Source: Kangiellaceae bacterium | Lineage (GTDB): Bacteria > Pseudomonadota > Gammaproteobacteria > Enterobacterales > Kangiellaceae | Assembly: GCA_039969155.1 (NCBI GenBank) | Contig: JBDVOJ010000112.1 | Location: forward strand, 3,859-67,858 | DNA: 64,000 nt | Direction: 5' to 3' | Part shown: one piece after another, positions 1 through 64,000 of the stretch | Layout: every line of letters starts with the position of its first letter | How positions within the stretch are numbered: position 1 is the first letter of the stretch | The notes under the pieces: generated by a model | The model's input: the letters and a program-made list of their open reading frames with translations, nothing else | What the model was told of the DNA's origin: nothing | The model's database searches: none | Program-made: the position numbers and the translations under genes

Positions 1-958
1 CTTTTCTCATAGCGGCCACAAAATCTTTACTCGCTAATTTTATACCGGTCGCAACGGGTAGTCCGAGTTCGGATATTAATTGATGGTATTGCTTAACAAC
101 CTGCGAGTTGATCAGTGACTTTTTCGCACTAATTGATAGCGCCATCAAGATACCTATTGATACAGCTTCGCCATGTAAGAATCGCTCATAATCTGTCAGG
201 GTTTCAATTGCATGTGCAAAAGTATGGCCTAAGTTCAATAAAGCCCTTTCCCCTTTTTCTTTCTCATCTCGTGCAACAATATTGGCTTTCATTTGGCAAC
301 TTAGGAATATCAGCTCTTCTAGAAGTGGTTTATTTCTCTCTTTTAAGCTAACTAAGTTACTTTGCAATATCTCTGCAATTTGCTTTTCTCCGAGTAACGC
401 ATATTTGACGATTTCACCAAATCCCGAAAGGAATTCTCTTATTGGTAAAGAGTCCAATGTATCTACGTCAATAATTACCGCACTGGGCTGATAAAAAGCC
501 CCTATAAGGTTTTTACCTTGCTGATGGTTTATTGCTGTCTTGCCACCGACAGAAGAGTCCACTTGCGAAAGCAAGGTCGTTGGCACTTGAACTAAATTCA
601 TCCCCCTTTGGTAACTGGCTGCAGCAAACCCCGCTAGGTCACCGATAACTCCGCCACCTAGAGCAATCAGGGTGTCATTTCTTCGAAAATTATTTTCCAC
701 CAAGAAGTCGATGATCTTAAATAAGCTTTCTCTACTCTTATTAACTTCACCATCGTCAATTAATAGATGATAAACCGTTTTGCCTTCAATGGTATTTTGT
801 ACTTTGTCCAAATACAACGGAGCAACCAACTGATTGGTCACGATCAGTACATTCTCACCTTCACAAAAAGATGAGACGAGTTGTTTGTTTTGAAGGAGCC
901 CAGATCCGATATGAATAGTATATGGGTTATCTTTTAGTGGCAGGGGTAATAGGCGCAT
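1..958 (-). CDS. aroB: 3-dehydroquinate synthase, C-terminus cut by the window edge
   Basis: My own translation of the minus strand from the ATG at 958 gives MRLLPLPLKDNPYTIHIGSGLL...IALGGGVIGDLAGFAAASYQRGMNLVQVPTTLLSQVDSSVGGKTAIN, which carries typical AroB motifs. It lies directly downstream of aroK in the conserved pilMNOPQ-aroK-aroB order. It is absent from the ORF track because it runs off the window. Confidence 0.9.
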   Translation of the reverse strand, partial: MRLLPLPLKDNPYTIHIGSGLLQNKQLVSSFCEGENVLIVTNQLVAPLYLDKVQNTIEGKTVYHLLIDDGEVNKSRESLFKIIDFLVENNFRRNDTLIALGGGVIGDLAGFAAASYQRGMNLVQVPTTLLSQVDSSVGGKTAINHQQGKNLIGAFYQPSAVIIDVDTLDSLPIREFLSGFGEIVKYALLGEKQIAEILQSNLVSLKERNKPLLEELIFLSCQMKANIVARDEKEKGERALLNLGHTFAHAIETLTDYERFLHGEAVSIGILMALSISAKKSLINSQVVKQYHQLISELGLPVATGIKLASKDFVAAMRK

Positions 959-969
959 CAGAAATGCAC

Positions 970-1491
970 CTAGTTTTCATTTATTTGGTTAGCTATTTTA
1001 TTGGCAACAGACTTGATCGAGTTTTCGTTAGTGGCGACAATGACATCAGCAATTTCTCGATATTGAGCATCTCGCTCTTTGTGCAGTGCTATTAGGGTAG
1101 CTTCTGGGTCATCGGTATTTTGTAATAAAGGGCGTCGTTTATCTTTACGGGTTCGCTCTAACTGCTGCTCTATAGATGTCTCTAAATAAACCACAATTCC
1201 GCGGCCCGCTAAAAATGTCCGATTCTCAGGAGTAACCACCGCTCCTCCACCAGTCGCGAGTACAATTCCCTGACGCTGAGAAAGTTCAGCTATGATCTCT
1301 TTTTCCCTTGCTCTAAAGCCATCTTCACCTTCAATATCGAAAATCCAATCGATTGGCGCACCGGTTCTAGATTCTATCTCTTGGTCTGTATCGATGAATT
1401 CCAAGTGAAGAAGTTGCGCTAACTGTTTTCCGATAGTGGTTTTTCCAGCGCCCATAGGGCCGACCAAGAATATATTGCGTTTACCTTTCAT
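970..1491 (-). CDS. aroK: shikimate kinase
   Basis: 173 aa with the Walker A motif [11 protein letters not shown] and overall AroK-like sequence. It sits between pilQ and aroB. Confidence 0.93.
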
Positions 1492-1587
1492 AAGTTCAGC
1501 TTATTATTATGTCCGCGTTAAATTGTTGTCATGTTAAAACGCAAGAACCCGCAACAGCGGGTTGTTTGCGCAAACATTCTAATGAAT

Positions 1588-3675
1588 CTATTGAATCGTG
1601 TCTTTGACTATTTTTGGAGTTACAAACATCAATAGTTCTTGTTTTGCAGATGAATCAGAGGTCGACCGGAATAAAGCCCCTATTCCCGGTAAGTCACCAA
1701 GTAGAGGAACTTTGGTCACTTCTCGGTTAACTCGTTGTTGGTATACACCACCTAAAACAATGGTTTCTCCATTCTCAACAAGCACCCTCGTTCCAACCTC
1801 ACGGGTGTTGATAGCTGGTCCAAATACCGTATCTTCGCCTCGCGTATCCTGATTGATTTGCAGATCTAGGATTATACGATCATCTGGGGTGATTTGTGGA
1901 GTCACCTTTAGACTTAATACCGCTTTTTTGAAGGTTACTGTCGTATTACCAGCAGAACTTGCTTGTAAATACGGAATTTGCTCTCCCGACTCAATATAAG
2001 CTTCGTTATTATTAGTTGTAAATACTCGAGGAGAAGCAATAACTTCACCACGCGACTCGCTTTCTAAAGCGGATAATTCTACATCTAAGATTGTCCCCTC
2101 AGCTAGTCGAGCGAAAGTCAATCCGATCGTTCCAGCGGCTTGGGATACTGGAAGATTAACAGATAACGAACGATCTTGTGGATCGGCACCAAACAATAAG
2201 TTATTAGTACCTTGTTGCGTACCCGAAATAGCGGCTTGACTACCTAAGTCGGAAACACCGAATCTAACACCTAGTTCATCGGTAAAACCGTTATCTGCCA
2301 CCACTATTCTCGATTCTATCAATACTTGTCGAATCGGAATATCTAGCTTGTTAACCATCTGGCGAATCGAATCTAATTTTTTGGCTGTATCTTGGATCAA
2401 CAGTGTATTAGTTCTTTCATCCACAGAAACGCTTCCGCGAGGACTCAAATAATTAGCCCCTTTGGTCAATATCAACTCTGACATGGTTGTCGCTTTGGCA
2501 TAGTTAACTTGAATAAATTCAGATTGCAATGGCGCCAACTGTTCAATTTGTTTTTCAGTTTGTAGTTGCAATGCTTCGCGCGCGGCTATCTCCTCTGCCG
2601 GAGCAATTAACATCACGTTACCAGTCTGTCGCTTATCTAAACCCTTTGTTTTAAGAATTAAGTCCAAAGCTTGATCCCAAGGAACCTGATTTAATCTTAA
2701 AGCAATTGAACCTGACACGGTATCACTAGTAATCATATTGATATTAGTAAATTCCGATAGAATAGTTAGCGCAGACCGAACTGGGATAATTTGGAAATTA
2801 AGCGAAAGCCTTTCGCCAGTATAAACGGGCGCCTGTAAACTCTTTCTTTCGATCTCTTCTTGAGTTAATGGCTTTAATTCTATGATGTAAGAATCATTGG
2901 CTTGATAGGCCAAATACTCAAATTCGTTAAGCGTTTCAATTGCCAGTCTAACGTTGCCACCGACCCGACTGGTTGAGATCAATTGAGCTGGAGTTGCAAA
3001 ATCAACCACGTCTAACTTTCGGACTAATTCATCAGCGATACTTGCATCGACAAAATCGGCTAGAACGGTACGCCCTTCTTTACGCAAATCAATTCCGAGG
3101 TTGGTATTTCCTAAATCAATAATGACTCTTCCTTCGCCATTTTCCCCGCGACGAAAATCGATATTGGTAATGTCCTTAGATGATCGGCTTGAATTACTCG
3201 GACTAGCAGCAACACTGGGTGATTGCGACGCAGCACTGCTTGGAGTGGTACCATAACCGACAGTCACCACTAAATCATTACCGTCTATTCGGGTTGAATA
3301 AGGTGCCATTTCTACTAGATTAACCACTAGCCTTGTACGGCCTCCGGCTTCAACCGCAGTGACACTTCTAGTCACTCCAACACCAATATTATGCGTCTTT
3401 TGACTTAAGTTAGTCGTTACCCCAGCGAAATCCATTGCGATACGCGCGGGATTATTGGTCGTAAACTCTTGAAAGCTTGGCGGAGGTGAATCCATGGAAA
3501 CGCGTATCTCCACTTTATCACCAGGCAAGACATTAAACCCCACATTAGATATTTCTGTGGCACTGGCGACACTGACAAACATTGTCAAAACAAAAGCCAA
3601 ACAGTGTTTCAATTTTTGGCTAGCCATAACGACCGCTCCTATTCTTTTTGATTTGGTGTTATCCCATGTACTCAT
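1588..3675 (-). CDS. pilQ: type IV pilus secretin PilQ
   Basis: 695 aa with a signal peptide, AMIN-like N-terminal repeats and a C-terminal secretin domain (...VPLLGDLPGIGALFR...). It is the last gene of the pilMNOPQ cluster. The true start may be an internal Met. Confidence 0.92.
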   Translation of the reverse strand: MSTWDNTKSKRIGAVVMASQKLKHCLAFVLTMFVSVASATEISNVGFNVLPGDKVEIRVSMDSPPPSFQEFTTNNPARIAMDFAGVTTNLSQKTHNIGVGVTRSVTAVEAGGRTRLVVNLVEMAPYSTRIDGNDLVVTVGYGTTPSSAASQSPSVAASPSNSSRSSKDITNIDFRRGENGEGRVIIDLGNTNLGIDLRKEGRTVLADFVDASIADELVRKLDVVDFATPAQLISTSRVGGNVRLAIETLNEFEYLAYQANDSYIIELKPLTQEEIERKSLQAPVYTGERLSLNFQIIPVRSALTILSEFTNINMITSDTVSGSIALRLNQVPWDQALDLILKTKGLDKRQTGNVMLIAPAEEIAAREALQLQTEKQIEQLAPLQSEFIQVNYAKATTMSELILTKGANYLSPRGSVSVDERTNTLLIQDTAKKLDSIRQMVNKLDIPIRQVLIESRIVVADNGFTDELGVRFGVSDLGSQAAISGTQQGTNNLLFGADPQDRSLSVNLPVSQAAGTIGLTFARLAEGTILDVELSALESESRGEVIASPRVFTTNNNEAYIESGEQIPYLQASSAGNTTVTFKKAVLSLKVTPQITPDDRIILDLQINQDTRGEDTVFGPAINTREVGTRVLVENGETIVLGGVYQQRVNREVTKVPLLGDLPGIGALFRSTSDSSAKQELLMFVTPKIVKDTIQ

Positions 3676-3693
3676 AAATGCTCCTAGTGCCCG

Positions 3694-4287
3694 CTACCCT
3701 TCTGACAGCGCTAAAAATACTTTTCTTTTTTCCCAACAACCTTTGCTATCGGGCACCAAAGTTGATATCTCAATTTGTTGTTCTGTAATTGCGTTAATTT
3801 GACCGTGGTTTATACCTAAATACTCGCCAACTTGAACTTTGACAACATTGCCACTAATTGGCCCAGCTGTCATTCTAATCAGTCCCCACTCCTTACCCGG
3901 TCGGTCCAAAGTACCAACCATTTCCATTGAGTCGAGAGAATAACGTTCTAAGTCTTCACGCCGTCTATCAGGATCAGGCCGAATGGCTTCATCACAGCCG
4001 TCATGTAGCAATTTTAGTTGCTGCTCTAATTCTAATTCCATTATTGCGAACGGACTTCGTAACGCTGCAGATGAATAATCATGAGGTTGGTAAACCTTAA
4101 CATCAGGCATCGGTTCGATCCGCCCAGGAGGTTTAGCCTTGATATTATCAACCCACACTTCTAAATCTTCAGTGTTACCACCGCAAGCGGAAAGCACCAT
4201 GCTTAAAAGTCCGAGAGATAATAGTCGTTTGCTAACCATAACTTTGGCTCGCATTGCATTTTGACGCGGATTAAGAAAATTTAACAT
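3694..4287 (-). CDS. pilP: type IV pilus assembly lipoprotein PilP
   Basis: 197 aa with a lipobox (LSACGG). Its position between pilO and pilQ fits, and its start overlaps the pilO stop. Confidence 0.85.
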   Translation of the reverse strand: MLNFLNPRQNAMRAKVMVSKRLLSLGLLSMVLSACGGNTEDLEVWVDNIKAKPPGRIEPMPDVKVYQPHDYSSAALRSPFAIMELELEQQLKLLHDGCDEAIRPDPDRRREDLERYSLDSMEMVGTLDRPGKEWGLIRMTAGPISGNVVKVQVGEYLGINHGQINAITEQQIEISTLVPDSKGCWEKRKVFLALSEG

Positions 4288-4907
4288 TACTTTTCCCCCG
4301 CATCAGCACGGTATGTTTTCGCCGTGACATTCATAACTAACAATTTTTCATCCGGTGCACTGCTTACTACACCATCTCCAATTTTAATGGTGAAGTCATG
4401 CAACGTTACGATTCTGGGTAATCGAGAAACCCGACTCACAAAATCAGCAATTTGGTGATATCCACCAGTGACTTGAATTTCTATCGGTTTTTCGGAATAG
4501 AATTCTGCATCTTTTTCTTCTTTAAAAGATGCCGCTGAAATCTCACAACCAGCACCTGTCGCAGCATAGGAAATCTCATCTAGCAGTTCCGCCATTTGAT
4601 CAGCTTTGGGCAACTGCTGTAACAGGGTTTGAAAACTATCTTTGATAGTTTGCATCTGTCTTTTGTATGCTTCTAGATTGACCGCTTTCGCCTGCTTTTT
4701 TTCAAATTCTTTTTTCAGCTCGATTTCTTTTCGTTCAATATTAACCAACGCATCGGCTTGGTCGGCAATAAAAAAGTAATAGCCTAAAAATAATACCGCA
4801 CCAAAAACGATGGAAGCCATAACAGCTTTTCCAGCGGTTGGCCACGAGCCCATATTGGTAAAATCGATGTCATTGACATCAAAATCTTTGAGACCTTCTA
4901 AATCCAT
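4287..4907 (-). CDS. pilO: type IV pilus assembly protein PilO
   Basis: 206 aa with a single N-terminal TM segment and a coiled coil. Its position fits, and it is translationally coupled to pilN and pilP. Confidence 0.85.
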   Translation of the reverse strand: MDLEGLKDFDVNDIDFTNMGSWPTAGKAVMASIVFGAVLFLGYYFFIADQADALVNIERKEIELKKEFEKKQAKAVNLEAYKRQMQTIKDSFQTLLQQLPKADQMAELLDEISYAATGAGCEISAASFKEEKDAEFYSEKPIEIQVTGGYHQIADFVSRVSRLPRIVTLHDFTIKIGDGVVSSAPDEKLLVMNVTAKTYRADAGEK

Positions 4908-5472
4908 TATTCGGCCTCCTTATTCACAGCATTGGGCGTAGTGATTTTTGCTTTCAACTTAAACATCTTTCTGCCTGCACCAGATTCTTTATCATCTTCA
5001 ATATCATCAATGTCCGGCTTAGTAACCCATTGTGAGGCTGCTAAATTACGCATAAAGTTTGAAATTCGAGGTGAAGACTCCGCAATTCCGGTAAAAATAA
5101 CTTCGTCCTTATTACGCGCGATTTCTATCAAATTCATGCCTTCGGGAATTTTTTGAACTATTTCATCAAACAAATGCACAATTTGCGGCCGACTTTTCTG
5201 TAGGTCTTGAATTAGCTCCATACGGTCGACTAATTCTTTTCTCTCTGCTTCGAGAGTGGTGATTTCTTTAATCTTTGTGTCTAACTTTCTTGTTTGACCT
5301 TCTAGATAATTATTTCTATTTCGCTGGTTTTCTATTTGGTCACCATAATACATATAGACAGACCACATCACGACCACACCTAAAACAGCGACCAATCCTA
5401 GGACACTAACAAACTGGCGTTGTCGCTCAGCTCGTTCTTCCTCGCGCCATGGTAAGAGATTAATGTTAGCCA

Positions 5473-5473
<1 letters not shown>
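4907..5473 (-). CDS. pilN: type IV pilus assembly protein PilN
   Basis: 188 aa starting with the conserved INLLPWREE motif followed by a TM helix. Confidence 0.9.
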
Positions 5474-6543
<1,070 letters not shown>

Positions 6544-6890
6544 TTAAGATTTTCCTATCATTTTATCCAGTTACAACTGAAAACTATGTTTCACTTTAAA
6601 TAATAGCCCTAACTATAAGAAATTTCACCTGTTTTTTATTTTTATGTGGTCAATTTCGCGTTATTTGGGCAAATTCCTTGTTCATAACGCCTTCAATTAT
6701 CAGAAGGGATCAACACAATTGTAGTATCGAATTCAAGAATTTTTTTGTTTATTGCTTTTTTACCTAAAAATTTTTCTCTTTAATCTCGGGAATTTACGCA
6801 CATTTCCTAAACTTAAAGGTTATGAGGATGAACAAATCCCGTTATACTTTGTCGACTAACCAACTATGGCAATCTATTTGACAAACCGGT

Positions 6891-9665
6891 ATGAAACGAA
6901 TCACAAAGATAGCAGCAAAATTCGGCTATATCGTGACCCTGTTCACAATATGCACCGCAATGGGATTTACTGGCCTCTATCTTGCGGTTGGACCCGACTT
7001 ACCTGAAGTCGAAACAATTAGAGAAATACGCCTGCAAACACCTATGAGTGTATTTACTAAAGATGGTCAATTAATCAATGAATTTGGTAATGTCCGGCGT
7101 ATACCTATAACTCTAGACCAAGTTCCACAGGATTTCATAAATGCCTTGCTAGCTACAGAAGATGTTCGCTTCTATGAACACACAGGTGTCGATCTGAAAG
7201 GAGTTTTGCGAGCAATTCTAAATCTTGCCACCACAGGAACTAAGAGTCAGGGAGCCAGCACCATCACCATGCTAGTAGCTCGAAACTACTACTTAACTAG
7301 GGAAAAACGATTCTCTCGTAAATTTACTGAGATGTTTGTCGCTTGGAAACTAGAATCCGAACTATCCAAAAATGAAATTTTAGAACTCTTCTTAAACAAA
7401 ATACTGTTTGGACATCGCGCGTTCGGCCTGGGAGCTGCCTCCCAAGTTTACTACGGTAAGCCTTTAAACCAGCTAAACCTTCCTCAATTGGCCACGTTAG
7501 CCGGAATCCCTAATGGCCCTTCTATCTTCAACCCAATTAGTAAACCGAAACTTGCGAAACAGCGTCGTAAACACGTACTAGGTAGGATGTTAGCCGAAGG
7601 ACACATATCTCAGGCGGAATATGAAGCTGCAGATGCTTCTCCAATTCGTACTCAGCGCCACGGCGCTAAAACCACCGTTGACGCGCAATATGTCGCTGAA
7701 ATGGTTCATATGGACATTATTCGACAATATGGACAAGAAGTTGCCCACAGTGATGGACTAAAGGTTTACACCAGCTTAAACCCAACCTTGCAAGAATTTG
7801 CTCAACAAGCTTTGCGTACGAGTTTACTAGAATACGATCGCCGCCACGGTTACCGAGAGGTCGAACAGCACCTTGATATCGCTCAGGTGTCAGAACAAGA
7901 AAGAATTGATTACATCAGTGATTTCACCCAAGTCGGAGCGTTAATCCCTGCTTTGGTTACCCAAACCGAAGGTAATATGGCAAAAATACTCATGCCGGAT
8001 TCAACTAAAGGGGTCGTGTTACTTGAAGACTCCTTGTGGGCTCGTAAATATATTGATGAAAATCATCGAGACACCACTAAATTGGAAGATATTAACCAAA
8101 TTTTTGTTGTTGGAGATGTGATTCGTGTATTACCTACGGAACGTCAGCACCATTTCAACACCGATGCGGAAGATTCCAAAGCTAATGACGCTGAAAAACC
8201 TGAACAAGTCGCCGATTCAGAGAGCCCTTCCGAAGAGTCGGCTGCAAACGCCGAACAATTAGATTTGGCCGAGGAGGCGATCTCTCAAACAACGCCTATC
8301 TATTTGCTTTCCCAAATTCCCGATGTAAATGGCGGTTTTGTAGTACTAAACCCAAATAATGGTGCCGTAGAAGCGCTGGCTGGGGGATTTAATTACAGTA
8401 ACAGCAAATTCAATATGGTAACCCAAGCTCAGCGACAGCCTGGCTCTAACATCAAACCATTTATATACTCTGCGGCTTTAGAAAAAGGCTTTACTGCGGC
8501 TTCACTGATCAATGATTCACCTTACATAGAAAATGATGTCTCCGCGGGAAACTTTTGGCGACCTGAAAACGACAGTGGTAATTATCGAGGTCCAACGCGA
8601 CTAAGAGTCGCATTAAGTTGGTCGATTAATACCGTAGCAATTCGGTTAATAAAGAAGGTAGGTCCCAAATTTGCGAAACAATACTTAGAACAAATTGGAT
8701 TTCCTGGCTCTCGAATGCAGCCTTATCCTTCACTAGCGTTGGGTTCTGCCTCATTCACCCCGCTGGAAGTGGCAACCGGATATTCAACCCTGGCTAACGG
8801 AGGCTATCAGGTCAAGCCTTGGTATATCGAAAGAATTGAAGACACCAATGGTCAAATACTTTTTCAACAAGAACCGATTCAGGTTTGTGAACTGTGTTTG
8901 GAAATGATTGAACAAAAAGAACGACAAGCCATGGAGGAGCAGCTGGAACGAGAGGCCCAGTTAGCGCTAGGAGACTCCCAAGACTCACTACAACTAAATC
9001 AAAGTGATACTGAAGAGACTGAATCTCGCGATTCCGTTAAACAATCGCTTACAACTGAGATTACGACTAATCCAAATGCCGATTTAATTCCAGAGCCTTG
9101 GTTGCCAGTCGCAGAAGAAAAAATTGCGCCGAGAGTGATCGAAGCAAGGAACCGATACATCATAGACGATATGTTAAAAGACGTAATTCATGCTGGAACT
9201 GCTTGGAACTCGTTAAACCGATCCAAAAGCCCACTGCTTAAACGGCGAGATATCGCAGGTAAGACTGGTACCACTAATGATGTTAAAGATGCATGGTTTT
9301 CTGGTTATAACTATAAATACGTAGCTTCTGCCTGGGTTGGTTTTAGAGATCACAGTAAAAAGCTGGGCAAGAGCGAATTCGGTGGACGAGCCGCATTACC
9401 TATCTGGCAAAAGTTTATGGAAAAGGCATTAGATGGTGTGAAGCAGTACAACTTGCCAAGACCAGATGGTATCGTCGAAGTAAAAATAGACCTAACCAAC
9501 GGAAAATTAGCCAGCGCAAATACTCAGAAATCGAATTTTGAAGTCTTTAGGGTGGAAAATACGCCAACAGAATATTCTGAGGCTCCTTCTGAAAATGTTT
9601 TGGATGAGCTTGATGAGGTCTTAGACTCTGAGACTATCGAAGAATCTGATGAAATTGATTTCTAG
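6891..9665 (+). CDS. mrcA: penicillin-binding protein 1A (bifunctional transglycosylase/transpeptidase)
   Basis: 924 aa. Glycosyltransferase motifs are ATEDVRFYEHTGVD and GASTITMLVARN. Transpeptidase motifs are SNIK (SxxK), SWSIN (SxN) and KTGTT. It also carries acidic low-complexity inserts and an acidic tail. Confidence 0.93.
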   Translation: MKRITKIAAKFGYIVTLFTICTAMGFTGLYLAVGPDLPEVETIREIRLQTPMSVFTKDGQLINEFGNVRRIPITLDQVPQDFINALLATEDVRFYEHTGVDLKGVLRAILNLATTGTKSQGASTITMLVARNYYLTREKRFSRKFTEMFVAWKLESELSKNEILELFLNKILFGHRAFGLGAASQVYYGKPLNQLNLPQLATLAGIPNGPSIFNPISKPKLAKQRRKHVLGRMLAEGHISQAEYEAADASPIRTQRHGAKTTVDAQYVAEMVHMDIIRQYGQEVAHSDGLKVYTSLNPTLQEFAQQALRTSLLEYDRRHGYREVEQHLDIAQVSEQERIDYISDFTQVGALIPALVTQTEGNMAKILMPDSTKGVVLLEDSLWARKYIDENHRDTTKLEDINQIFVVGDVIRVLPTERQHHFNTDAEDSKANDAEKPEQVADSESPSEESAANAEQLDLAEEAISQTTPIYLLSQIPDVNGGFVVLNPNNGAVEALAGGFNYSNSKFNMVTQAQRQPGSNIKPFIYSAALEKGFTAASLINDSPYIENDVSAGNFWRPENDSGNYRGPTRLRVALSWSINTVAIRLIKKVGPKFAKQYLEQIGFPGSRMQPYPSLALGSASFTPLEVATGYSTLANGGYQVKPWYIERIEDTNGQILFQQEPIQVCELCLEMIEQKERQAMEEQLEREAQLALGDSQDSLQLNQSDTEETESRDSVKQSLTTEITTNPNADLIPEPWLPVAEEKIAPRVIEARNRYIIDDMLKDVIHAGTAWNSLNRSKSPLLKRRDIAGKTGTTNDVKDAWFSGYNYKYVASAWVGFRDHSKKLGKSEFGGRAALPIWQKFMEKALDGVKQYNLPRPDGIVEVKIDLTNGKLASANTQKSNFEVFRVENTPTEYSEAPSENVLDELDEVLDSETIEESDEIDF

Positions 9666-10275
9666 TCCTTCGGTTACTGGTTTTAAAACGGTAGTGCCCA
9701 GTGATACGGTAGCTAAACAGCGAATCGCTAAGTTCTGGCCCTCGACCTATGTTATGTACAATCAATGGTCTTTTAGTTATCGGATCAACACGATCCGAAA
9801 CAAATCCTATATGCGGTAAATTTCCAGGCAACATCCAAGTAACAAGGTCACCAGGCTGATAATCGCTGGAAATATTAGAGCCTTGGAGCGTTTCGCCATG
9901 TCGAATAAAAAAGCGCTGTAGATTGGGGACGCGGCGATGGTCTATATTCCTATCAGGTTTATTCAGCCCCTAAATTCGCTTTGACGGGTACTGGTCGAAA
10001 TTGTTAGTGATATCTTCGTGTAACAATCGTTGTAAATCGATCCCTAATTTTCGATAACTTCTAATAACAACATCTGTGCAGACACCAATGTTTGGTGGGA
10101 CATCACCGTTGGGATAATCAATCTTGCGATAAGCACCATCATATCGAACTTTCAGTTTCGTTCTCTCGATAGCAGCCTCGACAAGCTTTTGTTCGAAACT
10201 GCGCTCAGCGACGGCATAACCAGGGTTGAATAAAGACCATAATAAGACTGAGGCAAGGATAGAGTGATTCTTCAA
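9634..10275 (-). pseudogene. DUF1287-family protein interrupted by an in-frame amber codon
   Basis: ORFs 9970..10275 and 9634..9834 are in the same frame. My translation across the join reads ...YPSKRI*GLNKPDRNIDHRRVPNLQRFFIRHGETL...PGDLVTWMLPGNLPHIGFV. A single TAG at 9967-9969 splits one DUF1287-like reading frame. Confidence 0.75.
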
Positions 10276-10363
10276 TTTACCATTCCTTGTTGGTGTGCTT
10301 AAAATTTAGACAATAAAAAAGGCCAGAGTTCGGCCTTTTATCTCTATATTTTATTTACAGCTA

Positions 10364-11056
10364 TTATCGCGTTCCGTAAATAACCATCGTTTTGCCTTTG
10401 ACATGGATGTGCTCTTGCTCTTCTAACACCTTCAGTACTCGACCTACCATTTCTCTTGAACAGCCCACAATGCGTCCAAGCTCCTGTCTAGTGACTTTTA
10501 TCTGCATGCCGTCCGGATGAGTGATCGCATCAGGCTCTTTAGCTAAGTCCAATAGCGCTCTAGCCACTCGACCTGTAACATCCATAAAGGCTAAATCACC
10601 TACTTTACGACTGGTCTTACGCAATCTTAGTGACATTTGCTCGGCTAATTTGAACATGATCTCTGGTTTTTCTTTTGATAGCGCCTCAAATCGGGCATAG
10701 CTAATTTCCGCCAAATCAGCTTCTACTTTCGCTCTAACCCAGGCACTTCGATTGTTTTCTCCATCAAATAAACCCATTTCACCAAAGAAATCACCTGAGT
10801 TTAGGTAAGCGAGTACTAACTCTTTACCATCATCATCTTCGATAAGAACTGTCACCGAACCTTTAATTATAAAATACAAAGTCTCTGGCTTATCACCAGC
10901 AAATATGATGGTTGTTTTTGCCGCGTAGCGGCGCTTGTGGCACTGAGAAACAAACCACTGCAAAGTGGGATCTTTCTGTATGTTATGTGGAAGAATAAGG
11001 GGCTCTTTAATTAAGGCCATAGCAATACCTGCAATAATTTCAGTTTCCATCACCAA
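10364..11056 (-). CDS. crp: cAMP receptor protein (CRP/Vfr family)
   Basis: It is near-colinear with E. coli CRP ([12 protein letters not shown]..., [39 protein letters not shown]). The real start is probably the internal Met (MALIKEP...) near 11020. Confidence 0.93.
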
Positions 11057-11315
11057 ACAGCGATTGTTTCTATCGAGCTCTAAACTTCAGAGCGAGAAAT
11101 CACCTTTGGCGCTATTTAATCATTGTGACTGACATATTCGGAACAATAAAGTTCGACTAACAATCGCCAGATTCGCGAGAGCAAAAATACAAGTACTAAA
11201 CCAATCGTATTTTAATGCGATACTTCTTAGATACTGATTTTTAATGATATGTGGTAAAGAAGCAAGCATAATTAAGGATAATTAGTCACAAACAAGTTTA
11301 AACAGGAAAATAATC

Positions 11316-11714
11316 GTGAGAATAATTACCAATTGGCAAGAAAAGCAAAAATTTGAAGCCGTAACAGAGCAGGGCGATAAAATTATCATGGATGGCGAAG
11401 GATCAGCGCCTTCACCGATGCAACTGGTTCTAGCCGCAGTGGGCGGTTGCTCTTCAATTGATGTAGTTATGATTCTAGAAAAGGGTAGAAATCAAATTAC
11501 CGATTGCCAATGTGAATTAACAGCTGAGCGCGCAGAATCCGCTCCAGCAGTGTTTACAAACATTAATGCTCACTACATTGTTACCGGTAAAGACTTGAAG
11601 GAATCCACTGTAGAAAGGGCTTGCGAGCTATCAATTAACAAATACTGCTCCGCCGCTTTAATGCTAAAACCTAACGTAGATATCAGCTACTCGTACGAAA
11701 TCAGGAATAGCTGA
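11316..11714 (+). CDS. OsmC/Ohr-family protein (YhfA-like)
   Basis: 132 aa with the two-cysteine OsmC pattern (GGCSSIDV..., NKYCSAA). It is divergent from crp, as yhfA is in enterics. Confidence 0.75.
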   Translation: MRIITNWQEKQKFEAVTEQGDKIIMDGEGSAPSPMQLVLAAVGGCSSIDVVMILEKGRNQITDCQCELTAERAESAPAVFTNINAHYIVTGKDLKESTVERACELSINKYCSAALMLKPNVDISYSYEIRNS

Positions 11715-11727
11715 CATTTCAAAAGGC

Positions 11728-12477
11728 TTATATATCCATTTCCTTTTTGATTTTATCAAGATTGGTATGCCGAACATCTTTACCTTTCACTAGATAAACA
11801 ATGTACTCACAAATATTCTTGGTGTGATCGCCAATCCTTTCGAGCGCTCTAGCACACCAAGATATTCTCAAGGCATCCTTGATCTGTCGAGGATCTTCCA
11901 TCATTTTCAAAACCAATAATCGTGAGATGTTATCAAATTCTTGGTTGATATTGCGATCACTTTGAATAACGTCAAGGGCCTCTTCCACATCCATACGAGC
12001 ATAGGCATTCAAAGAACGATTAAGCATCTTTTTGACGCTTTCACCAAGATGACGGAGTTCAATGTACTCTCTAGCACTGCCTTCAGCATCGGCCAACTCG
12101 ATCGCATTACGTCCAAGCTTCTCTGCTTCATCTCCAATTCGCTCAAGATCGGTAATCGTTTTAATAATACTGACCATCAAACGTAAATCACTGGCGGCAG
12201 GTTGTCTTCGTGCCAGAATCTCAGTACAGGTTTCGTCAATTTCAACTTCCATGCCATTAACTTGCTTATCAGTATCCACCACTTTTTTAGCGAGCTCAGT
12301 ATCAGCTTCTAGCAACGCCACTAGTCCATCAGAAACTTGCTGCTCGACCAAGCCACCCATTTTCAAAACTTGATTTCGGACTTCTTCTAGCTCTTGATTA
12401 AAGCGCTTCGAAATATGCTGTGATAAATGAAGATCGTTTTCCATATTGTTTCTCCCGAAGACGTTTGGCTTAGCCAA
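11728..12477 (-). CDS. phoU: phosphate signalling complex protein PhoU
   Basis: 249 aa with a duplicated PhoU repeat (E..D...D motifs: [12 protein letters not shown] and [12 protein letters not shown]). It overlaps the pstB stop. Confidence 0.93.
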
Positions 12478-13306
12478 ACCTGCCAGTAATGTAGTTTTCT
12501 GTCAATTTATGCGACGGATTAGTAAAGATTTGAGCCGTTTCACCCATTTCAACTAATTGCCCCATGTGGAAGTATGCGGTTGTTTGCGAGATTCTCGCCG
12601 CTTGCTGCATTGAGTGAGTGACGATAGCAATAGTGTATTTTTCTTTCAACTCGTCAATTAGTTCTTCAATGACTGCAGTCGCTATCGGATCAAGTGCGGA
12701 TGCAGGTTCATCCATCAAAATAACTTCGGGACTCACGGCAATCGTTCTGGCAATACAAAGTCGCTGCTGTTGTCCGCCCGACAAACCGGTTCCCGGAGCA
12801 TCAAGTCGGTCTTTAACCTCTTCAAAAAGACCCGCTTTTTGTAGACTCGTGATCACAATTTCATCTAATTCCGCTTTATTTGAGGCTAAACCATGGATTT
12901 TTGGCCCATAAGCAACATTTTCATAAATAGACTTAGGAAATGGGTTGGGCTTTTGGAACACCATGCCAACTCTTGCTCTCAACAGCACAGGATCCATTTT
13001 CTTGGCGTAAATGTCTTCGCCATCCAGAGTCAATTCTCCTTCGACTCGACAAATTGGAATGGTGTCATTCATCCGATTCATACAGCGCAAAAAAGTCGAC
13101 TTACCACAACCGGAAGGACCAATTAAAGCAGTCACTTGATGTTTCGCTAAATCTAAACTGACGTCTTTGATCGCTTGTTTTTGCTCATAAAAAACATTGA
13201 CATTACGCATCGACATTTTTGCGTCATCGGAAAAACAGTTTCCGACGGTTCCGTCAATTTTAGTGTCGTCTGATAACAAACTTTCTGAAGAAGATATATC
13301 AACCAT
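12470..13306 (-). CDS. pstB: phosphate ABC transporter ATP-binding protein PstB
   Basis: It has Walker [10 protein letters not shown], the signature LSGGQQQR and Walker B ILMDEP. Its operon position fits. Confidence 0.95.
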
Positions 13307-13315
13307 ATTATTAAC

Positions 13316-14626
13316 CTACTTTTCAAATTTCTTTCTAAGAATGGCAGCACTGACATTCATGACTAAAAGAAAACTTAATAAAACTAAAATTGCTGCAGAG
13401 GTCTTTGCCAAGAACGCTCGTTCGGGACTATCCGCCCATAAAAAGATCTGCACCGGTAACACCGTCGCTGCATCAGTTACAGAAGCAGGAACATCTACAA
13501 TAAACGCTACCATTCCTATCATTAACAGTGGAGCTGTCTCACCTAGCGCTTGCGCCATACCAATAATTGTCCCTGTCAAAATTCCAGGCATTGCCATGGG
13601 TAACACGTGCCCAAATGCAGTTTGCATTTTAGATGCTCCAATGCCTAATGCAGCTTCGCGAATAGACGGAGGAACCGCTTTTATCGATGCACGACTAGCG
13701 ATGATAATGGTTGGTAGAGTCATCAATGATAATACAATCCCTCCCACAAGAGGCGCAGATCGGGGCAAGCCAAAAAGGTTTATGATGACCGCTAAACCTA
13801 GCAAACCAAATATTATCGATGGCACCGCTGCTAGATTGTTGATATTGACTTCAATTATATCCGTCCAGCGATTTCGCGGGGCAAATTCTTCTAAGTATAA
13901 AGCTGCAGCAACCCCAAGTGGAAATGAAATAGCTAGAGTCACTAACATGGTAAGAATCGTTCCTGTGAACGCCCCTCTTACACCTGCTAGTTCAGGTTCT
14001 CTAGAATCTCCATTGGTAAAAAAAGTCACGTTAAATCGTTTTTCGACTCGTCCTTGCTGTTGCAATTGCTGAACCCATTTGGCTTGTTCGTCATCGACTC
14101 TCGAACCAGCAACACCAGGCTTGGGATCGTCTTTTAAATAGGTATCGACGTCATCATCAAATCTTATCCAAACAGCTTGGGTGGAATTAAATGCATCGGG
14201 ATTTTCAGCTAAATAATCCTGCAAGGTGAACTCTGCATTACTACTAAATAATCCGAAAAGTTTTTTCTTGCCTTTTCTACCACTAGCATCAGGAAACGAC
14301 TGATACAACGAACGCTTAAGTGCTTTTCGATAATTAGCTTTGCGGATGCTTTTCTCATCGACCTGATCAATATTCAACCAATCGCTGGTAAACGAAACAT
14401 CCACTTTTACCCAATGCTGATGGAACGCAGGAATCGCTTTATAAGTTATGTCCGAAATCAACACAAAGACTAAACAAAAACCAAATAGTACGGCTAAAAA
14501 GCCAACCGTTTTGAAGCGTGTTTCTTTTTTATGCCGCTTTTTTAGACTGGCAGCCACTTTTTCTGTGACAGAGTAAGTCATATCGCTCTTGCTCGAGTTT
14601 GATTCTGAATTAGTCATATTGTTCAC
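13316..14626 (-). CDS. pstA: phosphate ABC transporter permease PstA (long form)
   Basis: 436 aa polytopic permease sitting between pstC and pstB. Confidence 0.88.
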   Translation of the reverse strand: MNNMTNSESNSSKSDMTYSVTEKVAASLKKRHKKETRFKTVGFLAVLFGFCLVFVLISDITYKAIPAFHQHWVKVDVSFTSDWLNIDQVDEKSIRKANYRKALKRSLYQSFPDASGRKGKKKLFGLFSSNAEFTLQDYLAENPDAFNSTQAVWIRFDDDVDTYLKDDPKPGVAGSRVDDEQAKWVQQLQQQGRVEKRFNVTFFTNGDSREPELAGVRGAFTGTILTMLVTLAISFPLGVAAALYLEEFAPRNRWTDIIEVNINNLAAVPSIIFGLLGLAVIINLFGLPRSAPLVGGIVLSLMTLPTIIIASRASIKAVPPSIREAALGIGASKMQTAFGHVLPMAMPGILTGTIIGMAQALGETAPLLMIGMVAFIVDVPASVTDAATVLPVQIFLWADSPERAFLAKTSAAILVLLSFLLVMNVSAAILRKKFEK

Positions 14627-16010
14627 GATATTTCCTCACAACTTTTAACGCGATAACATTCAACGCAAGAGTCGTTACGAACAGCATTAAACCGAGGGCA
14701 AATGCCGCTAAAGTTTTTGGACTGTCAAATTCCTGGTCACCAGTTAACAAAGTAACGATCTGAACTGTCACTGTAGTCACTGATTCGAGTGGATTAGCGG
14801 TTAGATTGGCCGCCATTCCCGCAGCCATTACCACAATCATGGTCTCGCCAATCGCCCGAGAGAGTGCCAACAAGATAGCACCAACGATACCCGGTATAGC
14901 CGCCGGTAATAGAACTCTTTTAATCGTTTCTGATGGAGTCGCTCCCAACCCTAAAGAACCTTCTTTTAGCGTCTTAGGAACAGCGCTAATAGCATCATCG
15001 GATAGACTAGAGATAAAAGGAATGATCATAATTCCCATCACAAGACCTGCAGCAAGCGCGCTTTCTGACGCAACACTTAAACCAAGCCATCCTCCAAAAT
15101 CTCGAATCAATGGAGCAACAGTCAAAGCGGCAAAAAAACCGTAAACAACCGTCGGAACACCAGCAAGAATTTCTAGCATTGGCTTAGCAATAGAACGTAA
15201 TCTTTCGGAGGCGTATTGTGACAAATAAACCGCTATCATTAACCCAGTTGGAATCGACAACAGCATCGCTATGGCGGTTATCAAAAGAGTTCCTGCAAAT
15301 AGCGGAACGGCACCAAAAGCACCGGAGCCACCGACTTGATCGGTTCTCATAGCAATTTGTGGGCTCCATTCGGTACCGAATAAGAATTCCCAAGGTGGTA
15401 CCGCAGAGAAAAACTGGATAGACTCGAATAAAACCGAAAAAATGATTCCGATAGTTGTCAGCAAAGCCACTCCAGAGCAAGTCCAAAGTAGTCCGGCGAT
15501 TACCCGCTCCATTTGCACTCTCGCCTTAAACTCAACCGTAAAGCGACTGACTAAAAAACTAACGCTGGTTATCGCCACTAGGATGACTAAGATACTTTTA
15601 AATAAACTCGCCCTATTTTGTGCGTCTACTAAAAACTGCGCCGCAACATGCTTTACATCATTATCATTAAATTGCAGTAGAGTTGATTCGTGAATCTGCC
15701 CTGCGATAACTTGGATATCGTTTAAGTAAAGACTCAACTCATCTGGGTTGAGTTTACTGACTTCGGCGGGTAAAAAGTCGACTAATTGGGCTTGAATGAC
15801 CCCAGCCTCAAAAATCGACCACACCAATAAAACAAACAGTGCAGGCAAACCACACCAAAAAGCAGTCAGCGCTCCAAATTGACGAGGTAACGAAGTAAGT
15901 CTTTTGACTTTCGTCAACCCGCCGGCTACCTTGACCGCTCTTTGAATAGCAAACCAATAGCTAAATAAAGCTAAAAAGGCTATTACAAATATGAGTGTGG
16001 ATGAATTCAT
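14610..16010 (-). CDS. pstC: phosphate ABC transporter permease PstC (long form)
   Basis: 466 aa polytopic permease downstream of pstS. It overlaps the pstA start. Confidence 0.88.
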   Translation of the reverse strand: MNSSTLIFVIAFLALFSYWFAIQRAVKVAGGLTKVKRLTSLPRQFGALTAFWCGLPALFVLLVWSIFEAGVIQAQLVDFLPAEVSKLNPDELSLYLNDIQVIAGQIHESTLLQFNDNDVKHVAAQFLVDAQNRASLFKSILVILVAITSVSFLVSRFTVEFKARVQMERVIAGLLWTCSGVALLTTIGIIFSVLFESIQFFSAVPPWEFLFGTEWSPQIAMRTDQVGGSGAFGAVPLFAGTLLITAIAMLLSIPTGLMIAVYLSQYASERLRSIAKPMLEILAGVPTVVYGFFAALTVAPLIRDFGGWLGLSVASESALAAGLVMGIMIIPFISSLSDDAISAVPKTLKEGSLGLGATPSETIKRVLLPAAIPGIVGAILLALSRAIGETMIVVMAAGMAANLTANPLESVTTVTVQIVTLLTGDQEFDSPKTLAAFALGLMLFVTTLALNVIALKVVRKYREQYD

Positions 16011-16081
16011 TTATTTGTTACCCAAGTTTTCAATTAATTTTTTTCCAGTTAAACTTTTGCTGCTCGAAAATATAAAAAATT

Positions 16082-16107
16082 GAGGTAATAGCTTTCGCTA
16101 ATACCTC
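16082..16107 (-). terminator. intra-operon hairpin between pstS and pstC
   Basis: The stem is GAGGTA...TACCTC and is followed by AATTTTTT on the minus strand. An attenuator after pstS is common in pst operons. Confidence 0.45.
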
Positions 16108-16137
16108 TTTTTTAAAACAACCTACAGACTGAGAAAT

Positions 16138-17226
16138 CTATAATTTTAACTCTGTTAAAGACAATACTTCTTTTCTAATTTTGTTAAGCTTTTCTTCGCC
16201 AAGTGGAATCAAGCCTTTATCAGTTAAATAACCCTCTTCACCCATTGATGCTTCACTGGTGAATTCAGTTAAAAACTCTAAGATTCCCGGGATTTTTCCA
16301 ACATGAGCATTTTTCACGTAGAAGTAAAGAGGACGAGACACTGGGTAAGAACCATCTGAAATCCCTTCAAAAGTAGGAGCAGTACCATCAACTTTCGAAC
16401 CTTGCAAAGTATCAGAGTTTTGGTCTAAAAAGCTAAATCCAAATACACCAAAAGCATTAGGGTTAGCAGTTAATTTTTGAACGATAAGATTATCGTTTTC
16501 ACCAGCTTCAATGTAGACGTGATCTTCTCTTACAGCATGACACACTTCCTTATACTGTTTTTTGTTAGTTTTCTTCATGGCTTTAATCCAAGGAAACGCC
16601 TTACATCCACCTTCAAGTACTAGCTCAGCGAATGCATCACGAGTTCCTGAAGTTGGTGGAGGGCCTAACACTTCGATTTTTGTAGCTGGTAATTTCGAAT
16701 TGATTTCGTTCCAAGTCTTGTATGGATTGGCCACTAATTTCTCAGAACCATCTTTTGCAGGAACGTCTTTAGCAAGCGCTAAGAACAGTTCCTTTCTAGT
16801 AACAGTCATTTGCTTGGATTCTTTAGAGTTAGCGATGACTATTCCGTCATATCCAACCAAAACTTCTGTAATACTTTTGACGCCATTCTTGGCACACATT
16901 TCAACTTCTGTCTTTTTGATTCGACGCGATGCATTTGACATATCAGGCGTATCGATCCCAGCGCCCGCACAAAATAATTTCATTCCACCGCCAGTTCCGG
17001 TTGATTCGATTTTAGGTGTTTTGAAGTCCGTAGACTTTCCAAATCTTTCCGCTACAACAGTGGTGAAAGGGTAAACTGTTGATGAGCCCACAACATTGAT
17101 AGTATCTCGACCAGCAGAAAAAGCTGCTGTACTTGTTGCTAATAAACTGATAGCTAGAGTTAATTTTTTCATTACAAAATCCTTAAATTTGTTAACGCAT
17201 AATACCCAGAGGGATATCGCTTTCAA
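16138..17226 (-). CDS. pstS: phosphate ABC transporter substrate-binding protein PstS
   Basis: It has a signal peptide and the PstS/PBP-like pattern (VVGSSTVYPF..., SGTRDAF). The likely true start is MKKLTLAISLL near 17172. Confidence 0.9.
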   Translation of the reverse strand: MKAISLWVLCVNKFKDFVMKKLTLAISLLATSTAAFSAGRDTINVVGSSTVYPFTTVVAERFGKSTDFKTPKIESTGTGGGMKLFCAGAGIDTPDMSNASRRIKKTEVEMCAKNGVKSITEVLVGYDGIVIANSKESKQMTVTRKELFLALAKDVPAKDGSEKLVANPYKTWNEINSKLPATKIEVLGPPPTSGTRDAFAELVLEGGCKAFPWIKAMKKTNKKQYKEVCHAVREDHVYIEAGENDNLIVQKLTANPNAFGVFGFSFLDQNSDTLQGSKVDGTAPTFEGISDGSYPVSRPLYFYVKNAHVGKIPGILEFLTEFTSEASMGEEGYLTDKGLIPLGEEKLNKIRKEVLSLTELKL

Positions 17227-17311
17227 ACCAGAAATACCGTATTTGATATCGTTGGTAATTTCGATTTGTAGTCAGTGTATGGCTCAATTGTGACTAATAT
17301 ATTACGGTAAT

Positions 17312-17329
17312 ATGACAGCTTTATTACAA
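17312..17329 (-). promoter_or_regulatory. Pho box upstream of pstS
   Basis: The minus strand reads TTGTAAT-AAAG-CTGTCAT, two 7-mers in an 11-bp register. A TAATAT -10-like hexamer follows about 12 nt downstream. Confidence 0.75.
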
Positions 17330-17356
17330 GAGTTTCACTATTTCTAAGTTGGCAAA

Positions 17357-17388
17357 AAGAACCACTTAACTTAAGCTAAGCGGTTCTT
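17357..17388 (-). terminator. rho-independent terminator after the porin gene
   Basis: The stem is AGAACCGC...GTGGTTCT and is followed by TTTTGCC on the minus strand. Confidence 0.6.
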
Positions 17389-17415
17389 TTTATTAAGAAA
17401 TAACTGAGCAGTTAA

Positions 17416-18426
17416 TTAAAACTTCTGAACAATTCCAACACCAAGGATGGTGTCGTCATCGCCCGTCGCACCTTCTTCGTTGAAGCTCAAATAGCTAACA
17501 AAAGTAGTTTTCTTGCTTGCTTTATAGTCCCAACCAATGGTGGTCTGTGACGTGTATTTAACTTTTGAACTGACTTCAGCTTCCCAAGCGTCAGACTCAA
17601 CCAATTGGAGTTTGAACGAATGCTTATCCATTTTGTATTTTCCACTAACAACATACCCGTCACCTGAAAGGTCTCCGTTGTCTGTGTCGTGGTACATAAA
17701 GCCTAACTGGAAGTTATCAATATTGTATTTTACGATAGCCCGACGAGTTTCAACATCTTCACCTTCAACACCATCATCGATAGCCGCTCCAAATGTGATT
17801 TGGCCAGTTTTGTATTCAAATGATGCTGAAATTCCATCTGCCAAACCGTCATTGTTTCCAGTATCTTCGCCTGGAATGATTGCGATTTTACCTTTAAAAC
17901 CACCCATTTTAGGTGTTGAGTATTGAACGATATCACTTGCTCTCACTTCACCATTGAAAGCAGTTTTGAATTCCATTTGGTAATCATTGAATAAATCAAC
18001 ACTCTTAACTAATGATTTAGCCGGAGTATCATGACGACCTGCAAGAATGTCACCAAAGCTGCCTCGCAATCCGATGAATTGGTTACGTGAGCTGATATTT
18101 TCCTCTTTGCTTTCGTCAGTAACATCAACAGCCCATTCCATTTGGTAAAAGACTTCTAACCCTTCAACCCCAGTATCTCCATATCCTTTTACTCCAAATC
18201 GAGTGGCATTACTGTTCAATTCCCACTGATCGTCGCCATTATCTTCGTCGACTTTATCCAAAGTTAGCATTACTTTACCGTATACATCGACCCAGTTGTC
18301 ATCGGCAATCGCAGCCGCAGGCGAAAGGATTCCAGCAATTGCTAGAGTAATAATTGAAGGTTTTAAGACTTTCATTTGAATCTCCAAATTGAATTTAAAT
18401 AATTTATAAGTTTCTGAAAAACGCAC
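17416..18426 (-). CDS. outer-membrane general porin, probably phosphate-starvation inducible
   Basis: It has a signal peptide (MKVLKPSIITLAIAGILSPAAAIA), alternating beta-strand composition and a C-terminal ...VGIVQKF. The likely start is at 18375. A strong Pho box lies upstream. Confidence 0.8.
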   Translation of the reverse strand: MRFSETYKLFKFNLEIQMKVLKPSIITLAIAGILSPAAAIADDNWVDVYGKVMLTLDKVDEDNGDDQWELNSNATRFGVKGYGDTGVEGLEVFYQMEWAVDVTDESKEENISSRNQFIGLRGSFGDILAGRHDTPAKSLVKSVDLFNDYQMEFKTAFNGEVRASDIVQYSTPKMGGFKGKIAIIPGEDTGNNDGLADGISASFEYKTGQITFGAAIDDGVEGEDVETRRAIVKYNIDNFQLGFMYHDTDNGDLSGDGYVVSGKYKMDKHSFKLQLVESDAWEAEVSSKVKYTSQTTIGWDYKASKKTTFVSYLSFNEEGATGDDDTILGVGIVQKF

Positions 18427-18470
18427 AATTAAGGCTAGTTTTTAAGTTGAGCGTATAATAGGGCGGTTAT

Positions 18471-18488
18471 ATGACAGATTTATGACAA
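18471..18488 (-). promoter_or_regulatory. Pho box upstream of the porin gene
   Basis: The minus strand reads TTGTCAT-AAAT-CTGTCAT, near-perfect to the E. coli consensus CTGTCATA(A/T)A(A/T)CTGTCA(C/T). A TATTAT -10-like element follows. Confidence 0.85.
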
Positions 18489-18796
18489 CTAGTCATAATT
18501 CTTTAATAATTCTGAAACAATCTAAATTTAGCTTGAAAATATAGCCGTATGCTATTGATAAAAAAGGATTAAATCGAGTTGTTCAATAACTAAATCATGC
18601 TTAGATATTCACAGATTAATTACCTTACAAGCGTTCTTTTTAAAGGTTTATGACACAATATATGACATAAACCAACACACTCACCGGAGAATAACTGAAT
18701 TAAGACAAGTGACTACTTGTTTTGAGAGAAGAGTAAAATTGAGCTCGGATAGACTGAATACTCGGAGCATTCAGCCTATCTAGCACTATGGCGGGT

Positions 18797-20047
18797 CTAG
18801 TTAGATGCCAGAATAATCGACTCGATATACTCTAGCGCTTCTTCATCCTTCGATTGACCTAACCAAAAAATCGCTTTTTGTTTGATCTTGCGATTATCAG
18901 CTGATTGCAGGACTTTTACTAAGCTCTTAGTCGCATTGCCATGAGTTAGTTGCGAAAGAGCGAATACCGCATGTTCTCGAATCCGCATCGGAGAAGCTCC
19001 AAGCGCTATCCGAATTAACAATGCTGATGAATCACGTTGCTTATTTTGAGACAGCCAAAACACGGCTTGTTTTTGGACTTCCAAAATCGGATGCTGGGTG
19101 GCAATGGAAATAAGCTTTTTCCAAGCCTTATCACTTTTTAGTTGTGACAATGCGAAAACAGCTTTGTCGTGTATAGAACGAGAATTACCGCTTTCCAATG
19201 CTTGCTCAATGACTTCCAACGCTTGTGGCAAATTGTTTTGTGCTACCCAAAAAATTGCCTCACTTCGAATCAATTCATCGGTTGGCGCCTTAGCTAATGC
19301 CACTAGCTTTTTCTTTGAACCATCATACTTATTCACACTTAATGCAAATACCGCGCGCTTTTTTGTTTGTTGCGAGAACTCTGAACTATCCAAGAGCTGA
19401 ACCAAAGAGTTATAACCGGCTTTATTTCTAGCCTGCCCCAGCCAAAAAATCGCGTTCTCGGTCTGAGGATGACGTTCTTTAAAAGCCAGTGCTGCTAACT
19501 GTTCATGTGCAAACTTTCCTCGGTGGAGTGCAATAGCAGCAACAGCTTGGTCAGCCACTTTTCTAGCGCTGCGGTTAACATTTGATTTTTGACTGAGTAA
19601 CTCAGTTAGGAATTCAACGCTTTGTTGTTGATTGACGTTCTCAAACGATGTAATTGACAAACCATCTCGCTCGACAGGACACTCACTGCCGGCAATAAAC
19701 AATTCATTAACCACTCCATTATTCGATTTAAAATAAATGTCGAGAAGCTTAGAGTCCTGTTGCACTCCGGAGTGTGAAGTTCCCCAAGAGTTTCCGCGCT
19801 CTGTTAATGAACACCCTTGCTGCTTCGCTCCTTGGAAACAACACGGCATACCATTATTGACTTCCATTTTAACTTGATAGTTAAACCAATTTATTTGGCT
19901 TTTAGCTTCTTTGGTTACTAGCTCAAAAACCTTTTCGCTGGGGCTAAGCTTAATTGATTGATCAGCTTTAACTATATTGATAAAAGTCCCTAATAAAAGA
20001 AAAATAAAAGCGACGACTTGCAGACCTGTTTTGTTTAAGTAGTTCAT
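18797..20047 (-). CDS. secreted HEAT-repeat protein with a Cys-rich N-terminal domain
   Basis: 416 aa with a signal peptide and an N-domain containing CCFQGAKQQGC and ...GSECP. About eight alternating repeats of A(I/V)FWL(G/S)Q and AVFALSQ type (HEAT/PBS-lyase-like) follow. Confidence 0.65.
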   Translation of the reverse strand: MNYLNKTGLQVVAFIFLLLGTFINIVKADQSIKLSPSEKVFELVTKEAKSQINWFNYQVKMEVNNGMPCCFQGAKQQGCSLTERGNSWGTSHSGVQQDSKLLDIYFKSNNGVVNELFIAGSECPVERDGLSITSFENVNQQQSVEFLTELLSQKSNVNRSARKVADQAVAAIALHRGKFAHEQLAALAFKERHPQTENAIFWLGQARNKAGYNSLVQLLDSSEFSQQTKKRAVFALSVNKYDGSKKKLVALAKAPTDELIRSEAIFWVAQNNLPQALEVIEQALESGNSRSIHDKAVFALSQLKSDKAWKKLISIATQHPILEVQKQAVFWLSQNKQRDSSALLIRIALGASPMRIREHAVFALSQLTHGNATKSLVKVLQSADNRKIKQKAIFWLGQSKDEEALEYIESIILASN

Positions 20048-20057
20048 TATTGTTCTC

Positions 20058-21254
20058 CTATTGCTGCAATGACTGGCTGAAGAATTCTAAAACTTCGTCA
20101 GAATTAATCATGGAAAGTCTTTTTAGTGCTTTACGTTTAAGCGCATTATCTTTCTCAGTCTTAACGATGTTAATCAATGCTTTGGCGTTACTTTGGATAA
20201 ACAAGGCTTGAATCACCGCACTTTTAGTGACCGAACTAGCATCCGAGGTGTATAGATCTAATAGTTTTCCTTCGGCCTTATCTTGATTAACAATCCCCAT
20301 TTTATGAATAGCTTCTAGAACCAATTTTTGGTCACTTTCATTTTGAGCAATACTTAACAATTCATCGACACCCCCACCGATTGCAATCGCGTTGATAATA
20401 TCTTCTCTAAGTCCTCTAAATGATTTTTGCTTGTAGAGCTGAACCAACTCATCAATTCCATTCATGACGCCGATTAAATGGATCGAATGCTTCTGTAACT
20501 CTAAATCTTTTTCTGATTTTGCTAGTTCAAAGAGCGTGTTTTTCTCACCGGCAATCATATAACTCTTTAATATTTGATGCTTTATTTCTTGGCTATTACT
20601 TTCCGAATAAACTTGCTTAAGTAGCGCAAGCGATTTACCGGAACCAGTCATTCCCAATGTCTGAATAGCAACCATTTGTAATTCTTGATTGCTGGCATCG
20701 CTAGCCAATTGCGTAATCAAACCGTAGGCTTGCTCGTGTGAAGATTGGCTTAGCACGAAAATAGCTCGTTTCTTGACTCGGTCACTGGATTCACTCTTGA
20801 TGATTTTCGCAAGTATCTCGACCGTTCGCTCAGACGATGAGCTCAACAATGAGTTAATAGCATATAACTTCATTTCATCATCGCTAATTTCTGAGGCATC
20901 TCCTAGTTGGTCTTTTATTTCTGCTGTTAGCGCATTGGCATCATCTCGCCAATTACTTTTTGGAAACCGTTTTTTCAAACTCGACAGCGTTTTCAAAGCA
21001 TCTGAATACTCCGAGCTTTTAGCTTGCGCATAGGCCTTCCAATATAAAGCCGCATCCTGATTTTTACCTTTATTCTTGGAAACTTCATCAAAGATGGCTT
21101 TCGCTTGGCTCCAGTTTTGCTGGTCTAAGTATTCTTGACCTTTTTCATAGTCTGAAGCGTTTGCTACCAGACTGCTCATCGACAAAACTCCACAGATTAA
21201 GCCGGTAGCAATTACCTTGCTTGACGCTTTAACTAGCTGATTAAATCGTTTCAT
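20058..21254 (-). CDS. secreted TPR/HEAT-repeat protein
   Basis: 398 aa with a signal peptide and a TPR-like N-terminus (QNWSQAKAIFDEV...ALYWKAYAQ). HEAT-like repeats follow (KKRAIFVLSQS, ...). Confidence 0.6.
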   Translation of the reverse strand: MKRFNQLVKASSKVIATGLICGVLSMSSLVANASDYEKGQEYLDQQNWSQAKAIFDEVSKNKGKNQDAALYWKAYAQAKSSEYSDALKTLSSLKKRFPKSNWRDDANALTAEIKDQLGDASEISDDEMKLYAINSLLSSSSERTVEILAKIIKSESSDRVKKRAIFVLSQSSHEQAYGLITQLASDASNQELQMVAIQTLGMTGSGKSLALLKQVYSESNSQEIKHQILKSYMIAGEKNTLFELAKSEKDLELQKHSIHLIGVMNGIDELVQLYKQKSFRGLREDIINAIAIGGGVDELLSIAQNESDQKLVLEAIHKMGIVNQDKAEGKLLDLYTSDASSVTKSAVIQALFIQSNAKALINIVKTEKDNALKRKALKRLSMINSDEVLEFFSQSLQQ

Positions 21255-21369
21255 TGTTCAACTTCCTTTGGTTATCATTTGCCTTTTAAGGACATTCTGC
21301 AGCATGTCACCAAGTTTAATTTTCAGTACTTTCAATTAGTTTGACGGACTAATTGGATTTCGGTTTGGT

Positions 21370-22230
21370 CTAAATCGTTCTTTGCTGTAATTTTTTATTG
21401 GAAACCTTCATTTTAAATAAAAGATCAGAACTGTTTAGTCGTTTTTTGACATTCTCTAATTCATCTGGGCTCATTAGAGTTTTATCACTAGTAGCGATGT
21501 TTGCATTTCTTAGCTCCAATAAGATCGACTCCATTTGCATTAACAAATGAGCCAATTGTTTATCACCTGATTTAACCATTAGCTGACGATAGAGGCGATT
21601 AAACGAAATTAAATCATCAAGGTGCTGATTTCTTTGTGACATTGGATCAGAGTCTACGCTATCTGTATTGATCACATTGGTTAGCAATCTGCTACTTGAA
21701 TCTAAATGTTTTTCTAAACTCGCATATAATACCCGCTGACTATCGCGCTCGCTAAACGCCTGTTGCTGATTGCTATTTTTTTTGCCTTCATTAGCGATTG
21801 CCCATTCTTGAGTCTCAGGCGTATCGACACTCATACGTCCCATATAAAAGAGACTAAATCCAAGAACTGCAACTAAACAAAAAGAAAATGCATAACTTGG
21901 TTTAAATTCCAAAAACCAATTCAACAATAGATTTTTTTTCTGTTGAACTAAATGAGTCTTTGACTCGTTATTGTGAGACTCTTGCTGCTCGATTGATTGG
22001 TATACTGCAGCCATGATATTTTGATTCAAATTGTTGTTGGGGCTGGGAATTGCTTTATTAAGTCCGCTATCAAGCATCCTAGTTAAAGCCCGGTAACGAG
22101 TTTGCAGTTTGTCTGAGTGAGCTAACTCTTGCGCCAATTTTTTTGCTTCTACCGACTCTAACTCTCGATAGTAAAACAAGATAAGAGACTCATCACTCCA
22201 AGCCATATTTGAATGTCCTATGTTACTCAT
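21370..22230 (-). CDS. single-pass membrane anti-sigma factor (putative)
   Basis: 286 aa with an N-terminal cytoplasmic helix region, one TM segment (FSFCLVAVLGFSLFYMG) and a periplasmic C-domain. Its start overlaps the sigma gene stop (ATGA coupling). Confidence 0.65.
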   Translation of the reverse strand: MSNIGHSNMAWSDESLILFYYRELESVEAKKLAQELAHSDKLQTRYRALTRMLDSGLNKAIPSPNNNLNQNIMAAVYQSIEQQESHNNESKTHLVQQKKNLLLNWFLEFKPSYAFSFCLVAVLGFSLFYMGRMSVDTPETQEWAIANEGKKNSNQQQAFSERDSQRVLYASLEKHLDSSSRLLTNVINTDSVDSDPMSQRNQHLDDLISFNRLYRQLMVKSGDKQLAHLLMQMESILLELRNANIATSDKTLMSPDELENVKKRLNSSDLLFKMKVSNKKLQQRTI

Positions 22231-22820
22231 ATTTCTTCACCTTCATTCTGTCTGCCCACGGCTCTAACACTGTCATTAATCTGAGAACTCAAAAGCTCTT
22301 TCAGTCGAGACACCCCTCGAAATATGCGATTCTTTACGGTGTTAGGATTAACCTCTAGTATCTGGCTGATTTCATCGATCGTCCTTTCTTCAAAATGTTT
22401 TAGTACAAACGCTACTCTGACTTCAGGGCTAAGCTTAGCAAGCGCATTGCTGGTTGATTGAATTAAGCTCTGATTTTGGTGCTGCTGTTCAGGACTATTT
22501 GTTTCATGATCCAAGTAGTGCTGCAAGTGTTCTTCCCCAACACTATTTTGATGACGAGCCAATTTACGCTGCATATCAATGGCGCAATTAACTACTATCG
22601 AATAATGCCAAGTCGAAAACTTGGCTCTTTGATCAAACGAGCCTAGTTTGTGGTAAAGCTTTACAAACACTTCTTGGGCGCAATCTTGCGCATGCCCTTT
22701 ATCATTAAGGATTCGATAGGCGATCGCGTAGGTCTTGTGGCTATAAGTTTCCACAATTTGCTGAAAAGCCATCATGTTGCCAGACTTAGCTTGCTGTATT
22801 AATTGAATAGGTTCCTGCAT
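22227..22820 (-). CDS. ECF-type RNA polymerase sigma-70 family factor
   Basis: 197 aa with sigma region 2 (AFQQIVETYSHKTYAIAYRIL...AQDCAQEVFVKLY) and region 4 (RVAFVLKHFEERTIDEISQILEVNPNTVKNRIFRG). Confidence 0.9.
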   Translation of the reverse strand: MQEPIQLIQQAKSGNMMAFQQIVETYSHKTYAIAYRILNDKGHAQDCAQEVFVKLYHKLGSFDQRAKFSTWHYSIVVNCAIDMQRKLARHQNSVGEEHLQHYLDHETNSPEQQHQNQSLIQSTSNALAKLSPEVRVAFVLKHFEERTIDEISQILEVNPNTVKNRIFRGVSRLKELLSSQINDSVRAVGRQNEGEEI

Positions 22821-22929
22821 ATATCATAGTATGACGAATGCAATTGAATATGGTTTGGTTTATTTGCTCTTTTTTAGAAAATTGGCTTTATGAATGAGGA
22901 AAAGCTCGGCAGAAGAAGGTCTGGGTAAA

Positions 22930-22954
22930 GGAGCCAGAATTGAATTCAGGCTCC
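22930..22954. terminator. hairpin after the phytase-like gene
   Basis: The stem is GGAGCC-N13-GGCTCC, flanked by an A-run and a T-run (bidirectional look). Confidence 0.45.
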
Positions 22955-22963
22955 TTTTTGTCG

Positions 22964-25900
22964 CTAATTTACTTGATAAACCGCGACTGTGCCGCTGATT
23001 TCGTTACCAACGATGACTAGCGGATAACCACTTGGGCTGTCTTCTGCTTTTACAAAAGTCATTCCTTCTGGCGCTAGGTCGCCATTGTTGATGTCATTGA
23101 AGTCTCGATTATTAGTGTAACTAATAAACTGAACGCCGTAAGGGTTAGTAATGTCGTACATAGCGATCCCCCCCATTCTTTCCATACCAATAAAAGCATA
23201 TGTGCGCTCACCAACTTGACCAACCGTTAGCGCTTCAGGTTCTGGGCCTTTTGCATCAGATCGAGTATCAGGGTCATTTTCATCTTCATCATTATTAAAG
23301 TTAACACCATAAAGACCGGCCGTGGTTTTCTCAAATTCAGCGCCACTGTCATAGACTAACTCACCCGATTCATCCCAGATGGAAAATGAGCGCGCACCAA
23401 ATGAATAAAGCGTCTCATATTCCTCATTCTCATTTTTACCCAAATAAGGAATCACTTTTAAACGACCCAACTGCTCATCCGTCTGTAAATTAACAGCATC
23501 GGGAAATGCTGCCGCATCTAGGGCTAAATCTTCGACACGCTCATCTACATCTTGGAACCCATCACCCGCATCACCTTCATTAGCCGTCAATAAATAGGTT
23601 TTTCCGTTAACCTGATAACTAGTGATGGTATCTGGCTGATATAAACCTAAGAGATTGTTATAGTTTCTAATGTTAACTTTGTCGTCCTTGTCGCTCGCGT
23701 CCAACTGGTTAGACTGCAAGCTATGATCTTTAAATCCTAGTCCTTTAACAGTCGTGATACTTTTGGCATTAAGGTCGACAATTGCCAACGCATTAATTTC
23801 TTGAAGCGTCACATAGGCGGTGGACGAATCGTCAGAGATGGTGACATATTCGGGCTCTATCGCATGAGCAAGGTCTAGCGCATCAGGATTGACATTAATA
23901 CCAGGAATAGATGTGCCATTGAAATTATCAAAATAAAGCGTTGTAGCAACGCTCTCGGCAATACCGTTATTTACATCGATGATTGACACTGAGCCTTTTT
24001 GATCATTTGCGGGATCATCCGTCGCCTGAGCTTCATTAGCTACGACAATTTTAGAGCCGTTTTTAGAAAATGCGACGTTATCTGGCAACACTCCCACCCG
24101 TACTGGTACAAAGTCATTGACATCAAAGCTGCCATCGGCATTTAATGAATAAACAAGGACTACACCACTTTCCATCAAGTCATCATCATGGGCAATCGCA
24201 ACAGCCATTAGATTTTCGTGAATAGCGATACTATTAATATCTGATACTGCGATCACTTCACTATCGATGATAACGCTATTCGGTAAATCATAAGTTACAC
24301 CTATCAAATTAAAATCAGTAGTCGGTGAAGCGAGAGCCTGTGTCGGAATCGCTGCTAAACTCGCGACTTCAATTCGATTGCCTAAGTCTCCATTGATTGC
24401 GAACACTGAATTTGAACTATGATGGTATTGAACGATTTCCGCAGCCCCCTCACCGGTTGAACTAGATTGGTATCGAGCTACCAAAGTCATCTCCAATTTC
24501 TCAGAAACATCTGATTGACTTGAAGTGAATTTATCGCCGATATTAAGAACATTTATTTCACTAGCGCTGCCTTCGATACCAAAATCGTTATCATTAATTA
24601 GCATAATATGTTGAGCATCTAACCACGCAATGCCCTCAATCTTTTTAGGTAGATCAGGAGCGTCAACCATGCTATTAAAAACCAGAGATTTACTGACCGG
24701 TGTCGCGTCAACGGCAGACAGGTTGTAAACGTCTTCAAGTGTTTTCAATTCATCTGACTCGTTAGCGATCACACCCATGCTGCTTAGAGTCGAGTTAAGA
24801 ATATTTTTACCGCTTGCTAAATTGATTCGATAGAGCTTAGTCGTTTTACTGATTCTTTCTAGAATGATGAGGTCATCATCGCCAACCGCTAATATTTCCG
24901 AAATTTTGACATCACTCTGATTTTTATTCAGATCGCCAATGACTCCGTCAGTGAAAGTTTCAGGCATATCGATTTGATAAACATATTCACCAACCGCGTC
25001 TCCAAGCTCTCCGTCGACTAGCATATACTTCATCACACGAACGTTTCTAGACACTTTGTAATTAGGATTCTGTAAAGGGCTTTGCATAATAAAATAAAGC
25101 GAGGTTTCGTCAGGTGATACCGCAATCGATTCAATACCTCGATTCAATTTTCGCTTATGATAAACTGCTGGAAGATCACCCGCGATAGGGTAGTTAGCAT
25201 CGGCTAATTGGGTTTCCATTCCCGCAGGAACCGACCGAGAAATAATAGTGCCATCTGCGGCAACGTGAAGAATTGAAACGCCATACTCTTCGGCTATCCA
25301 AAAGCTTCCGTCGCTAAGCCTAACCATGGCTTCCGGATCTAACCCTTCAGAATCGAATGCTACTTCCGCGCCATTTGCATCAAATGCAAGCTCGGTATTG
25401 CTAGTATCATCGCTGAATGTTAGTGGATTTGGAAGGCCAGTAATCGGAACGCCATCCGCATCTTTCAAAGTAATGGTCTCCAGCAATTTAACTTGCTTAG
25501 CACCGGCAGTATTCTCAACTAATTCCCATTTATAAATACTCGGAGAAAAATCCAATATTGGAAATATCTTACCGCTCGTCGGTTCACCATTAACAACACA
25601 AAAGTTAGCAATATTGATTATCTCTTCGGCATCACTACACTTTATATTGGGTCCGCGATCGGAAATAGTATAAAACACATTCGCTGCGTCTTCTGGGTAA
25701 TGGTAAGCTCCTGAGCCAAATCCTATGGTTAAGTCGATGGTATTTCCAACTTGCGCACCCAGTTGAAATGAAGATGTCGCGAGAGCTTCAGCTCCTTGTT
25801 CAAATGTAAATGTTATTTTGCTCGCGAGCAAATTACTGATGTTAGTCGCCAAGCTTGGACTACAAACATTTCCTGTAGCGTCAATTTCTGAATCATCCAG

Positions 25901-26110
25901 GATATTGTTTGCATTATTATCGAGACCACTATCGATTCTAACTCCACCATTAAAACATGCTGTAGAACCAACAGCTATTTGAGTTTGTGTTACCAAACTA
26001 TTTAAGCCGTTTTCTCCGGCCTCACCCTGACTTCCATCCTCGCCATCATCGTAGCAAGCCGAAAGCGCCGTAGTTAAACTTATTATAAGAATTGATTTTT
26101 TGAAGTTCAC
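22964..26110 (-). CDS. large lipoprotein with a phytase-like esterase region and a choice-of-anchor-I / beta-propeller-like C-terminal region (putative secreted phosphohydrolase)
   Basis: 1048 aa with a lipobox (LSACYDD). The N-half resembles the 'esterase-like activity of phytase' family. The C-half resembles choice-of-anchor I proteins (..EPEYVTISDD.., ..GPEPEALTVG.., ..LAPEGMTFV..). A Pho box lies upstream. Domain calls are from memory of these families and are not searched. Confidence 0.55.
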   Translation of the reverse strand: MNFKKSILIISLTTALSACYDDGEDGSQGEAGENGLNSLVTQTQIAVGSTACFNGGVRIDSGLDNNANNILDDSEIDATGNVCSPSLATNISNLLASKITFTFEQGAEALATSSFQLGAQVGNTIDLTIGFGSGAYHYPEDAANVFYTISDRGPNIKCSDAEEIINIANFCVVNGEPTSGKIFPILDFSPSIYKWELVENTAGAKQVKLLETITLKDADGVPITGLPNPLTFSDDTSNTELAFDANGAEVAFDSEGLDPEAMVRLSDGSFWIAEEYGVSILHVAADGTIISRSVPAGMETQLADANYPIAGDLPAVYHKRKLNRGIESIAVSPDETSLYFIMQSPLQNPNYKVSRNVRVMKYMLVDGELGDAVGEYVYQIDMPETFTDGVIGDLNKNQSDVKISEILAVGDDDLIILERISKTTKLYRINLASGKNILNSTLSSMGVIANESDELKTLEDVYNLSAVDATPVSKSLVFNSMVDAPDLPKKIEGIAWLDAQHIMLINDNDFGIEGSASEINVLNIGDKFTSSQSDVSEKLEMTLVARYQSSSTGEGAAEIVQYHHSSNSVFAINGDLGNRIEVASLAAIPTQALASPTTDFNLIGVTYDLPNSVIIDSEVIAVSDINSIAIHENLMAVAIAHDDDLMESGVVLVYSLNADGSFDVNDFVPVRVGVLPDNVAFSKNGSKIVVANEAQATDDPANDQKGSVSIIDVNNGIAESVATTLYFDNFNGTSIPGINVNPDALDLAHAIEPEYVTISDDSSTAYVTLQEINALAIVDLNAKSITTVKGLGFKDHSLQSNQLDASDKDDKVNIRNYNNLLGLYQPDTITSYQVNGKTYLLTANEGDAGDGFQDVDERVEDLALDAAAFPDAVNLQTDEQLGRLKVIPYLGKNENEEYETLYSFGARSFSIWDESGELVYDSGAEFEKTTAGLYGVNFNNDEDENDPDTRSDAKGPEPEALTVGQVGERTYAFIGMERMGGIAMYDITNPYGVQFISYTNNRDFNDINNGDLAPEGMTFVKAEDSPSGYPLVIVGNEISGTVAVYQVN

Positions 26111-26173
26111 AAGAATATCCTAGTATTGAGATTAATTTTCGGCTCAATGTTAAGAGTGATTTGTTAAACTAAT

Positions 26174-26191
26174 ATGACACTATTATGATAG
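26174..26191 (-). promoter_or_regulatory. Pho box upstream of the phytase-like lipoprotein gene
   Basis: The minus strand reads CTATCAT-AATA-GTGTCAT in an 11-bp register, about 62 nt upstream of the ATG. Confidence 0.7.
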
Positions 26192-26329
26192 GTTGATTGC
26201 ACGTTCCTTAGTTAGAATTAGACCTACAATATGATTCGACTAAGCCTTAAAGTGTAAATGGGTGTGACTTTTAGCGAATATCCCTTGTAGTTTTATTTCA
26301 AGAATTTTATAGTCAGGCTCACACACTTT

Positions 26330-27340
26330 GTGTTGTTTAAAGCATATCGAGATTCTGCAAGCAGAAGGGATACCACTATGACTAACTTACGAGCTATTTT
26401 CGGTTTTACCTGTATCATCTTAACTAATCTCCTGGTCACCGGTTGCACCGCTGTAACAAAGCAACAATCAGATAACATGGCTACGCCGCCAATGGGTTCT
26501 CTTGTTTCTACGGAATGGCTCAGTGAAAATTTAGACCAACCGGATTTGGTAGTTGTTGATAGCACAGTCATCGTAAAAATGGATGAGCAAGGCAAAATGA
26601 GCAACATCAGTGGTTATTCTCGATATCAACAAGAGCACATACCGAACGCTCGATTTGCTGATTTAAAAGGTGCGATGTCAAGCCATGATAGTCCGTTAGA
26701 CTTTGTGATGCCGACACCAAGACAATTTGCTGCAGAGCTCGGCAAACTAGGCATCGACAACAACTCCAAAGTAGTAATTTATAGTACTGATAATCATGTG
26801 TGGGCGGCTCGATTATGGTGGATGCTGCGTTGGGCTGGGTTACAACAAGTAGCGATTTTAGATGGTGGGTTTGCCGCTTGGAAGGCCGAGAGTAGAGCGA
26901 TTAGCTCTCAAGAACCTAAGTTTTCAGAAAAGAAGTTTAAATTAGCTTTAAAACCGGAATTAATCGCCGATCGCAATCAAGTTTTTAATGCAATCAGCGA
27001 TCCAACCGTTCGTATCGTGGATGCACTTCCTGCCGCCTCATATAGCGGGCAGTTTTCAATGTACGCCAGACCAGGTCATATTCCTACGGCAAGCAATATG
27101 CCTACATCTGATCTGGTTAACGAAACAGGCCATTACAAGTCATTCGACGAACTCGATATGATGCAAGAAGGTAATCGCGAGCAACGAGTCATTACTTATT
27201 GTGGTGGTGGCGTGGCAGCGTCTGGTGCGGCATTCACTTTACATCGGTTAGGTTTCAAGAATGTAGCGGTTTATATGGGATCGCTCCAAGAGTGGGCGGA
27301 GGATCCTAAGAATCCAATGACCACTGATGTCACTGAATAA
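26330..27340 (+). CDS. rhodanese-domain sulfurtransferase (SseA/thiosulfate-3-mercaptopyruvate type), lipoprotein-like leader
   Basis: It has tandem rhodanese domains and the active-site loop YCGGGVAAS. The probable start is MTNLRAIFGF... near 26378, with a lipobox LVTGC. Confidence 0.8.
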   Translation: MLFKAYRDSASRRDTTMTNLRAIFGFTCIILTNLLVTGCTAVTKQQSDNMATPPMGSLVSTEWLSENLDQPDLVVVDSTVIVKMDEQGKMSNISGYSRYQQEHIPNARFADLKGAMSSHDSPLDFVMPTPRQFAAELGKLGIDNNSKVVIYSTDNHVWAARLWWMLRWAGLQQVAILDGGFAAWKAESRAISSQEPKFSEKKFKLALKPELIADRNQVFNAISDPTVRIVDALPAASYSGQFSMYARPGHIPTASNMPTSDLVNETGHYKSFDELDMMQEGNREQRVITYCGGGVAASGAAFTLHRLGFKNVAVYMGSLQEWAEDPKNPMTTDVTE

Positions 27341-27372
27341 TACGATTTAACTTTGCAAGCCAGGATTTAGAA

Positions 27373-28977
27373 ATGGTGTTGAAACACTCTCCAGTTAGAT
27401 GGTTAGTCTTGGTTTCAATGTTGCTTAGCTCGTGTACTTACTTGAAATATTCTTCGATTCAAGCCGAGTACGCTCGAATTCAAAATGCCTCACCCAGCCA
27501 AATGACTCTCAAGCATATGCTTGACCGAGACACTTTTTTTGTCGTAGGGAAAACAGTCGATTCACTTGGAAAATCGCAAAAAGAACCAATGGCAGTCGCT
27601 GCATTTTCCAATAAATTTTCTTTGAACGAAAGAGTCGATACGATGTATCTGAATCGTTCGGGAACCCATTTCGGACTGAATCTCCCAGCCGGAGAATTTC
27701 AGCTAATTGTGGTAAGAGATACCAATCATGACGGAATTTTTACAAGTGACGAAGTAATAGGCGAGCAGTCAATTACACTGAATTTGGAATCCCACCCGCA
27801 GAAAATAGTATCACAAGTTGAAATAGACTTAACTCAATCGAAAACTCATATTAGTTTCGATTCATTTCCTGTGAAAGATAGCGAGGTCGAACAACCTTCG
27901 CTCTACTTTCCAAATGGCGCAATAAGAAAACTTACCGACCCGATATTCGATAAAAACATCGCAACACTCGGGATGTACGATCCTGCGTCATTCCTTGAAC
28001 ATGCTCCTACAACTTTCTTCGCACTTGAGGAAGATCAAGTACATAAGATCCCTGTCATCTTTGTTCACGGTATTGATGACAGTCCTAGAGCCTTCGAAAC
28101 GATTATTTCGCAACTTGACCGCAACAGATATAAGCCCTGGTTTTTCTATTACCCGTCTGGTGGGGACTTAAATCAGTTAGCAGAATTATTTTATAATGTA
28201 TTTCTTTCAGGGAAAGTTATCTCGCTTAGTGATATGCCACTTATTGTGGTAGCTCATAGTATGGGAGGGCTGGTTGTTCGCGAATCGATTAATCAATACT
28301 TAGGCGACCATTACGAGAATAAACTGAAATTATTTGTCAGTATCGCAAGCCCCTTAGGCGGTCATCCAGACGCTAAGTCTGGAGTCGAAAATGGACTCAT
28401 CGTACTGCCAGCCTGGAGAGATTTAGATCCCTCTAGTCAATTTATTCAAAACCTTTATAGGCGCCAATTACCTACGGATTTAGAACATCACCTATTTTAC
28501 GCATATCATAATTCTGACACCCTAAAACTAGGGGAGAATAGTGATGGTGTGGTTCCGCTTTCAAGCCAGCTTCATCAAATAGCACAACGCCAATCAAACT
28601 TACAAATAGGTTTCAAAAACAACCACACCGATATCCTAGAAAGCCAAGTTATGATCGATCAGCTGCTCGAAACTATGTCGACAATTACCAGCATATTTCC
28701 TGAAGATCATATGGAGATGCTAGAAAACGCCGGTCTAGATTTAGCGTTAGACGATTCATATGATCCGAGAACCAAGCACCTTCTAAGTTATGCGGGAAAA
28801 TACATTGCAAAATTGATTAGCGGAGAAATTCCAACAATACACCCTCATCAAGATATATTTCTAGAGGCTGTTCTAGGTAAAAGAAAGCCGGCAACTACCA
28901 TTGAAAAAGACTTTGTGAAGCTAGTTGCGGCCTATCCGCATATTTTCACAGTAGGACCCGATTCACATGACGAATGA
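27373..28977 (+). CDS. alpha/beta-hydrolase (lipase/esterase-like) lipoprotein
   Basis: 534 aa with a lipobox (LLSSCTY), a nucleophile elbow AHSMGG, and an upstream VHGIDDSP oxyanion-type motif. Confidence 0.65.
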   Translation: MVLKHSPVRWLVLVSMLLSSCTYLKYSSIQAEYARIQNASPSQMTLKHMLDRDTFFVVGKTVDSLGKSQKEPMAVAAFSNKFSLNERVDTMYLNRSGTHFGLNLPAGEFQLIVVRDTNHDGIFTSDEVIGEQSITLNLESHPQKIVSQVEIDLTQSKTHISFDSFPVKDSEVEQPSLYFPNGAIRKLTDPIFDKNIATLGMYDPASFLEHAPTTFFALEEDQVHKIPVIFVHGIDDSPRAFETIISQLDRNRYKPWFFYYPSGGDLNQLAELFYNVFLSGKVISLSDMPLIVVAHSMGGLVVRESINQYLGDHYENKLKLFVSIASPLGGHPDAKSGVENGLIVLPAWRDLDPSSQFIQNLYRRQLPTDLEHHLFYAYHNSDTLKLGENSDGVVPLSSQLHQIAQRQSNLQIGFKNNHTDILESQVMIDQLLETMSTITSIFPEDHMEMLENAGLDLALDDSYDPRTKHLLSYAGKYIAKLISGEIPTIHPHQDIFLEAVLGKRKPATTIEKDFVKLVAAYPHIFTVGPDSHDE

Positions 28978-29554
28978 TCCAAAAAGCGACCTATCTGAAT
29001 CAAAACAAAAGCGTGTAAAGGTCTTTATTATCGTTTATCCATTCGCATTAATCACTATCGCGATACTTGTGAATTGGCTATTGCTTGGTATCAACAATCT
29101 GACATTCAGTTCGCCGAACGATCACGTTGTTACCGTTTTGATTCTAACAACCATTGGTTTGCTAGCTAATCACACTTGGTTAATGACCGCGACCGAACTC
29201 ACCCGACTGCGTTATCGTTTATATGCAACACCAGAAGAATGGCGAAACAGTGGTAGAGATAAACAGCAAGCATCCAGTAAAGGTCTCGAAGAATTAGAAA
29301 GGATTCATAATGCGCATAGAAATACCACGGAAAACACCGTATATTTCGTATTACTCGGAACGCTTTTTGTGATGTTTTCGCCAACCGTGCTAGCAGCCTC
29401 TGTCTGGTTAAGCATTTTCGCTTTCGCTAGACTCGGTTACACTTATAGTTATTTAAAAGGTTTAGATAATATTCGCGGAATCTTTATGAGTTTAGGGTTA
29501 CTCAGCTTATTTGGGATGGCGAGTAATTTACTTTTAGCGCTTCTCGCGCTTTAG
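28967..29554 (+). CDS. MAPEG-family membrane protein
   Basis: 195 aa with 4 TM segments. The motif RIHNAHRNTTENTVYFVLL resembles the MAPEG signature (R..AH.N..EN...F). It overlaps the upstream hydrolase gene by 11 nt. Confidence 0.55.
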   Translation: MTNDPKSDLSESKQKRVKVFIIVYPFALITIAILVNWLLLGINNLTFSSPNDHVVTVLILTTIGLLANHTWLMTATELTRLRYRLYATPEEWRNSGRDKQQASSKGLEELERIHNAHRNTTENTVYFVLLGTLFVMFSPTVLAASVWLSIFAFARLGYTYSYLKGLDNIRGIFMSLGLLSLFGMASNLLLALLAL

Positions 29555-29603
29555 CCACCTAAACATTCGAGGGCCGAAAAACCCTATTTATCCGCTCTAT
29601 GCT

Positions 29604-30758
29604 TTACTCAAGTGCTTGAGTTATATCTGCCATCAAGTCATCTAGCTTTTCACAACCGACACTTAATCGAATTAGCCCTGGTGACACATCATCGGTTCCC
29701 CATCGCGCTCGGCGTTCAGCCATTGAATGGATCCCTCCAAAACTGGTCGCCTCAAAGATTAATTGCGAACGCTCTAAAAACTTATCTGCTGATTGTTGTT
29801 CACCTAAGTCAAAACTAATGATAAATCCGAAATGATGCATTTGTTTGCTCGCGATAGCATGAGATGGGTCAGTCACTAAACCTGGAAACCTGACTGATTT
29901 AACTTTGCTGTTGCTCGCCAAATACTCAGCAATTTTTTGAGCGTTGTTTACCATTCTTTCTAGTCGTAAATCTAAACTAGCCAACCCTCGATGTACTAAC
30001 CATGACTCCATAGGGCCAGCAATATTCCCAGACAGCTTGCGCCATAATCGCATTGCTTCTAGCATTTCGGAATTATTAGTGGCGATATGACCAAAAAGCA
30101 CATCGCTATGACCATTAACAGCCTTGGTATCAGAACACATTGAAATGTCAGCACCCAGCAACAAGGGCTGCTGCCCGAGCGGTGTGCTGGTGGTGTTATC
30201 AATCGCTAAAATCGCTCCAGCTTGGTGCACCTTATCCGCCAATAGTTGAATGTCGACAACATCTAACAGCGGGTTGCTAGGCGTTTCTATGAAGACTAAT
30301 TTAATGCCTGTGAAATCCTGTAGCAATAACTCATTCGTTGGCACCGCTTTAATAATGACTCCAAATTTCTTGAGAAATGATTCAGCGTAAGCACGAGTGG
30401 CGTAGTAACCATCGGATTGCAATAACAATACATCGCCAGCTTCAACTAACGAAGTCATTACCGCAGCACCCGCCGCCATCCCAGAAGGAAACACCAGTGC
30501 ATCGCCGCCTTCAAGTTGACCGAGTGCCTCCTCTAGCGAATCCCAAGTGGGATTATGAAATCTTGCATATTGGTGATGGTCATTGTCGACTTCGCCCGAC
30601 AAATGAAATGCACTGGCAAACGTTGGACCACTCACAAAAGGCGCCCCCTGTTTTGCTGGTTTGATACCGGCGTGAATGGTTTTGGTCGCTAGAGAAACTG
30701 TTGGTTTTTTGGTCATAAAAATCTCAATCAAAGGTTTGGCAGTGTATTGAATGCTCAA
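29604..30758 (-). CDS. PLP-dependent trans-sulfuration enzyme (cystathionine gamma-synthase/lyase family)
   Basis: It has the Cys/Met-metabolism PLP fold and the PLP-lysine motif SDTKAVNGHSD. The probable start is MTKKPTVSLATKTIHAG. Confidence 0.85.
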   Translation of the reverse strand: MSIQYTAKPLIEIFMTKKPTVSLATKTIHAGIKPAKQGAPFVSGPTFASAFHLSGEVDNDHHQYARFHNPTWDSLEEALGQLEGGDALVFPSGMAAGAAVMTSLVEAGDVLLLQSDGYYATRAYAESFLKKFGVIIKAVPTNELLLQDFTGIKLVFIETPSNPLLDVVDIQLLADKVHQAGAILAIDNTTSTPLGQQPLLLGADISMCSDTKAVNGHSDVLFGHIATNNSEMLEAMRLWRKLSGNIAGPMESWLVHRGLASLDLRLERMVNNAQKIAEYLASNSKVKSVRFPGLVTDPSHAIASKQMHHFGFIISFDLGEQQSADKFLERSQLIFEATSFGGIHSMAERRARWGTDDVSPGLIRLSVGCEKLDDLMADITQALE

Positions 30759-30801
30759 ATTCTAAGTTAATGCTTCAACATGTTTAAGCTTTATCAATCG
30801 T

Positions 30802-30824
30802 GTTACTCTTTGATAAAGAGTAAC
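30802..30824. promoter_or_regulatory. perfect 10-bp-arm palindrome in a divergent promoter region
   Basis: GTTACTCTTT-GAT-AAAGAGTAAC lies between the trans-sulfuration gene and the EamA transporter gene. Confidence 0.4.
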
Positions 30825-30916
30825 AGCTTATACTACCACGTGAAATAAATGAAAAGTTAGTACCTAGTTGAGCTTGTTCTGATTGACCATTAACTACTTA
30901 GCAAAGGAACAAAGAT

Positions 30917-31792
30917 TTGCCTGACTCAATTAAAATCTTCGTGATAACAGGCTTAGCCTTGTTAGCCTTTGCGGCTAACTCAATTTTTTGCCGATTAGCT
31001 CTGCAGCCTTCCAATATAGACCCTGCAAGTTTCACTAGTATTCGATTGATTTCAGGAGCGTTAGCCTTAATTATCATTTTGGCGATACGTCCGGGAAGCG
31101 ATTCATTAAATATCACCAAGACCCTATTTACCAAGCAAGGCTGGAACTGGTTAGGTGCTTTGTTGTTGTTTTCGTATGCCATATTGTTTTCGTTCGCTTA
31201 CACCTTGTTAGACACAGCAACCGGTGCGCTTATTCTATTTGCTACGGTTCAAATTTTCCTGTTGATAAGCCAATTAGTACAGGGCTATCGATTTAGCAAG
31301 GTAGAAATTATTGGGATTATTCTTGCGATGATAGGATTCATCTATTTAACTTTGCCCGGTGCATCTCGCCCCGATTGGTTAGGCTTATTATTAATGAGTT
31401 TGGCCGGTATATCTTGGGCAGGCTATACCCTAGCAGGGAAGCACGCCAGTCACCCGACTAAGAATACCGCCGAGAATTTCGTACGCTGTGTTCCGATCAC
31501 CATAATTGCGTGGATTATTTTTAGTGATCAACACTCTATTAATGCTTGGGGAATTTTATGGGCAGTATTGTCTGGTGTATTCGCCTCAGCTATGGGATAC
31601 AGTCTCTGGTATTATTCAGTTAAGCATATCAATATGACTCAAGCGGCGTTATCTCAACTGCTAGTCCCTGTACTGGCGGCAATTGGAGGAGTCTTGTTGG
31701 TTAAAGAGTCAGTGACTAGCTCGTTTATAATTTCGGCCGTGTTGATAGTATTAGGGATCGCAATGGTTTCGCTCACCAAAAAAAAAGGTTAG
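30917..31792 (+). CDS. DMT-superfamily (EamA-like) transporter
   Basis: 291 aa with about 10 TM segments and a duplicated EamA-like architecture. Confidence 0.8.
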   Translation: MPDSIKIFVITGLALLAFAANSIFCRLALQPSNIDPASFTSIRLISGALALIIILAIRPGSDSLNITKTLFTKQGWNWLGALLLFSYAILFSFAYTLLDTATGALILFATVQIFLLISQLVQGYRFSKVEIIGIILAMIGFIYLTLPGASRPDWLGLLLMSLAGISWAGYTLAGKHASHPTKNTAENFVRCVPITIIAWIIFSDQHSINAWGILWAVLSGVFASAMGYSLWYYSVKHINMTQAALSQLLVPVLAAIGGVLLVKESVTSSFIISAVLIVLGIAMVSLTKKKG

Positions 31793-31883
31793 ATGCGGTA
31801 CTTAAAAATTAACTCGGTGAAATTTTAACAACGGCGTGTATACCTCAACATCAAATTAGCAACCAAAATTAAAAGGATTAACT

Positions 31884-32255
31884 ATGAAAGCCACAGGTTC
31901 ATTCGATATTACCCTCGAACCACAAGCTGGAGAGTCTTACCCGGTCGGTAGAATGCAAATTGATAAAACCTACACTGGTGATCTGGTCGGAACGGGGACA
32001 GGCCAAATGATCAGTAAAAGAACAGAAACTGGCGATGCAGTATACTCAGCAATAGAAGAATTCGAAGGCTCAATTCAAGGAAAATCGGGTGGTTGCACTT
32101 TTTTTCATATTGGGCGGATGTCTACTGCAGAGCAAACACTCGATATCACCATAGTGTCAGGTTCTGGTACGGGCGAATTGGTTGGAATTGAAGGGCAGTT
32201 ATCTATCAACCAAGAACAAGGTTCGCATCACTATGAATTAGAATACACTTTATGA
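31884..32255 (+). CDS. DUF3224-like small beta-barrel protein
   Basis: 123 aa. The opening MKATGSFDITLEPQ... and the pattern ...G.G.M......G...Y.A.E.F.G...G..G are typical of DUF3224 (from memory). Confidence 0.5.
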   Translation: MKATGSFDITLEPQAGESYPVGRMQIDKTYTGDLVGTGTGQMISKRTETGDAVYSAIEEFEGSIQGKSGGCTFFHIGRMSTAEQTLDITIVSGSGTGELVGIEGQLSINQEQGSHHYELEYTL

Positions 32256-32300
32256 AATAGCTTAGTACAGGATGTTACTCTATCACCATTACATTTTTAC

Positions 32301-33206
32301 TTGGAGGACCTACTAATGTCACAAGAATTAAACAGCGAAATTCCTAAAGAAGCTTTTGATTGGTACGACGAATATGCACACGGCGGCATGGATAGGCGGA
32401 CCTTTATGAAAAAGCTTGGTAGTCTGGCAGCGGTCGGATATTCGATGTCCGTATTAACTTCTGCGTTATTACCTAATTATGCCTTAGCGGAACAAGTTTC
32501 TTTTAACGACGCTGATATTAAAGCGGCTTATGAGAATTTTGACTCACCCGAAGGACATGGTCAAGGACAGGGCTACTTAGTTACCCCGACTACGGCTAGC
32601 GATCATTTTCCGGTGGTTCTAGTCATTCACGAAAATAGGGGGCTAAACCCCTATATTAAAGACGTAGCCAGGCGACTGGCAAAAGCGGGTTATATGGCTT
32701 TTGCCCCTGACGCTCTCTATCCTTTGGGTGGTTACCCAGGTAATGATGATCAAGGTCGTTCGATGCAACGCTCAATGGACCGCGCAAAAATTCAGCATGA
32801 TTTTGTTGCAGCGGCTAAGTTTCTTAAGATGCATAAACGTAGCAACGGAAAACTCGGTGCCGTCGGTTTTTGCTTTGGTGGATATATCGTTAATTATTTA
32901 GCGGCTGTTGATTCAACATTATTATCCGCAGGCGTGCCATTCTATGGAACACCCGCAACCAAAGAGTTAAGAAAAAATATCAAGTCCTCGCTATTGATTC
33001 AACTTGGCGAATTAGATGAGAGAGTGAATAAATCTTGGCCTGAATATCAAAATGATTTGGAAGCAGCTGGCGTCGATTTCAAAATGCATATGTACAAGAA
33101 CGCCAAGCACGGATTTCACAATGACTCTACTGGGCGTTACGATAAAGAAAATGCCGAACTAGCTTGGCAACGTACGTTAGATTTTTTCAAACAAAAATTA
33201 ACTTAG
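32301..33206 (+). CDS. dienelactone hydrolase family protein with a Tat signal
   Basis: It has a twin-arginine leader (DRRTFMKKLGSLAA), VIHENRGLNPYIKDVARRLA, the nucleophile motif GFCFGG and a C-terminal H in KHGFHND. Confidence 0.85.
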   Translation: MEDLLMSQELNSEIPKEAFDWYDEYAHGGMDRRTFMKKLGSLAAVGYSMSVLTSALLPNYALAEQVSFNDADIKAAYENFDSPEGHGQGQGYLVTPTTASDHFPVVLVIHENRGLNPYIKDVARRLAKAGYMAFAPDALYPLGGYPGNDDQGRSMQRSMDRAKIQHDFVAAAKFLKMHKRSNGKLGAVGFCFGGYIVNYLAAVDSTLLSAGVPFYGTPATKELRKNIKSSLLIQLGELDERVNKSWPEYQNDLEAAGVDFKMHMYKNAKHGFHNDSTGRYDKENAELAWQRTLDFFKQKLT

Positions 33207-33242
33207 TCATTATATTTTCAAACAGGAAAAGAAGATTAAACA

Positions 33243-34049
33243 ATGCCAATAAGACAATACTATCACCACCAAAACGTTGAAGGTTGCAAAGTTGGCCGAT
33301 TTAATATGGGGATCAATACTCAGTTTATTGTCTATCGAATTGGTGATACCGTGATTGACACCGGCCCGAGTAATCAATGGCGACACGTAAAGAAATTCTT
33401 ATCGCAAGCCCCGGTTAAACAGCTTCTCCTGACCCATCATCATGAAGACCATAGCGGAAATGCTCAACGGATCGCTAACCGCTTCAATCTAATACCTAGA
33501 GCACCGGCACTTTCTCAAGCAAAATTATCGACAGGATATCGCACACCATTAATTCAAAAAATAATATGGGGTAGTCCTAGGAAAACAAAGTCAAATGCTA
33601 TTGATGAAACTGAGTATTTAAGTGACGGGAGTCCAGTTATTCCAATTCATACTCCTGGACATGCTAAAGATTTAACTTGCTACCTTCTTCCCAAACAAGG
33701 CTATTTCTTTAGTGGTGATCTGTATATCGCTAGAAACTTAAAGTTGTTGAGAAGTGACGAGAATTTGCCATTATTGGTTGATAGTTTGCGAAAGGCGATA
33801 AAATTAGACTTCGAGACTTTGTTTTGCCCGCACGGTGGTATCTTTGAAAATGGCAAAGAAATGCTAACCACCAAACTTAACAATATCTTAGGACTTTGTG
33901 AGAAAGCTCAAAAACTTGAGCAGCAAGGTATCGATCTCAGTGAAATAGCACTAAAACTGCTGGGTCCGGAGGACATGGTCGGTAAACTATCTGGTGGCAA
34001 TTTTAGTAAAATGAATCTAATTAAACAGTGCAGCCAAGTTAAGCTATAA
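33243..34049 (+). CDS. MBL-fold metallo-hydrolase
   Basis: It has the HHHEDHSGN (HxHxDH) motif and a later HTPGH. Confidence 0.85.
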   Translation: MPIRQYYHHQNVEGCKVGRFNMGINTQFIVYRIGDTVIDTGPSNQWRHVKKFLSQAPVKQLLLTHHHEDHSGNAQRIANRFNLIPRAPALSQAKLSTGYRTPLIQKIIWGSPRKTKSNAIDETEYLSDGSPVIPIHTPGHAKDLTCYLLPKQGYFFSGDLYIARNLKLLRSDENLPLLVDSLRKAIKLDFETLFCPHGGIFENGKEMLTTKLNNILGLCEKAQKLEQQGIDLSEIALKLLGPEDMVGKLSGGNFSKMNLIKQCSQVKL

Positions 34050-34070
34050 TTTGGCTATTCATACAATCAC

Positions 34071-34418
34071 TTGGAAAAAACTTTGTCGACACCTGTTTTA
34101 GAAACACTCTCCGATTTAGCAACCGAAGCACACACCCGTATTCAACAAGACTTTGCCAACATTAATCCGGTGGTTGGCATCAGTCAAAGTATGCGCAAAA
34201 GCGGCTTTCCAGCAGACGCAATGACTATCGACTGCCTAAAAACTAATCGCCGCATTATTATCATCTTACATGATGAGAACCCTGATATTCTTCAATATCA
34301 ATTTGCTCGTCGAGATGCGGATCCAAGCGATGACTTTAAAGTCTTAGAATTTGATAAACTAACCGCTCAAATTTTGTACGATTGGATCGCTAGTTACTTT
34401 TCAGATAAAAGTAACTAG
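34071..34418 (+). CDS. hypothetical protein
   Basis: 115-aa ORF with a non-ATG (TTG) start in the track. I recognise no motif. Confidence 0.35.
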   Translation: MEKTLSTPVLETLSDLATEAHTRIQQDFANINPVVGISQSMRKSGFPADAMTIDCLKTNRRIIIILHDENPDILQYQFARRDADPSDDFKVLEFDKLTAQILYDWIASYFSDKSN

Positions 34419-34447
34419 CGATTTGTGGGAATCAGTTTGAATATTTT

Positions 34448-35809
34448 CTAGCTTGCGTAACTGTTAAGTTCGGCTAATTGTTGCGCTTTCTCTTTTTCCT
34501 TCTTAGCGTATTTAATCCATTGCTCTGCAATTCGCCTTTGTTGTTTCTTGTCAGTTGCTTTAGAGAAACTGGCAATCGCTTGGTCGAACTGCTTCAGATT
34601 AAAGTGAGCAATTCCTAGAATTACGTCAAGATTACCAGGTCGATCAAGGTTACCTTTTTGCTTAGCCGTATTAGCCGAATCGATTGCTGACTGCCATTGT
34701 TCCAGTTCAATCAAAGCTTCTGCCAAACGTGCATCCAAATTGCCGCTTTTACTCAGGTTGGCCGCTCGTCGTAAAACCGGAACCGCCTTTTCAGTTTCCT
34801 TGGCGCTTAACCATGCTTGCGCTAGATAGTTTAAGATTTTAACGTTTTCTAACACAATGCCATCTTCAATACTTTTACTCAGTAATTTCGCTGCTTTGTA
34901 AGGTGCTCCGCTTTCATAATAGAGTTGGGACAATGTTTGAAGGTCGATCTTCTTAGTCACAAAACCCTGTTGATAAGCGGCTTCCATCACAGATAGTTGT
35001 TTTTCTGGTTGTTCGGTTTCCCCATACATATTGGCTAGATCAATCCAATAATTAGCCTTCGAATAGTAACGTACTAGCTGCTCAGAGACTTCAGTCACCT
35101 TAGCGGTTTGTTTTAATTCGTAGTGTAATGCTCTTTTTAGAACCAACCAGTTTTCTTTAGGAACATCGCCTTTCTGGAAAGCTTGTGCCACCACTTGACT
35201 GATCGATTTTTCCGCCTCAATGTAATTTTTCATCGCATAGAAAGCATTGGCTTTTAACACTAACGCATTGCTATTTAGCTCGCCTTTAACAACTTGCCAC
35301 TGGTTGAGGTAATCGATGGTTTTGTTATAGTTCTCAGATGCCATATTTAATTGTGCAAGACTAAACAAGGTCGACAGCTCTAAGGACTCGGGAATATTTT
35401 TTTGCTCCACAACCTTTTCAAATGATTTTATTGCAGCCGCTGAATCATTCTTGCCATAATAAATAAAGCCATAAAAATTCCACAGCATCGCTTTTTCATA
35501 AGAGTTGATTTGATCTATTCGGGTCTTGACGCGATCGAGTACCGCTAATCCCTCGTTCACTTGACCTTCATCAGCTAATTTTTGCGCCCGTGCAAGTTGG
35601 CTATAAACACGCTCTCGCATCGCTGGCGTCTTGCGTGTTTTGCGTTTCTTTGAGCTGTCTTCTGCCGCATAGATCTTTGAACCAATGGTTATCGAGAAGC
35701 TCGAGGATTGGCTACCAATATTTAGATTCAATCCAATATACAGTAACGTAAATAGAGCGCTAGTTTTGAATATTTGACTCAATATTTTCATGGCGTATTT
35801 CTCCAACAA
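34448..35809 (-). CDS. TPR-repeat protein, last gene of the TonB2-type cluster (TtpD-like)
   Basis: 453 aa with a signal/anchor and multiple TPR repeats. Its position after tonB matches the Vibrio TonB2 system. Confidence 0.7.
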   Translation of the reverse strand: MLEKYAMKILSQIFKTSALFTLLYIGLNLNIGSQSSSFSITIGSKIYAAEDSSKKRKTRKTPAMRERVYSQLARAQKLADEGQVNEGLAVLDRVKTRIDQINSYEKAMLWNFYGFIYYGKNDSAAAIKSFEKVVEQKNIPESLELSTLFSLAQLNMASENYNKTIDYLNQWQVVKGELNSNALVLKANAFYAMKNYIEAEKSISQVVAQAFQKGDVPKENWLVLKRALHYELKQTAKVTEVSEQLVRYYSKANYWIDLANMYGETEQPEKQLSVMEAAYQQGFVTKKIDLQTLSQLYYESGAPYKAAKLLSKSIEDGIVLENVKILNYLAQAWLSAKETEKAVPVLRRAANLSKSGNLDARLAEALIELEQWQSAIDSANTAKQKGNLDRPGNLDVILGIAHFNLKQFDQAIASFSKATDKKQQRRIAEQWIKYAKKEKEKAQQLAELNSYAS

Positions 35810-35849
35810 AAGGGGGTATCTCTTTTAGTGACAGCTTTTTAGGTCACAG

Positions 35850-36455
35850 TTAGTTCATTTTAAATGTGATTTTATTTTGTACACCAGCAACTTCAGTTGC
35901 TTGACCGTCAATGACTCTTGGTTTGTATTTAAATTTTAATGCCGCTTCTTTAGCGGCTTGGTCGAAAATACCTTGCGGTTGAGCATCTACGACTATCGGA
36001 TCTCTGACGCTTCCATTTTTGGTCACTACAAATTCAACAATCACATAACCTTCTATGCCTCGAGACAGAGCTCTTCGTGGATAAATCGGAGCAACTTTCA
36101 CTATCGGTAAATACTCTCCATCTCCCGACTCTAACGCGAGCCCAGAGGACAAATTGGTATCTGCTGCAACATCAGCGGAAAAGCCAATTTGACCGATATC
36201 TGCCACAAGATCTTGCGATTCCATTGGCGGTTGTTCTATCGGTGGCGGCTCGTCTTCTGGTTTTGGTGGCTTTTTGGGTTTGCGTTTTTTGGTTTGTACG
36301 TTTTCGTCTTTCTTAAGCCGAACAAAATCAATCACTCGACCTTGAGGCCCTTCTTCTAACCCATTATCATCATTAATAATTAAGTAACGCATGCCTAGGA
36401 AGAGTCCAGCGGTTATAACAAACGCAAGTAACACAGCGTAAATGTAGCGACTCAT
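35850..36455 (-). CDS. tonB: energy transducer TonB
   Basis: It has an N-terminal TM segment, a Pro/Lys-rich spacer (KKRKPKKPPKPEDEPPPIEQPP) and a C-terminal TonB domain (YPRRALSRGIEGYVIVEFVVTKNGSV). Confidence 0.9.
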   Translation of the reverse strand: MSRYIYAVLLAFVITAGLFLGMRYLIINDDNGLEEGPQGRVIDFVRLKKDENVQTKKRKPKKPPKPEDEPPPIEQPPMESQDLVADIGQIGFSADVAADTNLSSGLALESGDGEYLPIVKVAPIYPRRALSRGIEGYVIVEFVVTKNGSVRDPIVVDAQPQGIFDQAAKEAALKFKYKPRVIDGQATEVAGVQNKITFKMN

Positions 36456-36458
36456 CAG

Positions 36459-36869
36459 TTACATCTCTTTAGCGGCAATGGATACGTCATAAACTCCAGC
36501 AGAGCGCGCTCCGTCCATTACTTTAATCAAAACATCTGTAGTGGCTTTTTTATCAGCCTGAACTACAACAGTTGCTTGCGGGTTTTCTGCGTGTAATCTT
36601 GCAACATTAGCTTCAACCGCTCGAACATCAATTCGACGTTTGTTAATCCATACTTCGCCCTTTTCGTTAATGGCGATTAAAATACCTGCGCGATCTTTCT
36701 GTACCGCAGTTGCCGCTTCTGGGCGATTAACATCAATTCCTGCTTCTCGCACAAAAGACGCAGTCACAATAAAAAAGATCAACATAATAAATACAACATC
36801 CAACATAGGTGTCATATTAATTTCAGACTCTTCTTCATCTTCTAATAATTTTGCAAACGGTGCTCTCAT
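36459..36869 (-). CDS. exbD: biopolymer transport protein ExbD/TolR
   Basis: 136 aa with the motif INMTPMLDVVFIMLIFFIV. Confidence 0.9.
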   Translation of the reverse strand: MRAPFAKLLEDEEESEINMTPMLDVVFIMLIFFIVTASFVREAGIDVNRPEAATAVQKDRAGILIAINEKGEVWINKRRIDVRAVEANVARLHAENPQATVVVQADKKATTDVLIKVMDGARSAGVYDVSIAAKEM

Positions 36870-36926
36870 CGCACGCTACCTCTTAAAATATTTGGCTTAT
36901 CTAACTAAACCACTCTCGACGTTTGT

Positions 36927-37454
36927 TTAATGGTCAAGTAGCAGTTTATCTTCCATTAATTCTGTTTCTTTCTTGGCGGTTCTTTTTAGCCAAGTCGAAG
37001 CGAAAACGCCTGACAAAGCCCCGACCATACCCGCCATTGTTGGAATGGTTGCCTTGGACACTCCGGACGCCATCGAACGAGCATTACTACTACCCGTAAC
37101 AGCCATCACATCAAACACTTCGATCATTCCTGTTACGGTACCTAACAGTCCCAACAACGGACAAAGTGCCACAAACGCTTGAATAGTTGGGAGCGACTGA
37201 TGAAGTGCCGCTTTAGTTCGCGAAATCATAGCGGTACGTATTTGTTCTGCATACCAAGAGTTTCTTTCAGAACGAGACATCCAAGTATCGATTACCGATT
37301 GACGATAATCACGATAGAAAAATCGAAGATAAATAAACCGTTCCAAAATTAGCATCCACATAATAAAAATGAGAATGCCAATATAATTTAGAACGACTCC
37401 TCCAGTCTCTAAGAACTCTCGGATCATCTCGATGTATTCGGTTAAAGTCGGCAC
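36927..37454 (-). CDS. exbB: MotA/TolQ/ExbB proton-channel protein (small form)
   Basis: 175 aa with 3 TM segments and the motif CPLLGLLGTVTGMIEVF. Confidence 0.88.
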   Translation of the reverse strand: MPTLTEYIEMIREFLETGGVVLNYIGILIFIMWMLILERFIYLRFFYRDYRQSVIDTWMSRSERNSWYAEQIRTAMISRTKAALHQSLPTIQAFVALCPLLGLLGTVTGMIEVFDVMAVTGSSNARSMASGVSKATIPTMAGMVGALSGVFASTWLKRTAKKETELMEDKLLLDH

Positions 37455-37456
37455 GC

Positions 37457-38839
37457 TTATGCTTCCTGCTCTGCTCGTTCAGCAATCACACCAGCAGCCT
37501 GCTCTTGCAGAACATGTAAGATGCTTTTACTGCGAGTATTTAGCCAGGTAAACAACATAACCGTAGGGATAGCTACCACCAGACCTAACACTGTTGTTAC
37601 TAAAGCCGTAGAAATACCGCCGGCCATCAACTTAGGGTCGCCGGTTCCGAAAAGAGTGATAGCCTGAAATGTCGTAATCATCCCGGTAACTGTTCCTAGT
37701 AGGCCTAGCAAAGGAGCAACTACCGAAATGATTTTGATAAAAGTGATACCTTTAGTTAGTTTCGGTAACTCTTTTAAAATTGCTTCACTCAACTTTAACT
37801 CTAACGTATCGGTCGCTACATCAGAATATTTCTCTTTAACTCTCAATACCCGGCCCAAGGGATTGTTATCATTCAGCTGATTCGACTTCAGTTGACGTTT
37901 AACTTTTTGTTCAGTTAAAAATAGCGCTACATATTGTTTAATCGCTATGACCAATGCGATAAGACCTAAAGATAAAATCACGTATCCAACCGGACCACCT
38001 TGGTCAACTCTTTCCATTTGGTCAGGAGCCTGAACTAACAAGCCCAAAATACTTCCGCCGGTTGGATCGAGAGCAAAAGCTGAAAAACCTTGTTCAGTAT
38101 TTTCTAAATCGACCACTGTATCAAGAAAGCGGCCGGTTGGCTGTCTGACGAGTTCAGCAATTGTATTAGTCGCGTTAAGCCACTCTAAGTAAACCCCATC
38201 AGAAACCAGATTAAATGTCCCTACTCGAGTAACAGGTTTCACTACTTTATTACCGTCAGCTAACGTGACTTCTTTTTCGAAGGTCTTTACTTTTCCTGAC
38301 TCCGACATCTCTCTGGTAAGCTCGTACCAAACTTGTTCAATTTCTTCGATAGAAGCTAGACTGGTTGACGAACCCATTTTTGCCGACAATTCATCAAGAA
38401 ATTTTTCTCGTCCAGGAATTTCCGCGGAAATAATACTGGTAGTGAACTTACCGCTAGTATCACCTGACACTTGTTGCAACACGCCAAAAAGTTCTTTTAA
38501 TGACCCAAGACGCTTATTTAAAGCGTCGTTAAGATCATTAATCTTTATTTCATTTTCTTCGAAGGCTGTTTCCAGCTTGTCGGAAATGGTAACTTGCTCA
38601 TCTCGAGCAGCCACTGCATTGGATAACAGTTTATCCTGCTGATCTTTTTGCTTGATAAAAACATTTTCACGTTGCTTGTTTTCTTGAGACTGCTGGTACT
38701 GACCTTTTTTTAACTTGGCTAACAAATCATCAATGTTAATTGCCTTTTCTTCTGCTGCTGAAGTAAAAGGCATGACCAACATCGCAGAAATTGCAAAGAT
38801 TACAGTCTGGATTCGATTGTTTTTAAGATTAAATTTCAT
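37457..38839 (-). CDS. large MotA/TolQ/ExbB-family protein with a periplasmic N-domain (TtpC-like)
   Basis: 460 aa with a signal peptide, a long coiled-coil/periplasmic region and a C-terminal ExbB-like channel (APLLGLLGTVTGMITTF). Confidence 0.8.
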   Translation of the reverse strand: MKFNLKNNRIQTVIFAISAMLVMPFTSAAEEKAINIDDLLAKLKKGQYQQSQENKQRENVFIKQKDQQDKLLSNAVAARDEQVTISDKLETAFEENEIKINDLNDALNKRLGSLKELFGVLQQVSGDTSGKFTTSIISAEIPGREKFLDELSAKMGSSTSLASIEEIEQVWYELTREMSESGKVKTFEKEVTLADGNKVVKPVTRVGTFNLVSDGVYLEWLNATNTIAELVRQPTGRFLDTVVDLENTEQGFSAFALDPTGGSILGLLVQAPDQMERVDQGGPVGYVILSLGLIALVIAIKQYVALFLTEQKVKRQLKSNQLNDNNPLGRVLRVKEKYSDVATDTLELKLSEAILKELPKLTKGITFIKIISVVAPLLGLLGTVTGMITTFQAITLFGTGDPKLMAGGISTALVTTVLGLVVAIPTVMLFTWLNTRSKSILHVLQEQAAGVIAERAEQEA

Positions 38840-38866
38840 AGCGATAATTCCTAGTTAGACCTATAT

Positions 38867-39628
38867 TTACTTAGCTTCAGCTGCGGCAATCGGAACAATG
38901 ATCATATCCGGCGCAAGTTGTTTTTTAGCCATTCTTAGGCCCTTACTAATTTGACTGCGATAGTTACTATCTAGTGGTTTCCACTCTTTCACTTTGTCAT
39001 CCCAGATTCCCATATTTTGTTTATCTCTGCTTTGAAAAACTAGCGCAACCCGTCCTATTCGTAAGTAGTTCACTTCTTGTTGCTGGCCATTAACTTCTGC
39101 ATTTCCGGCATAGGATTCTATGGTTCTGCCATAATCGACTTCCACTTGATAGGCTTCTAATACTCTTCTGAACTTTTCCGAAACAGCAACATCGGCTCTA
39201 TCCATCATTTCGTTCAATTGAGTTAGTCGGTTTTGTCGTTCTTCTGGAAGGAATGGAACATCAAGCTTCACAAATTCTTCTAACCCAGAAATCATGCGTA
39301 GCATTAGCGGTGTAATTTGTCTTTCAATGACCGTAACCTGATCCATTGATTCGGAAAGACGGGTCATTTCAAGTAGTTGATTTTCTATCTGGCGATTCAT
39401 TTGAGCGTTATAGATTTTTAAGCCATCAGTTTCTTTATTGACCGACTTGAATTGCTGTAACTTACTCTGAATCTCGTCGGCTAAACGATCGACTTTCTGT
39501 TGTGATTTAATCGCAGATTCATTGATTACTGCGCTGTTATCGACAACCACTTTTAATTCATCGGCTTCAACATAGCTATTCATCGCGAATAACAGTGATA
39601 CTAAAGTGAAGCTTTTTAATATATTCAT
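38867..39628 (-). CDS. DUF3450-like periplasmic coiled-coil protein (TtpB-like)
   Basis: 253 aa with a signal peptide and a coiled coil. It is the first gene of the six-gene TonB2-type arrangement. Confidence 0.7.
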   Translation of the reverse strand: MNILKSFTLVSLLFAMNSYVEADELKVVVDNSAVINESAIKSQQKVDRLADEIQSKLQQFKSVNKETDGLKIYNAQMNRQIENQLLEMTRLSESMDQVTVIERQITPLMLRMISGLEEFVKLDVPFLPEERQNRLTQLNEMMDRADVAVSEKFRRVLEAYQVEVDYGRTIESYAGNAEVNGQQQEVNYLRIGRVALVFQSRDKQNMGIWDDKVKEWKPLDSNYRSQISKGLRMAKKQLAPDMIIVPIAAAEAK

Positions 39629-39732
39629 GTAACTTTGACCTCAAATAAGGAATTCATAATTCGTGCTATATCGCCAAACAGTAAAGATTCAAACACGATC
39701 TGGGTAATAGGGCGCTAGTGTAGTGAGCTTAT

Positions 39733-39761
39733 GTGACAGATTTTTTACAGCTAGATGACAT
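39733..39761 (-). promoter_or_regulatory. three phased Pho-box half-sites upstream of the TonB2-type cluster
   Basis: The minus strand reads ATGTCAT-CTAG-CTGTAAA-AAAT-CTGTCAC, three 7-mers at exact 11-bp spacing. Confidence 0.7.
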
Positions 39762-39882
39762 GAAAGTTACTGGTGTAATATCAGTGAGTTAGCTTGAAAT
39801 GTTTCTAAGGTTGAATGAAGCAAAGCATGGTATTAGCTAAGAAGCTGGCGGAACGTATTAGACGTATTTTAATCTCAAATCG

Positions 39883-40935
39883 TATCGATAATGCTAGCAC
39901 TTCGCCTACGCTCAGTGAGCATTTAGTTTTAGAAAAAACCATGCACTTCCCGAAAGCCGGCTGAGCGCAGTCGAAGCCTTACGAACTCCAACTATATCGA
40001 TAATGCAGACACTTCGACTCCGCTCAGTGAACTTAATTTTTTAGAAAAGAACCGCACTCCCACACCAGCCGGCTGAGCGCAGTCGAAGCCTTACGAACTC
40101 CAACTATATCGATAATGTAGACACTTCGACTCCGCTGATTGAGCTTTAGTTTTTGGAGCCCTTTAGTCGTCGGATTTGATCACCATAATGAGATTCATTT
40201 TGACAACTTGCAGCCTTTTTTAGACGATTGAAATCCGAGTTAATGAGTGCCTGTTTCTTTTTCTTACTCCAACCTTGGAGTTGTTTCTCTCGATAAAAAG
40301 CTTCATCTATACGTTCGAATTCTTCTAGATACACAAGAGTGATTGGAAGTCTATGTTTTGTGTAACTTGCACCTAAACCAGACCGGTGTTGCCAGACTCG
40401 TAGGTCTATATTTTTGGTGCTTCCTATATAGTAGCTTTGGTCACTACAAAGAAGTATATAAGTGAATCCTTTCATGATGGTTTCCTTTCATTGCCGAAAA
40501 CGTCCTGTTTAAAGTTAGGATAACACAATAGAGGATTTTACATCTAGGAGGCAACACTTCGACTCCGCTCAGTGAGCATTTAGTTTTAGAAAAAAACCAT
40601 GCACTCCTTGCAAGCCGGCTGAGCGCAGTCGAAGCCTTACGATCTTCAAGCATACTGATAATGCAAACACTTCGACCACGCTCAGTGTGCTTTTAGTTTT
40701 AGAAGAAACCCTGCACTCCTTGCAAGCCGGCTGAGCGCAGTCGAAGCCTTACGATCTCCAACCATACTGATAATGCAAACACTTCGACTACGCTCAGTGT
40801 GCTTTTAGTTTTAGAAAAAACCTGCACTCCTTGCAAGCCGGCTGAGCGCAGTCGAAGCCTTACGATCTTCACCCACACCCATAAGGCTGACATTTCGACT
40901 CCGTAGTTCGACTCCGCTCACCACAGCGCTCAATG
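39883..40935. repeat. array of about 6.5 copies of a 112-113-bp unit, each containing a long imperfect palindrome
   Basis: Left arms (ACTTCGAC...) start at 39899, 40011, 40123, 40556, 40669 and 40781, with a partial one near 40893. Each unit has the form ACACTTCGACTCCGCTCAGTG-(about 45 nt)-GGCTGAGCGCAGTCGAAGCC. There are two linker subfamilies (left of the GIY-YIG gene and right of it). Confidence 0.9.
40146..40475 (-). CDS. small GIY-YIG (URI-domain) nuclease family protein
   Basis: 109 aa with the motifs FTYILLCSDQSYYIGSTKNIDLRVWQHRSG...EKQLQGWSKKKK (GIY...YIG...R...E..K pattern). Confidence 0.85.
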   Translation of the reverse strand: MKGFTYILLCSDQSYYIGSTKNIDLRVWQHRSGLGASYTKHRLPITLVYLEEFERIDEAFYREKQLQGWSKKKKQALINSDFNRLKKAASCQNESHYGDQIRRLKGSKN

Positions 40936-40960
40936 GACCTTTACTTTTTAAAAACAAAAG

Positions 40961-43618
40961 CTAGAAATTTACAGAAACTTGCAGGCTTAATTCAGTTCCA
41001 ACTGTTTCTGTTAGTATATCAACGTCTTCTTGCTCAATCGTTTTATCTTCACCTAACAAATTTTTCACTTGGAATTTTAAAGTGGTATCGTAGGTCGGAT
41101 ACCAAGTGTAAATGAAATCCAATGAATGAAAAGAGTTCTCTTCCGCATCTTCAAAACCGCTCACCCCAGGTACGATTATTCGAGGACCGAACACGTTGTA
41201 AACCAAGGTAGCTGCATGTTCGTTATTTAATGCGTCCCAACCCATTTGTAGGTTAACTACCCACTCTGAATGACCAATTAATCGACGAGTGTTATTGGTA
41301 ATTACCGAAGTAACACTCTGATCAGTATTCAAAGCTTCTTTTAATTGGTCTTCAAATAAACAGTTAGCAGCACCAACAGAAGAACAAATATTCACTTCAG
41401 AATCACTATAAGTAAAGTTACCAGTAACAAAATAGTTGGCCATATCGTCACTGATAAACGATAGATCTTTTAAGAACTCAACTTCTACCCCATATAGCTG
41501 CCCGTCGGTGGCGTTAGCCGTCAACAGTTGAGGTGCCCCTTCAGTGGCACTCGGTAATTCAATTTGCTCAATCGGATTGGTGATATCTTTCCAGAAAAAC
41601 GCTACAGAGACATTTTCACCAGTTTCTAAATACCACTCCCAACGGAAGTCAATGTTGTCGACTGCAGAACTTTTAAGAGACGTTGAACCTCTGACTAAGA
41701 ACTCGGTTAAAGGATCGATATAGAAGCTAGTAGAGATGTCTCGGAAATCTGGACGAATCGTGGTTTCGCTATAATTAAATCGAAATTGCATCTCACTATC
41801 AACAATATAAGTCGCTGCGAGGGAAGGAAACAACTCATCTTCTAGCAACGGTAATTCTGAAATTGAATCAGTATCGCCAGCAAAAAAGTCTGAATGAGGC
41901 TGAAAAGGGATGGAGACTTGTCTAAAATCTTCATATCTAACGCCACCAGTCACTCGCCAGTTTTTGTTCAAATCAAAATCCGCCATAAAGTAATAAGCAT
42001 CAATTAAAGTAGCAGCTTTGTATTTATCACCGTTTGAAGTCGCGTCATCCAAACGAATATTATAATCACTTTGCGACAAATTATTATCTGACATGATTTG
42101 CGAAAAATCGTCGCCAGCTAGATATTGGGATGGGATCGAAAATGTTTGAAGTACGATTCCGATACTTTCAGCATCACGATTTTTTTCTACAAAATCAGCG
42201 CCTGCTTTTAACTCAACACTCCACGAATCGTTATAGATTGGCATGGAAAGATTAAAGCCATAGTTTTCAACATCATCTTCCAAGAATTGAAAACCATAAG
42301 TCGTATTAATATCTCTAGCCAGCTGAGAACTAGAAACACCACCAACGCGGTCGATTCTAAACGTGGTTTCAAATGCTCCAGGAGCATCTCTCTCTGTTTT
42401 ACTTTTAGACACATACCAATCAGCGCCTAGATTAAACCAGTCTGGAAAGTTATGACGACCTTTTAGCTGGTGAGAAATCAATTCCCTTTCTTCATAAAGT
42501 ACATCAACTTTGCGACGAGATTCGTCTGGCTCATTAATGGTGTTGGTGTTTTCGAATTGTCGATTTCTCAATCGATCTTTAGTATCACTAAGAAATATGT
42601 TATTCAGTTCCAAATGATGATCTTGATTAAAGTCATAACCAAGATTTAACATCCCACTCCATTTTATTTGATGTTCGGTAGACTGGCCGTCAGCAAACTC
42701 ATTAATTCTAATTTCGCCACCGGATTTCGCTAGGTTGTTAATATTTCTTTCTTCACTAACATTCCATTCGTTTTTGTAGGACAGGCTCGCCAAAAAGCCA
42801 ATTCGAGAATCACTGCCAAAGTCAATTTTGTCACCATAGGTTAGATCAAATCCGTAGTCAGGGTCGATTGACTGTTCTTGCGCATCAATGTCTCTGTTTA
42901 ATGAGCTAACAATCGCAACAGATTCTTGGGTAGATAATCCATTGAGTCCATCTCCATTAAGAGTAGAACTTAGTAAAGACGATAATTCTCTAGTTCCATC
43001 ATCGCTGCCAAAGTTATCGTCGCTACCACCAGCATACCAAGCAGAGTCATCGTTATCGAAATTAAATCCTAATTTACCACCGACTTTAAAAACTCTTTCG
43101 CTTGGGATGGATTTAGTTCGAATATCAACATTTCCTCCAGCAAAATGAGCGGGAAGGGCAGGTGAATATGATTTTTGTACATTAAGACTTTCGATAATTC
43201 CAGATGGAAATAAATCGAGTGGTAAAACCGAACGAGTCGGATCTGGACTCGGGACGGTAGCACCATTTAACAAGGTGCTAGAATATCGCTCACCTAGTCC
43301 ACGGATGTATATGTATTTTCCATCAACCAGGGTTAAGCCTGTGACACGTCTAAGTGCGGAGGCAGCATCACTATCACCCGTTCGTGAGATTTGTTCCGCA
43401 CCTAGAATATCGGCAACAAAGGCTTGATCTTTTCGTTCGTCTAAAACGGCTTGAGCACTACCCTGTAGGCGGCTTCCAGTAACCACTACTTCTTCTAACT
43501 CAGTTTCTTGATTTTCTTCCTCGGCAACCACCGAAAGCGGTGCGAGACTAGTTAACAGAGCGAAGCTGACCGCCGTCGCTGCTTTTTTAACTAGATATTT
43601 ATTGTGTAATCTATTCAT
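40961..43618 (-). CDS. TonB-dependent outer-membrane receptor
   Basis: 885 aa with a signal peptide, a TonB box/plug (EEVVVTGSRLQG...), a long beta-barrel and a terminal aromatic residue (...SLQVSVNF). Confidence 0.92.
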   Translation of the reverse strand: MNRLHNKYLVKKAATAVSFALLTSLAPLSVVAEEENQETELEEVVVTGSRLQGSAQAVLDERKDQAFVADILGAEQISRTGDSDAASALRRVTGLTLVDGKYIYIRGLGERYSSTLLNGATVPSPDPTRSVLPLDLFPSGIIESLNVQKSYSPALPAHFAGGNVDIRTKSIPSERVFKVGGKLGFNFDNDDSAWYAGGSDDNFGSDDGTRELSSLLSSTLNGDGLNGLSTQESVAIVSSLNRDIDAQEQSIDPDYGFDLTYGDKIDFGSDSRIGFLASLSYKNEWNVSEERNINNLAKSGGEIRINEFADGQSTEHQIKWSGMLNLGYDFNQDHHLELNNIFLSDTKDRLRNRQFENTNTINEPDESRRKVDVLYEERELISHQLKGRHNFPDWFNLGADWYVSKSKTERDAPGAFETTFRIDRVGGVSSSQLARDINTTYGFQFLEDDVENYGFNLSMPIYNDSWSVELKAGADFVEKNRDAESIGIVLQTFSIPSQYLAGDDFSQIMSDNNLSQSDYNIRLDDATSNGDKYKAATLIDAYYFMADFDLNKNWRVTGGVRYEDFRQVSIPFQPHSDFFAGDTDSISELPLLEDELFPSLAATYIVDSEMQFRFNYSETTIRPDFRDISTSFYIDPLTEFLVRGSTSLKSSAVDNIDFRWEWYLETGENVSVAFFWKDITNPIEQIELPSATEGAPQLLTANATDGQLYGVEVEFLKDLSFISDDMANYFVTGNFTYSDSEVNICSSVGAANCLFEDQLKEALNTDQSVTSVITNNTRRLIGHSEWVVNLQMGWDALNNEHAATLVYNVFGPRIIVPGVSGFEDAEENSFHSLDFIYTWYPTYDTTLKFQVKNLLGEDKTIEQEDVDILTETVGTELSLQVSVNF

Positions 43619-43765
43619 TACTTACTCCAACAAAATTGTTGCTTTTTTGTTTCATTTCTCGCGCTAAGGGGTTTGAAAAATCGAAGAATCTATCAACTCA
43701 AGATTACTCCTGCCGCGATGAACTTATGATTCAATTAATATTCTTTTCTATCTAATTTAAATAAA

Positions 43766-43794
43766 GGGAAATAAGATCTTCGATCCTATTTCCC
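43766..43794 (-). terminator. rho-independent terminator after the triplicated lipoprotein gene
   Basis: The stem is GGGAAATA-N13-TATTTCCC and is followed by TTTATTT on the minus strand. Confidence 0.6.
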
Positions 43795-43813
43795 TCATAG
43801 TCTGGATTTATGA

Positions 43814-46800
43814 TTAGTCGTCTAGACCAACAGTGACCCAGCCAGCAGTCCAATCGTTGTCTTCACCAACCGCACCGATAAAGTCAGGGCTATCAAACCA
43901 GCTGTCAATGCTATTCATATCAGCAGCCGCTGCAGAAGTTGCAGTCTCGTATCCAGTGATAACATCAGCCATTGTTGCTTCGACACTGTTACCTGTTTGT
44001 GCCAAGAACCAGTCTTCAGTCGTTGTTGTTGCTGTTGCGTTACCTTTGAAGTTTTCGCCGTTTTCGCAAGCAACTACACTGTTTTGCATGATAAGTGCAC
44101 CAGACTCTGCATTCGCTTGAGTTTCAGGGAAGCTATCAACTTCCAAGCACTCTCCCATGCCTGCAGGTCCAGTGATTAGCACGTTGTATAATTCGCCAGC
44201 AGTTCCGTGTCTTAATAAAACGCCTTCTGAATCTTCATTAGCGGCGCCAATAATGGTGAAATTAGCGATGACTGGAGTCGTTAGCGGAGTAGCCGCTGGC
44301 GCTTCTTCACCGTTGTCAGCTTCAATACCACGATTAACAAAAGCTGCATCATGTTTGATTAATACGTACTGAGCTCTGCCAGTCCAACCAAATGACCAGT
44401 CGAAAGAGTCATCGCCGTTAGCAGTCAACACTAAATGTCTAACGTCTACGGTACCGCCAAAGAACTCGACACCGTCATCTAAATTCATATGAACTTGGAT
44501 GTAGTCAACATTTGTCTCGCTTCCAACACCCGCGAATGAAATTCCGTTTAGCTCATCACCTGAACCAAGTGCTTTACCTGCGTACTTAACAACCACATAA
44601 CGTAGCGTTCCAGAATTATCTTCAGCGTTGTCGCCACCGTACAATCCAGCGTCACCTTCTGCACTAATTCCACAGTTAGCCAACTCAGTTGCATCAGCAA
44701 CGTCATCACCATTTCCATCACAAAGATTAGATGGCGCATTACCTAACAATACTAATCCACCCCATTGTCCAACAGCCGTTGCTTGACCTGTCACATCTTG
44801 AACCGAAGTCATGATGATTGGAGACGATGCACTACCTAACGCTTCAATTTTTGAACCACGGCGAGCGACTAAGAAGTCATCACCCGTTTCGCCAATTAGG
44901 GTTGTTCCTGGCTCGATATATAGAGTGGCGCTATTTGCGTTGTCTTCACCAACCGCTGTACGACCTTTTAACACCCAATGCTTGTCATTAGTTAGAACCA
45001 CATCGGATGTAAACACGACGTCAGCATCTAACTTATAAACGGGCTTATCAGTAATTGCAGCAAACTCTCCAGAGGCATCGGTCGCTAGACCTTGCGCATC
45101 AGCAGAAGTGATATCGGTAGGGATACCTGTGTTAACACCAACAGTCCAACCTTCCATCCAGTTACTTTCACCATCAAATGCACCAATGTAATCAGTTGAG
45201 CGGAACCAAGAGTCGCTATAGGCATCTGCTGCGTCTACACCTGCTCCTAGTAAAGGAGAACCAGATTGAGGAGTAAATCCATCAGCTAATAGAACTAAGG
45301 CTTCTGAGTTATCAAATGCACTGTTACCAGTTTGACCTAAGAACCAATCTTCAGTGGTAGTCGCGTCAGTCGCATTCCCTTTAAAGTTCTCACCATTTTC
45401 ACAAGCTACGATAGAATGAGTCATGATTAATGAACCGTTCTCAGCATTCGCTCGAGTTTCTGGGAAACTATCAACTTCTAAACATTCGCCCATGCCTGCA
45501 GGACCCGTAATTACAAAGTTGTGTAATCGTCCAGCCGTTCCGTGACGAAGTAGGACACCTTCAGAATCACTGCCCGGAGCGTTAGCACCACGAATGGTTA
45601 CATTACTTACGATAGGGTTAGTTAAAGGAGTCGCAGCTGGAAACTCTTCGCCGTTGTCGGCTTCGAAACCGCGATTGGCTTGTGTGTCGTTGTGCTGTAC
45701 ATAGATGAATTGAGCGCGACCAGTCCAACCAAATGACCAATCAAAGCTATCGTCACCATTTCCGGTTAAAACAACGTGGCTAACATCAATACTTCCACCA
45801 AAAAACTCAACACCGTCGTCAAGATTTTCGTGAACTTGAATGTAATCAACAATCGTTCCACTACCAACACCCGCAAATGAAATACCATTTAGCTCATCAC
45901 CTGAACCAAGTGCTTTACCTGCTTGTTTAACCACTACAAACTTAAGTGTTCCAGAGTCGTCTTCAGAATCATTACCACCGTAAAGACCTGCATCACCTTC
46001 AGCATTGATACTACATCCAGCTAACTCATCAGCATCAGCAACATTGTCGCCATTTGCATCACACAAATTCGAAGGCGCGTTACCTAAGAGAACTAAACCA
46101 CCCCATTGCCCGATATCTGTTTCTTCGCCAGTCACATCTTGAATCGAAGTCATTATAATCGGAGCACCGGCTGTACCAACTGCCTCAATTTTAGAATCAC
46201 GACGAACCACTAAGAAGTCATCACCCGATTCTCCAATCAAAGTGGTACCTTGTTGGATATATAGAGTGGCACTGTTGGCTCGATCATTACCGACAGCCGT
46301 TCGGCCATTTAGGATCCAATGAGCATCGTTAGTCAGAGTCACATCAGAAGTAAACGTGGTGCCATTGGCCAAACGATAAACTGGCTTGTCAGTAATTTCT
46401 GGAAACTCGCTAGAAACGTTTGAAGCTAAACCTTGTTGAAGTGCATTTTGAATGTTAGCAGGGAAACCGCCTTTAACGCCCACAGCCCATCCTTCGGTCC
46501 AGTCATTAGTTCCATCGAAAGCACCGACATAATCAACACTATCGAAGAAGCTATCAACTGCAGAAACATCTAGTCCAGCTCCTAGAAGTGGCGAACTTGT
46601 TGTTGGCATATAACCGTTGACTTCCATTTGTACTGATGAAGAATCGGCAAATGCAAGGTTCCCTGTTTGGCCTAAGAACCAATCTTCTGTGGTCAATGTA
46701 TCGGTGGCATTCCCTTTAAAATTTTCACCATTATCACAAGCGATCACAGAGTGAGTCATGGTCAACTCTCCACTTTCGGCATTCGCTCGAGTTTCTGGAA

Positions 46801-47902
46801 AGCTGTCTACTTCTAAACATTCGCCCATTCCAGTTGGACCTGTTACCACGATATTATGTAGGTTGCCTGCGGTTCCATGACGAAGAAGAACACCTTCTGA
46901 ATTGGCATCAGGAACATTGCCACCAACAATCGTAAAATTTGAAATAATTGGCTTTGTTAATGGAGTTGCTGCTGGAAATTCTTCGCCGTTGTCTGCTTCT
47001 ATAGCACGATTTCCAGCTGTGTCATTTGCTTGAACATAAACGTATTGTGCTTTTCCTGTCCAACCGAATGACCAATCAAAAGCGTCATCGCCGTTGCCTG
47101 TTAAAACAACATGTTTAACATTGACCGAACCACCGAAAAACTCAACACCGTCATCAAGGTTTTCGTGAACCTGAATGTAATCAACATTCGTTCCACTACC
47201 AACACCAGCAAATGAAATACCGTTTAGCTCATCACCTGAACCTAACGCTTTACCCGCTTGTTTAACAATCACATATTCAAGCGAACCAGAATTATCTTCT
47301 GAATCGTCGCCACCATATAGTCCGGCATCTCCTTCTGCACTAATGCTACAGTTAGCTAGCTCAGTTGCATCGGCGACATCGTCACCATTGGCATCACACA
47401 GGTTTGACGGAGCGTTACCCAAAAGGACCAATCCGCCCCATTGACCTATAGCGGTTTCTCCTCCAGTGACATCTTCAAGTGACGTCATAGTAATGGGTGA
47501 AGATTGATTACCATTTGCTTGGATAGTTGAACCACGACGAACCACCAAAAAGTCGTCTCCTGAACGTCCGATAACAGTTGTGCCTGCTTCAATGGTCAAC
47601 TCAGATGAACTTGCTCGGTCTTCACCAACAGCAACTCTTCCAGTCAATACCCATAAAGCATCATTGCTAAAAGTCGCGTCTGCGGTGAGGGTTCCAGTCA
47701 CTTCACACACATTGTCGAAACTACCAATTGCGTCAATTTTTGTTGCGAAACTAGGACAGGTAAATCCTGTCACTGGGGGTTGGACTACTGGGGGCTGAAC
47801 GACTTCATCGCCTTCAACAATTGAAATATCTCCACCGCCGCAACCCGTGAGTGCTAAAACACCCGCCACTGCACTAACAGAGATTAGTTGGTTAAATTTC
47901 AT
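43814..47902 (-). CDS. 1362-aa surface lipoprotein made of three tandem ~445-aa repeats of an uncharacterised beta-helix-like module
   Basis: It has a lipobox (LTGCGGG). The motif set IGQWGG(L)VLLGNAP, GDELNGISFAGVGSGT, DYIQVH.NLDDGVEFFGG, GDD(A/S)FDWSFGWTG and EADNGEE occurs three times. The DNA-level period is 1335-1341 bp (the CCCCATTG landmark is at 47436, 46101 and 44760). Confidence 0.85.
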   Translation of the reverse strand: MKFNQLISVSAVAGVLALTGCGGGDISIVEGDEVVQPPVVQPPVTGFTCPSFATKIDAIGSFDNVCEVTGTLTADATFSNDALWVLTGRVAVGEDRASSSELTIEAGTTVIGRSGDDFLVVRRGSTIQANGNQSSPITMTSLEDVTGGETAIGQWGGLVLLGNAPSNLCDANGDDVADATELANCSISAEGDAGLYGGDDSEDNSGSLEYVIVKQAGKALGSGDELNGISFAGVGSGTNVDYIQVHENLDDGVEFFGGSVNVKHVVLTGNGDDAFDWSFGWTGKAQYVYVQANDTAGNRAIEADNGEEFPAATPLTKPIISNFTIVGGNVPDANSEGVLLRHGTAGNLHNIVVTGPTGMGECLEVDSFPETRANAESGELTMTHSVIACDNGENFKGNATDTLTTEDWFLGQTGNLAFADSSSVQMEVNGYMPTTSSPLLGAGLDVSAVDSFFDSVDYVGAFDGTNDWTEGWAVGVKGGFPANIQNALQQGLASNVSSEFPEITDKPVYRLANGTTFTSDVTLTNDAHWILNGRTAVGNDRANSATLYIQQGTTLIGESGDDFLVVRRDSKIEAVGTAGAPIIMTSIQDVTGEETDIGQWGGLVLLGNAPSNLCDANGDNVADADELAGCSINAEGDAGLYGGNDSEDDSGTLKFVVVKQAGKALGSGDELNGISFAGVGSGTIVDYIQVHENLDDGVEFFGGSIDVSHVVLTGNGDDSFDWSFGWTGRAQFIYVQHNDTQANRGFEADNGEEFPAATPLTNPIVSNVTIRGANAPGSDSEGVLLRHGTAGRLHNFVITGPAGMGECLEVDSFPETRANAENGSLIMTHSIVACENGENFKGNATDATTTEDWFLGQTGNSAFDNSEALVLLADGFTPQSGSPLLGAGVDAADAYSDSWFRSTDYIGAFDGESNWMEGWTVGVNTGIPTDITSADAQGLATDASGEFAAITDKPVYKLDADVVFTSDVVLTNDKHWVLKGRTAVGEDNANSATLYIEPGTTLIGETGDDFLVARRGSKIEALGSASSPIIMTSVQDVTGQATAVGQWGGLVLLGNAPSNLCDGNGDDVADATELANCGISAEGDAGLYGGDNAEDNSGTLRYVVVKYAGKALGSGDELNGISFAGVGSETNVDYIQVHMNLDDGVEFFGGTVDVRHLVLTANGDDSFDWSFGWTGRAQYVLIKHDAAFVNRGIEADNGEEAPAATPLTTPVIANFTIIGAANEDSEGVLLRHGTAGELYNVLITGPAGMGECLEVDSFPETQANAESGALIMQNSVVACENGENFKGNATATTTTEDWFLAQTGNSVEATMADVITGYETATSAAAADMNSIDSWFDSPDFIGAVGEDNDWTAGWVTVGLDD

Positions 47903-47975
47903 AGTTTACTCCACTCGGATAACAATTTGTTTTATTAAGATCGGTTACAGAATAGGCCGAGTAGATTTCAGAAAA

Positions 47976-48003
47976 ATGACAACTTGTGACAGTTAAATGA
48001 CAT
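47976..48003 (-). promoter_or_regulatory. Pho box (plus a third half-site) upstream of the triplicated lipoprotein gene
   Basis: The minus strand reads ATGTCAT-TTAA-CTGTCAC-AAG-TTGTCAT. The first two 7-mers are in an exact 11-bp register and the third is offset by 1. Confidence 0.75.
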
Positions 48004-48170
48004 TCTAAAAATTGAGATATTTGAGTGGTGACGCTTTATTCTTAGGAATTCTCTAGCACTAGTAATTCCACATAACTGGATTTAACAGAGAATTATTAAC
48101 AAATTCTTACGAGTTTATTTCTTATTAATTTCAAATGTTTAGAGCGATTCTTACGGATTATAACGTTAAA

Positions 48171-48233
48171 AACTAATTTATTAGTTGATAGCTAAAGTTT
48201 CATCTTATACACTTAAAAACTAAATAATTAGTA
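48171..48233 (+). promoter_or_regulatory. two near-identical 16-bp dyads (candidate BlaI-family operators)
   Basis: AACTAATTTATTAGTT (48171-48186) and AACTAAATAATTAGTA (48218-48233) lie 47 bp apart, just upstream of the BlaI-family repressor gene. Confidence 0.5.
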
Positions 48234-48244
48234 GGACGTAAACG

Positions 48245-48625
48245 ATGGCTAGAAAACCCTCGTCACAATTGACCGATAGCGAACAAAATATCATGCGAAT
48301 ACTCTGGGATAGGGGAGAGGCCTCGGTTAGAGAGATCACCGATATTTTGTCGCAAGATAAAAAAACGGCTTACACCACGGTGCAAACCATGTGCAAGATT
48401 TTGGCTGACAAAGGTTACGCCGACTTCCACAAACAAGGCAAAGCGTTTATCTACTCACCCAAAATTACTCAGCAAGAGGCTAGGCAGGGCGCGCTGACGA
48501 GTATGTTGAATAAATTTTTTGGTGGCTCGCCAAAGGTATTGGCTCAGCATTTGTTAGAAGAAACCAATATCGATTTAAAAGATCTTGAAGAATTACAGAA
48601 TAAAATAGATCAAGCAGAAGATTAA
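48245..48625 (+). CDS. BlaI/MecI/CopY-family winged-helix transcriptional repressor
   Basis: 126 aa with LTDSEQNIMRILWDRGEASVREI...AYTTVQTMCKILADKGY, which is typical of the family. Confidence 0.88.
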   Translation: MARKPSSQLTDSEQNIMRILWDRGEASVREITDILSQDKKTAYTTVQTMCKILADKGYADFHKQGKAFIYSPKITQQEARQGALTSMLNKFFGGSPKVLAQHLLEETNIDLKDLEELQNKIDQAED

Positions 48626-48662
48626 TTGTAATGGAAATTTATTCTCCGGGACTAAGAATATT

Positions 48663-50210
48663 ATGATTGCCGAATTTACTGTATTTGTGACTCTAGCAAC
48701 TCATCATCTAATTATTGGTGTTGCGCTTTTTGTTCTATTGCGCCTGCTCTTTACCACAATAAGAGTTTCACCCGAACTTAGAAGTTGGCTTTGGCTCACG
48801 GCTTTTTTTATGGCGACTATTGTTCCAGTCACTTTAATTCAAGAAAGTAATGATGCGATTAATCAAACATTGTTTGCTACTAAGGCAAATAAAACGGCAA
48901 CGCCAAAGGCCCAGGCTCCAAGTCTAAATAAGCAGCCAATACTCGCCGATGCCAATACCATTTGGATAGCTCCTACCGAAGTTATTTTCCATTCTAATCA
49001 ATTGCTAAAGCTATTTTGCATGATTTGGATTCTTGGCAGTTTATGGCGCTGCTATAACTTGTTTCAGTCACATCAAAAGACTATTGGACTTTTAACGCTA
49101 AGTAGAGACTCCGAAACACTTAAATCTTTAGCGAAACGATTTCAAATTGAAATTTTAGAATCAAATGAAATTGGCAGCCCCTCAGTGATTGGCCTTTTTA
49201 AACCCAAAGTCGTTATTCCACGTCAGTTTATTGAACAGTTTTCATTAGAACAGCTTGAGCCAATCGTGTTGCATGAAATGGCACATATTCAGCGGCGTGA
49301 TACTTGGATTAGCATGCTGCAAGAATTAATAGCCGTAATCTTTTGGTGGAGTCCAATCGTTAGGATTTTAAACAAACGAATTCATATTGATAGAGAACTC
49401 GCTTGTGATCTGCGAGCCGCCAAACAAATCAGTAACAAACAATATGCTCAGTCATTAGTTGATTGTGCTCGAATAATGATTACCCAAAAAAGGAGCATCC
49501 TAGCTATGGGACTTTTTAGTCAGAAAAAAGAATTATTACAACGCGTTGACCAGGTGTTACGCAGTCGAAAAGTTATGCAACCTAGCCTCTGGTTGGTCAG
49601 TGGTGTTTGCCTCTCACTCTCACTAGTGACAATTGGTGCGACTCAAACCTTTTCGCCGAAAGTGAGTATTGTAAAGGCAAAAAATGATGCCAAACAATAT
49701 TCTTTCCTTTCCCAAAGAACAGGACAACAGCTAATTGCGGCTGTTTCGGCCAATGACATAGAAACTATTCGCTTCCTGCAATCAAGAGGGGTTGATATAG
49801 ATACGCCAGCAATTGGCGACGGAACCGCATTAATGATAGCCGTTAAAGAGAATAACCGAACGATGGTCGAAGCCTTATTGCAACTAGGTGCCAATGTAAA
49901 CCAAGCCTCTCGCTTTGATGGCAATCCGTTGATTGTAGCAGCCATGAGAAATCGCCTTGAATTAGCTCAGCTTTTAATTGACAGCGGTGCCGATGTAAAT
50001 GCCATTGTCACTTATGATGAAACTCCTTTGATTAACGCGACTCGTCGAGGTTATTTAGAAATGACTAAATTGCTGATCGATAATGGTGCTGATGTGAACT
50101 TAGCTGTGCAAACTGGAGCACTCGACGGTTCTAAAATTCGCTCACCTTTGAACATGGCGAATAATGCCGAGGTTCGTGAATTTCTAATAGAGCAGGGCGC
50201 CGTCGAATAA
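48663..50210 (+). CDS. BlaR1-like M56 signal-transducing peptidase with a C-terminal ankyrin-repeat domain
   Basis: 515 aa with N-terminal TM segments and the zinc motif HEMAHIQRRD. After the last TM there are 3-4 ankyrin repeats (GDGTALMIAVKENNRTMVEALLQLGANVN..., PLINATRRGYLEMTKLLIDNGADVN). Confidence 0.8.
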   Translation: MIAEFTVFVTLATHHLIIGVALFVLLRLLFTTIRVSPELRSWLWLTAFFMATIVPVTLIQESNDAINQTLFATKANKTATPKAQAPSLNKQPILADANTIWIAPTEVIFHSNQLLKLFCMIWILGSLWRCYNLFQSHQKTIGLLTLSRDSETLKSLAKRFQIEILESNEIGSPSVIGLFKPKVVIPRQFIEQFSLEQLEPIVLHEMAHIQRRDTWISMLQELIAVIFWWSPIVRILNKRIHIDRELACDLRAAKQISNKQYAQSLVDCARIMITQKRSILAMGLFSQKKELLQRVDQVLRSRKVMQPSLWLVSGVCLSLSLVTIGATQTFSPKVSIVKAKNDAKQYSFLSQRTGQQLIAAVSANDIETIRFLQSRGVDIDTPAIGDGTALMIAVKENNRTMVEALLQLGANVNQASRFDGNPLIVAAMRNRLELAQLLIDSGADVNAIVTYDETPLINATRRGYLEMTKLLIDNGADVNLAVQTGALDGSKIRSPLNMANNAEVREFLIEQGAVE

Positions 50211-50373
50211 GTAATACGCAATCAAGCGCTTAGAGAATTCTAAGCTGACCCACTTAAAACTAATTTTCAACACCGAAGTTTAAACTTGGATTTATTCAAG
50301 CGGACGCTCTCGGCTTAAAAAAGGATAACAGCATGTACAATGCATCAAAACACAAACAATCGGAGAGGTTTAT

Positions 50374-51786
50374 ATGATATTTAATACACCGATCTTTTTC
50401 TGGTTCTTTTTAATCTTTATGATTTTCTACGGACTAGTGTTTGTTAAACAAAAAGCTAAAGTTTATTTGGTAATAGTTGCCAGCTTGGTTTTTTATGGTG
50501 CGTGGAACTACGCTTTTATTCCGCTTCTGGTGGGCAGTGCGGTTGCTGATTATTTTATCGCTCAAGCAATTGGTAATAGTGATAGCCAACAACATAAAAA
50601 GCGATGGGTCACACTCTCTCTGGTGATTAACCTTGGAATATTGGCAACCTTTAAATATGCCGATTTTGTGCTAGTGTCGGTTGCCGATTTACTTTCAGTG
50701 TTTGGTTATCATGCTTCAATTGATACCTTAGGCTGGGTACTACCTGTTGGCATATCCTTTTACACCTTTCAAAGTTTAAGTTATACCATCGATGTTTATC
50801 GCGGTGATATGAAGCCGAGAAAAGGCCTGTTGGAGTTTGTAGCAGCACTATCTTTTTTCCCACAGTTAGTCGCTGGGCCAATTCTAAGAGCAAGACATAT
50901 CTTGCCCCAAATGCATGCTATATCACTACCTAAGTGGGATGCGGTTAAACATGGTTTTTTATTGATCACTGTAGGGTTACTTAAAAAGACCGGTGCAGAC
51001 TTACTCGCTATCCCTGCCCAAAAAGCGTTTGAAGCACACGAGAATTTGAGCACCTTGGAAATTTGGACTGGGGTTCTTGCATTTGCAGGGCAAATCTATG
51101 GTGACTTTTCAGGTTACACAGACATGGCCATTGGTATCGCCTTGTTACTAGGTTTTAGCATTCCACTCAATTTTAGAGTGCCCTACTTTGCTGTTTCACC
51201 GGTCGACTTTTGGAGACGCTGGCACATATCGCTGTCTAGCTGGTTAAAAGATTACCTTTATATTTCTCTCGGCGGTAATAGAAACAATCATCGAACAAGA
51301 AACGTTTTTATTACCATGCTTCTCGGCGGCTTATGGCACGGCGCCGCTTGGACTTTTGTCGCTTGGGGGGCGTTTCACGGTTTAATCATTACCTTAACTC
51401 ATTATCTTGCGGGCTTAAAAGTATTTGCGGCGTTTAATAGCGGTAACAATAAATTAATCACTATGGTTAAGTGGGCAGCAACTTTTTATCTAATACTGAT
51501 TGGCTGGGTTTTCTTTAGGGCCACCGATATCACTAGCGCAATTCAAATACTATCCGCTATGCATAGTTTTACCAATGATGCAGAATTAGGACGGCATGCT
51601 ATGGCCATTTTCATTATGACCAGTGTCTGGATTTTATTGGTTCATATTATGGATTTCTATGTCATCAAAGGTGCAGATAAGTTAGAGAAAAAACCTTGGT
51701 TGTTTTGGTTTCTTATCATATTAATTCAATCAATATGCATCATGGTAGGGGAACCTAGTAATGAATTCATCTACTTCCAATTTTAG
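50374..51786 (+). CDS. MBOAT-family membrane O-acyltransferase (AlgI/DltB/PatA-like)
   Basis: 470 aa polytopic protein with the conserved His region FWRRWHISLSSWLKDYLYISLGGNR. Confidence 0.88.
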   Translation: MIFNTPIFFWFFLIFMIFYGLVFVKQKAKVYLVIVASLVFYGAWNYAFIPLLVGSAVADYFIAQAIGNSDSQQHKKRWVTLSLVINLGILATFKYADFVLVSVADLLSVFGYHASIDTLGWVLPVGISFYTFQSLSYTIDVYRGDMKPRKGLLEFVAALSFFPQLVAGPILRARHILPQMHAISLPKWDAVKHGFLLITVGLLKKTGADLLAIPAQKAFEAHENLSTLEIWTGVLAFAGQIYGDFSGYTDMAIGIALLLGFSIPLNFRVPYFAVSPVDFWRRWHISLSSWLKDYLYISLGGNRNNHRTRNVFITMLLGGLWHGAAWTFVAWGAFHGLIITLTHYLAGLKVFAAFNSGNNKLITMVKWAATFYLILIGWVFFRATDITSAIQILSAMHSFTNDAELGRHAMAIFIMTSVWILLVHIMDFYVIKGADKLEKKPWLFWFLIILIQSICIMVGEPSNEFIYFQF

Positions 51787-51803
51787 TCACAGGAGCAATC
51801 ACA

Positions 51804-52979
51804 ATGAATGAACGAATGATATATGCAAAAATCCTATTCGCCATCACATTATGTGCTGGTGTGACCGTAGCCATTATGCAGGGATTTATAGCAATTGCAG
51901 ATGCCAAGAACCAAGGCGTGTTTGCACGCACCTCACTCGCAAGAGAAGCGTTGCCTCAAATTGTCAAAGAACCTCATGATCTAGTGATCTTTTATGGATC
52001 ATCAATGACCAGAGCGGGATTCTCTCCAAGACTTTTTGATAGAAAGCTCAATGAAATGGGTAAAAACGTCAAGTCTTTTAACTATGGATTCGGTGGATTA
52101 AATCCCTATTTTCAAGATTTTTTATCACGGCGAATTAAAGATGAGTTTGTTGCCAATGATAAAAAACTAAAACTAGCAATGATTGAGTTTAATCCGTTTC
52201 AAACCACTCAAACACGATGGCAAGGTGCGAAGCCAGTGGTTGACTCCTTTTTGTCGATGCTGGCGAGTGATGAAGAGTTGTTTGAAATTGCCAAGCAAGA
52301 TATTACTCGTGGTACTTTATTGTTCAACATACGCTACATTCGAAATAATATATCTTCTGAAATTATTACTAGTTCCTTTGGAAGAGGAATCTTTCCGCCC
52401 TATCGGTGGCGACAATTTGAAGATACAGAAGAAGTACAACAAGCTCGTCGGGAAATTGGTAGAAAGTTAGGTGAGTTTTTTGAAAAGGATTATCCTGATC
52501 TAGACTACCAAGACTGGATGTATGAATGGCAGGGTGCTGGAACCATTCCAGAGGAACGCTCAGAAGAAACGTTAATAGCATTCGAGGAGTACTACGATTT
52601 AAATCAAACCGATGCACAAATGAAAAATGATCGGTTAAGTCGAATTAGAAGTGCGGATATTGAGGAGCTGAATTTTGAGCCGCTGTTAGTAGAAAGCTTT
52701 ATTCAAATTGTTAAGAACTTCCAGCAATTTTCAGAAAAAGTCGAAGTGATCATGTTACCAAGAAATACCAAGTGGATTACTAATACACCGGAAGGGAAGA
52801 AGCGGTTAGCCTTGGCAATCAATCAAATTGAAGAGGCCACCGGAATTACGATTAGAGACCATCAGGATTTGGATATCATCGATCCAACGATGTTTAGTGA
52901 TACGACTCATTTGGCGAGATATCGTGGTGATGTTCCGTATACCAATTATTTGATTGAGCAGTATGCGAATGATTTATAA
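51804..52979 (+). CDS. membrane-anchored partner of MBOAT, SGNH/DltD-like (putative O-acyltransferase/esterase)
   Basis: 391 aa with an N-terminal TM segment, a Ser block FYGSSMTRAGF and a C-terminal DxxH block (FSDTTHL). It lies immediately downstream of the MBOAT gene. Confidence 0.55.
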   Translation: MNERMIYAKILFAITLCAGVTVAIMQGFIAIADAKNQGVFARTSLAREALPQIVKEPHDLVIFYGSSMTRAGFSPRLFDRKLNEMGKNVKSFNYGFGGLNPYFQDFLSRRIKDEFVANDKKLKLAMIEFNPFQTTQTRWQGAKPVVDSFLSMLASDEELFEIAKQDITRGTLLFNIRYIRNNISSEIITSSFGRGIFPPYRWRQFEDTEEVQQARREIGRKLGEFFEKDYPDLDYQDWMYEWQGAGTIPEERSEETLIAFEEYYDLNQTDAQMKNDRLSRIRSADIEELNFEPLLVESFIQIVKNFQQFSEKVEVIMLPRNTKWITNTPEGKKRLALAINQIEEATGITIRDHQDLDIIDPTMFSDTTHLARYRGDVPYTNYLIEQYANDL

Positions 52980-53128
52980 TCGTTTTGTAGGCTGCGGGTG
53001 ACGAAGGACCCCCAACGAGTTCGGTTGGGGATAAAAAAAGTGTTGACGTATTTTTTTGAAAGAAGAGTTATCAAGGCCAACCTGGGAGATTAATTATCGA
53101 TTGCTACCCAGCGTAGTAATATAGTCAG

Positions 53129-53500
53129 TTAGTACACAAACCATTTTATTTCATAAGGACTCTTAGTCGAGTACAATCCCACATGCTTAGCATATGGTCT
53201 CAATTCAATTTCCTTAGTATTTCGATTCGGTCGTTGACCTTGTATAGTATTGATTTGAGCATAAACATTTCCTTCAAAAATAGAAATGAAGCCAGCATCC
53301 ATTGAATGTTCTACAAAACCAAGGTTCATATACAACCTAACTTGCTTGCCATCACGAATGGCTTGCATTAGTTTTTCTTTCGAACCTTCGATCGCTTTTA
53401 AATCGGCATCTTGGTGAAAGAGTAATTGATAATCATTTTTTTCATTCGCATAACTTGTCATAGTGACAGACATAAGAATTGCACAAAGAATTAGTTTCAA
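53129..53500 (-). CDS. small secreted hypothetical protein
   Basis: 123 aa with a TTG start, AGGAG 7 nt upstream and a signal peptide (MKLILCAILMSVTMTSYA). I recognise no family. Confidence 0.5.
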   Translation of the reverse strand: MKLILCAILMSVTMTSYANEKNDYQLLFHQDADLKAIEGSKEKLMQAIRDGKQVRLYMNLGFVEHSMDAGFISIFEGNVYAQINTIQGQRPNRNTKEIELRPYAKHVGLYSTKSPYEIKWFVY

Positions 53501-53844
53501 AACAGACTCCTGACGAGATGTAATAAATAATATCTGCGAATGATGCGCAGAACCTTATTTCGCAAAGGCGAGAATTCTAGAAGTTAAATCTAACCAGATT
53601 TAGCTTGAATTACAAGGGATCACGGGAACTGGTTTTAAACGCTTTGTGATTTGTCTGCATGAATCCGCGCAATGGGTAGATTTAACTATTAGCCCCTAGT
53701 GTCCAGAGAAAACCGCTAGTCAACAACTTAATTCTAGCTACCTGTCTGCACTCAGACTCTTGAGGAATAACATATGAGGAGCTAGTTCTAAAAAAGCACT
53801 CACCAATCTCTGAAGTAGCTCGGATTACTTTTTGCGAATAACTA

Positions 53845-53872
53845 AGAAACTCCGTTGCTAGGCGGAGTTTCT
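53845..53872 (-). terminator. hairpin after the nuclease gene
   Basis: The stem is AGAAACTCCG-N8-CGGAGTTTCT, followed by a modest T-rich tract (TAGTTATT). Confidence 0.5.
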
Positions 53873-53891
53873 CGAGTTCTTAAGCTGAGAG

Positions 53892-56225
53892 TTACTGATC
53901 TCGTTTTAACTTTAACGTCACAATAATTGGATCATGATCTGATGCTCGATAGGGCGATTCACTATATAGCGAGTCAATCTGTTCATCTGATTTATATTCT
54001 GTATTGTAATCTAGGGCACGCGGCTCATCCGCGTTGATATGCCAAACTTCTGCGTCAAGAATTTGAGAACGCAATTTAGGACTGGCTAACGCATGATCTA
54101 AAGTTCCGGCTTGACCTCTAAATACGTATGAATAACCTTTGTCTGAATATTTCTTTTTCATAAGATTAATCATTCTGTTATCTTCGAGATAACGGATCGG
54201 GTCTTCCATCGCATAGGCATTTAGATCTCCTAAAACAAGCAAATCCTTATCGTCAACTCCCGTTGGCTTTCCAATCAACCAAGCTAATAGCTGTTGAGAA
54301 GCTTCAAGGCGCTTTGCATTCCAACAGCCTTGGCCGTCATTTTGGTCTGCATTTATATCAGTTGAATCGCTTGGACAACTACCTTTTGATTTAAAGTGGT
54401 TTACTGCGACCGTCGAGATGCCATCCGTTGAATGCTCCTTAAAAGATTGGACTAATGGTTGACGGTTATAGAATGAAAATGCATCAGTACTTAAAGTGCT
54501 AGCAACACCTACTTCTTCCACTTTCTCAGAGTCATAAATAATTCCGACGGCAATTTGGTCGCCACCAAGAAACTCCGACTGAGGTTTTACAAAGGTAAAT
54601 TTACGGCCAGTTCTTTGATTAATACCGCTGACTAAATCGGCAATTGCACTTAAGTCAGCATACCCATCGTTTTCAATTTCCATAAGACCAACGATATCCG
54701 CGTCCATAGCAGCAATCGCGTTAATGATTTTTGCTCTTTGCCGAGCAAATTCTTCAGCGCTATCAGCACCTCTAGCTGTTGGAAAACCGGCACCTTGTCC
54801 ATCGCCATTGAAATAGTTCAACACATTGAAACTAGCAACTCTTAACCCTTGATTTTCAAGAGTCGGTTCTAAAGTTCGGTAGTTGGCTTGCTCAAACTCT
54901 GGTGTTTCAGTCGCCTGAATTTGATAGTTACCAAATGCTTCTTGCACTATTCCTGACAACTGCTTTAGTTGATCACCACTACGCACCGTGCGATAGGCAC
55001 TTAGTGCTGGAGTAGGGAAAACGATAGTTTCTGGATTTTGTCGAGTACTGCCGTCATCCAGCAATATTTGATTTAAATCATTTTCAGCCTGCATCTCAAC
55101 TGCAGCATTACCCGGAAGCACAACATTGGTTGGATTAAATAATCGACCATTGGAAAGTAAAAGCTGTCCATAACGACCCAGGTTATAGTTTTCAGAAACT
55201 GTTAGGGTCTGCTCAAACCGAACCTTCATTCCTTCGTACTGCTCCAACTGGTCACTTGAAGAAAGTGGTAAAGTAATACTTTCGCTAGTTACATCAAGAC
55301 CAGTTTGACAAATCACTAGCTGCTCAATTCGGCTTAACTGAGTCATGTTGTTGTATTCGCCGACTTGTCCCAGTAATCTAACTTTGTCCCCATTAGATAC
55401 TTCCACATTAAAGTTATTATCAAATACAAAGAGTCCTTCGGAGGTCTGTTCTTTGTCGTCACGATCGGTATCTTCTTCTTGAATAAAGAAACCTCTTAAG
55501 GCTGAACTACCTTGATAGTCACCTGTAACAATACCTTCGATTTCCACTAACTCCCCGATTAAGTTTGGAGTCGATGACTCACCTTGAATATCGTGGATCA
55601 TGGTTGCTGGCTCATCACATTGGATAACGACTGGCTCTACTGGTTCGTCGACATTGCTTAACAGACCTAGATTAGAAAAATCGTTTGATTCAAATCCTAG
55701 CCATTCGATACTTGGGTCAAAACTGTCATTTGGATTATTATCCGAAAAATCTAATGGTAGAATTCTACGAATCGTATTGTTTTGGGTACTGGTTAGTCCC
55801 TCACCCCATTGGCTTCCTGGGTCAACGCCGATTTGACCTAGACTATCAATAATCACACCAGCATTAGACAAAGTGATCGCATCGTCACCGTTAAACAGTC
55901 CTGCGCCAGAAGTTTGATCGGCAACCGCTAAGATCGCTTCATCGGCGCTGGAATGAGCAAAAACAAACACATCATTTGCTGGGATAACGCCTTGTAAGTC
56001 AATGGTTAAACCCGAATTAGAATTTCCATTGTAATAAATGTCGAGCTGGTAGCCGGTTAAATCAATCTCTAATTCAGATAAGTTGGCAATTTCGATTGCC
56101 TTATTGTTACTACTACCCTCAACATATTCTGATATAAACAAGTTATTAACTTCGGCATTGGCTTGGCTTGCTAACAAAACTGTCAAAACAACTGATAAAG
56201 TTGGTTTTTTCATCACATTCTCCAT
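53892..56225 (-). CDS. ExeM/NucH-type extracellular nuclease (lamin-tail domain + endonuclease/exonuclease/phosphatase domain)
   Basis: 777 aa with a signal peptide and an LTD signature (LFISEYVEGSSNNKAIEIANL). It has a C-terminal EEP fold (VASFNVLNYF..., GLMEIEN, ..SDHDPIIV). Confidence 0.85.
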   Translation of the reverse strand: MENVMKKPTLSVVLTVLLASQANAEVNNLFISEYVEGSSNNKAIEIANLSELEIDLTGYQLDIYYNGNSNSGLTIDLQGVIPANDVFVFAHSSADEAILAVADQTSGAGLFNGDDAITLSNAGVIIDSLGQIGVDPGSQWGEGLTSTQNNTIRRILPLDFSDNNPNDSFDPSIEWLGFESNDFSNLGLLSNVDEPVEPVVIQCDEPATMIHDIQGESSTPNLIGELVEIEGIVTGDYQGSSALRGFFIQEEDTDRDDKEQTSEGLFVFDNNFNVEVSNGDKVRLLGQVGEYNNMTQLSRIEQLVICQTGLDVTSESITLPLSSSDQLEQYEGMKVRFEQTLTVSENYNLGRYGQLLLSNGRLFNPTNVVLPGNAAVEMQAENDLNQILLDDGSTRQNPETIVFPTPALSAYRTVRSGDQLKQLSGIVQEAFGNYQIQATETPEFEQANYRTLEPTLENQGLRVASFNVLNYFNGDGQGAGFPTARGADSAEEFARQRAKIINAIAAMDADIVGLMEIENDGYADLSAIADLVSGINQRTGRKFTFVKPQSEFLGGDQIAVGIIYDSEKVEEVGVASTLSTDAFSFYNRQPLVQSFKEHSTDGISTVAVNHFKSKGSCPSDSTDINADQNDGQGCWNAKRLEASQQLLAWLIGKPTGVDDKDLLVLGDLNAYAMEDPIRYLEDNRMINLMKKKYSDKGYSYVFRGQAGTLDHALASPKLRSQILDAEVWHINADEPRALDYNTEYKSDEQIDSLYSESPYRASDHDPIIVTLKLKRDQ

Positions 56226-56284
56226 AATAGGTTAATCAATGGTCCACCTTAGGTGATCCTGCAGCTGAAGTTTCTAGGACAAAT

Positions 56285-56335
56285 GTAACCGGTTGGTGAC
56301 AGTTTCTTGAAGGTTGTTTGACCGGTTTATGACAA
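56285..56335 (-). promoter_or_regulatory. five phased Pho-box-like 7-mers upstream of the nuclease gene
   Basis: The minus strand reads TTGTCAT-AAAC-CGGTCAA-ACAA-CCTTCAA-GAAA-CTGTCAC-CAAC-CGGTTAC, all on an 11-bp register. Two of the 7-mers are strong. Confidence 0.65.
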
Positions 56336-56365
56336 CCAGACAATTCCGATTTCTTTCTATAGATT

Positions 56366-56635
56366 GTGAAGGATTTTCAATCTTTCTCTGATCAAGTTGA
56401 AGTCATCATATTACCAAGAAATACTAAGTGGATTACTAATACGCAGGAAGGGAAAGTACGATCAACTGATATGATTATGCAAACCGAGCAACCCGCCGGA
56501 ATTACCATTAGAGACCATCAGGATTTGGATATCATCAATCCGACGATGTTCAGTAATACACCCCATTTGGCGAGATATCGAGGAGATGTTCCCTATACCA
56601 ACTGTTTAGTAGAACAATATGCGAATGATTTGTAA
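56366..56635 (+). pseudogene. duplicated 3' fragment of the SGNH/DltD-like gene (51804..52979)
   Basis: The 89 aa are colinear with the last about 90 aa of the 391-aa protein (...VEVI(M/I)LPRNTKWITNT...GITIRDHQDLDII(D/N)PTMFS(D/N)T(T/P)HLARYRGDVPYTN...EQYANDL). The similarity continues about 110 nt past the stop. Confidence 0.8.
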
Positions 56636-56847
56636 TCGTTTTATGGGTTGCGGGTGACGAAGGAACCCCAACGATTTTGGTTGAGGATAAAAATTGGTAT
56701 TGATGTGTTTGTCAGTGGGGAAACTTATCAACATTGGTTCGAATGTATTGAGCGTTTTTTGTTGGGATTATCACCTCCAGCCTAAGCGGTTGATTTGTTG
56801 CCCAACATACCGCGATTCTTCATTTGTTTTTTGTTATGTGCTCTCAA

Positions 56848-56991
56848 CTAATTTACGAAACTTAGATTATATATTATGAGAGTAGGATGTATCCGACATA
56901 AAGAAAACCAGATTATCAAGTTGGCAACATAAAGGATGATTAAAACCCAAGCGACTACTGCAAGAACCGGTTTCTTGATAGGCCTACTCAT
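56848..56991 (-). CDS. 47-aa putative membrane mini-protein (possible fourth cassette ORF)
   Basis: My own translation gives MSRPIKKPVLAVVAWVLIILYVANLIIWFSLCRIHPTLIIYNLSFVN*. It starts 4 nt after the attC-like R' box at 56995-57001. It is too short for the ORF track. Confidence 0.3.
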   Translation of the reverse strand: MSRPIKKPVLAVVAWVLIILYVANLIIWFSLCRIHPTLIIYNLSFVN

Positions 56992-56994
56992 AGC

Positions 56995-57057
56995 GCTTAA
57001 CGATTTACTAAGTCGAATGCGCTTTTCAGCATTTCGAATTCCAGTTTATGGTTATGC
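56995..57057 (-). other. attC-like recombination site (cassette C)
   Basis: The minus strand reads GCATAAC-CAT-AAACTGGAATTCGAAATGC-TGAAAA-GCGCATTCGACTTAGTAAATC-GTTAAGC. R'' and R' are 6/7 complementary, and the gene-proximal arm is 3 nt longer. R'' is 6/7 complementary to the cassette start GTTATGT. Confidence 0.55.
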
Positions 57058-57080
57058 ATTTTTGCTAAGAACATAATGCC

Positions 57081-57529
57081 TCACTCGTACATAGTCATTG
57101 TGATGTCACCATGAATGGTATGAACCGCCCATCCTTCTTCTTTAGTGAGATCCAATTCTTTTGCATCTTGACTGTACACAAAGACTTCAAAGTCTTGACG
57201 GCCTGGGTTAAGTTCGAATTCACATTTTGCTGAAACTAATAGCTCATCAGAAAACGTGGCATTTGATGCTTTATCGCATGTTTCACCGTTGAACTTAACT
57301 TCAATTCCCACTTCACTCTTAAATTTTTTGTATAGCTCTGAGGAAGCATTTGCCGTGAATAATACTCTACCACCTTTTTCAAAGTTGATATAAGTATCAT
57401 ATGTCCTTTCGAATCCTCCCATAGAATAACCTTCAGTCCAAGTGTCCGAATTACAGCCAGAAACAAATACAGAGAGAGCTATAAGCTTTAAAGTTAGGGA
57501 TAGTTTCATAATGTATTTATGCATAGACA
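57081..57529 (-). CDS. small lipoprotein (cassette-borne), unknown function
   Basis: It has a lipobox (VFVSGCNS). The track start at 57542 (GTG) lies inside the IS terminal repeat. The ATG at 57529 (MSMHKYIMKL...) is the first start outside the IS. Confidence 0.6.
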
Positions 57530-57531
57530 TA

Positions 57532-64000: not shown

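Follow-up and report, generated by a model that had tools for sequence, protein, structure and literature searches.

Short hairpin repeats associated with an enzyme gene are best known from REPtrons, in which the enzyme RAYT is an IS200/IS605-like Y1 HUH transposase and the REP sequences are species specific. Among GIY-YIG enzymes, the nuclease Slx1, which requires Slx4 and carries a RING/PHD domain, selects its substrates by structure and acts on branched DNA and stem-loops. The closest described system to the one studied here is the pairing of the Ssn nuclease with its repeat, first described in 2025 (Chenal et al., Nat Commun; PMC11893778). [quoted passage not shown] It cut neither the reverse strand nor duplex DNA nor RNA and did not bind RNA, and three SsnA homologs behaved alike (PMC11893778). 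Homologs were defined per genome by blastp (E < 1e-10, 75% coverage), and a repeat called SRM was found near 71% of them, its published pattern being HGTCWYN(0-2)YYVSBRHN(0-5)WNVSBRGN(0-2)RNCYNB within 500 bp on both sides (PMC11893778). The Neisseria system modulates natural transformation, and its authors pointed to the likeness of Ssn to insertion sequences and to REP/BIME (PMC11893778). The main text of that paper mentions neither Bacteroidota nor UPF0213 (PMC11893778).

The locus described here lies in a 64-kb stretch of DNA (the window) and carries a GIY-YIG gene between arrays of 112-bp repeats. Since Ssn/SRM was described in 2025, the interpretation given in the original prediction corresponds to a published kind of system. 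Our main reading, to which we assign a probability of about 70%, is that this is an Ssn-like system, with a single-domain GIY-YIG gene placed in arrays of its cognate hairpin and a protein that, by analogy with SsnA, would be a hairpin-directed ssDNA endonuclease.

Organization of the locus

Tandem Repeats Finder (TRF) identified two arrays of period 112, with 85% matches on the gene-downstream side and 90% on the gene-upstream side (Table 1). The ORF, the Pfam domain and TRF agree on the arrangement originally proposed, i.e., a 109-aa GIY-YIG ORF on the opposite strand between the arrays. Both of the claimed linker subfamilies are seen in the sequence and in the repeat families, and unit 3 is indeed cut off after its left arm and ~25 nt of loop, where the end of the ORF runs into it. 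The last ~8 codons of the gene are encoded by this truncated unit. The number of units, given as "six and a half," was close to our count of ~5.5 units plus a degenerate tail extending to ~40935.

Within the units, a left arm (CTTCGACTCCGCTCAGTG, 6 copies with 0 to 2 changes each) pairs over 16 bp, with one mismatch, with a right arm (GCCGGCTGAGCGCAGTCGAAGCC, 5 copies, all identical); the arms are 41 nt apart and the linker is ~31 nt long. The expected number of arm matches in shuffled sequence was 0.00 to 0.02. Scans for the arms, the core and the generalized pattern found no further arm or hairpin copies elsewhere in the window. The variant hairpin at the array edge (GTGAGCGGAGTCGAAC) was also present at the array edges of two gene-bearing relatives (L123 and L124). 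In the spacer between the start codon and the closest upstream hairpin, a simple scan found no sigma-70-like site.

All neighboring genes lie on the minus strand, in the order TonB-dependent receptor (TBDR; 40961-43618), the element, DUF3450, ExbB, ExbB, ExbD, and TonB. Among named relatives, those closest to the DUF3450 protein belong to Aliikangiella (68% identity). Derivation of the TTCGACTCC-like arm from a tRNA or tmRNA was considered, and ARAGORN was negative. Readings as integron attC sites or as CRISPR were dropped because the entire 112-bp unit is repeated and the R'/R'' core sites are absent.

Table 1. Features of the GIY-YIG locus (positions in the window)
Feature	Position	Strand	Basis
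Whole-element segment, ~1.19 kb, from the TBDR stop to the conserved DUF3450 promoter region	39793..40985	.	blastn vs L207, L208
GIY-YIG gene, 109 aa, Ssn-like/UPF0213-like	40146..40475	-	ORF; Pfam PF01541, E = 2e-17
Gene-downstream array, period 112, 2.4 units (U1, U2, truncated U3)	39883..40154	.	TRF; alignment
Gene-upstream array, period 112-113, 3.1 units (U4-U6)	40553..40900	.	TRF; repeat families
Degenerate edge unit with variant hairpin GTGAGCGGAGTCGAAC, core 40906-40921	40901..40935	-	Core scan, 2 mismatches
Hairpin GGCTGAGCGCAGTCGAAGCC, sense on +	39959..39978	+	Identical copies at 40071-40090, 40617-40636, 40729-40748, 40840-40859
Hairpin CACTGAGCGGAGTCGAAGTG, sense on minus (gene) strand, copy closest to the gene start	40555..40574	-	
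Further copies of CACTGAGCGGAGTCGAAGTG	39898-39917, 40010-40029, 40668-40687, 40780-40799; degenerate 40122-40141	-	
Spacer of 77 nt from the start codon to the closest upstream hairpin, AGGAAA 7 nt before the ATG	40476..40552	-	Sequence reading

A mini-hairpin conserved across phyla

Each arm of the window units forms a mini-hairpin by itself, with GGC..GCC or CAC..GTG as closing pairs and CTGAGCGNAGTCGAAG as the core. The mini-hairpin is built of variable closing pairs followed by a C-G pair, a T-A pair and a conserved interior of 12 nt. Outside the lineage of the window, the mini-hairpin is conserved, whereas no copy of the complete 112-bp unit (loop and linker included) occurs. The idea of a hairpin-forming repeat therefore held, and that of a long arm-loop-arm as the functional repeat did not, the mini-hairpin of ~20 nt being what other lineages keep. 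In a search of one genome per species, at least 120 stretches from many phyla contained the exact 20-mer GGCTGAGCGCAGTCGAAGCC, whereas we estimate from the size of the collection that ~1 would be expected by chance. Among the matches listed were Flavobacteriia, other Bacteroidota, Sphingomonas, cyanobacteria, Treponema, Gordonia, Zixibacteria, Ignavibacteria, and others.

To analyze covariation, we used 458 distinct copies of the CTGAGCGNAGTCGAAG core, all of them from outside the lineage of the window. The positions flanking the core were complementary in 91% of the copies at -1/+1 (41% with partners shuffled), 90% at -2/+2 (45%), and 59% at -3/+3 (32%), with GC, CG and AT pairs interchanging freely. 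This covariation of the closing pairs indicates that each window arm is an autonomous mini-hairpin. The layout that best describes the copies would be 2 to 4 variable closing base pairs around a conserved C-T-GAGCGNAGTCGA-A-G, with an orientation that alternates within the lineage-specific 112-bp unit. G-T closing pairs numbered 30, versus ~5 or fewer for A-C, which suggests that a single strand, the purine-rich one, is the one that folds. In nearest-neighbor folding, the long arm-to-arm hairpin had z-scores of -3.2 to -3.5 and the isolated mini-hairpin one of about -0.2, i.e., close to shuffled sequence. Since its folding is no better than that of shuffled sequence, the case for the mini-hairpin rests on comparison and covariation. 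Core copies were mostly intergenic, with 36% of them within long ORFs versus a background coverage of 85%.

Association of the hairpin with GIY-YIG genes

An alignment of 34 protein homologs was used to sample 80 metagenome loci gene-first. In 64 of the 80, the core was found with at most 3 mismatches within 400 bp of the gene. Its density was 4.47 per kb in this proximal region and 0.105 per kb farther away, a 43-fold difference. A generalized pattern (stem, CTGAG, 4 to 7 nt, CGAAG, complementary stem) occurred near the gene in 70 of the 80 loci, and the remaining 10 had visibly related variants of the hairpin. A REP/RAYT-like arrangement with another enzyme, proposed from this single locus, is thus found generally across independent loci. 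Seen from the side of the hairpin, 15 of the listed stretches with the exact 20-mer had a GIY-YIG homolog starting 20 to 60 nt downstream in the same orientation, and in some a second, inverted copy of the hairpin followed the gene.

The typical layout was a sense hairpin 20 to 110 nt before the start, the gene, and an antisense hairpin right after the stop. Upstream, 27 loci had a sense and 6 an antisense hairpin closest to the gene; downstream, the closest hairpin was sense in 14 loci and antisense in 31. An annotated gene of Sphingomonas parapaucimobilis has the same hairpin layout, and in one locus (L178) the gene is bracketed by a perfect inverted repeat of 30 nt. At the window locus too, the gene is flanked by hairpin-forming repeats of 20 to 50 nt, which is the general description given in the Ssn paper.

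The nuclease and its relation to SsnA

The only Pfam domain of the window protein is PF01541 (residues 2 to 74), and residues Y6, Y16, R26, H30, and E63 are invariant among the 34 homologs. Its AlphaFold2 model (pLDDT 88.9) is a single compact domain, with the tail residues 91 to 109 at ~55. When searched with Foldseek, this model matched 1zg2 first, then 1ywl, then the nuclease domain of Slx1 (root mean square deviation of 1.8 Å over 72 residues); in sequence, the protein matched 1zg2, a UPF0213 structure, with 50.8 bits. The Pfam match, the catalytic residues and the fold match to UPF0213 and Slx1 all place it in the GIY-YIG superfamily, and it has the size of the Ssn family (single-domain GIY-YIG proteins of <150 aa). 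Neither the defense families of PADLOC nor NCBIfam gave a match to the window protein; TIGR01453 was hit by a homolog of it, with 16.8 bits for a cutoff of 56.

Compared with SsnA of N. meningitidis (P0244), the window protein showed 33% identity over 82 of 94 residues, with an E value of 2e-11 in a single pairwise BLASTP; in a search of proteome size, this value would probably be above 1e-10. Alignment of the two families with hhalign gave a probability of 98.5% (E = 4e-15). The match to the UPF0213 protein BH0048 was of 76.5 bits for the window family versus 21 bits for the SsnA family, and single-sequence searches agreed. Because of this difference, the window clade may belong to cd10456 or cd10449 rather than to cd10448. 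Taken together, these comparisons indicate that the window protein is an SsnA homolog, yet nearer to UPF0213 and Slx1.

The repeats differ along with the proteins. The published SRM pattern had no match in the arrays of the window or in the 80 related loci. Around SsnA-type genes, it had 8 and 6 matches, and the CTGAGCGNAGTCGAAG core had none. The two patterns are thus mutually exclusive around their respective genes, pointing to clade-specific hairpin classes: two protein clades pair with two classes of hairpin. The original prediction had proposed looking elsewhere for the gene-repeat association with a co-varying hairpin sequence, and this is what we observed, the hairpin changing together with the clade of the enzyme. 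Elsewhere in the window, the SRM pattern matched once, at 8951, at an unrelated site.

The C-terminal tail and the apical loop

In the window clade, the proteins hardly vary over the first ~85 residues, and the last 10 to 15 are of three types, which we compared with the apical loop of the hairpin. The tail ..ECxNxSH occurred with the loop CGNAGY in 50 cases, with CYTGT in 1, and with GNNCT in 0. The tail ..LPELAxAYRDL was found with GNNCT in 9 cases and with neither CGNAGY nor CYTGT (0 and 0), and the tail ..LSKNY with CYTGT in 4 and with the other two loops in 0. The window protein, with the tail ..AASCQNESH.. and the loop CGNAGT, falls into the first class (ECxNxSH/CGNAGY). A chi-square test on these counts would give no real probability, because possibly as few as three evolutionary events underlie them. 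Even with few events, a correlation of this kind would be expected from a tail that reads the loop, and it is probably the variable C-terminal tail that does so.

Origin of the locus and alternative explanations

The spacer occupied by the element was found empty in three relatives (L207, L208, and L210, with DUF3450 proteins 85%, 78%, and 75% identical, respectively), which have the same operon and a spacer with neither GIY-YIG gene nor hairpin. In blastn, the homology to L207 stops at window position 40986, the 3' end of the TBDR gene, and resumes at 39792, and the spacer measures ~1.19 kb in the window versus ~190 bp in L207. Since the empty sites lack both gene and repeats, the gene and the arrays arrived together, entering the TBDR-DUF3450 spacer jointly as ~1 kb of DNA. 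Five gene-bearing relatives (L001, L002, L123, L124, and L127) have the gene at this same site, with 86 to 100% protein identity and a different number of repeat units; the downstream array of L001, for instance, has one unit fewer than that of the window. Since their entry, the arrays have changed in copy number by steps of one unit length.

Such an entry of ~1 kb of extra DNA could also be the work of an active selfish mobile element, IS- or homing-like, made of the gene and its inverted flanking hairpins. A break by the GIY-YIG enzyme would then lead host repair to copy the element, and the solitary hairpins and 112-bp units would be nonautonomous derivatives. Several observations fit this explanation, namely, the layout of sense hairpin, gene and antisense hairpin (with the perfect inverted repeat of L178), the solitary intergenic hairpins of many phyla, a hairpin nested within another palindromic element in L011, the protein identity of 60 to 70% across phyla, and the likeness to insertion sequences noted by the Ssn paper itself. 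Nevertheless, GIY-YIG enzymes hydrolyze DNA and, to our knowledge, no strand-transfer chemistry is known for them. There is also one stable, syntenic locus in each lineage examined. In the window lineage it is retained, the proteins being 86% identical; the 24 contigs of P0031 in a multilocus test of mobility had a single genomic context, and four flavobacterial loci (L139, L162, L168, and L189) had common flanks. Moreover, plasmids (5 records) and phages (13 partial matches) rarely carry a member of the family, and no target-site duplication was seen. We consider an active mobile element, the main alternative, unlikely, although it could be true jointly with the Ssn-like reading. With a single stable locus in every lineage examined, the earlier suggestion that the nuclease propagates the hairpin finds no support. 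That the nuclease recognizes the hairpin, as was suggested as well, is probable from the association, from the joint change of clade and hairpin, and by analogy with the biochemistry of SsnA.

The repeats might instead act as RNA, as REP-like stabilizers, attenuators or terminators of the TonB operon transcript, with the nuclease gene as a passenger. This would account for the minus-strand orientation of the GIY-YIG gene and of all flanking genes, for the terminator-like hairpins, T-runs included, that this strand has within the loops of the upstream units, and for the left-arm variants, which preserve the arm-to-arm pairing via G-U on the minus strand. It is improbable given that, counting all hairpins, their orientation relative to the gene is balanced (34/34 upstream and 47/45 downstream), that the association follows the nuclease family across unrelated neighboring genes, and that SsnA does not bind RNA (PMC11893778). 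Rfam gave no family either, at E values up to 10 for the locus or at gathering thresholds for 15 repeat-rich loci. Finally, an accidental landing of the GIY-YIG gene in a preexisting tandem repeat, with no functional link, would predict the truncation of unit 3 at the gene end, but it is contradicted by the absence of the array from the empty sites, by the hairpin enrichment across 80 independent loci and by the motif class tracking the protein class, and is very improbable.

Proposed mechanism and implications

In the Ssn-like reading, which we prefer, the steps that we infer are the following. By analogy with SsnA, the protein would most likely bind the folded sense-strand hairpin on ssDNA and, once bound, cut the hairpin-bearing strand a few nucleotides 5' of the hairpin. 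The target ssDNA could be exposed in replication, transformation or conjugation, and duplex DNA and RNA should be spared. The tail ..AASCQNESH.. would probably be the part that recognizes the loop CGNAGT. In the cell, such an activity might serve, e.g., to limit or shape the recombination of incoming ssDNA. A broader proposal is that a second, UPF0213/Slx1-like branch of small GIY-YIG proteins consists of hairpin-directed ssDNA nucleases in which an exchangeable tail of 10 to 15 residues reads the 5- to 6-nt loop of a cross-phylum hairpin. We put this forward tentatively, at slightly less than even odds.

Site-specific nucleases that act on ssDNA alone are sought after as tools, and their first description dates from 2025. 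As published, the Ssn definition is built on a single protein clade (cd10448) and a single degenerate motif. Judging from the locus and its at least 80 relatives, this logic may apply to a neighboring clade as well, with a different, very widely conserved hairpin invisible to the published pattern, and the pairing of tail and loop may be a simple rule of recognition. If this is true, the UPF0213-type proteins, long uncharacterized, would gain a function, and many intergenic "CTGAGC..GTCGAAG" palindromes and spurious ORF tails would be explained. A common annotation artifact would be among them, since tails such as FDSAQP or LRLRS of GIY-YIG ORFs would be hairpin sequence translated by read-through. 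For the source genome alone, the significance is modest: one stable locus between the TBDR gene and the genes of its energizing complex, with a strain-variable array copy number.

Comparison with known systems

The best sequence and fold matches of the window protein are UPF0213 proteins (BH0048 and EF2693; E. coli YhbQ-type) and the Slx1 domain. Our literature search found no repeat association and no sequence-specific activity for UPF0213. Searching the literature for the motif string, for a link of GIY-YIG to RAYT, or for GIY-YIG genes associated with palindromic or intergenic repeats gave either no relevant paper or papers on fungal mitogenomes only. With homing endonucleases such as I-TevI and the Seg proteins, the locus shares a GIY-YIG catalytic domain and a gene that is an insertion in an intergenic spacer. 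Unlike them, the window protein has no additional DNA-binding domain, and its locus is stable and syntenic, in a chromosomal TonB operon rather than in a group I intron or phage context; the fold match of the model to I-TevI was weak (E = 0.49).

The likeness to REP/BIME-RAYT is one of organization, with one enzyme gene, inverted copies of a short hairpin on either side, and a repeat also dispersed and clustered in intergenic DNA, and in both cases folded ssDNA is probably what is recognized. The enzyme is different, a hydrolytic GIY-YIG protein and not an HUH tyrosine transposase: GIY-YIG is the sole domain of the window protein, and the other genes of the locus encode the TBDR, DUF3450, ExbB/ExbD, and TonB. 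Also, unlike the species-specific REPs, the hairpin of the window is conserved across phyla.

The resemblance to Ssn goes further. The proteins are homologous, both being single-domain GIY-YIG proteins of ~100 aa. In both systems, hairpin repeats of 20 to 30 nt are clustered on both sides of the gene and are also solitary in intergenic DNA, and the hairpin is conserved and oriented, with an apex of GCG-NAG type and, in flavobacterial copies, even a 5' GTCA. The repeats around the gene are spaced in tandem in both, by 68 bp in Neisseria and 112 bp in the window. What separates them is the hairpin, with a stem fully paired in Ssn (TTCCCGC/GCGGGAA) and an interior of the CTGAGCGNAGTCGAAG core that is not Watson-Crick in the window, as well as the low identity to SsnA, the far higher UPF0213 score and the unmatched SRM pattern. 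The window locus is thus a variant of the Ssn/SRM kind, with a nuclease from a neighboring clade, a distinct cross-phylum hairpin, and a candidate tail-loop rule.

Read-through tails and transcription around the element

Many database ORFs of the window's GIY-YIG family end in the tails FDSAQP.., LRLRS.. or GFGSAQPP.., which are the downstream hairpin translated by read-through. This read-through also explains why the window's GIY-YIG ORF has 109 aa rather than ~100. Within the loops of the array units upstream of this gene, terminator-like hairpins followed by T-runs lie on the strand of operon transcription and could stop transcription arriving from the TonB-dependent receptor gene. Two 15-nt inverted arms, GTAACTTTCATGTCA / TGAGGTCAAAGTTAC, lie 112 nt apart in the conserved region upstream of the DUF3450 gene, which L123 and L124, loci carrying the GIY-YIG gene, share with the window. 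Since this region is kept in the empty-site relative (L207) too, it is part of the control region of the operon itself rather than of the element.

Coordinates of the features in the window and in the compared loci (L) and proteins (P)
Feature	Locus or protein	Position	Strand
Hairpin-derived ORF tail	window	40146-40170	
Hairpin-derived ORF tails	P0048, P0057, P0062, P0111; L128, L139, L142, L162 and others		
Terminator-like hairpins	window	40839-40819; 40726-40710	minus
Conserved region upstream of DUF3450	window	39716-39792	
Same	L123	5729-5870	
Same	L124	5958-6099	
Same	L207	4334-4410	
Tandem GIY-YIG genes	Mariniflexile aquimaris L073	3899-4836	
SsnA-type gene (P0341)	L225-L229	3001-3312	
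Nested hairpin	L011	~6480-6545	
Convergent hairpin pairs	Sphingomonas L004, L030, L038, L091, L105, L106, L109		

Tandem copies and arrangement of genes and hairpins

In Mariniflexile aquimaris, two GIY-YIG genes form a tandem pair with a period of 459 bp, where two hairpins precede each gene and a fifth lies at the end of the array. Samples of a single species-level lineage (P0031) vary in 19-nt steps in the spacer downstream of the gene (~509-570 in L214, L218 and L221), gtggtgtCTGAGCGGAGCCG... being present 1 to 4 times. This spacer is a second case of varying repeat number at a GIY-YIG/hairpin locus. In Sphingomonas, the hairpin is found at gene ends as convergent pairs, CCGTTCG-GGCTGAGCGCAGTCGAAGCC ... 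CCCTTCGACTTCGCTCAGGGCGAACGG, some of them in tandem, and the closing pairs differ between the two halves.

Relation to SsnA and SRM

A type I restriction-modification operon contains a gene of the SsnA type, named for the Neisseria ssDNA nuclease (PMC11893778). The stop of hsdM overlaps with the start of this gene; NTS-like repeats, hsdS, a DUF3800 gene and hsdR come after it. In L011, the 25-nt hairpin tgtcaGGCTGAGCGCAGTCGAAGCC is flanked by the two halves of a different palindromic element, gtcatgctgaac ... ttgtttcagcatc. The hairpin thus splits this element and is nested inside it; the outer element has the shape of the canonical SRM (Ssn-related motif), GTCA plus a hairpin.

Follow-up and report, generated by a model that had tools for sequence, protein, structure and literature searches.

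Here, we describe a lipoprotein and receptor locus of a Kangiellaceae bacterium that probably encodes an ElpS/BT4056-type uptake unit of the outer membrane, induced by phosphate starvation and acting on a putative phosphorus-bearing substrate. It is located in a stretch of 64,000 nucleotides of contig JBDVOJ010000112.1 (GCA_039969155.1, positions 3,859 to 67,858), hereafter called the window. A lipoprotein gene preceded by a Pho box encodes three modules of a beta-helix family, each with an intact acidic core, and is followed by the gene of its TonB-dependent receptor (TBDR), a partnership that recurs in related loci, many of them with phoBR close by.

Gene organization of the locus

The features of the locus, with their coordinates in the window, are as follows:

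47976..48002, minus strand: Pho box upstream of the lipoprotein gene (exact TGTCA-N6-TGTCA match)
43814..47902, minus strand: gene of the 1362-aa lipoprotein with three Beta_helix_4 (PF28492) modules (ORF and recorded Pfam match)
46436..47770, minus strand: lipoprotein module 1, aa 45-489 (repeat register; all core residues kept)
45095..46435, minus strand: lipoprotein module 2, aa 490-936 (repeat register; the module modelled with AlphaFold2)
43817..45094, minus strand: lipoprotein module 3, aa 937-1362 (repeat register and alignment)
43764..43796, minus strand: terminator-like hairpin between the lipoprotein and receptor genes (15-bp stem and UUUAUUU tail)
40961..43618, minus strand: cognate TonB-dependent receptor, 885 aa (Pfam PF07715 and PF00593)
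39734..39760, minus strand: second Pho box, three half-sites with 11-bp spacing, TGTCATctagcTGTAAaaaatcTGTCA (pattern match)
34448..39628, minus strand: TonB2-type energising cluster of six genes (Pfam)
38867-39628, minus strand: DUF3450 gene (Pfam)
37457-38839, minus strand: long MotA/ExbB gene (Pfam MotA_ExbB)
36927-37454, minus strand: ExbB gene (Pfam MotA_ExbB)
36459-36869, minus strand: ExbD gene (Pfam ExbD)
35850-36455, minus strand: TonB gene (Pfam TonB_C)
34448-35809, minus strand: TPR protein gene (Pfam TPR)

The N-terminus of the lipoprotein, MKFNQLISVSAVAGVLALTG-C, contains the lipobox L-T-G-C with Cys21, as read from the sequence and not by a predictor, and a Pro-rich tether (aa 22-44) leads into the modules. 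A first-pass annotation of this DNA had described the protein as three copies of a module of about 445 aa with a DNA period of 1335-1341 bp, and both statements were borne out by the single ORF of 1362 aa and by a repeat search, which revealed three direct repeats with start-to-start distances of 1341 and 1335 nt. Tandem Repeats Finder did not detect these repeats because its maximum period is 500. Each motif that the annotation had listed for the module occurs three times at a spacing of 445/447 aa; only the exact form IGQWGGLVLLGNAP is restricted to two copies, since copy 3 starts with VGQWGG.

The receptor gene starts 195 nt downstream of the lipoprotein gene, and its product displays Plug and 22-strand-barrel family domains together with a TonB-box-like EEVVVTGSR. 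Between the two genes, the predicted terminator was recovered as a hairpin (43796-43764) with a folding energy of -19.8 kcal/mol (z = -5.3) and a T-rich tail, which may attenuate read-through into the receptor gene. The TonB2-type cluster is complete in the order DUF3450, long ExbB, ExbB, ExbD, TonB and TPR; the same six genes in the same order flank the lipoprotein-receptor pair in Alteromonas and Pseudoalteromonas, and such a cluster flanks the pair in others too, a TonB2-type motor being found nearby in about 25 of 80 related loci.

Family membership and published homologues

A Pfam match to PF28492 (Beta_helix_4) is on record for the exact 1362-aa protein and for all 360 homologues listed, and the family comprises more than 10,000 clusters at 50% identity. 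Our own scan with NCBIfam and an older Pfam release gave no domain match in the lipoprotein, because the PF28492 model is newer than the release scanned. A homologous TBDR is adjacent to the lipoprotein gene in 74 of 80 related loci, with the receptors forming one homologous cluster, and the annotated picture of a widespread beta-helix family often found beside TonB-dependent receptors is correct. Such a lipoprotein-receptor pair has also been reported as adjacent in 621 genera (Price, Deutschbauer & Arkin 2023, bioRxiv 10.1101/2023.03.17.533168).

A BLASTP search with module 2 matched the Bacteroides thetaiotaomicron lipoprotein P0428 (E = 2e-29, 31% identity over 300 aa), whose gene directly follows a non-SusC TBDT, as described for BT4055/BT4056; from this genomic context, not from a locus tag, we infer that P0428 is BT4056. 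The window receptor aligns end to end with the B. thetaiotaomicron partner receptor (E = 3e-45), which differs in having an N-terminal carboxypeptidase-regulatory domain. BT4055/BT4056 has been referred to as an “alternate lid” pair, with one module of 403 aa compared to three in the window; 519 fitness experiments revealed no phenotype for its mutants, and confident contacts between the two proteins were few in AlphaFold-Multimer (bioRxiv 10.1101/2023.03.17.533168). Phosphate regulation is not known for this pair, unlike for ElpS and for FI-FIII.

ElpS (CC_0170) of Caulobacter crescentus is likewise a lipobox lipoprotein without a classical domain, and its gene directly precedes that of a TBDR (CC_0171). 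The size of ElpS, about 50 kDa, approximates that of one window module (~445 aa), and it has a single module whereas the window lipoprotein has three. It is encoded beside a T2SS and released by a T2SS-dependent protease, while in the window there is no T2SS nearby and the TonB2-type cluster is found instead. Among alphaproteobacterial PF28492 members, those of Sphingomonas, Maricaulis, Oceanicaulis and a Caulobacterales MAG have the gene order lipoprotein, TBDR, gspN and gspD, as for elpS. ElpS was shown to be induced by phosphate starvation and to be within reach of proteinase K when whole cells are treated (Le Blastier et al. 2010, PMC2996285), and the receptor gene cc0171 was reported to be constitutive.

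In Flavobacterium johnsoniae, the proteins FI, FII and FIII (Fjoh_3856, Fjoh_0546 and Fjoh_4889) are ElpS-like, single-module lipoproteins of the pectin-lyase fold from the Bacteroidota. FI and FII adjoin TBDTs induced by phosphate depletion, FII/Fjoh_0545 lies inside the phoBR operon, and the Flavobacterium family lipoproteins were detected in the exoproteome (Lidbury et al. 2021, PMC8115612). The location of FII/Fjoh_0545 resembles that of the pair in Alteromonas, Rheinheimera and Glaciecola, where it adjoins phoBR; for FII, the receptor gene comes first, unlike in the window, where the lipoprotein gene does.

ElpS, Fjoh_0546 and BT4056 have been stated to be homologous in two papers. Based on the PF28492 match and on the Bacteroides homologue, with these statements and gene order as the link to ElpS and the statements and the Bacteroides homologue as the link to the Fjoh proteins, we classify the window lipoprotein as a member of the ElpS/FI-FIII/BT4056 family. 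By analogy to its published homologues, it would be induced at low phosphate and exposed on the cell surface. The family had been called functionally uncharacterised in the annotation, which is right as far as no biochemical function has been described, and no ligand is known for any Beta_helix_4 family member in the literature to 2026; its low-phosphate induction (ElpS, FI-FIII), the surface exposure of ElpS and the conserved receptor partnership are already published.

Linkage to phosphate regulation

The annotation of a strong Pho box at the lipoprotein gene proved to be correct. The box TGTCATttaacTGTCAC at 48002-47986 reads TGTCAT-ttaac-TGTCAC in an 11-bp register, a third TGTCAT half-site follows 10 bp further on (to 47976), and the box ends 73 nt before the ATG. 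The pattern TGTCA-N6-TGTCA occurs 10 times in the window versus 4.0 expected, a number reached in none of 100 shuffles, and it also precedes pstS, the genes of a porin and a nuclease, a phytase-like gene and the TonB2 cluster. The site at the TonB2 cluster, the second Pho box listed above, lies 106-132 nt ahead of the first gene of that cluster, which encodes the DUF3450 protein. Directly in front of the receptor gene, no Pho box can be seen.

Beyond the window, Pho-box-like sites were found upstream in 33 of 85 family loci compared with 1.9% of background windows, and phoBR lies near the pair in 36 of 80 related loci, arranged as phoB-phoR(-pstS). The locus carries marks of the Pho regulon, and induction by phosphate starvation is predicted here from its Pho box, from the phoBR neighbours of related pairs and from the enrichment of Pho-box-like sites. 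The proposal of a PhoB-controlled lipoprotein and TBDR pair serving phosphorus capture gains from these marks and from the receptor partnership, and it concerns a family already known to be phosphate-responsive.

It could be argued that the pair takes up a nutrient without phosphorus, such as an acidic polysaccharide or a metal/siderophore, and that the Pho-box match is a coincidence; the pectin-lyase-like fold and the JGI name of the receptor (“outer membrane receptor protein involved in Fe transport”) would fit such a role. We consider this very improbable. The same Pho pattern also marks bona fide Pho genes in the window, phoBR is adjacent in those 36 loci, no Fur box with up to three mismatches was found in the whole window, and there are no CAZyme genes near the pair. 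Furthermore, Fjoh_0545/0546 were induced by phosphate depletion only, and limitation for N and Fe kept them tightly repressed (PMC8115612).

The census of neighbours in 80 loci revealed no phosphatase, nuclease or phytase gene recurring beside the pair; an apparent “ABC” neighbour cluster was discarded, as it consisted only of generic ATPases. An accessory role in the envelope response to phosphate starvation, in which the lipoprotein anchors, activates or releases other phosphatases or remodels the surface and the receptor exports or displays it, appears improbable to us. In its favour, Price et al. call the export route of such lipoproteins in Proteobacteria unclear, but the pair is kept across phyla whatever phosphatases are present. 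Since the locus encodes a complete Plug-plus-barrel TBDR and has a dedicated, Pho-box-bearing TonB motor, we favour energised import.

Predicted fold and conserved acidic core

AlphaFold2 predicted module 2 as a right-handed beta-helix (pLDDT 93.9, pTM 0.93), in agreement with the beta-helix-like module that had been annotated. Foldseek against the PDB retrieved generic beta-helix proteins only, with weak scores (E of at least 7e-3, TM of at most 0.37), all of them lyases, epimerases or depolymerases, such as the AlgE4 A-module (2PYG), Pel9A (1RU4), PL6 lyases and phage depolymerases. A PDB sequence search with the single protein and with a profile of 58 sequences gave nothing at E <= 10. The module shares its overall fold with the beta-helix polysaccharide lyases and epimerases without detectable sequence or profile similarity to them, and its genomic context is one of phosphate, not of carbohydrate.

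Among 58 homologues, 39 columns are invariant, including 16 charged or polar side chains and W233. The acidic core formed by invariant residues is kept in Bacteroides at 31% identity, and alignment showed that the core residues are intact in all three window modules. Judging from the predicted strands and the spacing along the sequence rather than from coordinates, the conserved residues are likely to line one face or groove of the helix. The acidic residues would form a row across successive coils, which may recall the Ca2+ sites in pectate and alginate lyases.

Such a site raises the possibility that the modules are enzymes built on a beta-helix scaffold, namely lyases, hydrolases or phosphoesterases that depend on Ca2+. 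They would cut an anionic polymer outside the cell (teichoic acid, polyphosphate, nucleic acid or phosphorylated glycan) and leave the import of the fragments to the receptor. We regard this as rather unlikely. The acidic residues and an Arg lie about one coil apart, which we take to resemble lyase Ca2+ sites, and the structural matches were confined to beta-helix lyases, epimerases and depolymerases; the Foldseek scores are weak, though, and there is no sequence or profile match to a solved enzyme. Overproduction of ElpS raised the phosphatase activity of the supernatant, but refolded or immunoprecipitated ElpS displayed no pNPP phosphatase activity, and deletion of elpS in Caulobacter left supernatant phosphatase activity unchanged (PMC2996285). 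In addition, two to five tandem modules are more typical of avidity than of catalysis.

A binding role in a receptor partnership also invites a comparison with the SusCD and PusCD1/PusCD2 systems, which likewise combine a receptor with a surface lipoprotein. The likeness is one of functional analogy only: SusD and PusD lids are helical and TPR-like, while the window lipoprotein has a predicted all-beta helix and no Pfam match to the SusD family, and the window receptor is not of the SusC type. In PusCD, a phosphate-regulated TBDT and a surface lipoprotein take in phosphatidylinositol/GroPI, which is hydrolysed in the periplasm, and the same study of 2026 left ElpS-like loci without an assigned role (bioRxiv 10.64898/2026.09.03.749221).

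Divergence and history of the modules

The long stretches of near-identical nucleotides reported between the copies were not found. Pairwise, the copies share just 65-68% of their DNA and 68-71% of their protein sequence, and uninterrupted identity extends over no more than 20, 23 and 35 nt of DNA. At identical residues, the same codon is used at a frequency of 0.40-0.49 versus 0.41 expected from codon usage, with one short patch raised, and synonymous sites between the copies are saturated. The repeats are old and have diverged. Nearly all of the 20 proteins with at least 90% identity to the lipoprotein have 1362 aa, so that no hotspot of recombination or copy-number variation, as had been suggested, is seen at the strain level; between species and genera, the copy number does differ, with one-, two- and three-module variants among Salinimonas, A. 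nitratireducens and A. macleodii. The triplicated form is also less of a novelty than assumed, as Beta_helix_4 proteins with two to at least five modules were common in our homologue survey.

A best match of module 2 to the middle module of orthologues had pointed to a triplication older than the genera, but this was overturned by the module tree and its bootstrap. According to this tree, the three modules either arose within the window's own lineage or were homogenised long ago (bootstrap 98/100).

Proposed mechanism

For the uptake unit that we favour, the following course of events can be proposed. Counting against it are the lack of a fitness phenotype and the sparse predicted contacts of BT4055/BT4056, the missing pNPP activity of ElpS and the unchanged supernatant activity of the elpS deletion, the absence of a recurring phosphatase, nuclease or phytase neighbour, and, for the receptor, the missing Pho box and the constitutive cc0171. 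At low phosphate, PhoB would act on the Pho box at 48002-47976 and the lipoprotein gene would be transcribed, with the receptor being supplied either by attenuated read-through of the hairpin or from a separate promoter. The lipoprotein would be lipidated at Cys21 and displayed on the surface on its Pro-rich tether. Each module would present the same groove with a stack of carboxylates, one Asn and one Arg (in module-2 numbering E181, N183, D206, D207, E210, D228, D229, D232, E258, D260 and R297), which most likely holds divalent cations (Ca2+/Mg2+) and via them could bind an anionic, phosphorus-bearing ligand. One module may dock on the TBDR from outside the cell and act as its lid or load it with substrate, and the extra modules may serve as added capture sites. 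Driven by the TonB2-type motor with its own Pho box, the receptor would then bring the ligand into the periplasm, where periplasmic phosphatases and PstSCAB would complete the process.

Significance

Under phosphate depletion, Flavobacterium makes members of this family as some of its most abundant surface or secreted proteins, and their induction ranks with the strongest. To this knowledge, our analysis adds a pair from marine Gammaproteobacteria located inside a core phosphate locus (phoB-phoR-pstS) with a Pho-controlled TonB motor, as well as a module that was multiplied repeatedly, with a precise acidic core invariant in every copy. We tentatively suggest that the Beta_helix_4 module may be a new metal-dependent domain binding (or hydrolysing) a phosphorus compound and that, together with the receptor and the Pho-regulated TonB2 motor, it could form a major unrecognised route for the energised transport of phosphorus across the outer membrane of marine and soil bacteria. 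If so, the repeated independent multiplication to two to five modules would be an adaptation to scavenge a dilute or polymeric ligand, with polyphosphate, phytate-metal complexes and phosphorylated polymers as candidates. The acidic core offers concrete targets for mutagenesis, and Alteromonas and Pseudoalteromonas are culturable hosts for the search for the substrate, which, once found, would fill a gap in models of phosphorus acquisition by ocean bacteria.

Architecture of the lipoprotein

The lipoprotein begins with a signal peptide bearing the lipobox LTG↓C and a short proline-rich tether, followed by three modules.

Layout of the lipoprotein
43814..47902, minus strand: lipoprotein gene, ORF of 1362 aa
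aa 45-489: module 1
aa 490-936: module 2
aa 937-1362: module 3

The three-copy structure of ~445-aa modules, already recognised in the first-pass annotation, was borne out by a repeat search, in which consecutive copies begin 1341 and 1335 nt apart, and all motifs listed there return every 445/447 aa. The "long stretches of near-identical nucleotides" also described there overstated the similarity: residue identity between copies is 68-71%, whereas nucleotide identity is only 65-68%, and the longest identical DNA runs measure 20, 23 and 35 nt. Identical residues share the same codon in 40-49% of cases, compared with 41% expected from codon usage, and sharing is raised in one short patch only. 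Given this DNA identity, the short identical runs and codon matching near expectation, the repeats are real but old.

Family and described relatives

Local Pfam and NCBIfam scans revealed no match to the lipoprotein; the public collection assigns PF28492 "Beta_helix_4" to the exact protein, which is labelled "hypothetical" in MAGs bearing the name "Kangiellaceae bacterium", and to every homologue retrieved. Searching 1.84 billion representatives with a profile yielded 10,264 family members at E <= 1e-3. As a literature anchor we used P0428, a 403-aa PF28492 lipoprotein of B. thetaiotaomicron encoded directly after a non-SusC receptor; it matches module 2 with E = 2e-29, and its receptor aligns end-to-end with the receptor of the window (E = 3e-45). 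The order lipoprotein-TBDR-gspN-gspD, which is the elpS arrangement, was found at PF28492 loci of Sphingomonas, Maricaulis, Oceanicaulis and a Caulobacterales MAG. Via P0428, receptor homology, gene order and published statements, the lipoprotein can be classified into the ElpS/Fjoh_0546/BT4056 family.

Though the module had been taken to belong to a functionally undescribed family, the literature already describes it and ties it to phosphate starvation. ElpS (CC_0170), a ~50 kDa lipoprotein with no recognisable domains, is surface exposed and induced by phosphate starvation; its gene adjoins that of receptor CC_0171 and a type II secretion cluster, an order also present in sphingomonads, Hyphomonas and Xanthomonas, and homologues were noted in Shewanella and Bacteroides (Le Blastier et al. 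2010, PMC2996285). Flavobacterium johnsoniae carries three ElpS-like lipoproteins, FI, FII and FIII, whose loci show among the strongest induction upon phosphate depletion; three of its four hypothetical low-Pi lipoproteins form a major exoproteome fraction, and FI and FII adjoin low-Pi receptors, FII lying inside the phoBR operon (Lidbury et al. 2021, PMC8115612). BT4056, with a pectin-lyase fold and homologous to ElpS and Fjoh_0546, was proposed as a "lid" of receptor BT4055, and pairs of this type are adjacent in 621 genera (Price, Deutschbauer & Arkin 2023, bioRxiv 10.1101/2023.03.17.533168). PusCD, the first characterised receptor and surface-lipoprotein system for organophosphorus, is a close working precedent for the pair in the window; the same report calls function predictions for Pus3/Pus4 difficult (bioRxiv 10.64898/2026.09.03.749221). 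Going by the names PUSIII/PUSIV that Lidbury et al. 2021 use, we take Pus3/Pus4 to be the ElpS-like FI/FII loci.

Module number

Triplication had appeared special, but relatives carry one to at least five modules and multi-module forms are common. Proteins with two modules dominate in Alteromonadales, Shewanella, Idiomarina and Rheinheimera; a single module is seen in Salinimonas, Poribacteria and Bacteroides, and three are seen in Alteromonas, Pseudoalteromonas and Halieaceae-type genomes. Four and five full modules were also found, such as in a protein of 2035 aa with five matched stretches. In the module tree, the three modules of the window are each other's closest relatives (bootstrap 98/100), with a core identity of 74-77% versus 58-66% to modules of other genera, and own modules likewise group together within Alteromonas, Pseudoalteromonas and one Pseudoalteromonadaceae MAG. 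For the Halieaceae-type three-module and most two-module proteins, every position forms its own cross-species clade. Since modules cluster within the protein in some lineages and by position in others, module number has changed repeatedly, via independent duplication or old homogenisation. Among close relatives it holds steady: almost all of the 20 proteins at least 90% identical to the lipoprotein have 1362 aa. In the three-module orthologue of a Pseudoalteromonadaceae MAG (L012; family gene 8426-12574), modules 2 and 3 are 90% core-identical versus 77-79% to module 1, which indicates a recent duplication or gene conversion in this lineage.

The Pho-linked locus

Features of the locus
11728-18487, minus strand: complete pstS-pstC-pstA-pstB-phoU operon with a porin gene 5'
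17313-17328: pstS Pho box, one mismatch
17416-18426, minus strand: Porin_4 gene, 5' of the pst operon
18472-18487: porin Pho box, perfect match
34448-39628: TonB2-type cluster (DUF3450, long ExbB, ExbB, ExbD, TonB, TPR protein)
39760-39734: Pho box of the DUF3450 gene heading this cluster, three half-sites
40961..43618: TonB-dependent receptor gene, 3' of the hairpin, 885 aa, Plug and barrel domains
43796-43764: hairpin 3' of the lipoprotein gene, U-rich tail, -19.8 kcal/mol, z = -5.3
48002-47976: Pho box of the lipoprotein gene, TGTCATttaacTGTCACaagtTGTCAT, ending 73 nt 5' of the ATG

The Pho box, hairpin and 885-aa receptor reported around the lipoprotein gene are all present in the sequence. 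When one mismatch at most was allowed, the pattern TGTCA-N6-TGTCA, for which the pstS and porin boxes served as internal positive controls, matched 10 times in the window versus 4.0 expected, a number attained by 0 of 100 shuffles. Seven of the ten matches precede phosphate-related genes in the orientation of those genes; as the DUF3450 gene has two overlapping ones, they represent six genes or operons, namely pstS (pstSCAB-phoU operon), porin, phytase-like/choice-of-anchor-I, nuclease, lipoprotein and DUF3450. No Pho box is visible directly 5' of the receptor gene, and a search for Fur boxes that tolerated up to three mismatches found none anywhere in the window.

The phytase-like gene (22964-26190, minus strand; site TATCATAATAGTGTCA at 26175-26190, ~65 nt 5') encodes a 1048-aa protein with Phytase-like (PF13449), choice-of-anchor I and DUF7151 domains. 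As a candidate secreted enzyme for phosphorus scavenging, it might hint at the substrate class of the pair. The nuclease gene (53892-56334, minus strand; site at 56319-56334, ~95 nt 5' of the start) encodes a 777-aa extracellular-nuclease-like protein with a Lamin Tail Domain (LTD) and an endonuclease/exonuclease/phosphatase domain. Divergent from the lipoprotein gene lie a BlaI-type repressor and a BlaR1 M56 peptidase gene (48245-50210, plus strand), the C-terminal sensor region of the latter consisting of ankyrin repeats, not a penicillin-binding domain; Shewanella sp. SG41-4 has a weakly similar BlaI/BlaR pair 5' of its family gene. Between receptor and TonB2-type cluster, 1.3 kb (39629-40960) hold only a 109-aa GIY-YIG ORF (40146-40475) and two terminator-like hairpins; as receptor and DUF3450 genes are ~200 nt apart in Alteromonas, this gap looks like an insertion. 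An IS110-family transposase ORF (57610-58518) adjoins a 511-aa AAA_15/AAA_21 ATPase (59182-60717), of a kind common in defence or toxin-antitoxin systems, and GC falls to 36-38% across 57610-60717.

A scan of species-representative genomes gave at least 598 relatives, of which 80 loci were kept; neighbour counts cover these, the window and plasmid-derived loci.

Neighbours of family genes
Receptor, one homologous cluster: 74/80 loci
phoB/phoR: 36 loci
TonB/ExbBD genes: 24-29 loci
DUF3450: 26 loci
TPR protein: 18 loci
pstS: 12 loci
Porin: 10 loci

The neighbour census showed no recurrent phosphatase, nuclease or phytase beside the family gene. With its Pho box and these receptor and phoB/phoR counts, the suggested phosphate-linked lipoprotein-receptor system holds. 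Pho-box-like sites were found within 300 nt 5' of the family gene at 33 of 85 loci versus 1.9% of background windows. The Alteromonas order is phoB-phoR-pstS-(2OG oxygenase)-lipoprotein-TBDR-TonB2 cluster. A 2OG-Fe(II) oxygenase gene lies between pstS and the family gene at six loci of Alteromonas and Aliiglaciecola (L002, L009-L011, L013, L029), and no counterpart was seen in the window.

Conserved core and proposed function

With 58 homologues as input, AlphaFold2 confidently models module 2 as a right-handed beta-helix (pLDDT 93.9, pTM 0.93). Foldseek against the PDB gave generic beta-helix matches only (AlgE4 epimerase, tailspikes, pectate/alginate lyases; E >= 7e-3, TM <= 0.37), and no PDB chain matched the lipoprotein sequence or profile at E <= 10. 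Among the 58 aligned homologues 39 columns are invariant, and a core of E181, N183, D206, D207, E210, D228, D229, D232, E258, D260 and R297 (module-2 numbering) is shared by the Bacteroides protein, which is 31% identical; all 11 residues are present in each module of the window. Because they lie about one coil apart, immediately before or after predicted strands, their carboxylates would probably line up on one helix face, an arrangement best explained as a predicted divalent-cation cluster binding an anionic ligand.

From the receptor partner, the Pho/phoBR linkage, a TonB motor with its own Pho box and what has been published on homologues, we propose that phosphate starvation would induce a surface capture lipoprotein, which would load the receptor with a phosphorus-bearing ligand; extra modules would be added capture sites, and the last steps of uptake would fall to periplasmic phosphatases and PstSCAB. 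Of three less likely alternatives, an enzymatic role of the modules ranks first, an accessory role in activating phosphatases second and a substrate unrelated to phosphorus last.

The modest but useful additions here are a three-module architecture with probably independent origins, a pair embedded in the core Pho locus of marine Gammaproteobacteria together with a putatively Pho-controlled TonB2 motor, and a defined invariant acidic core.
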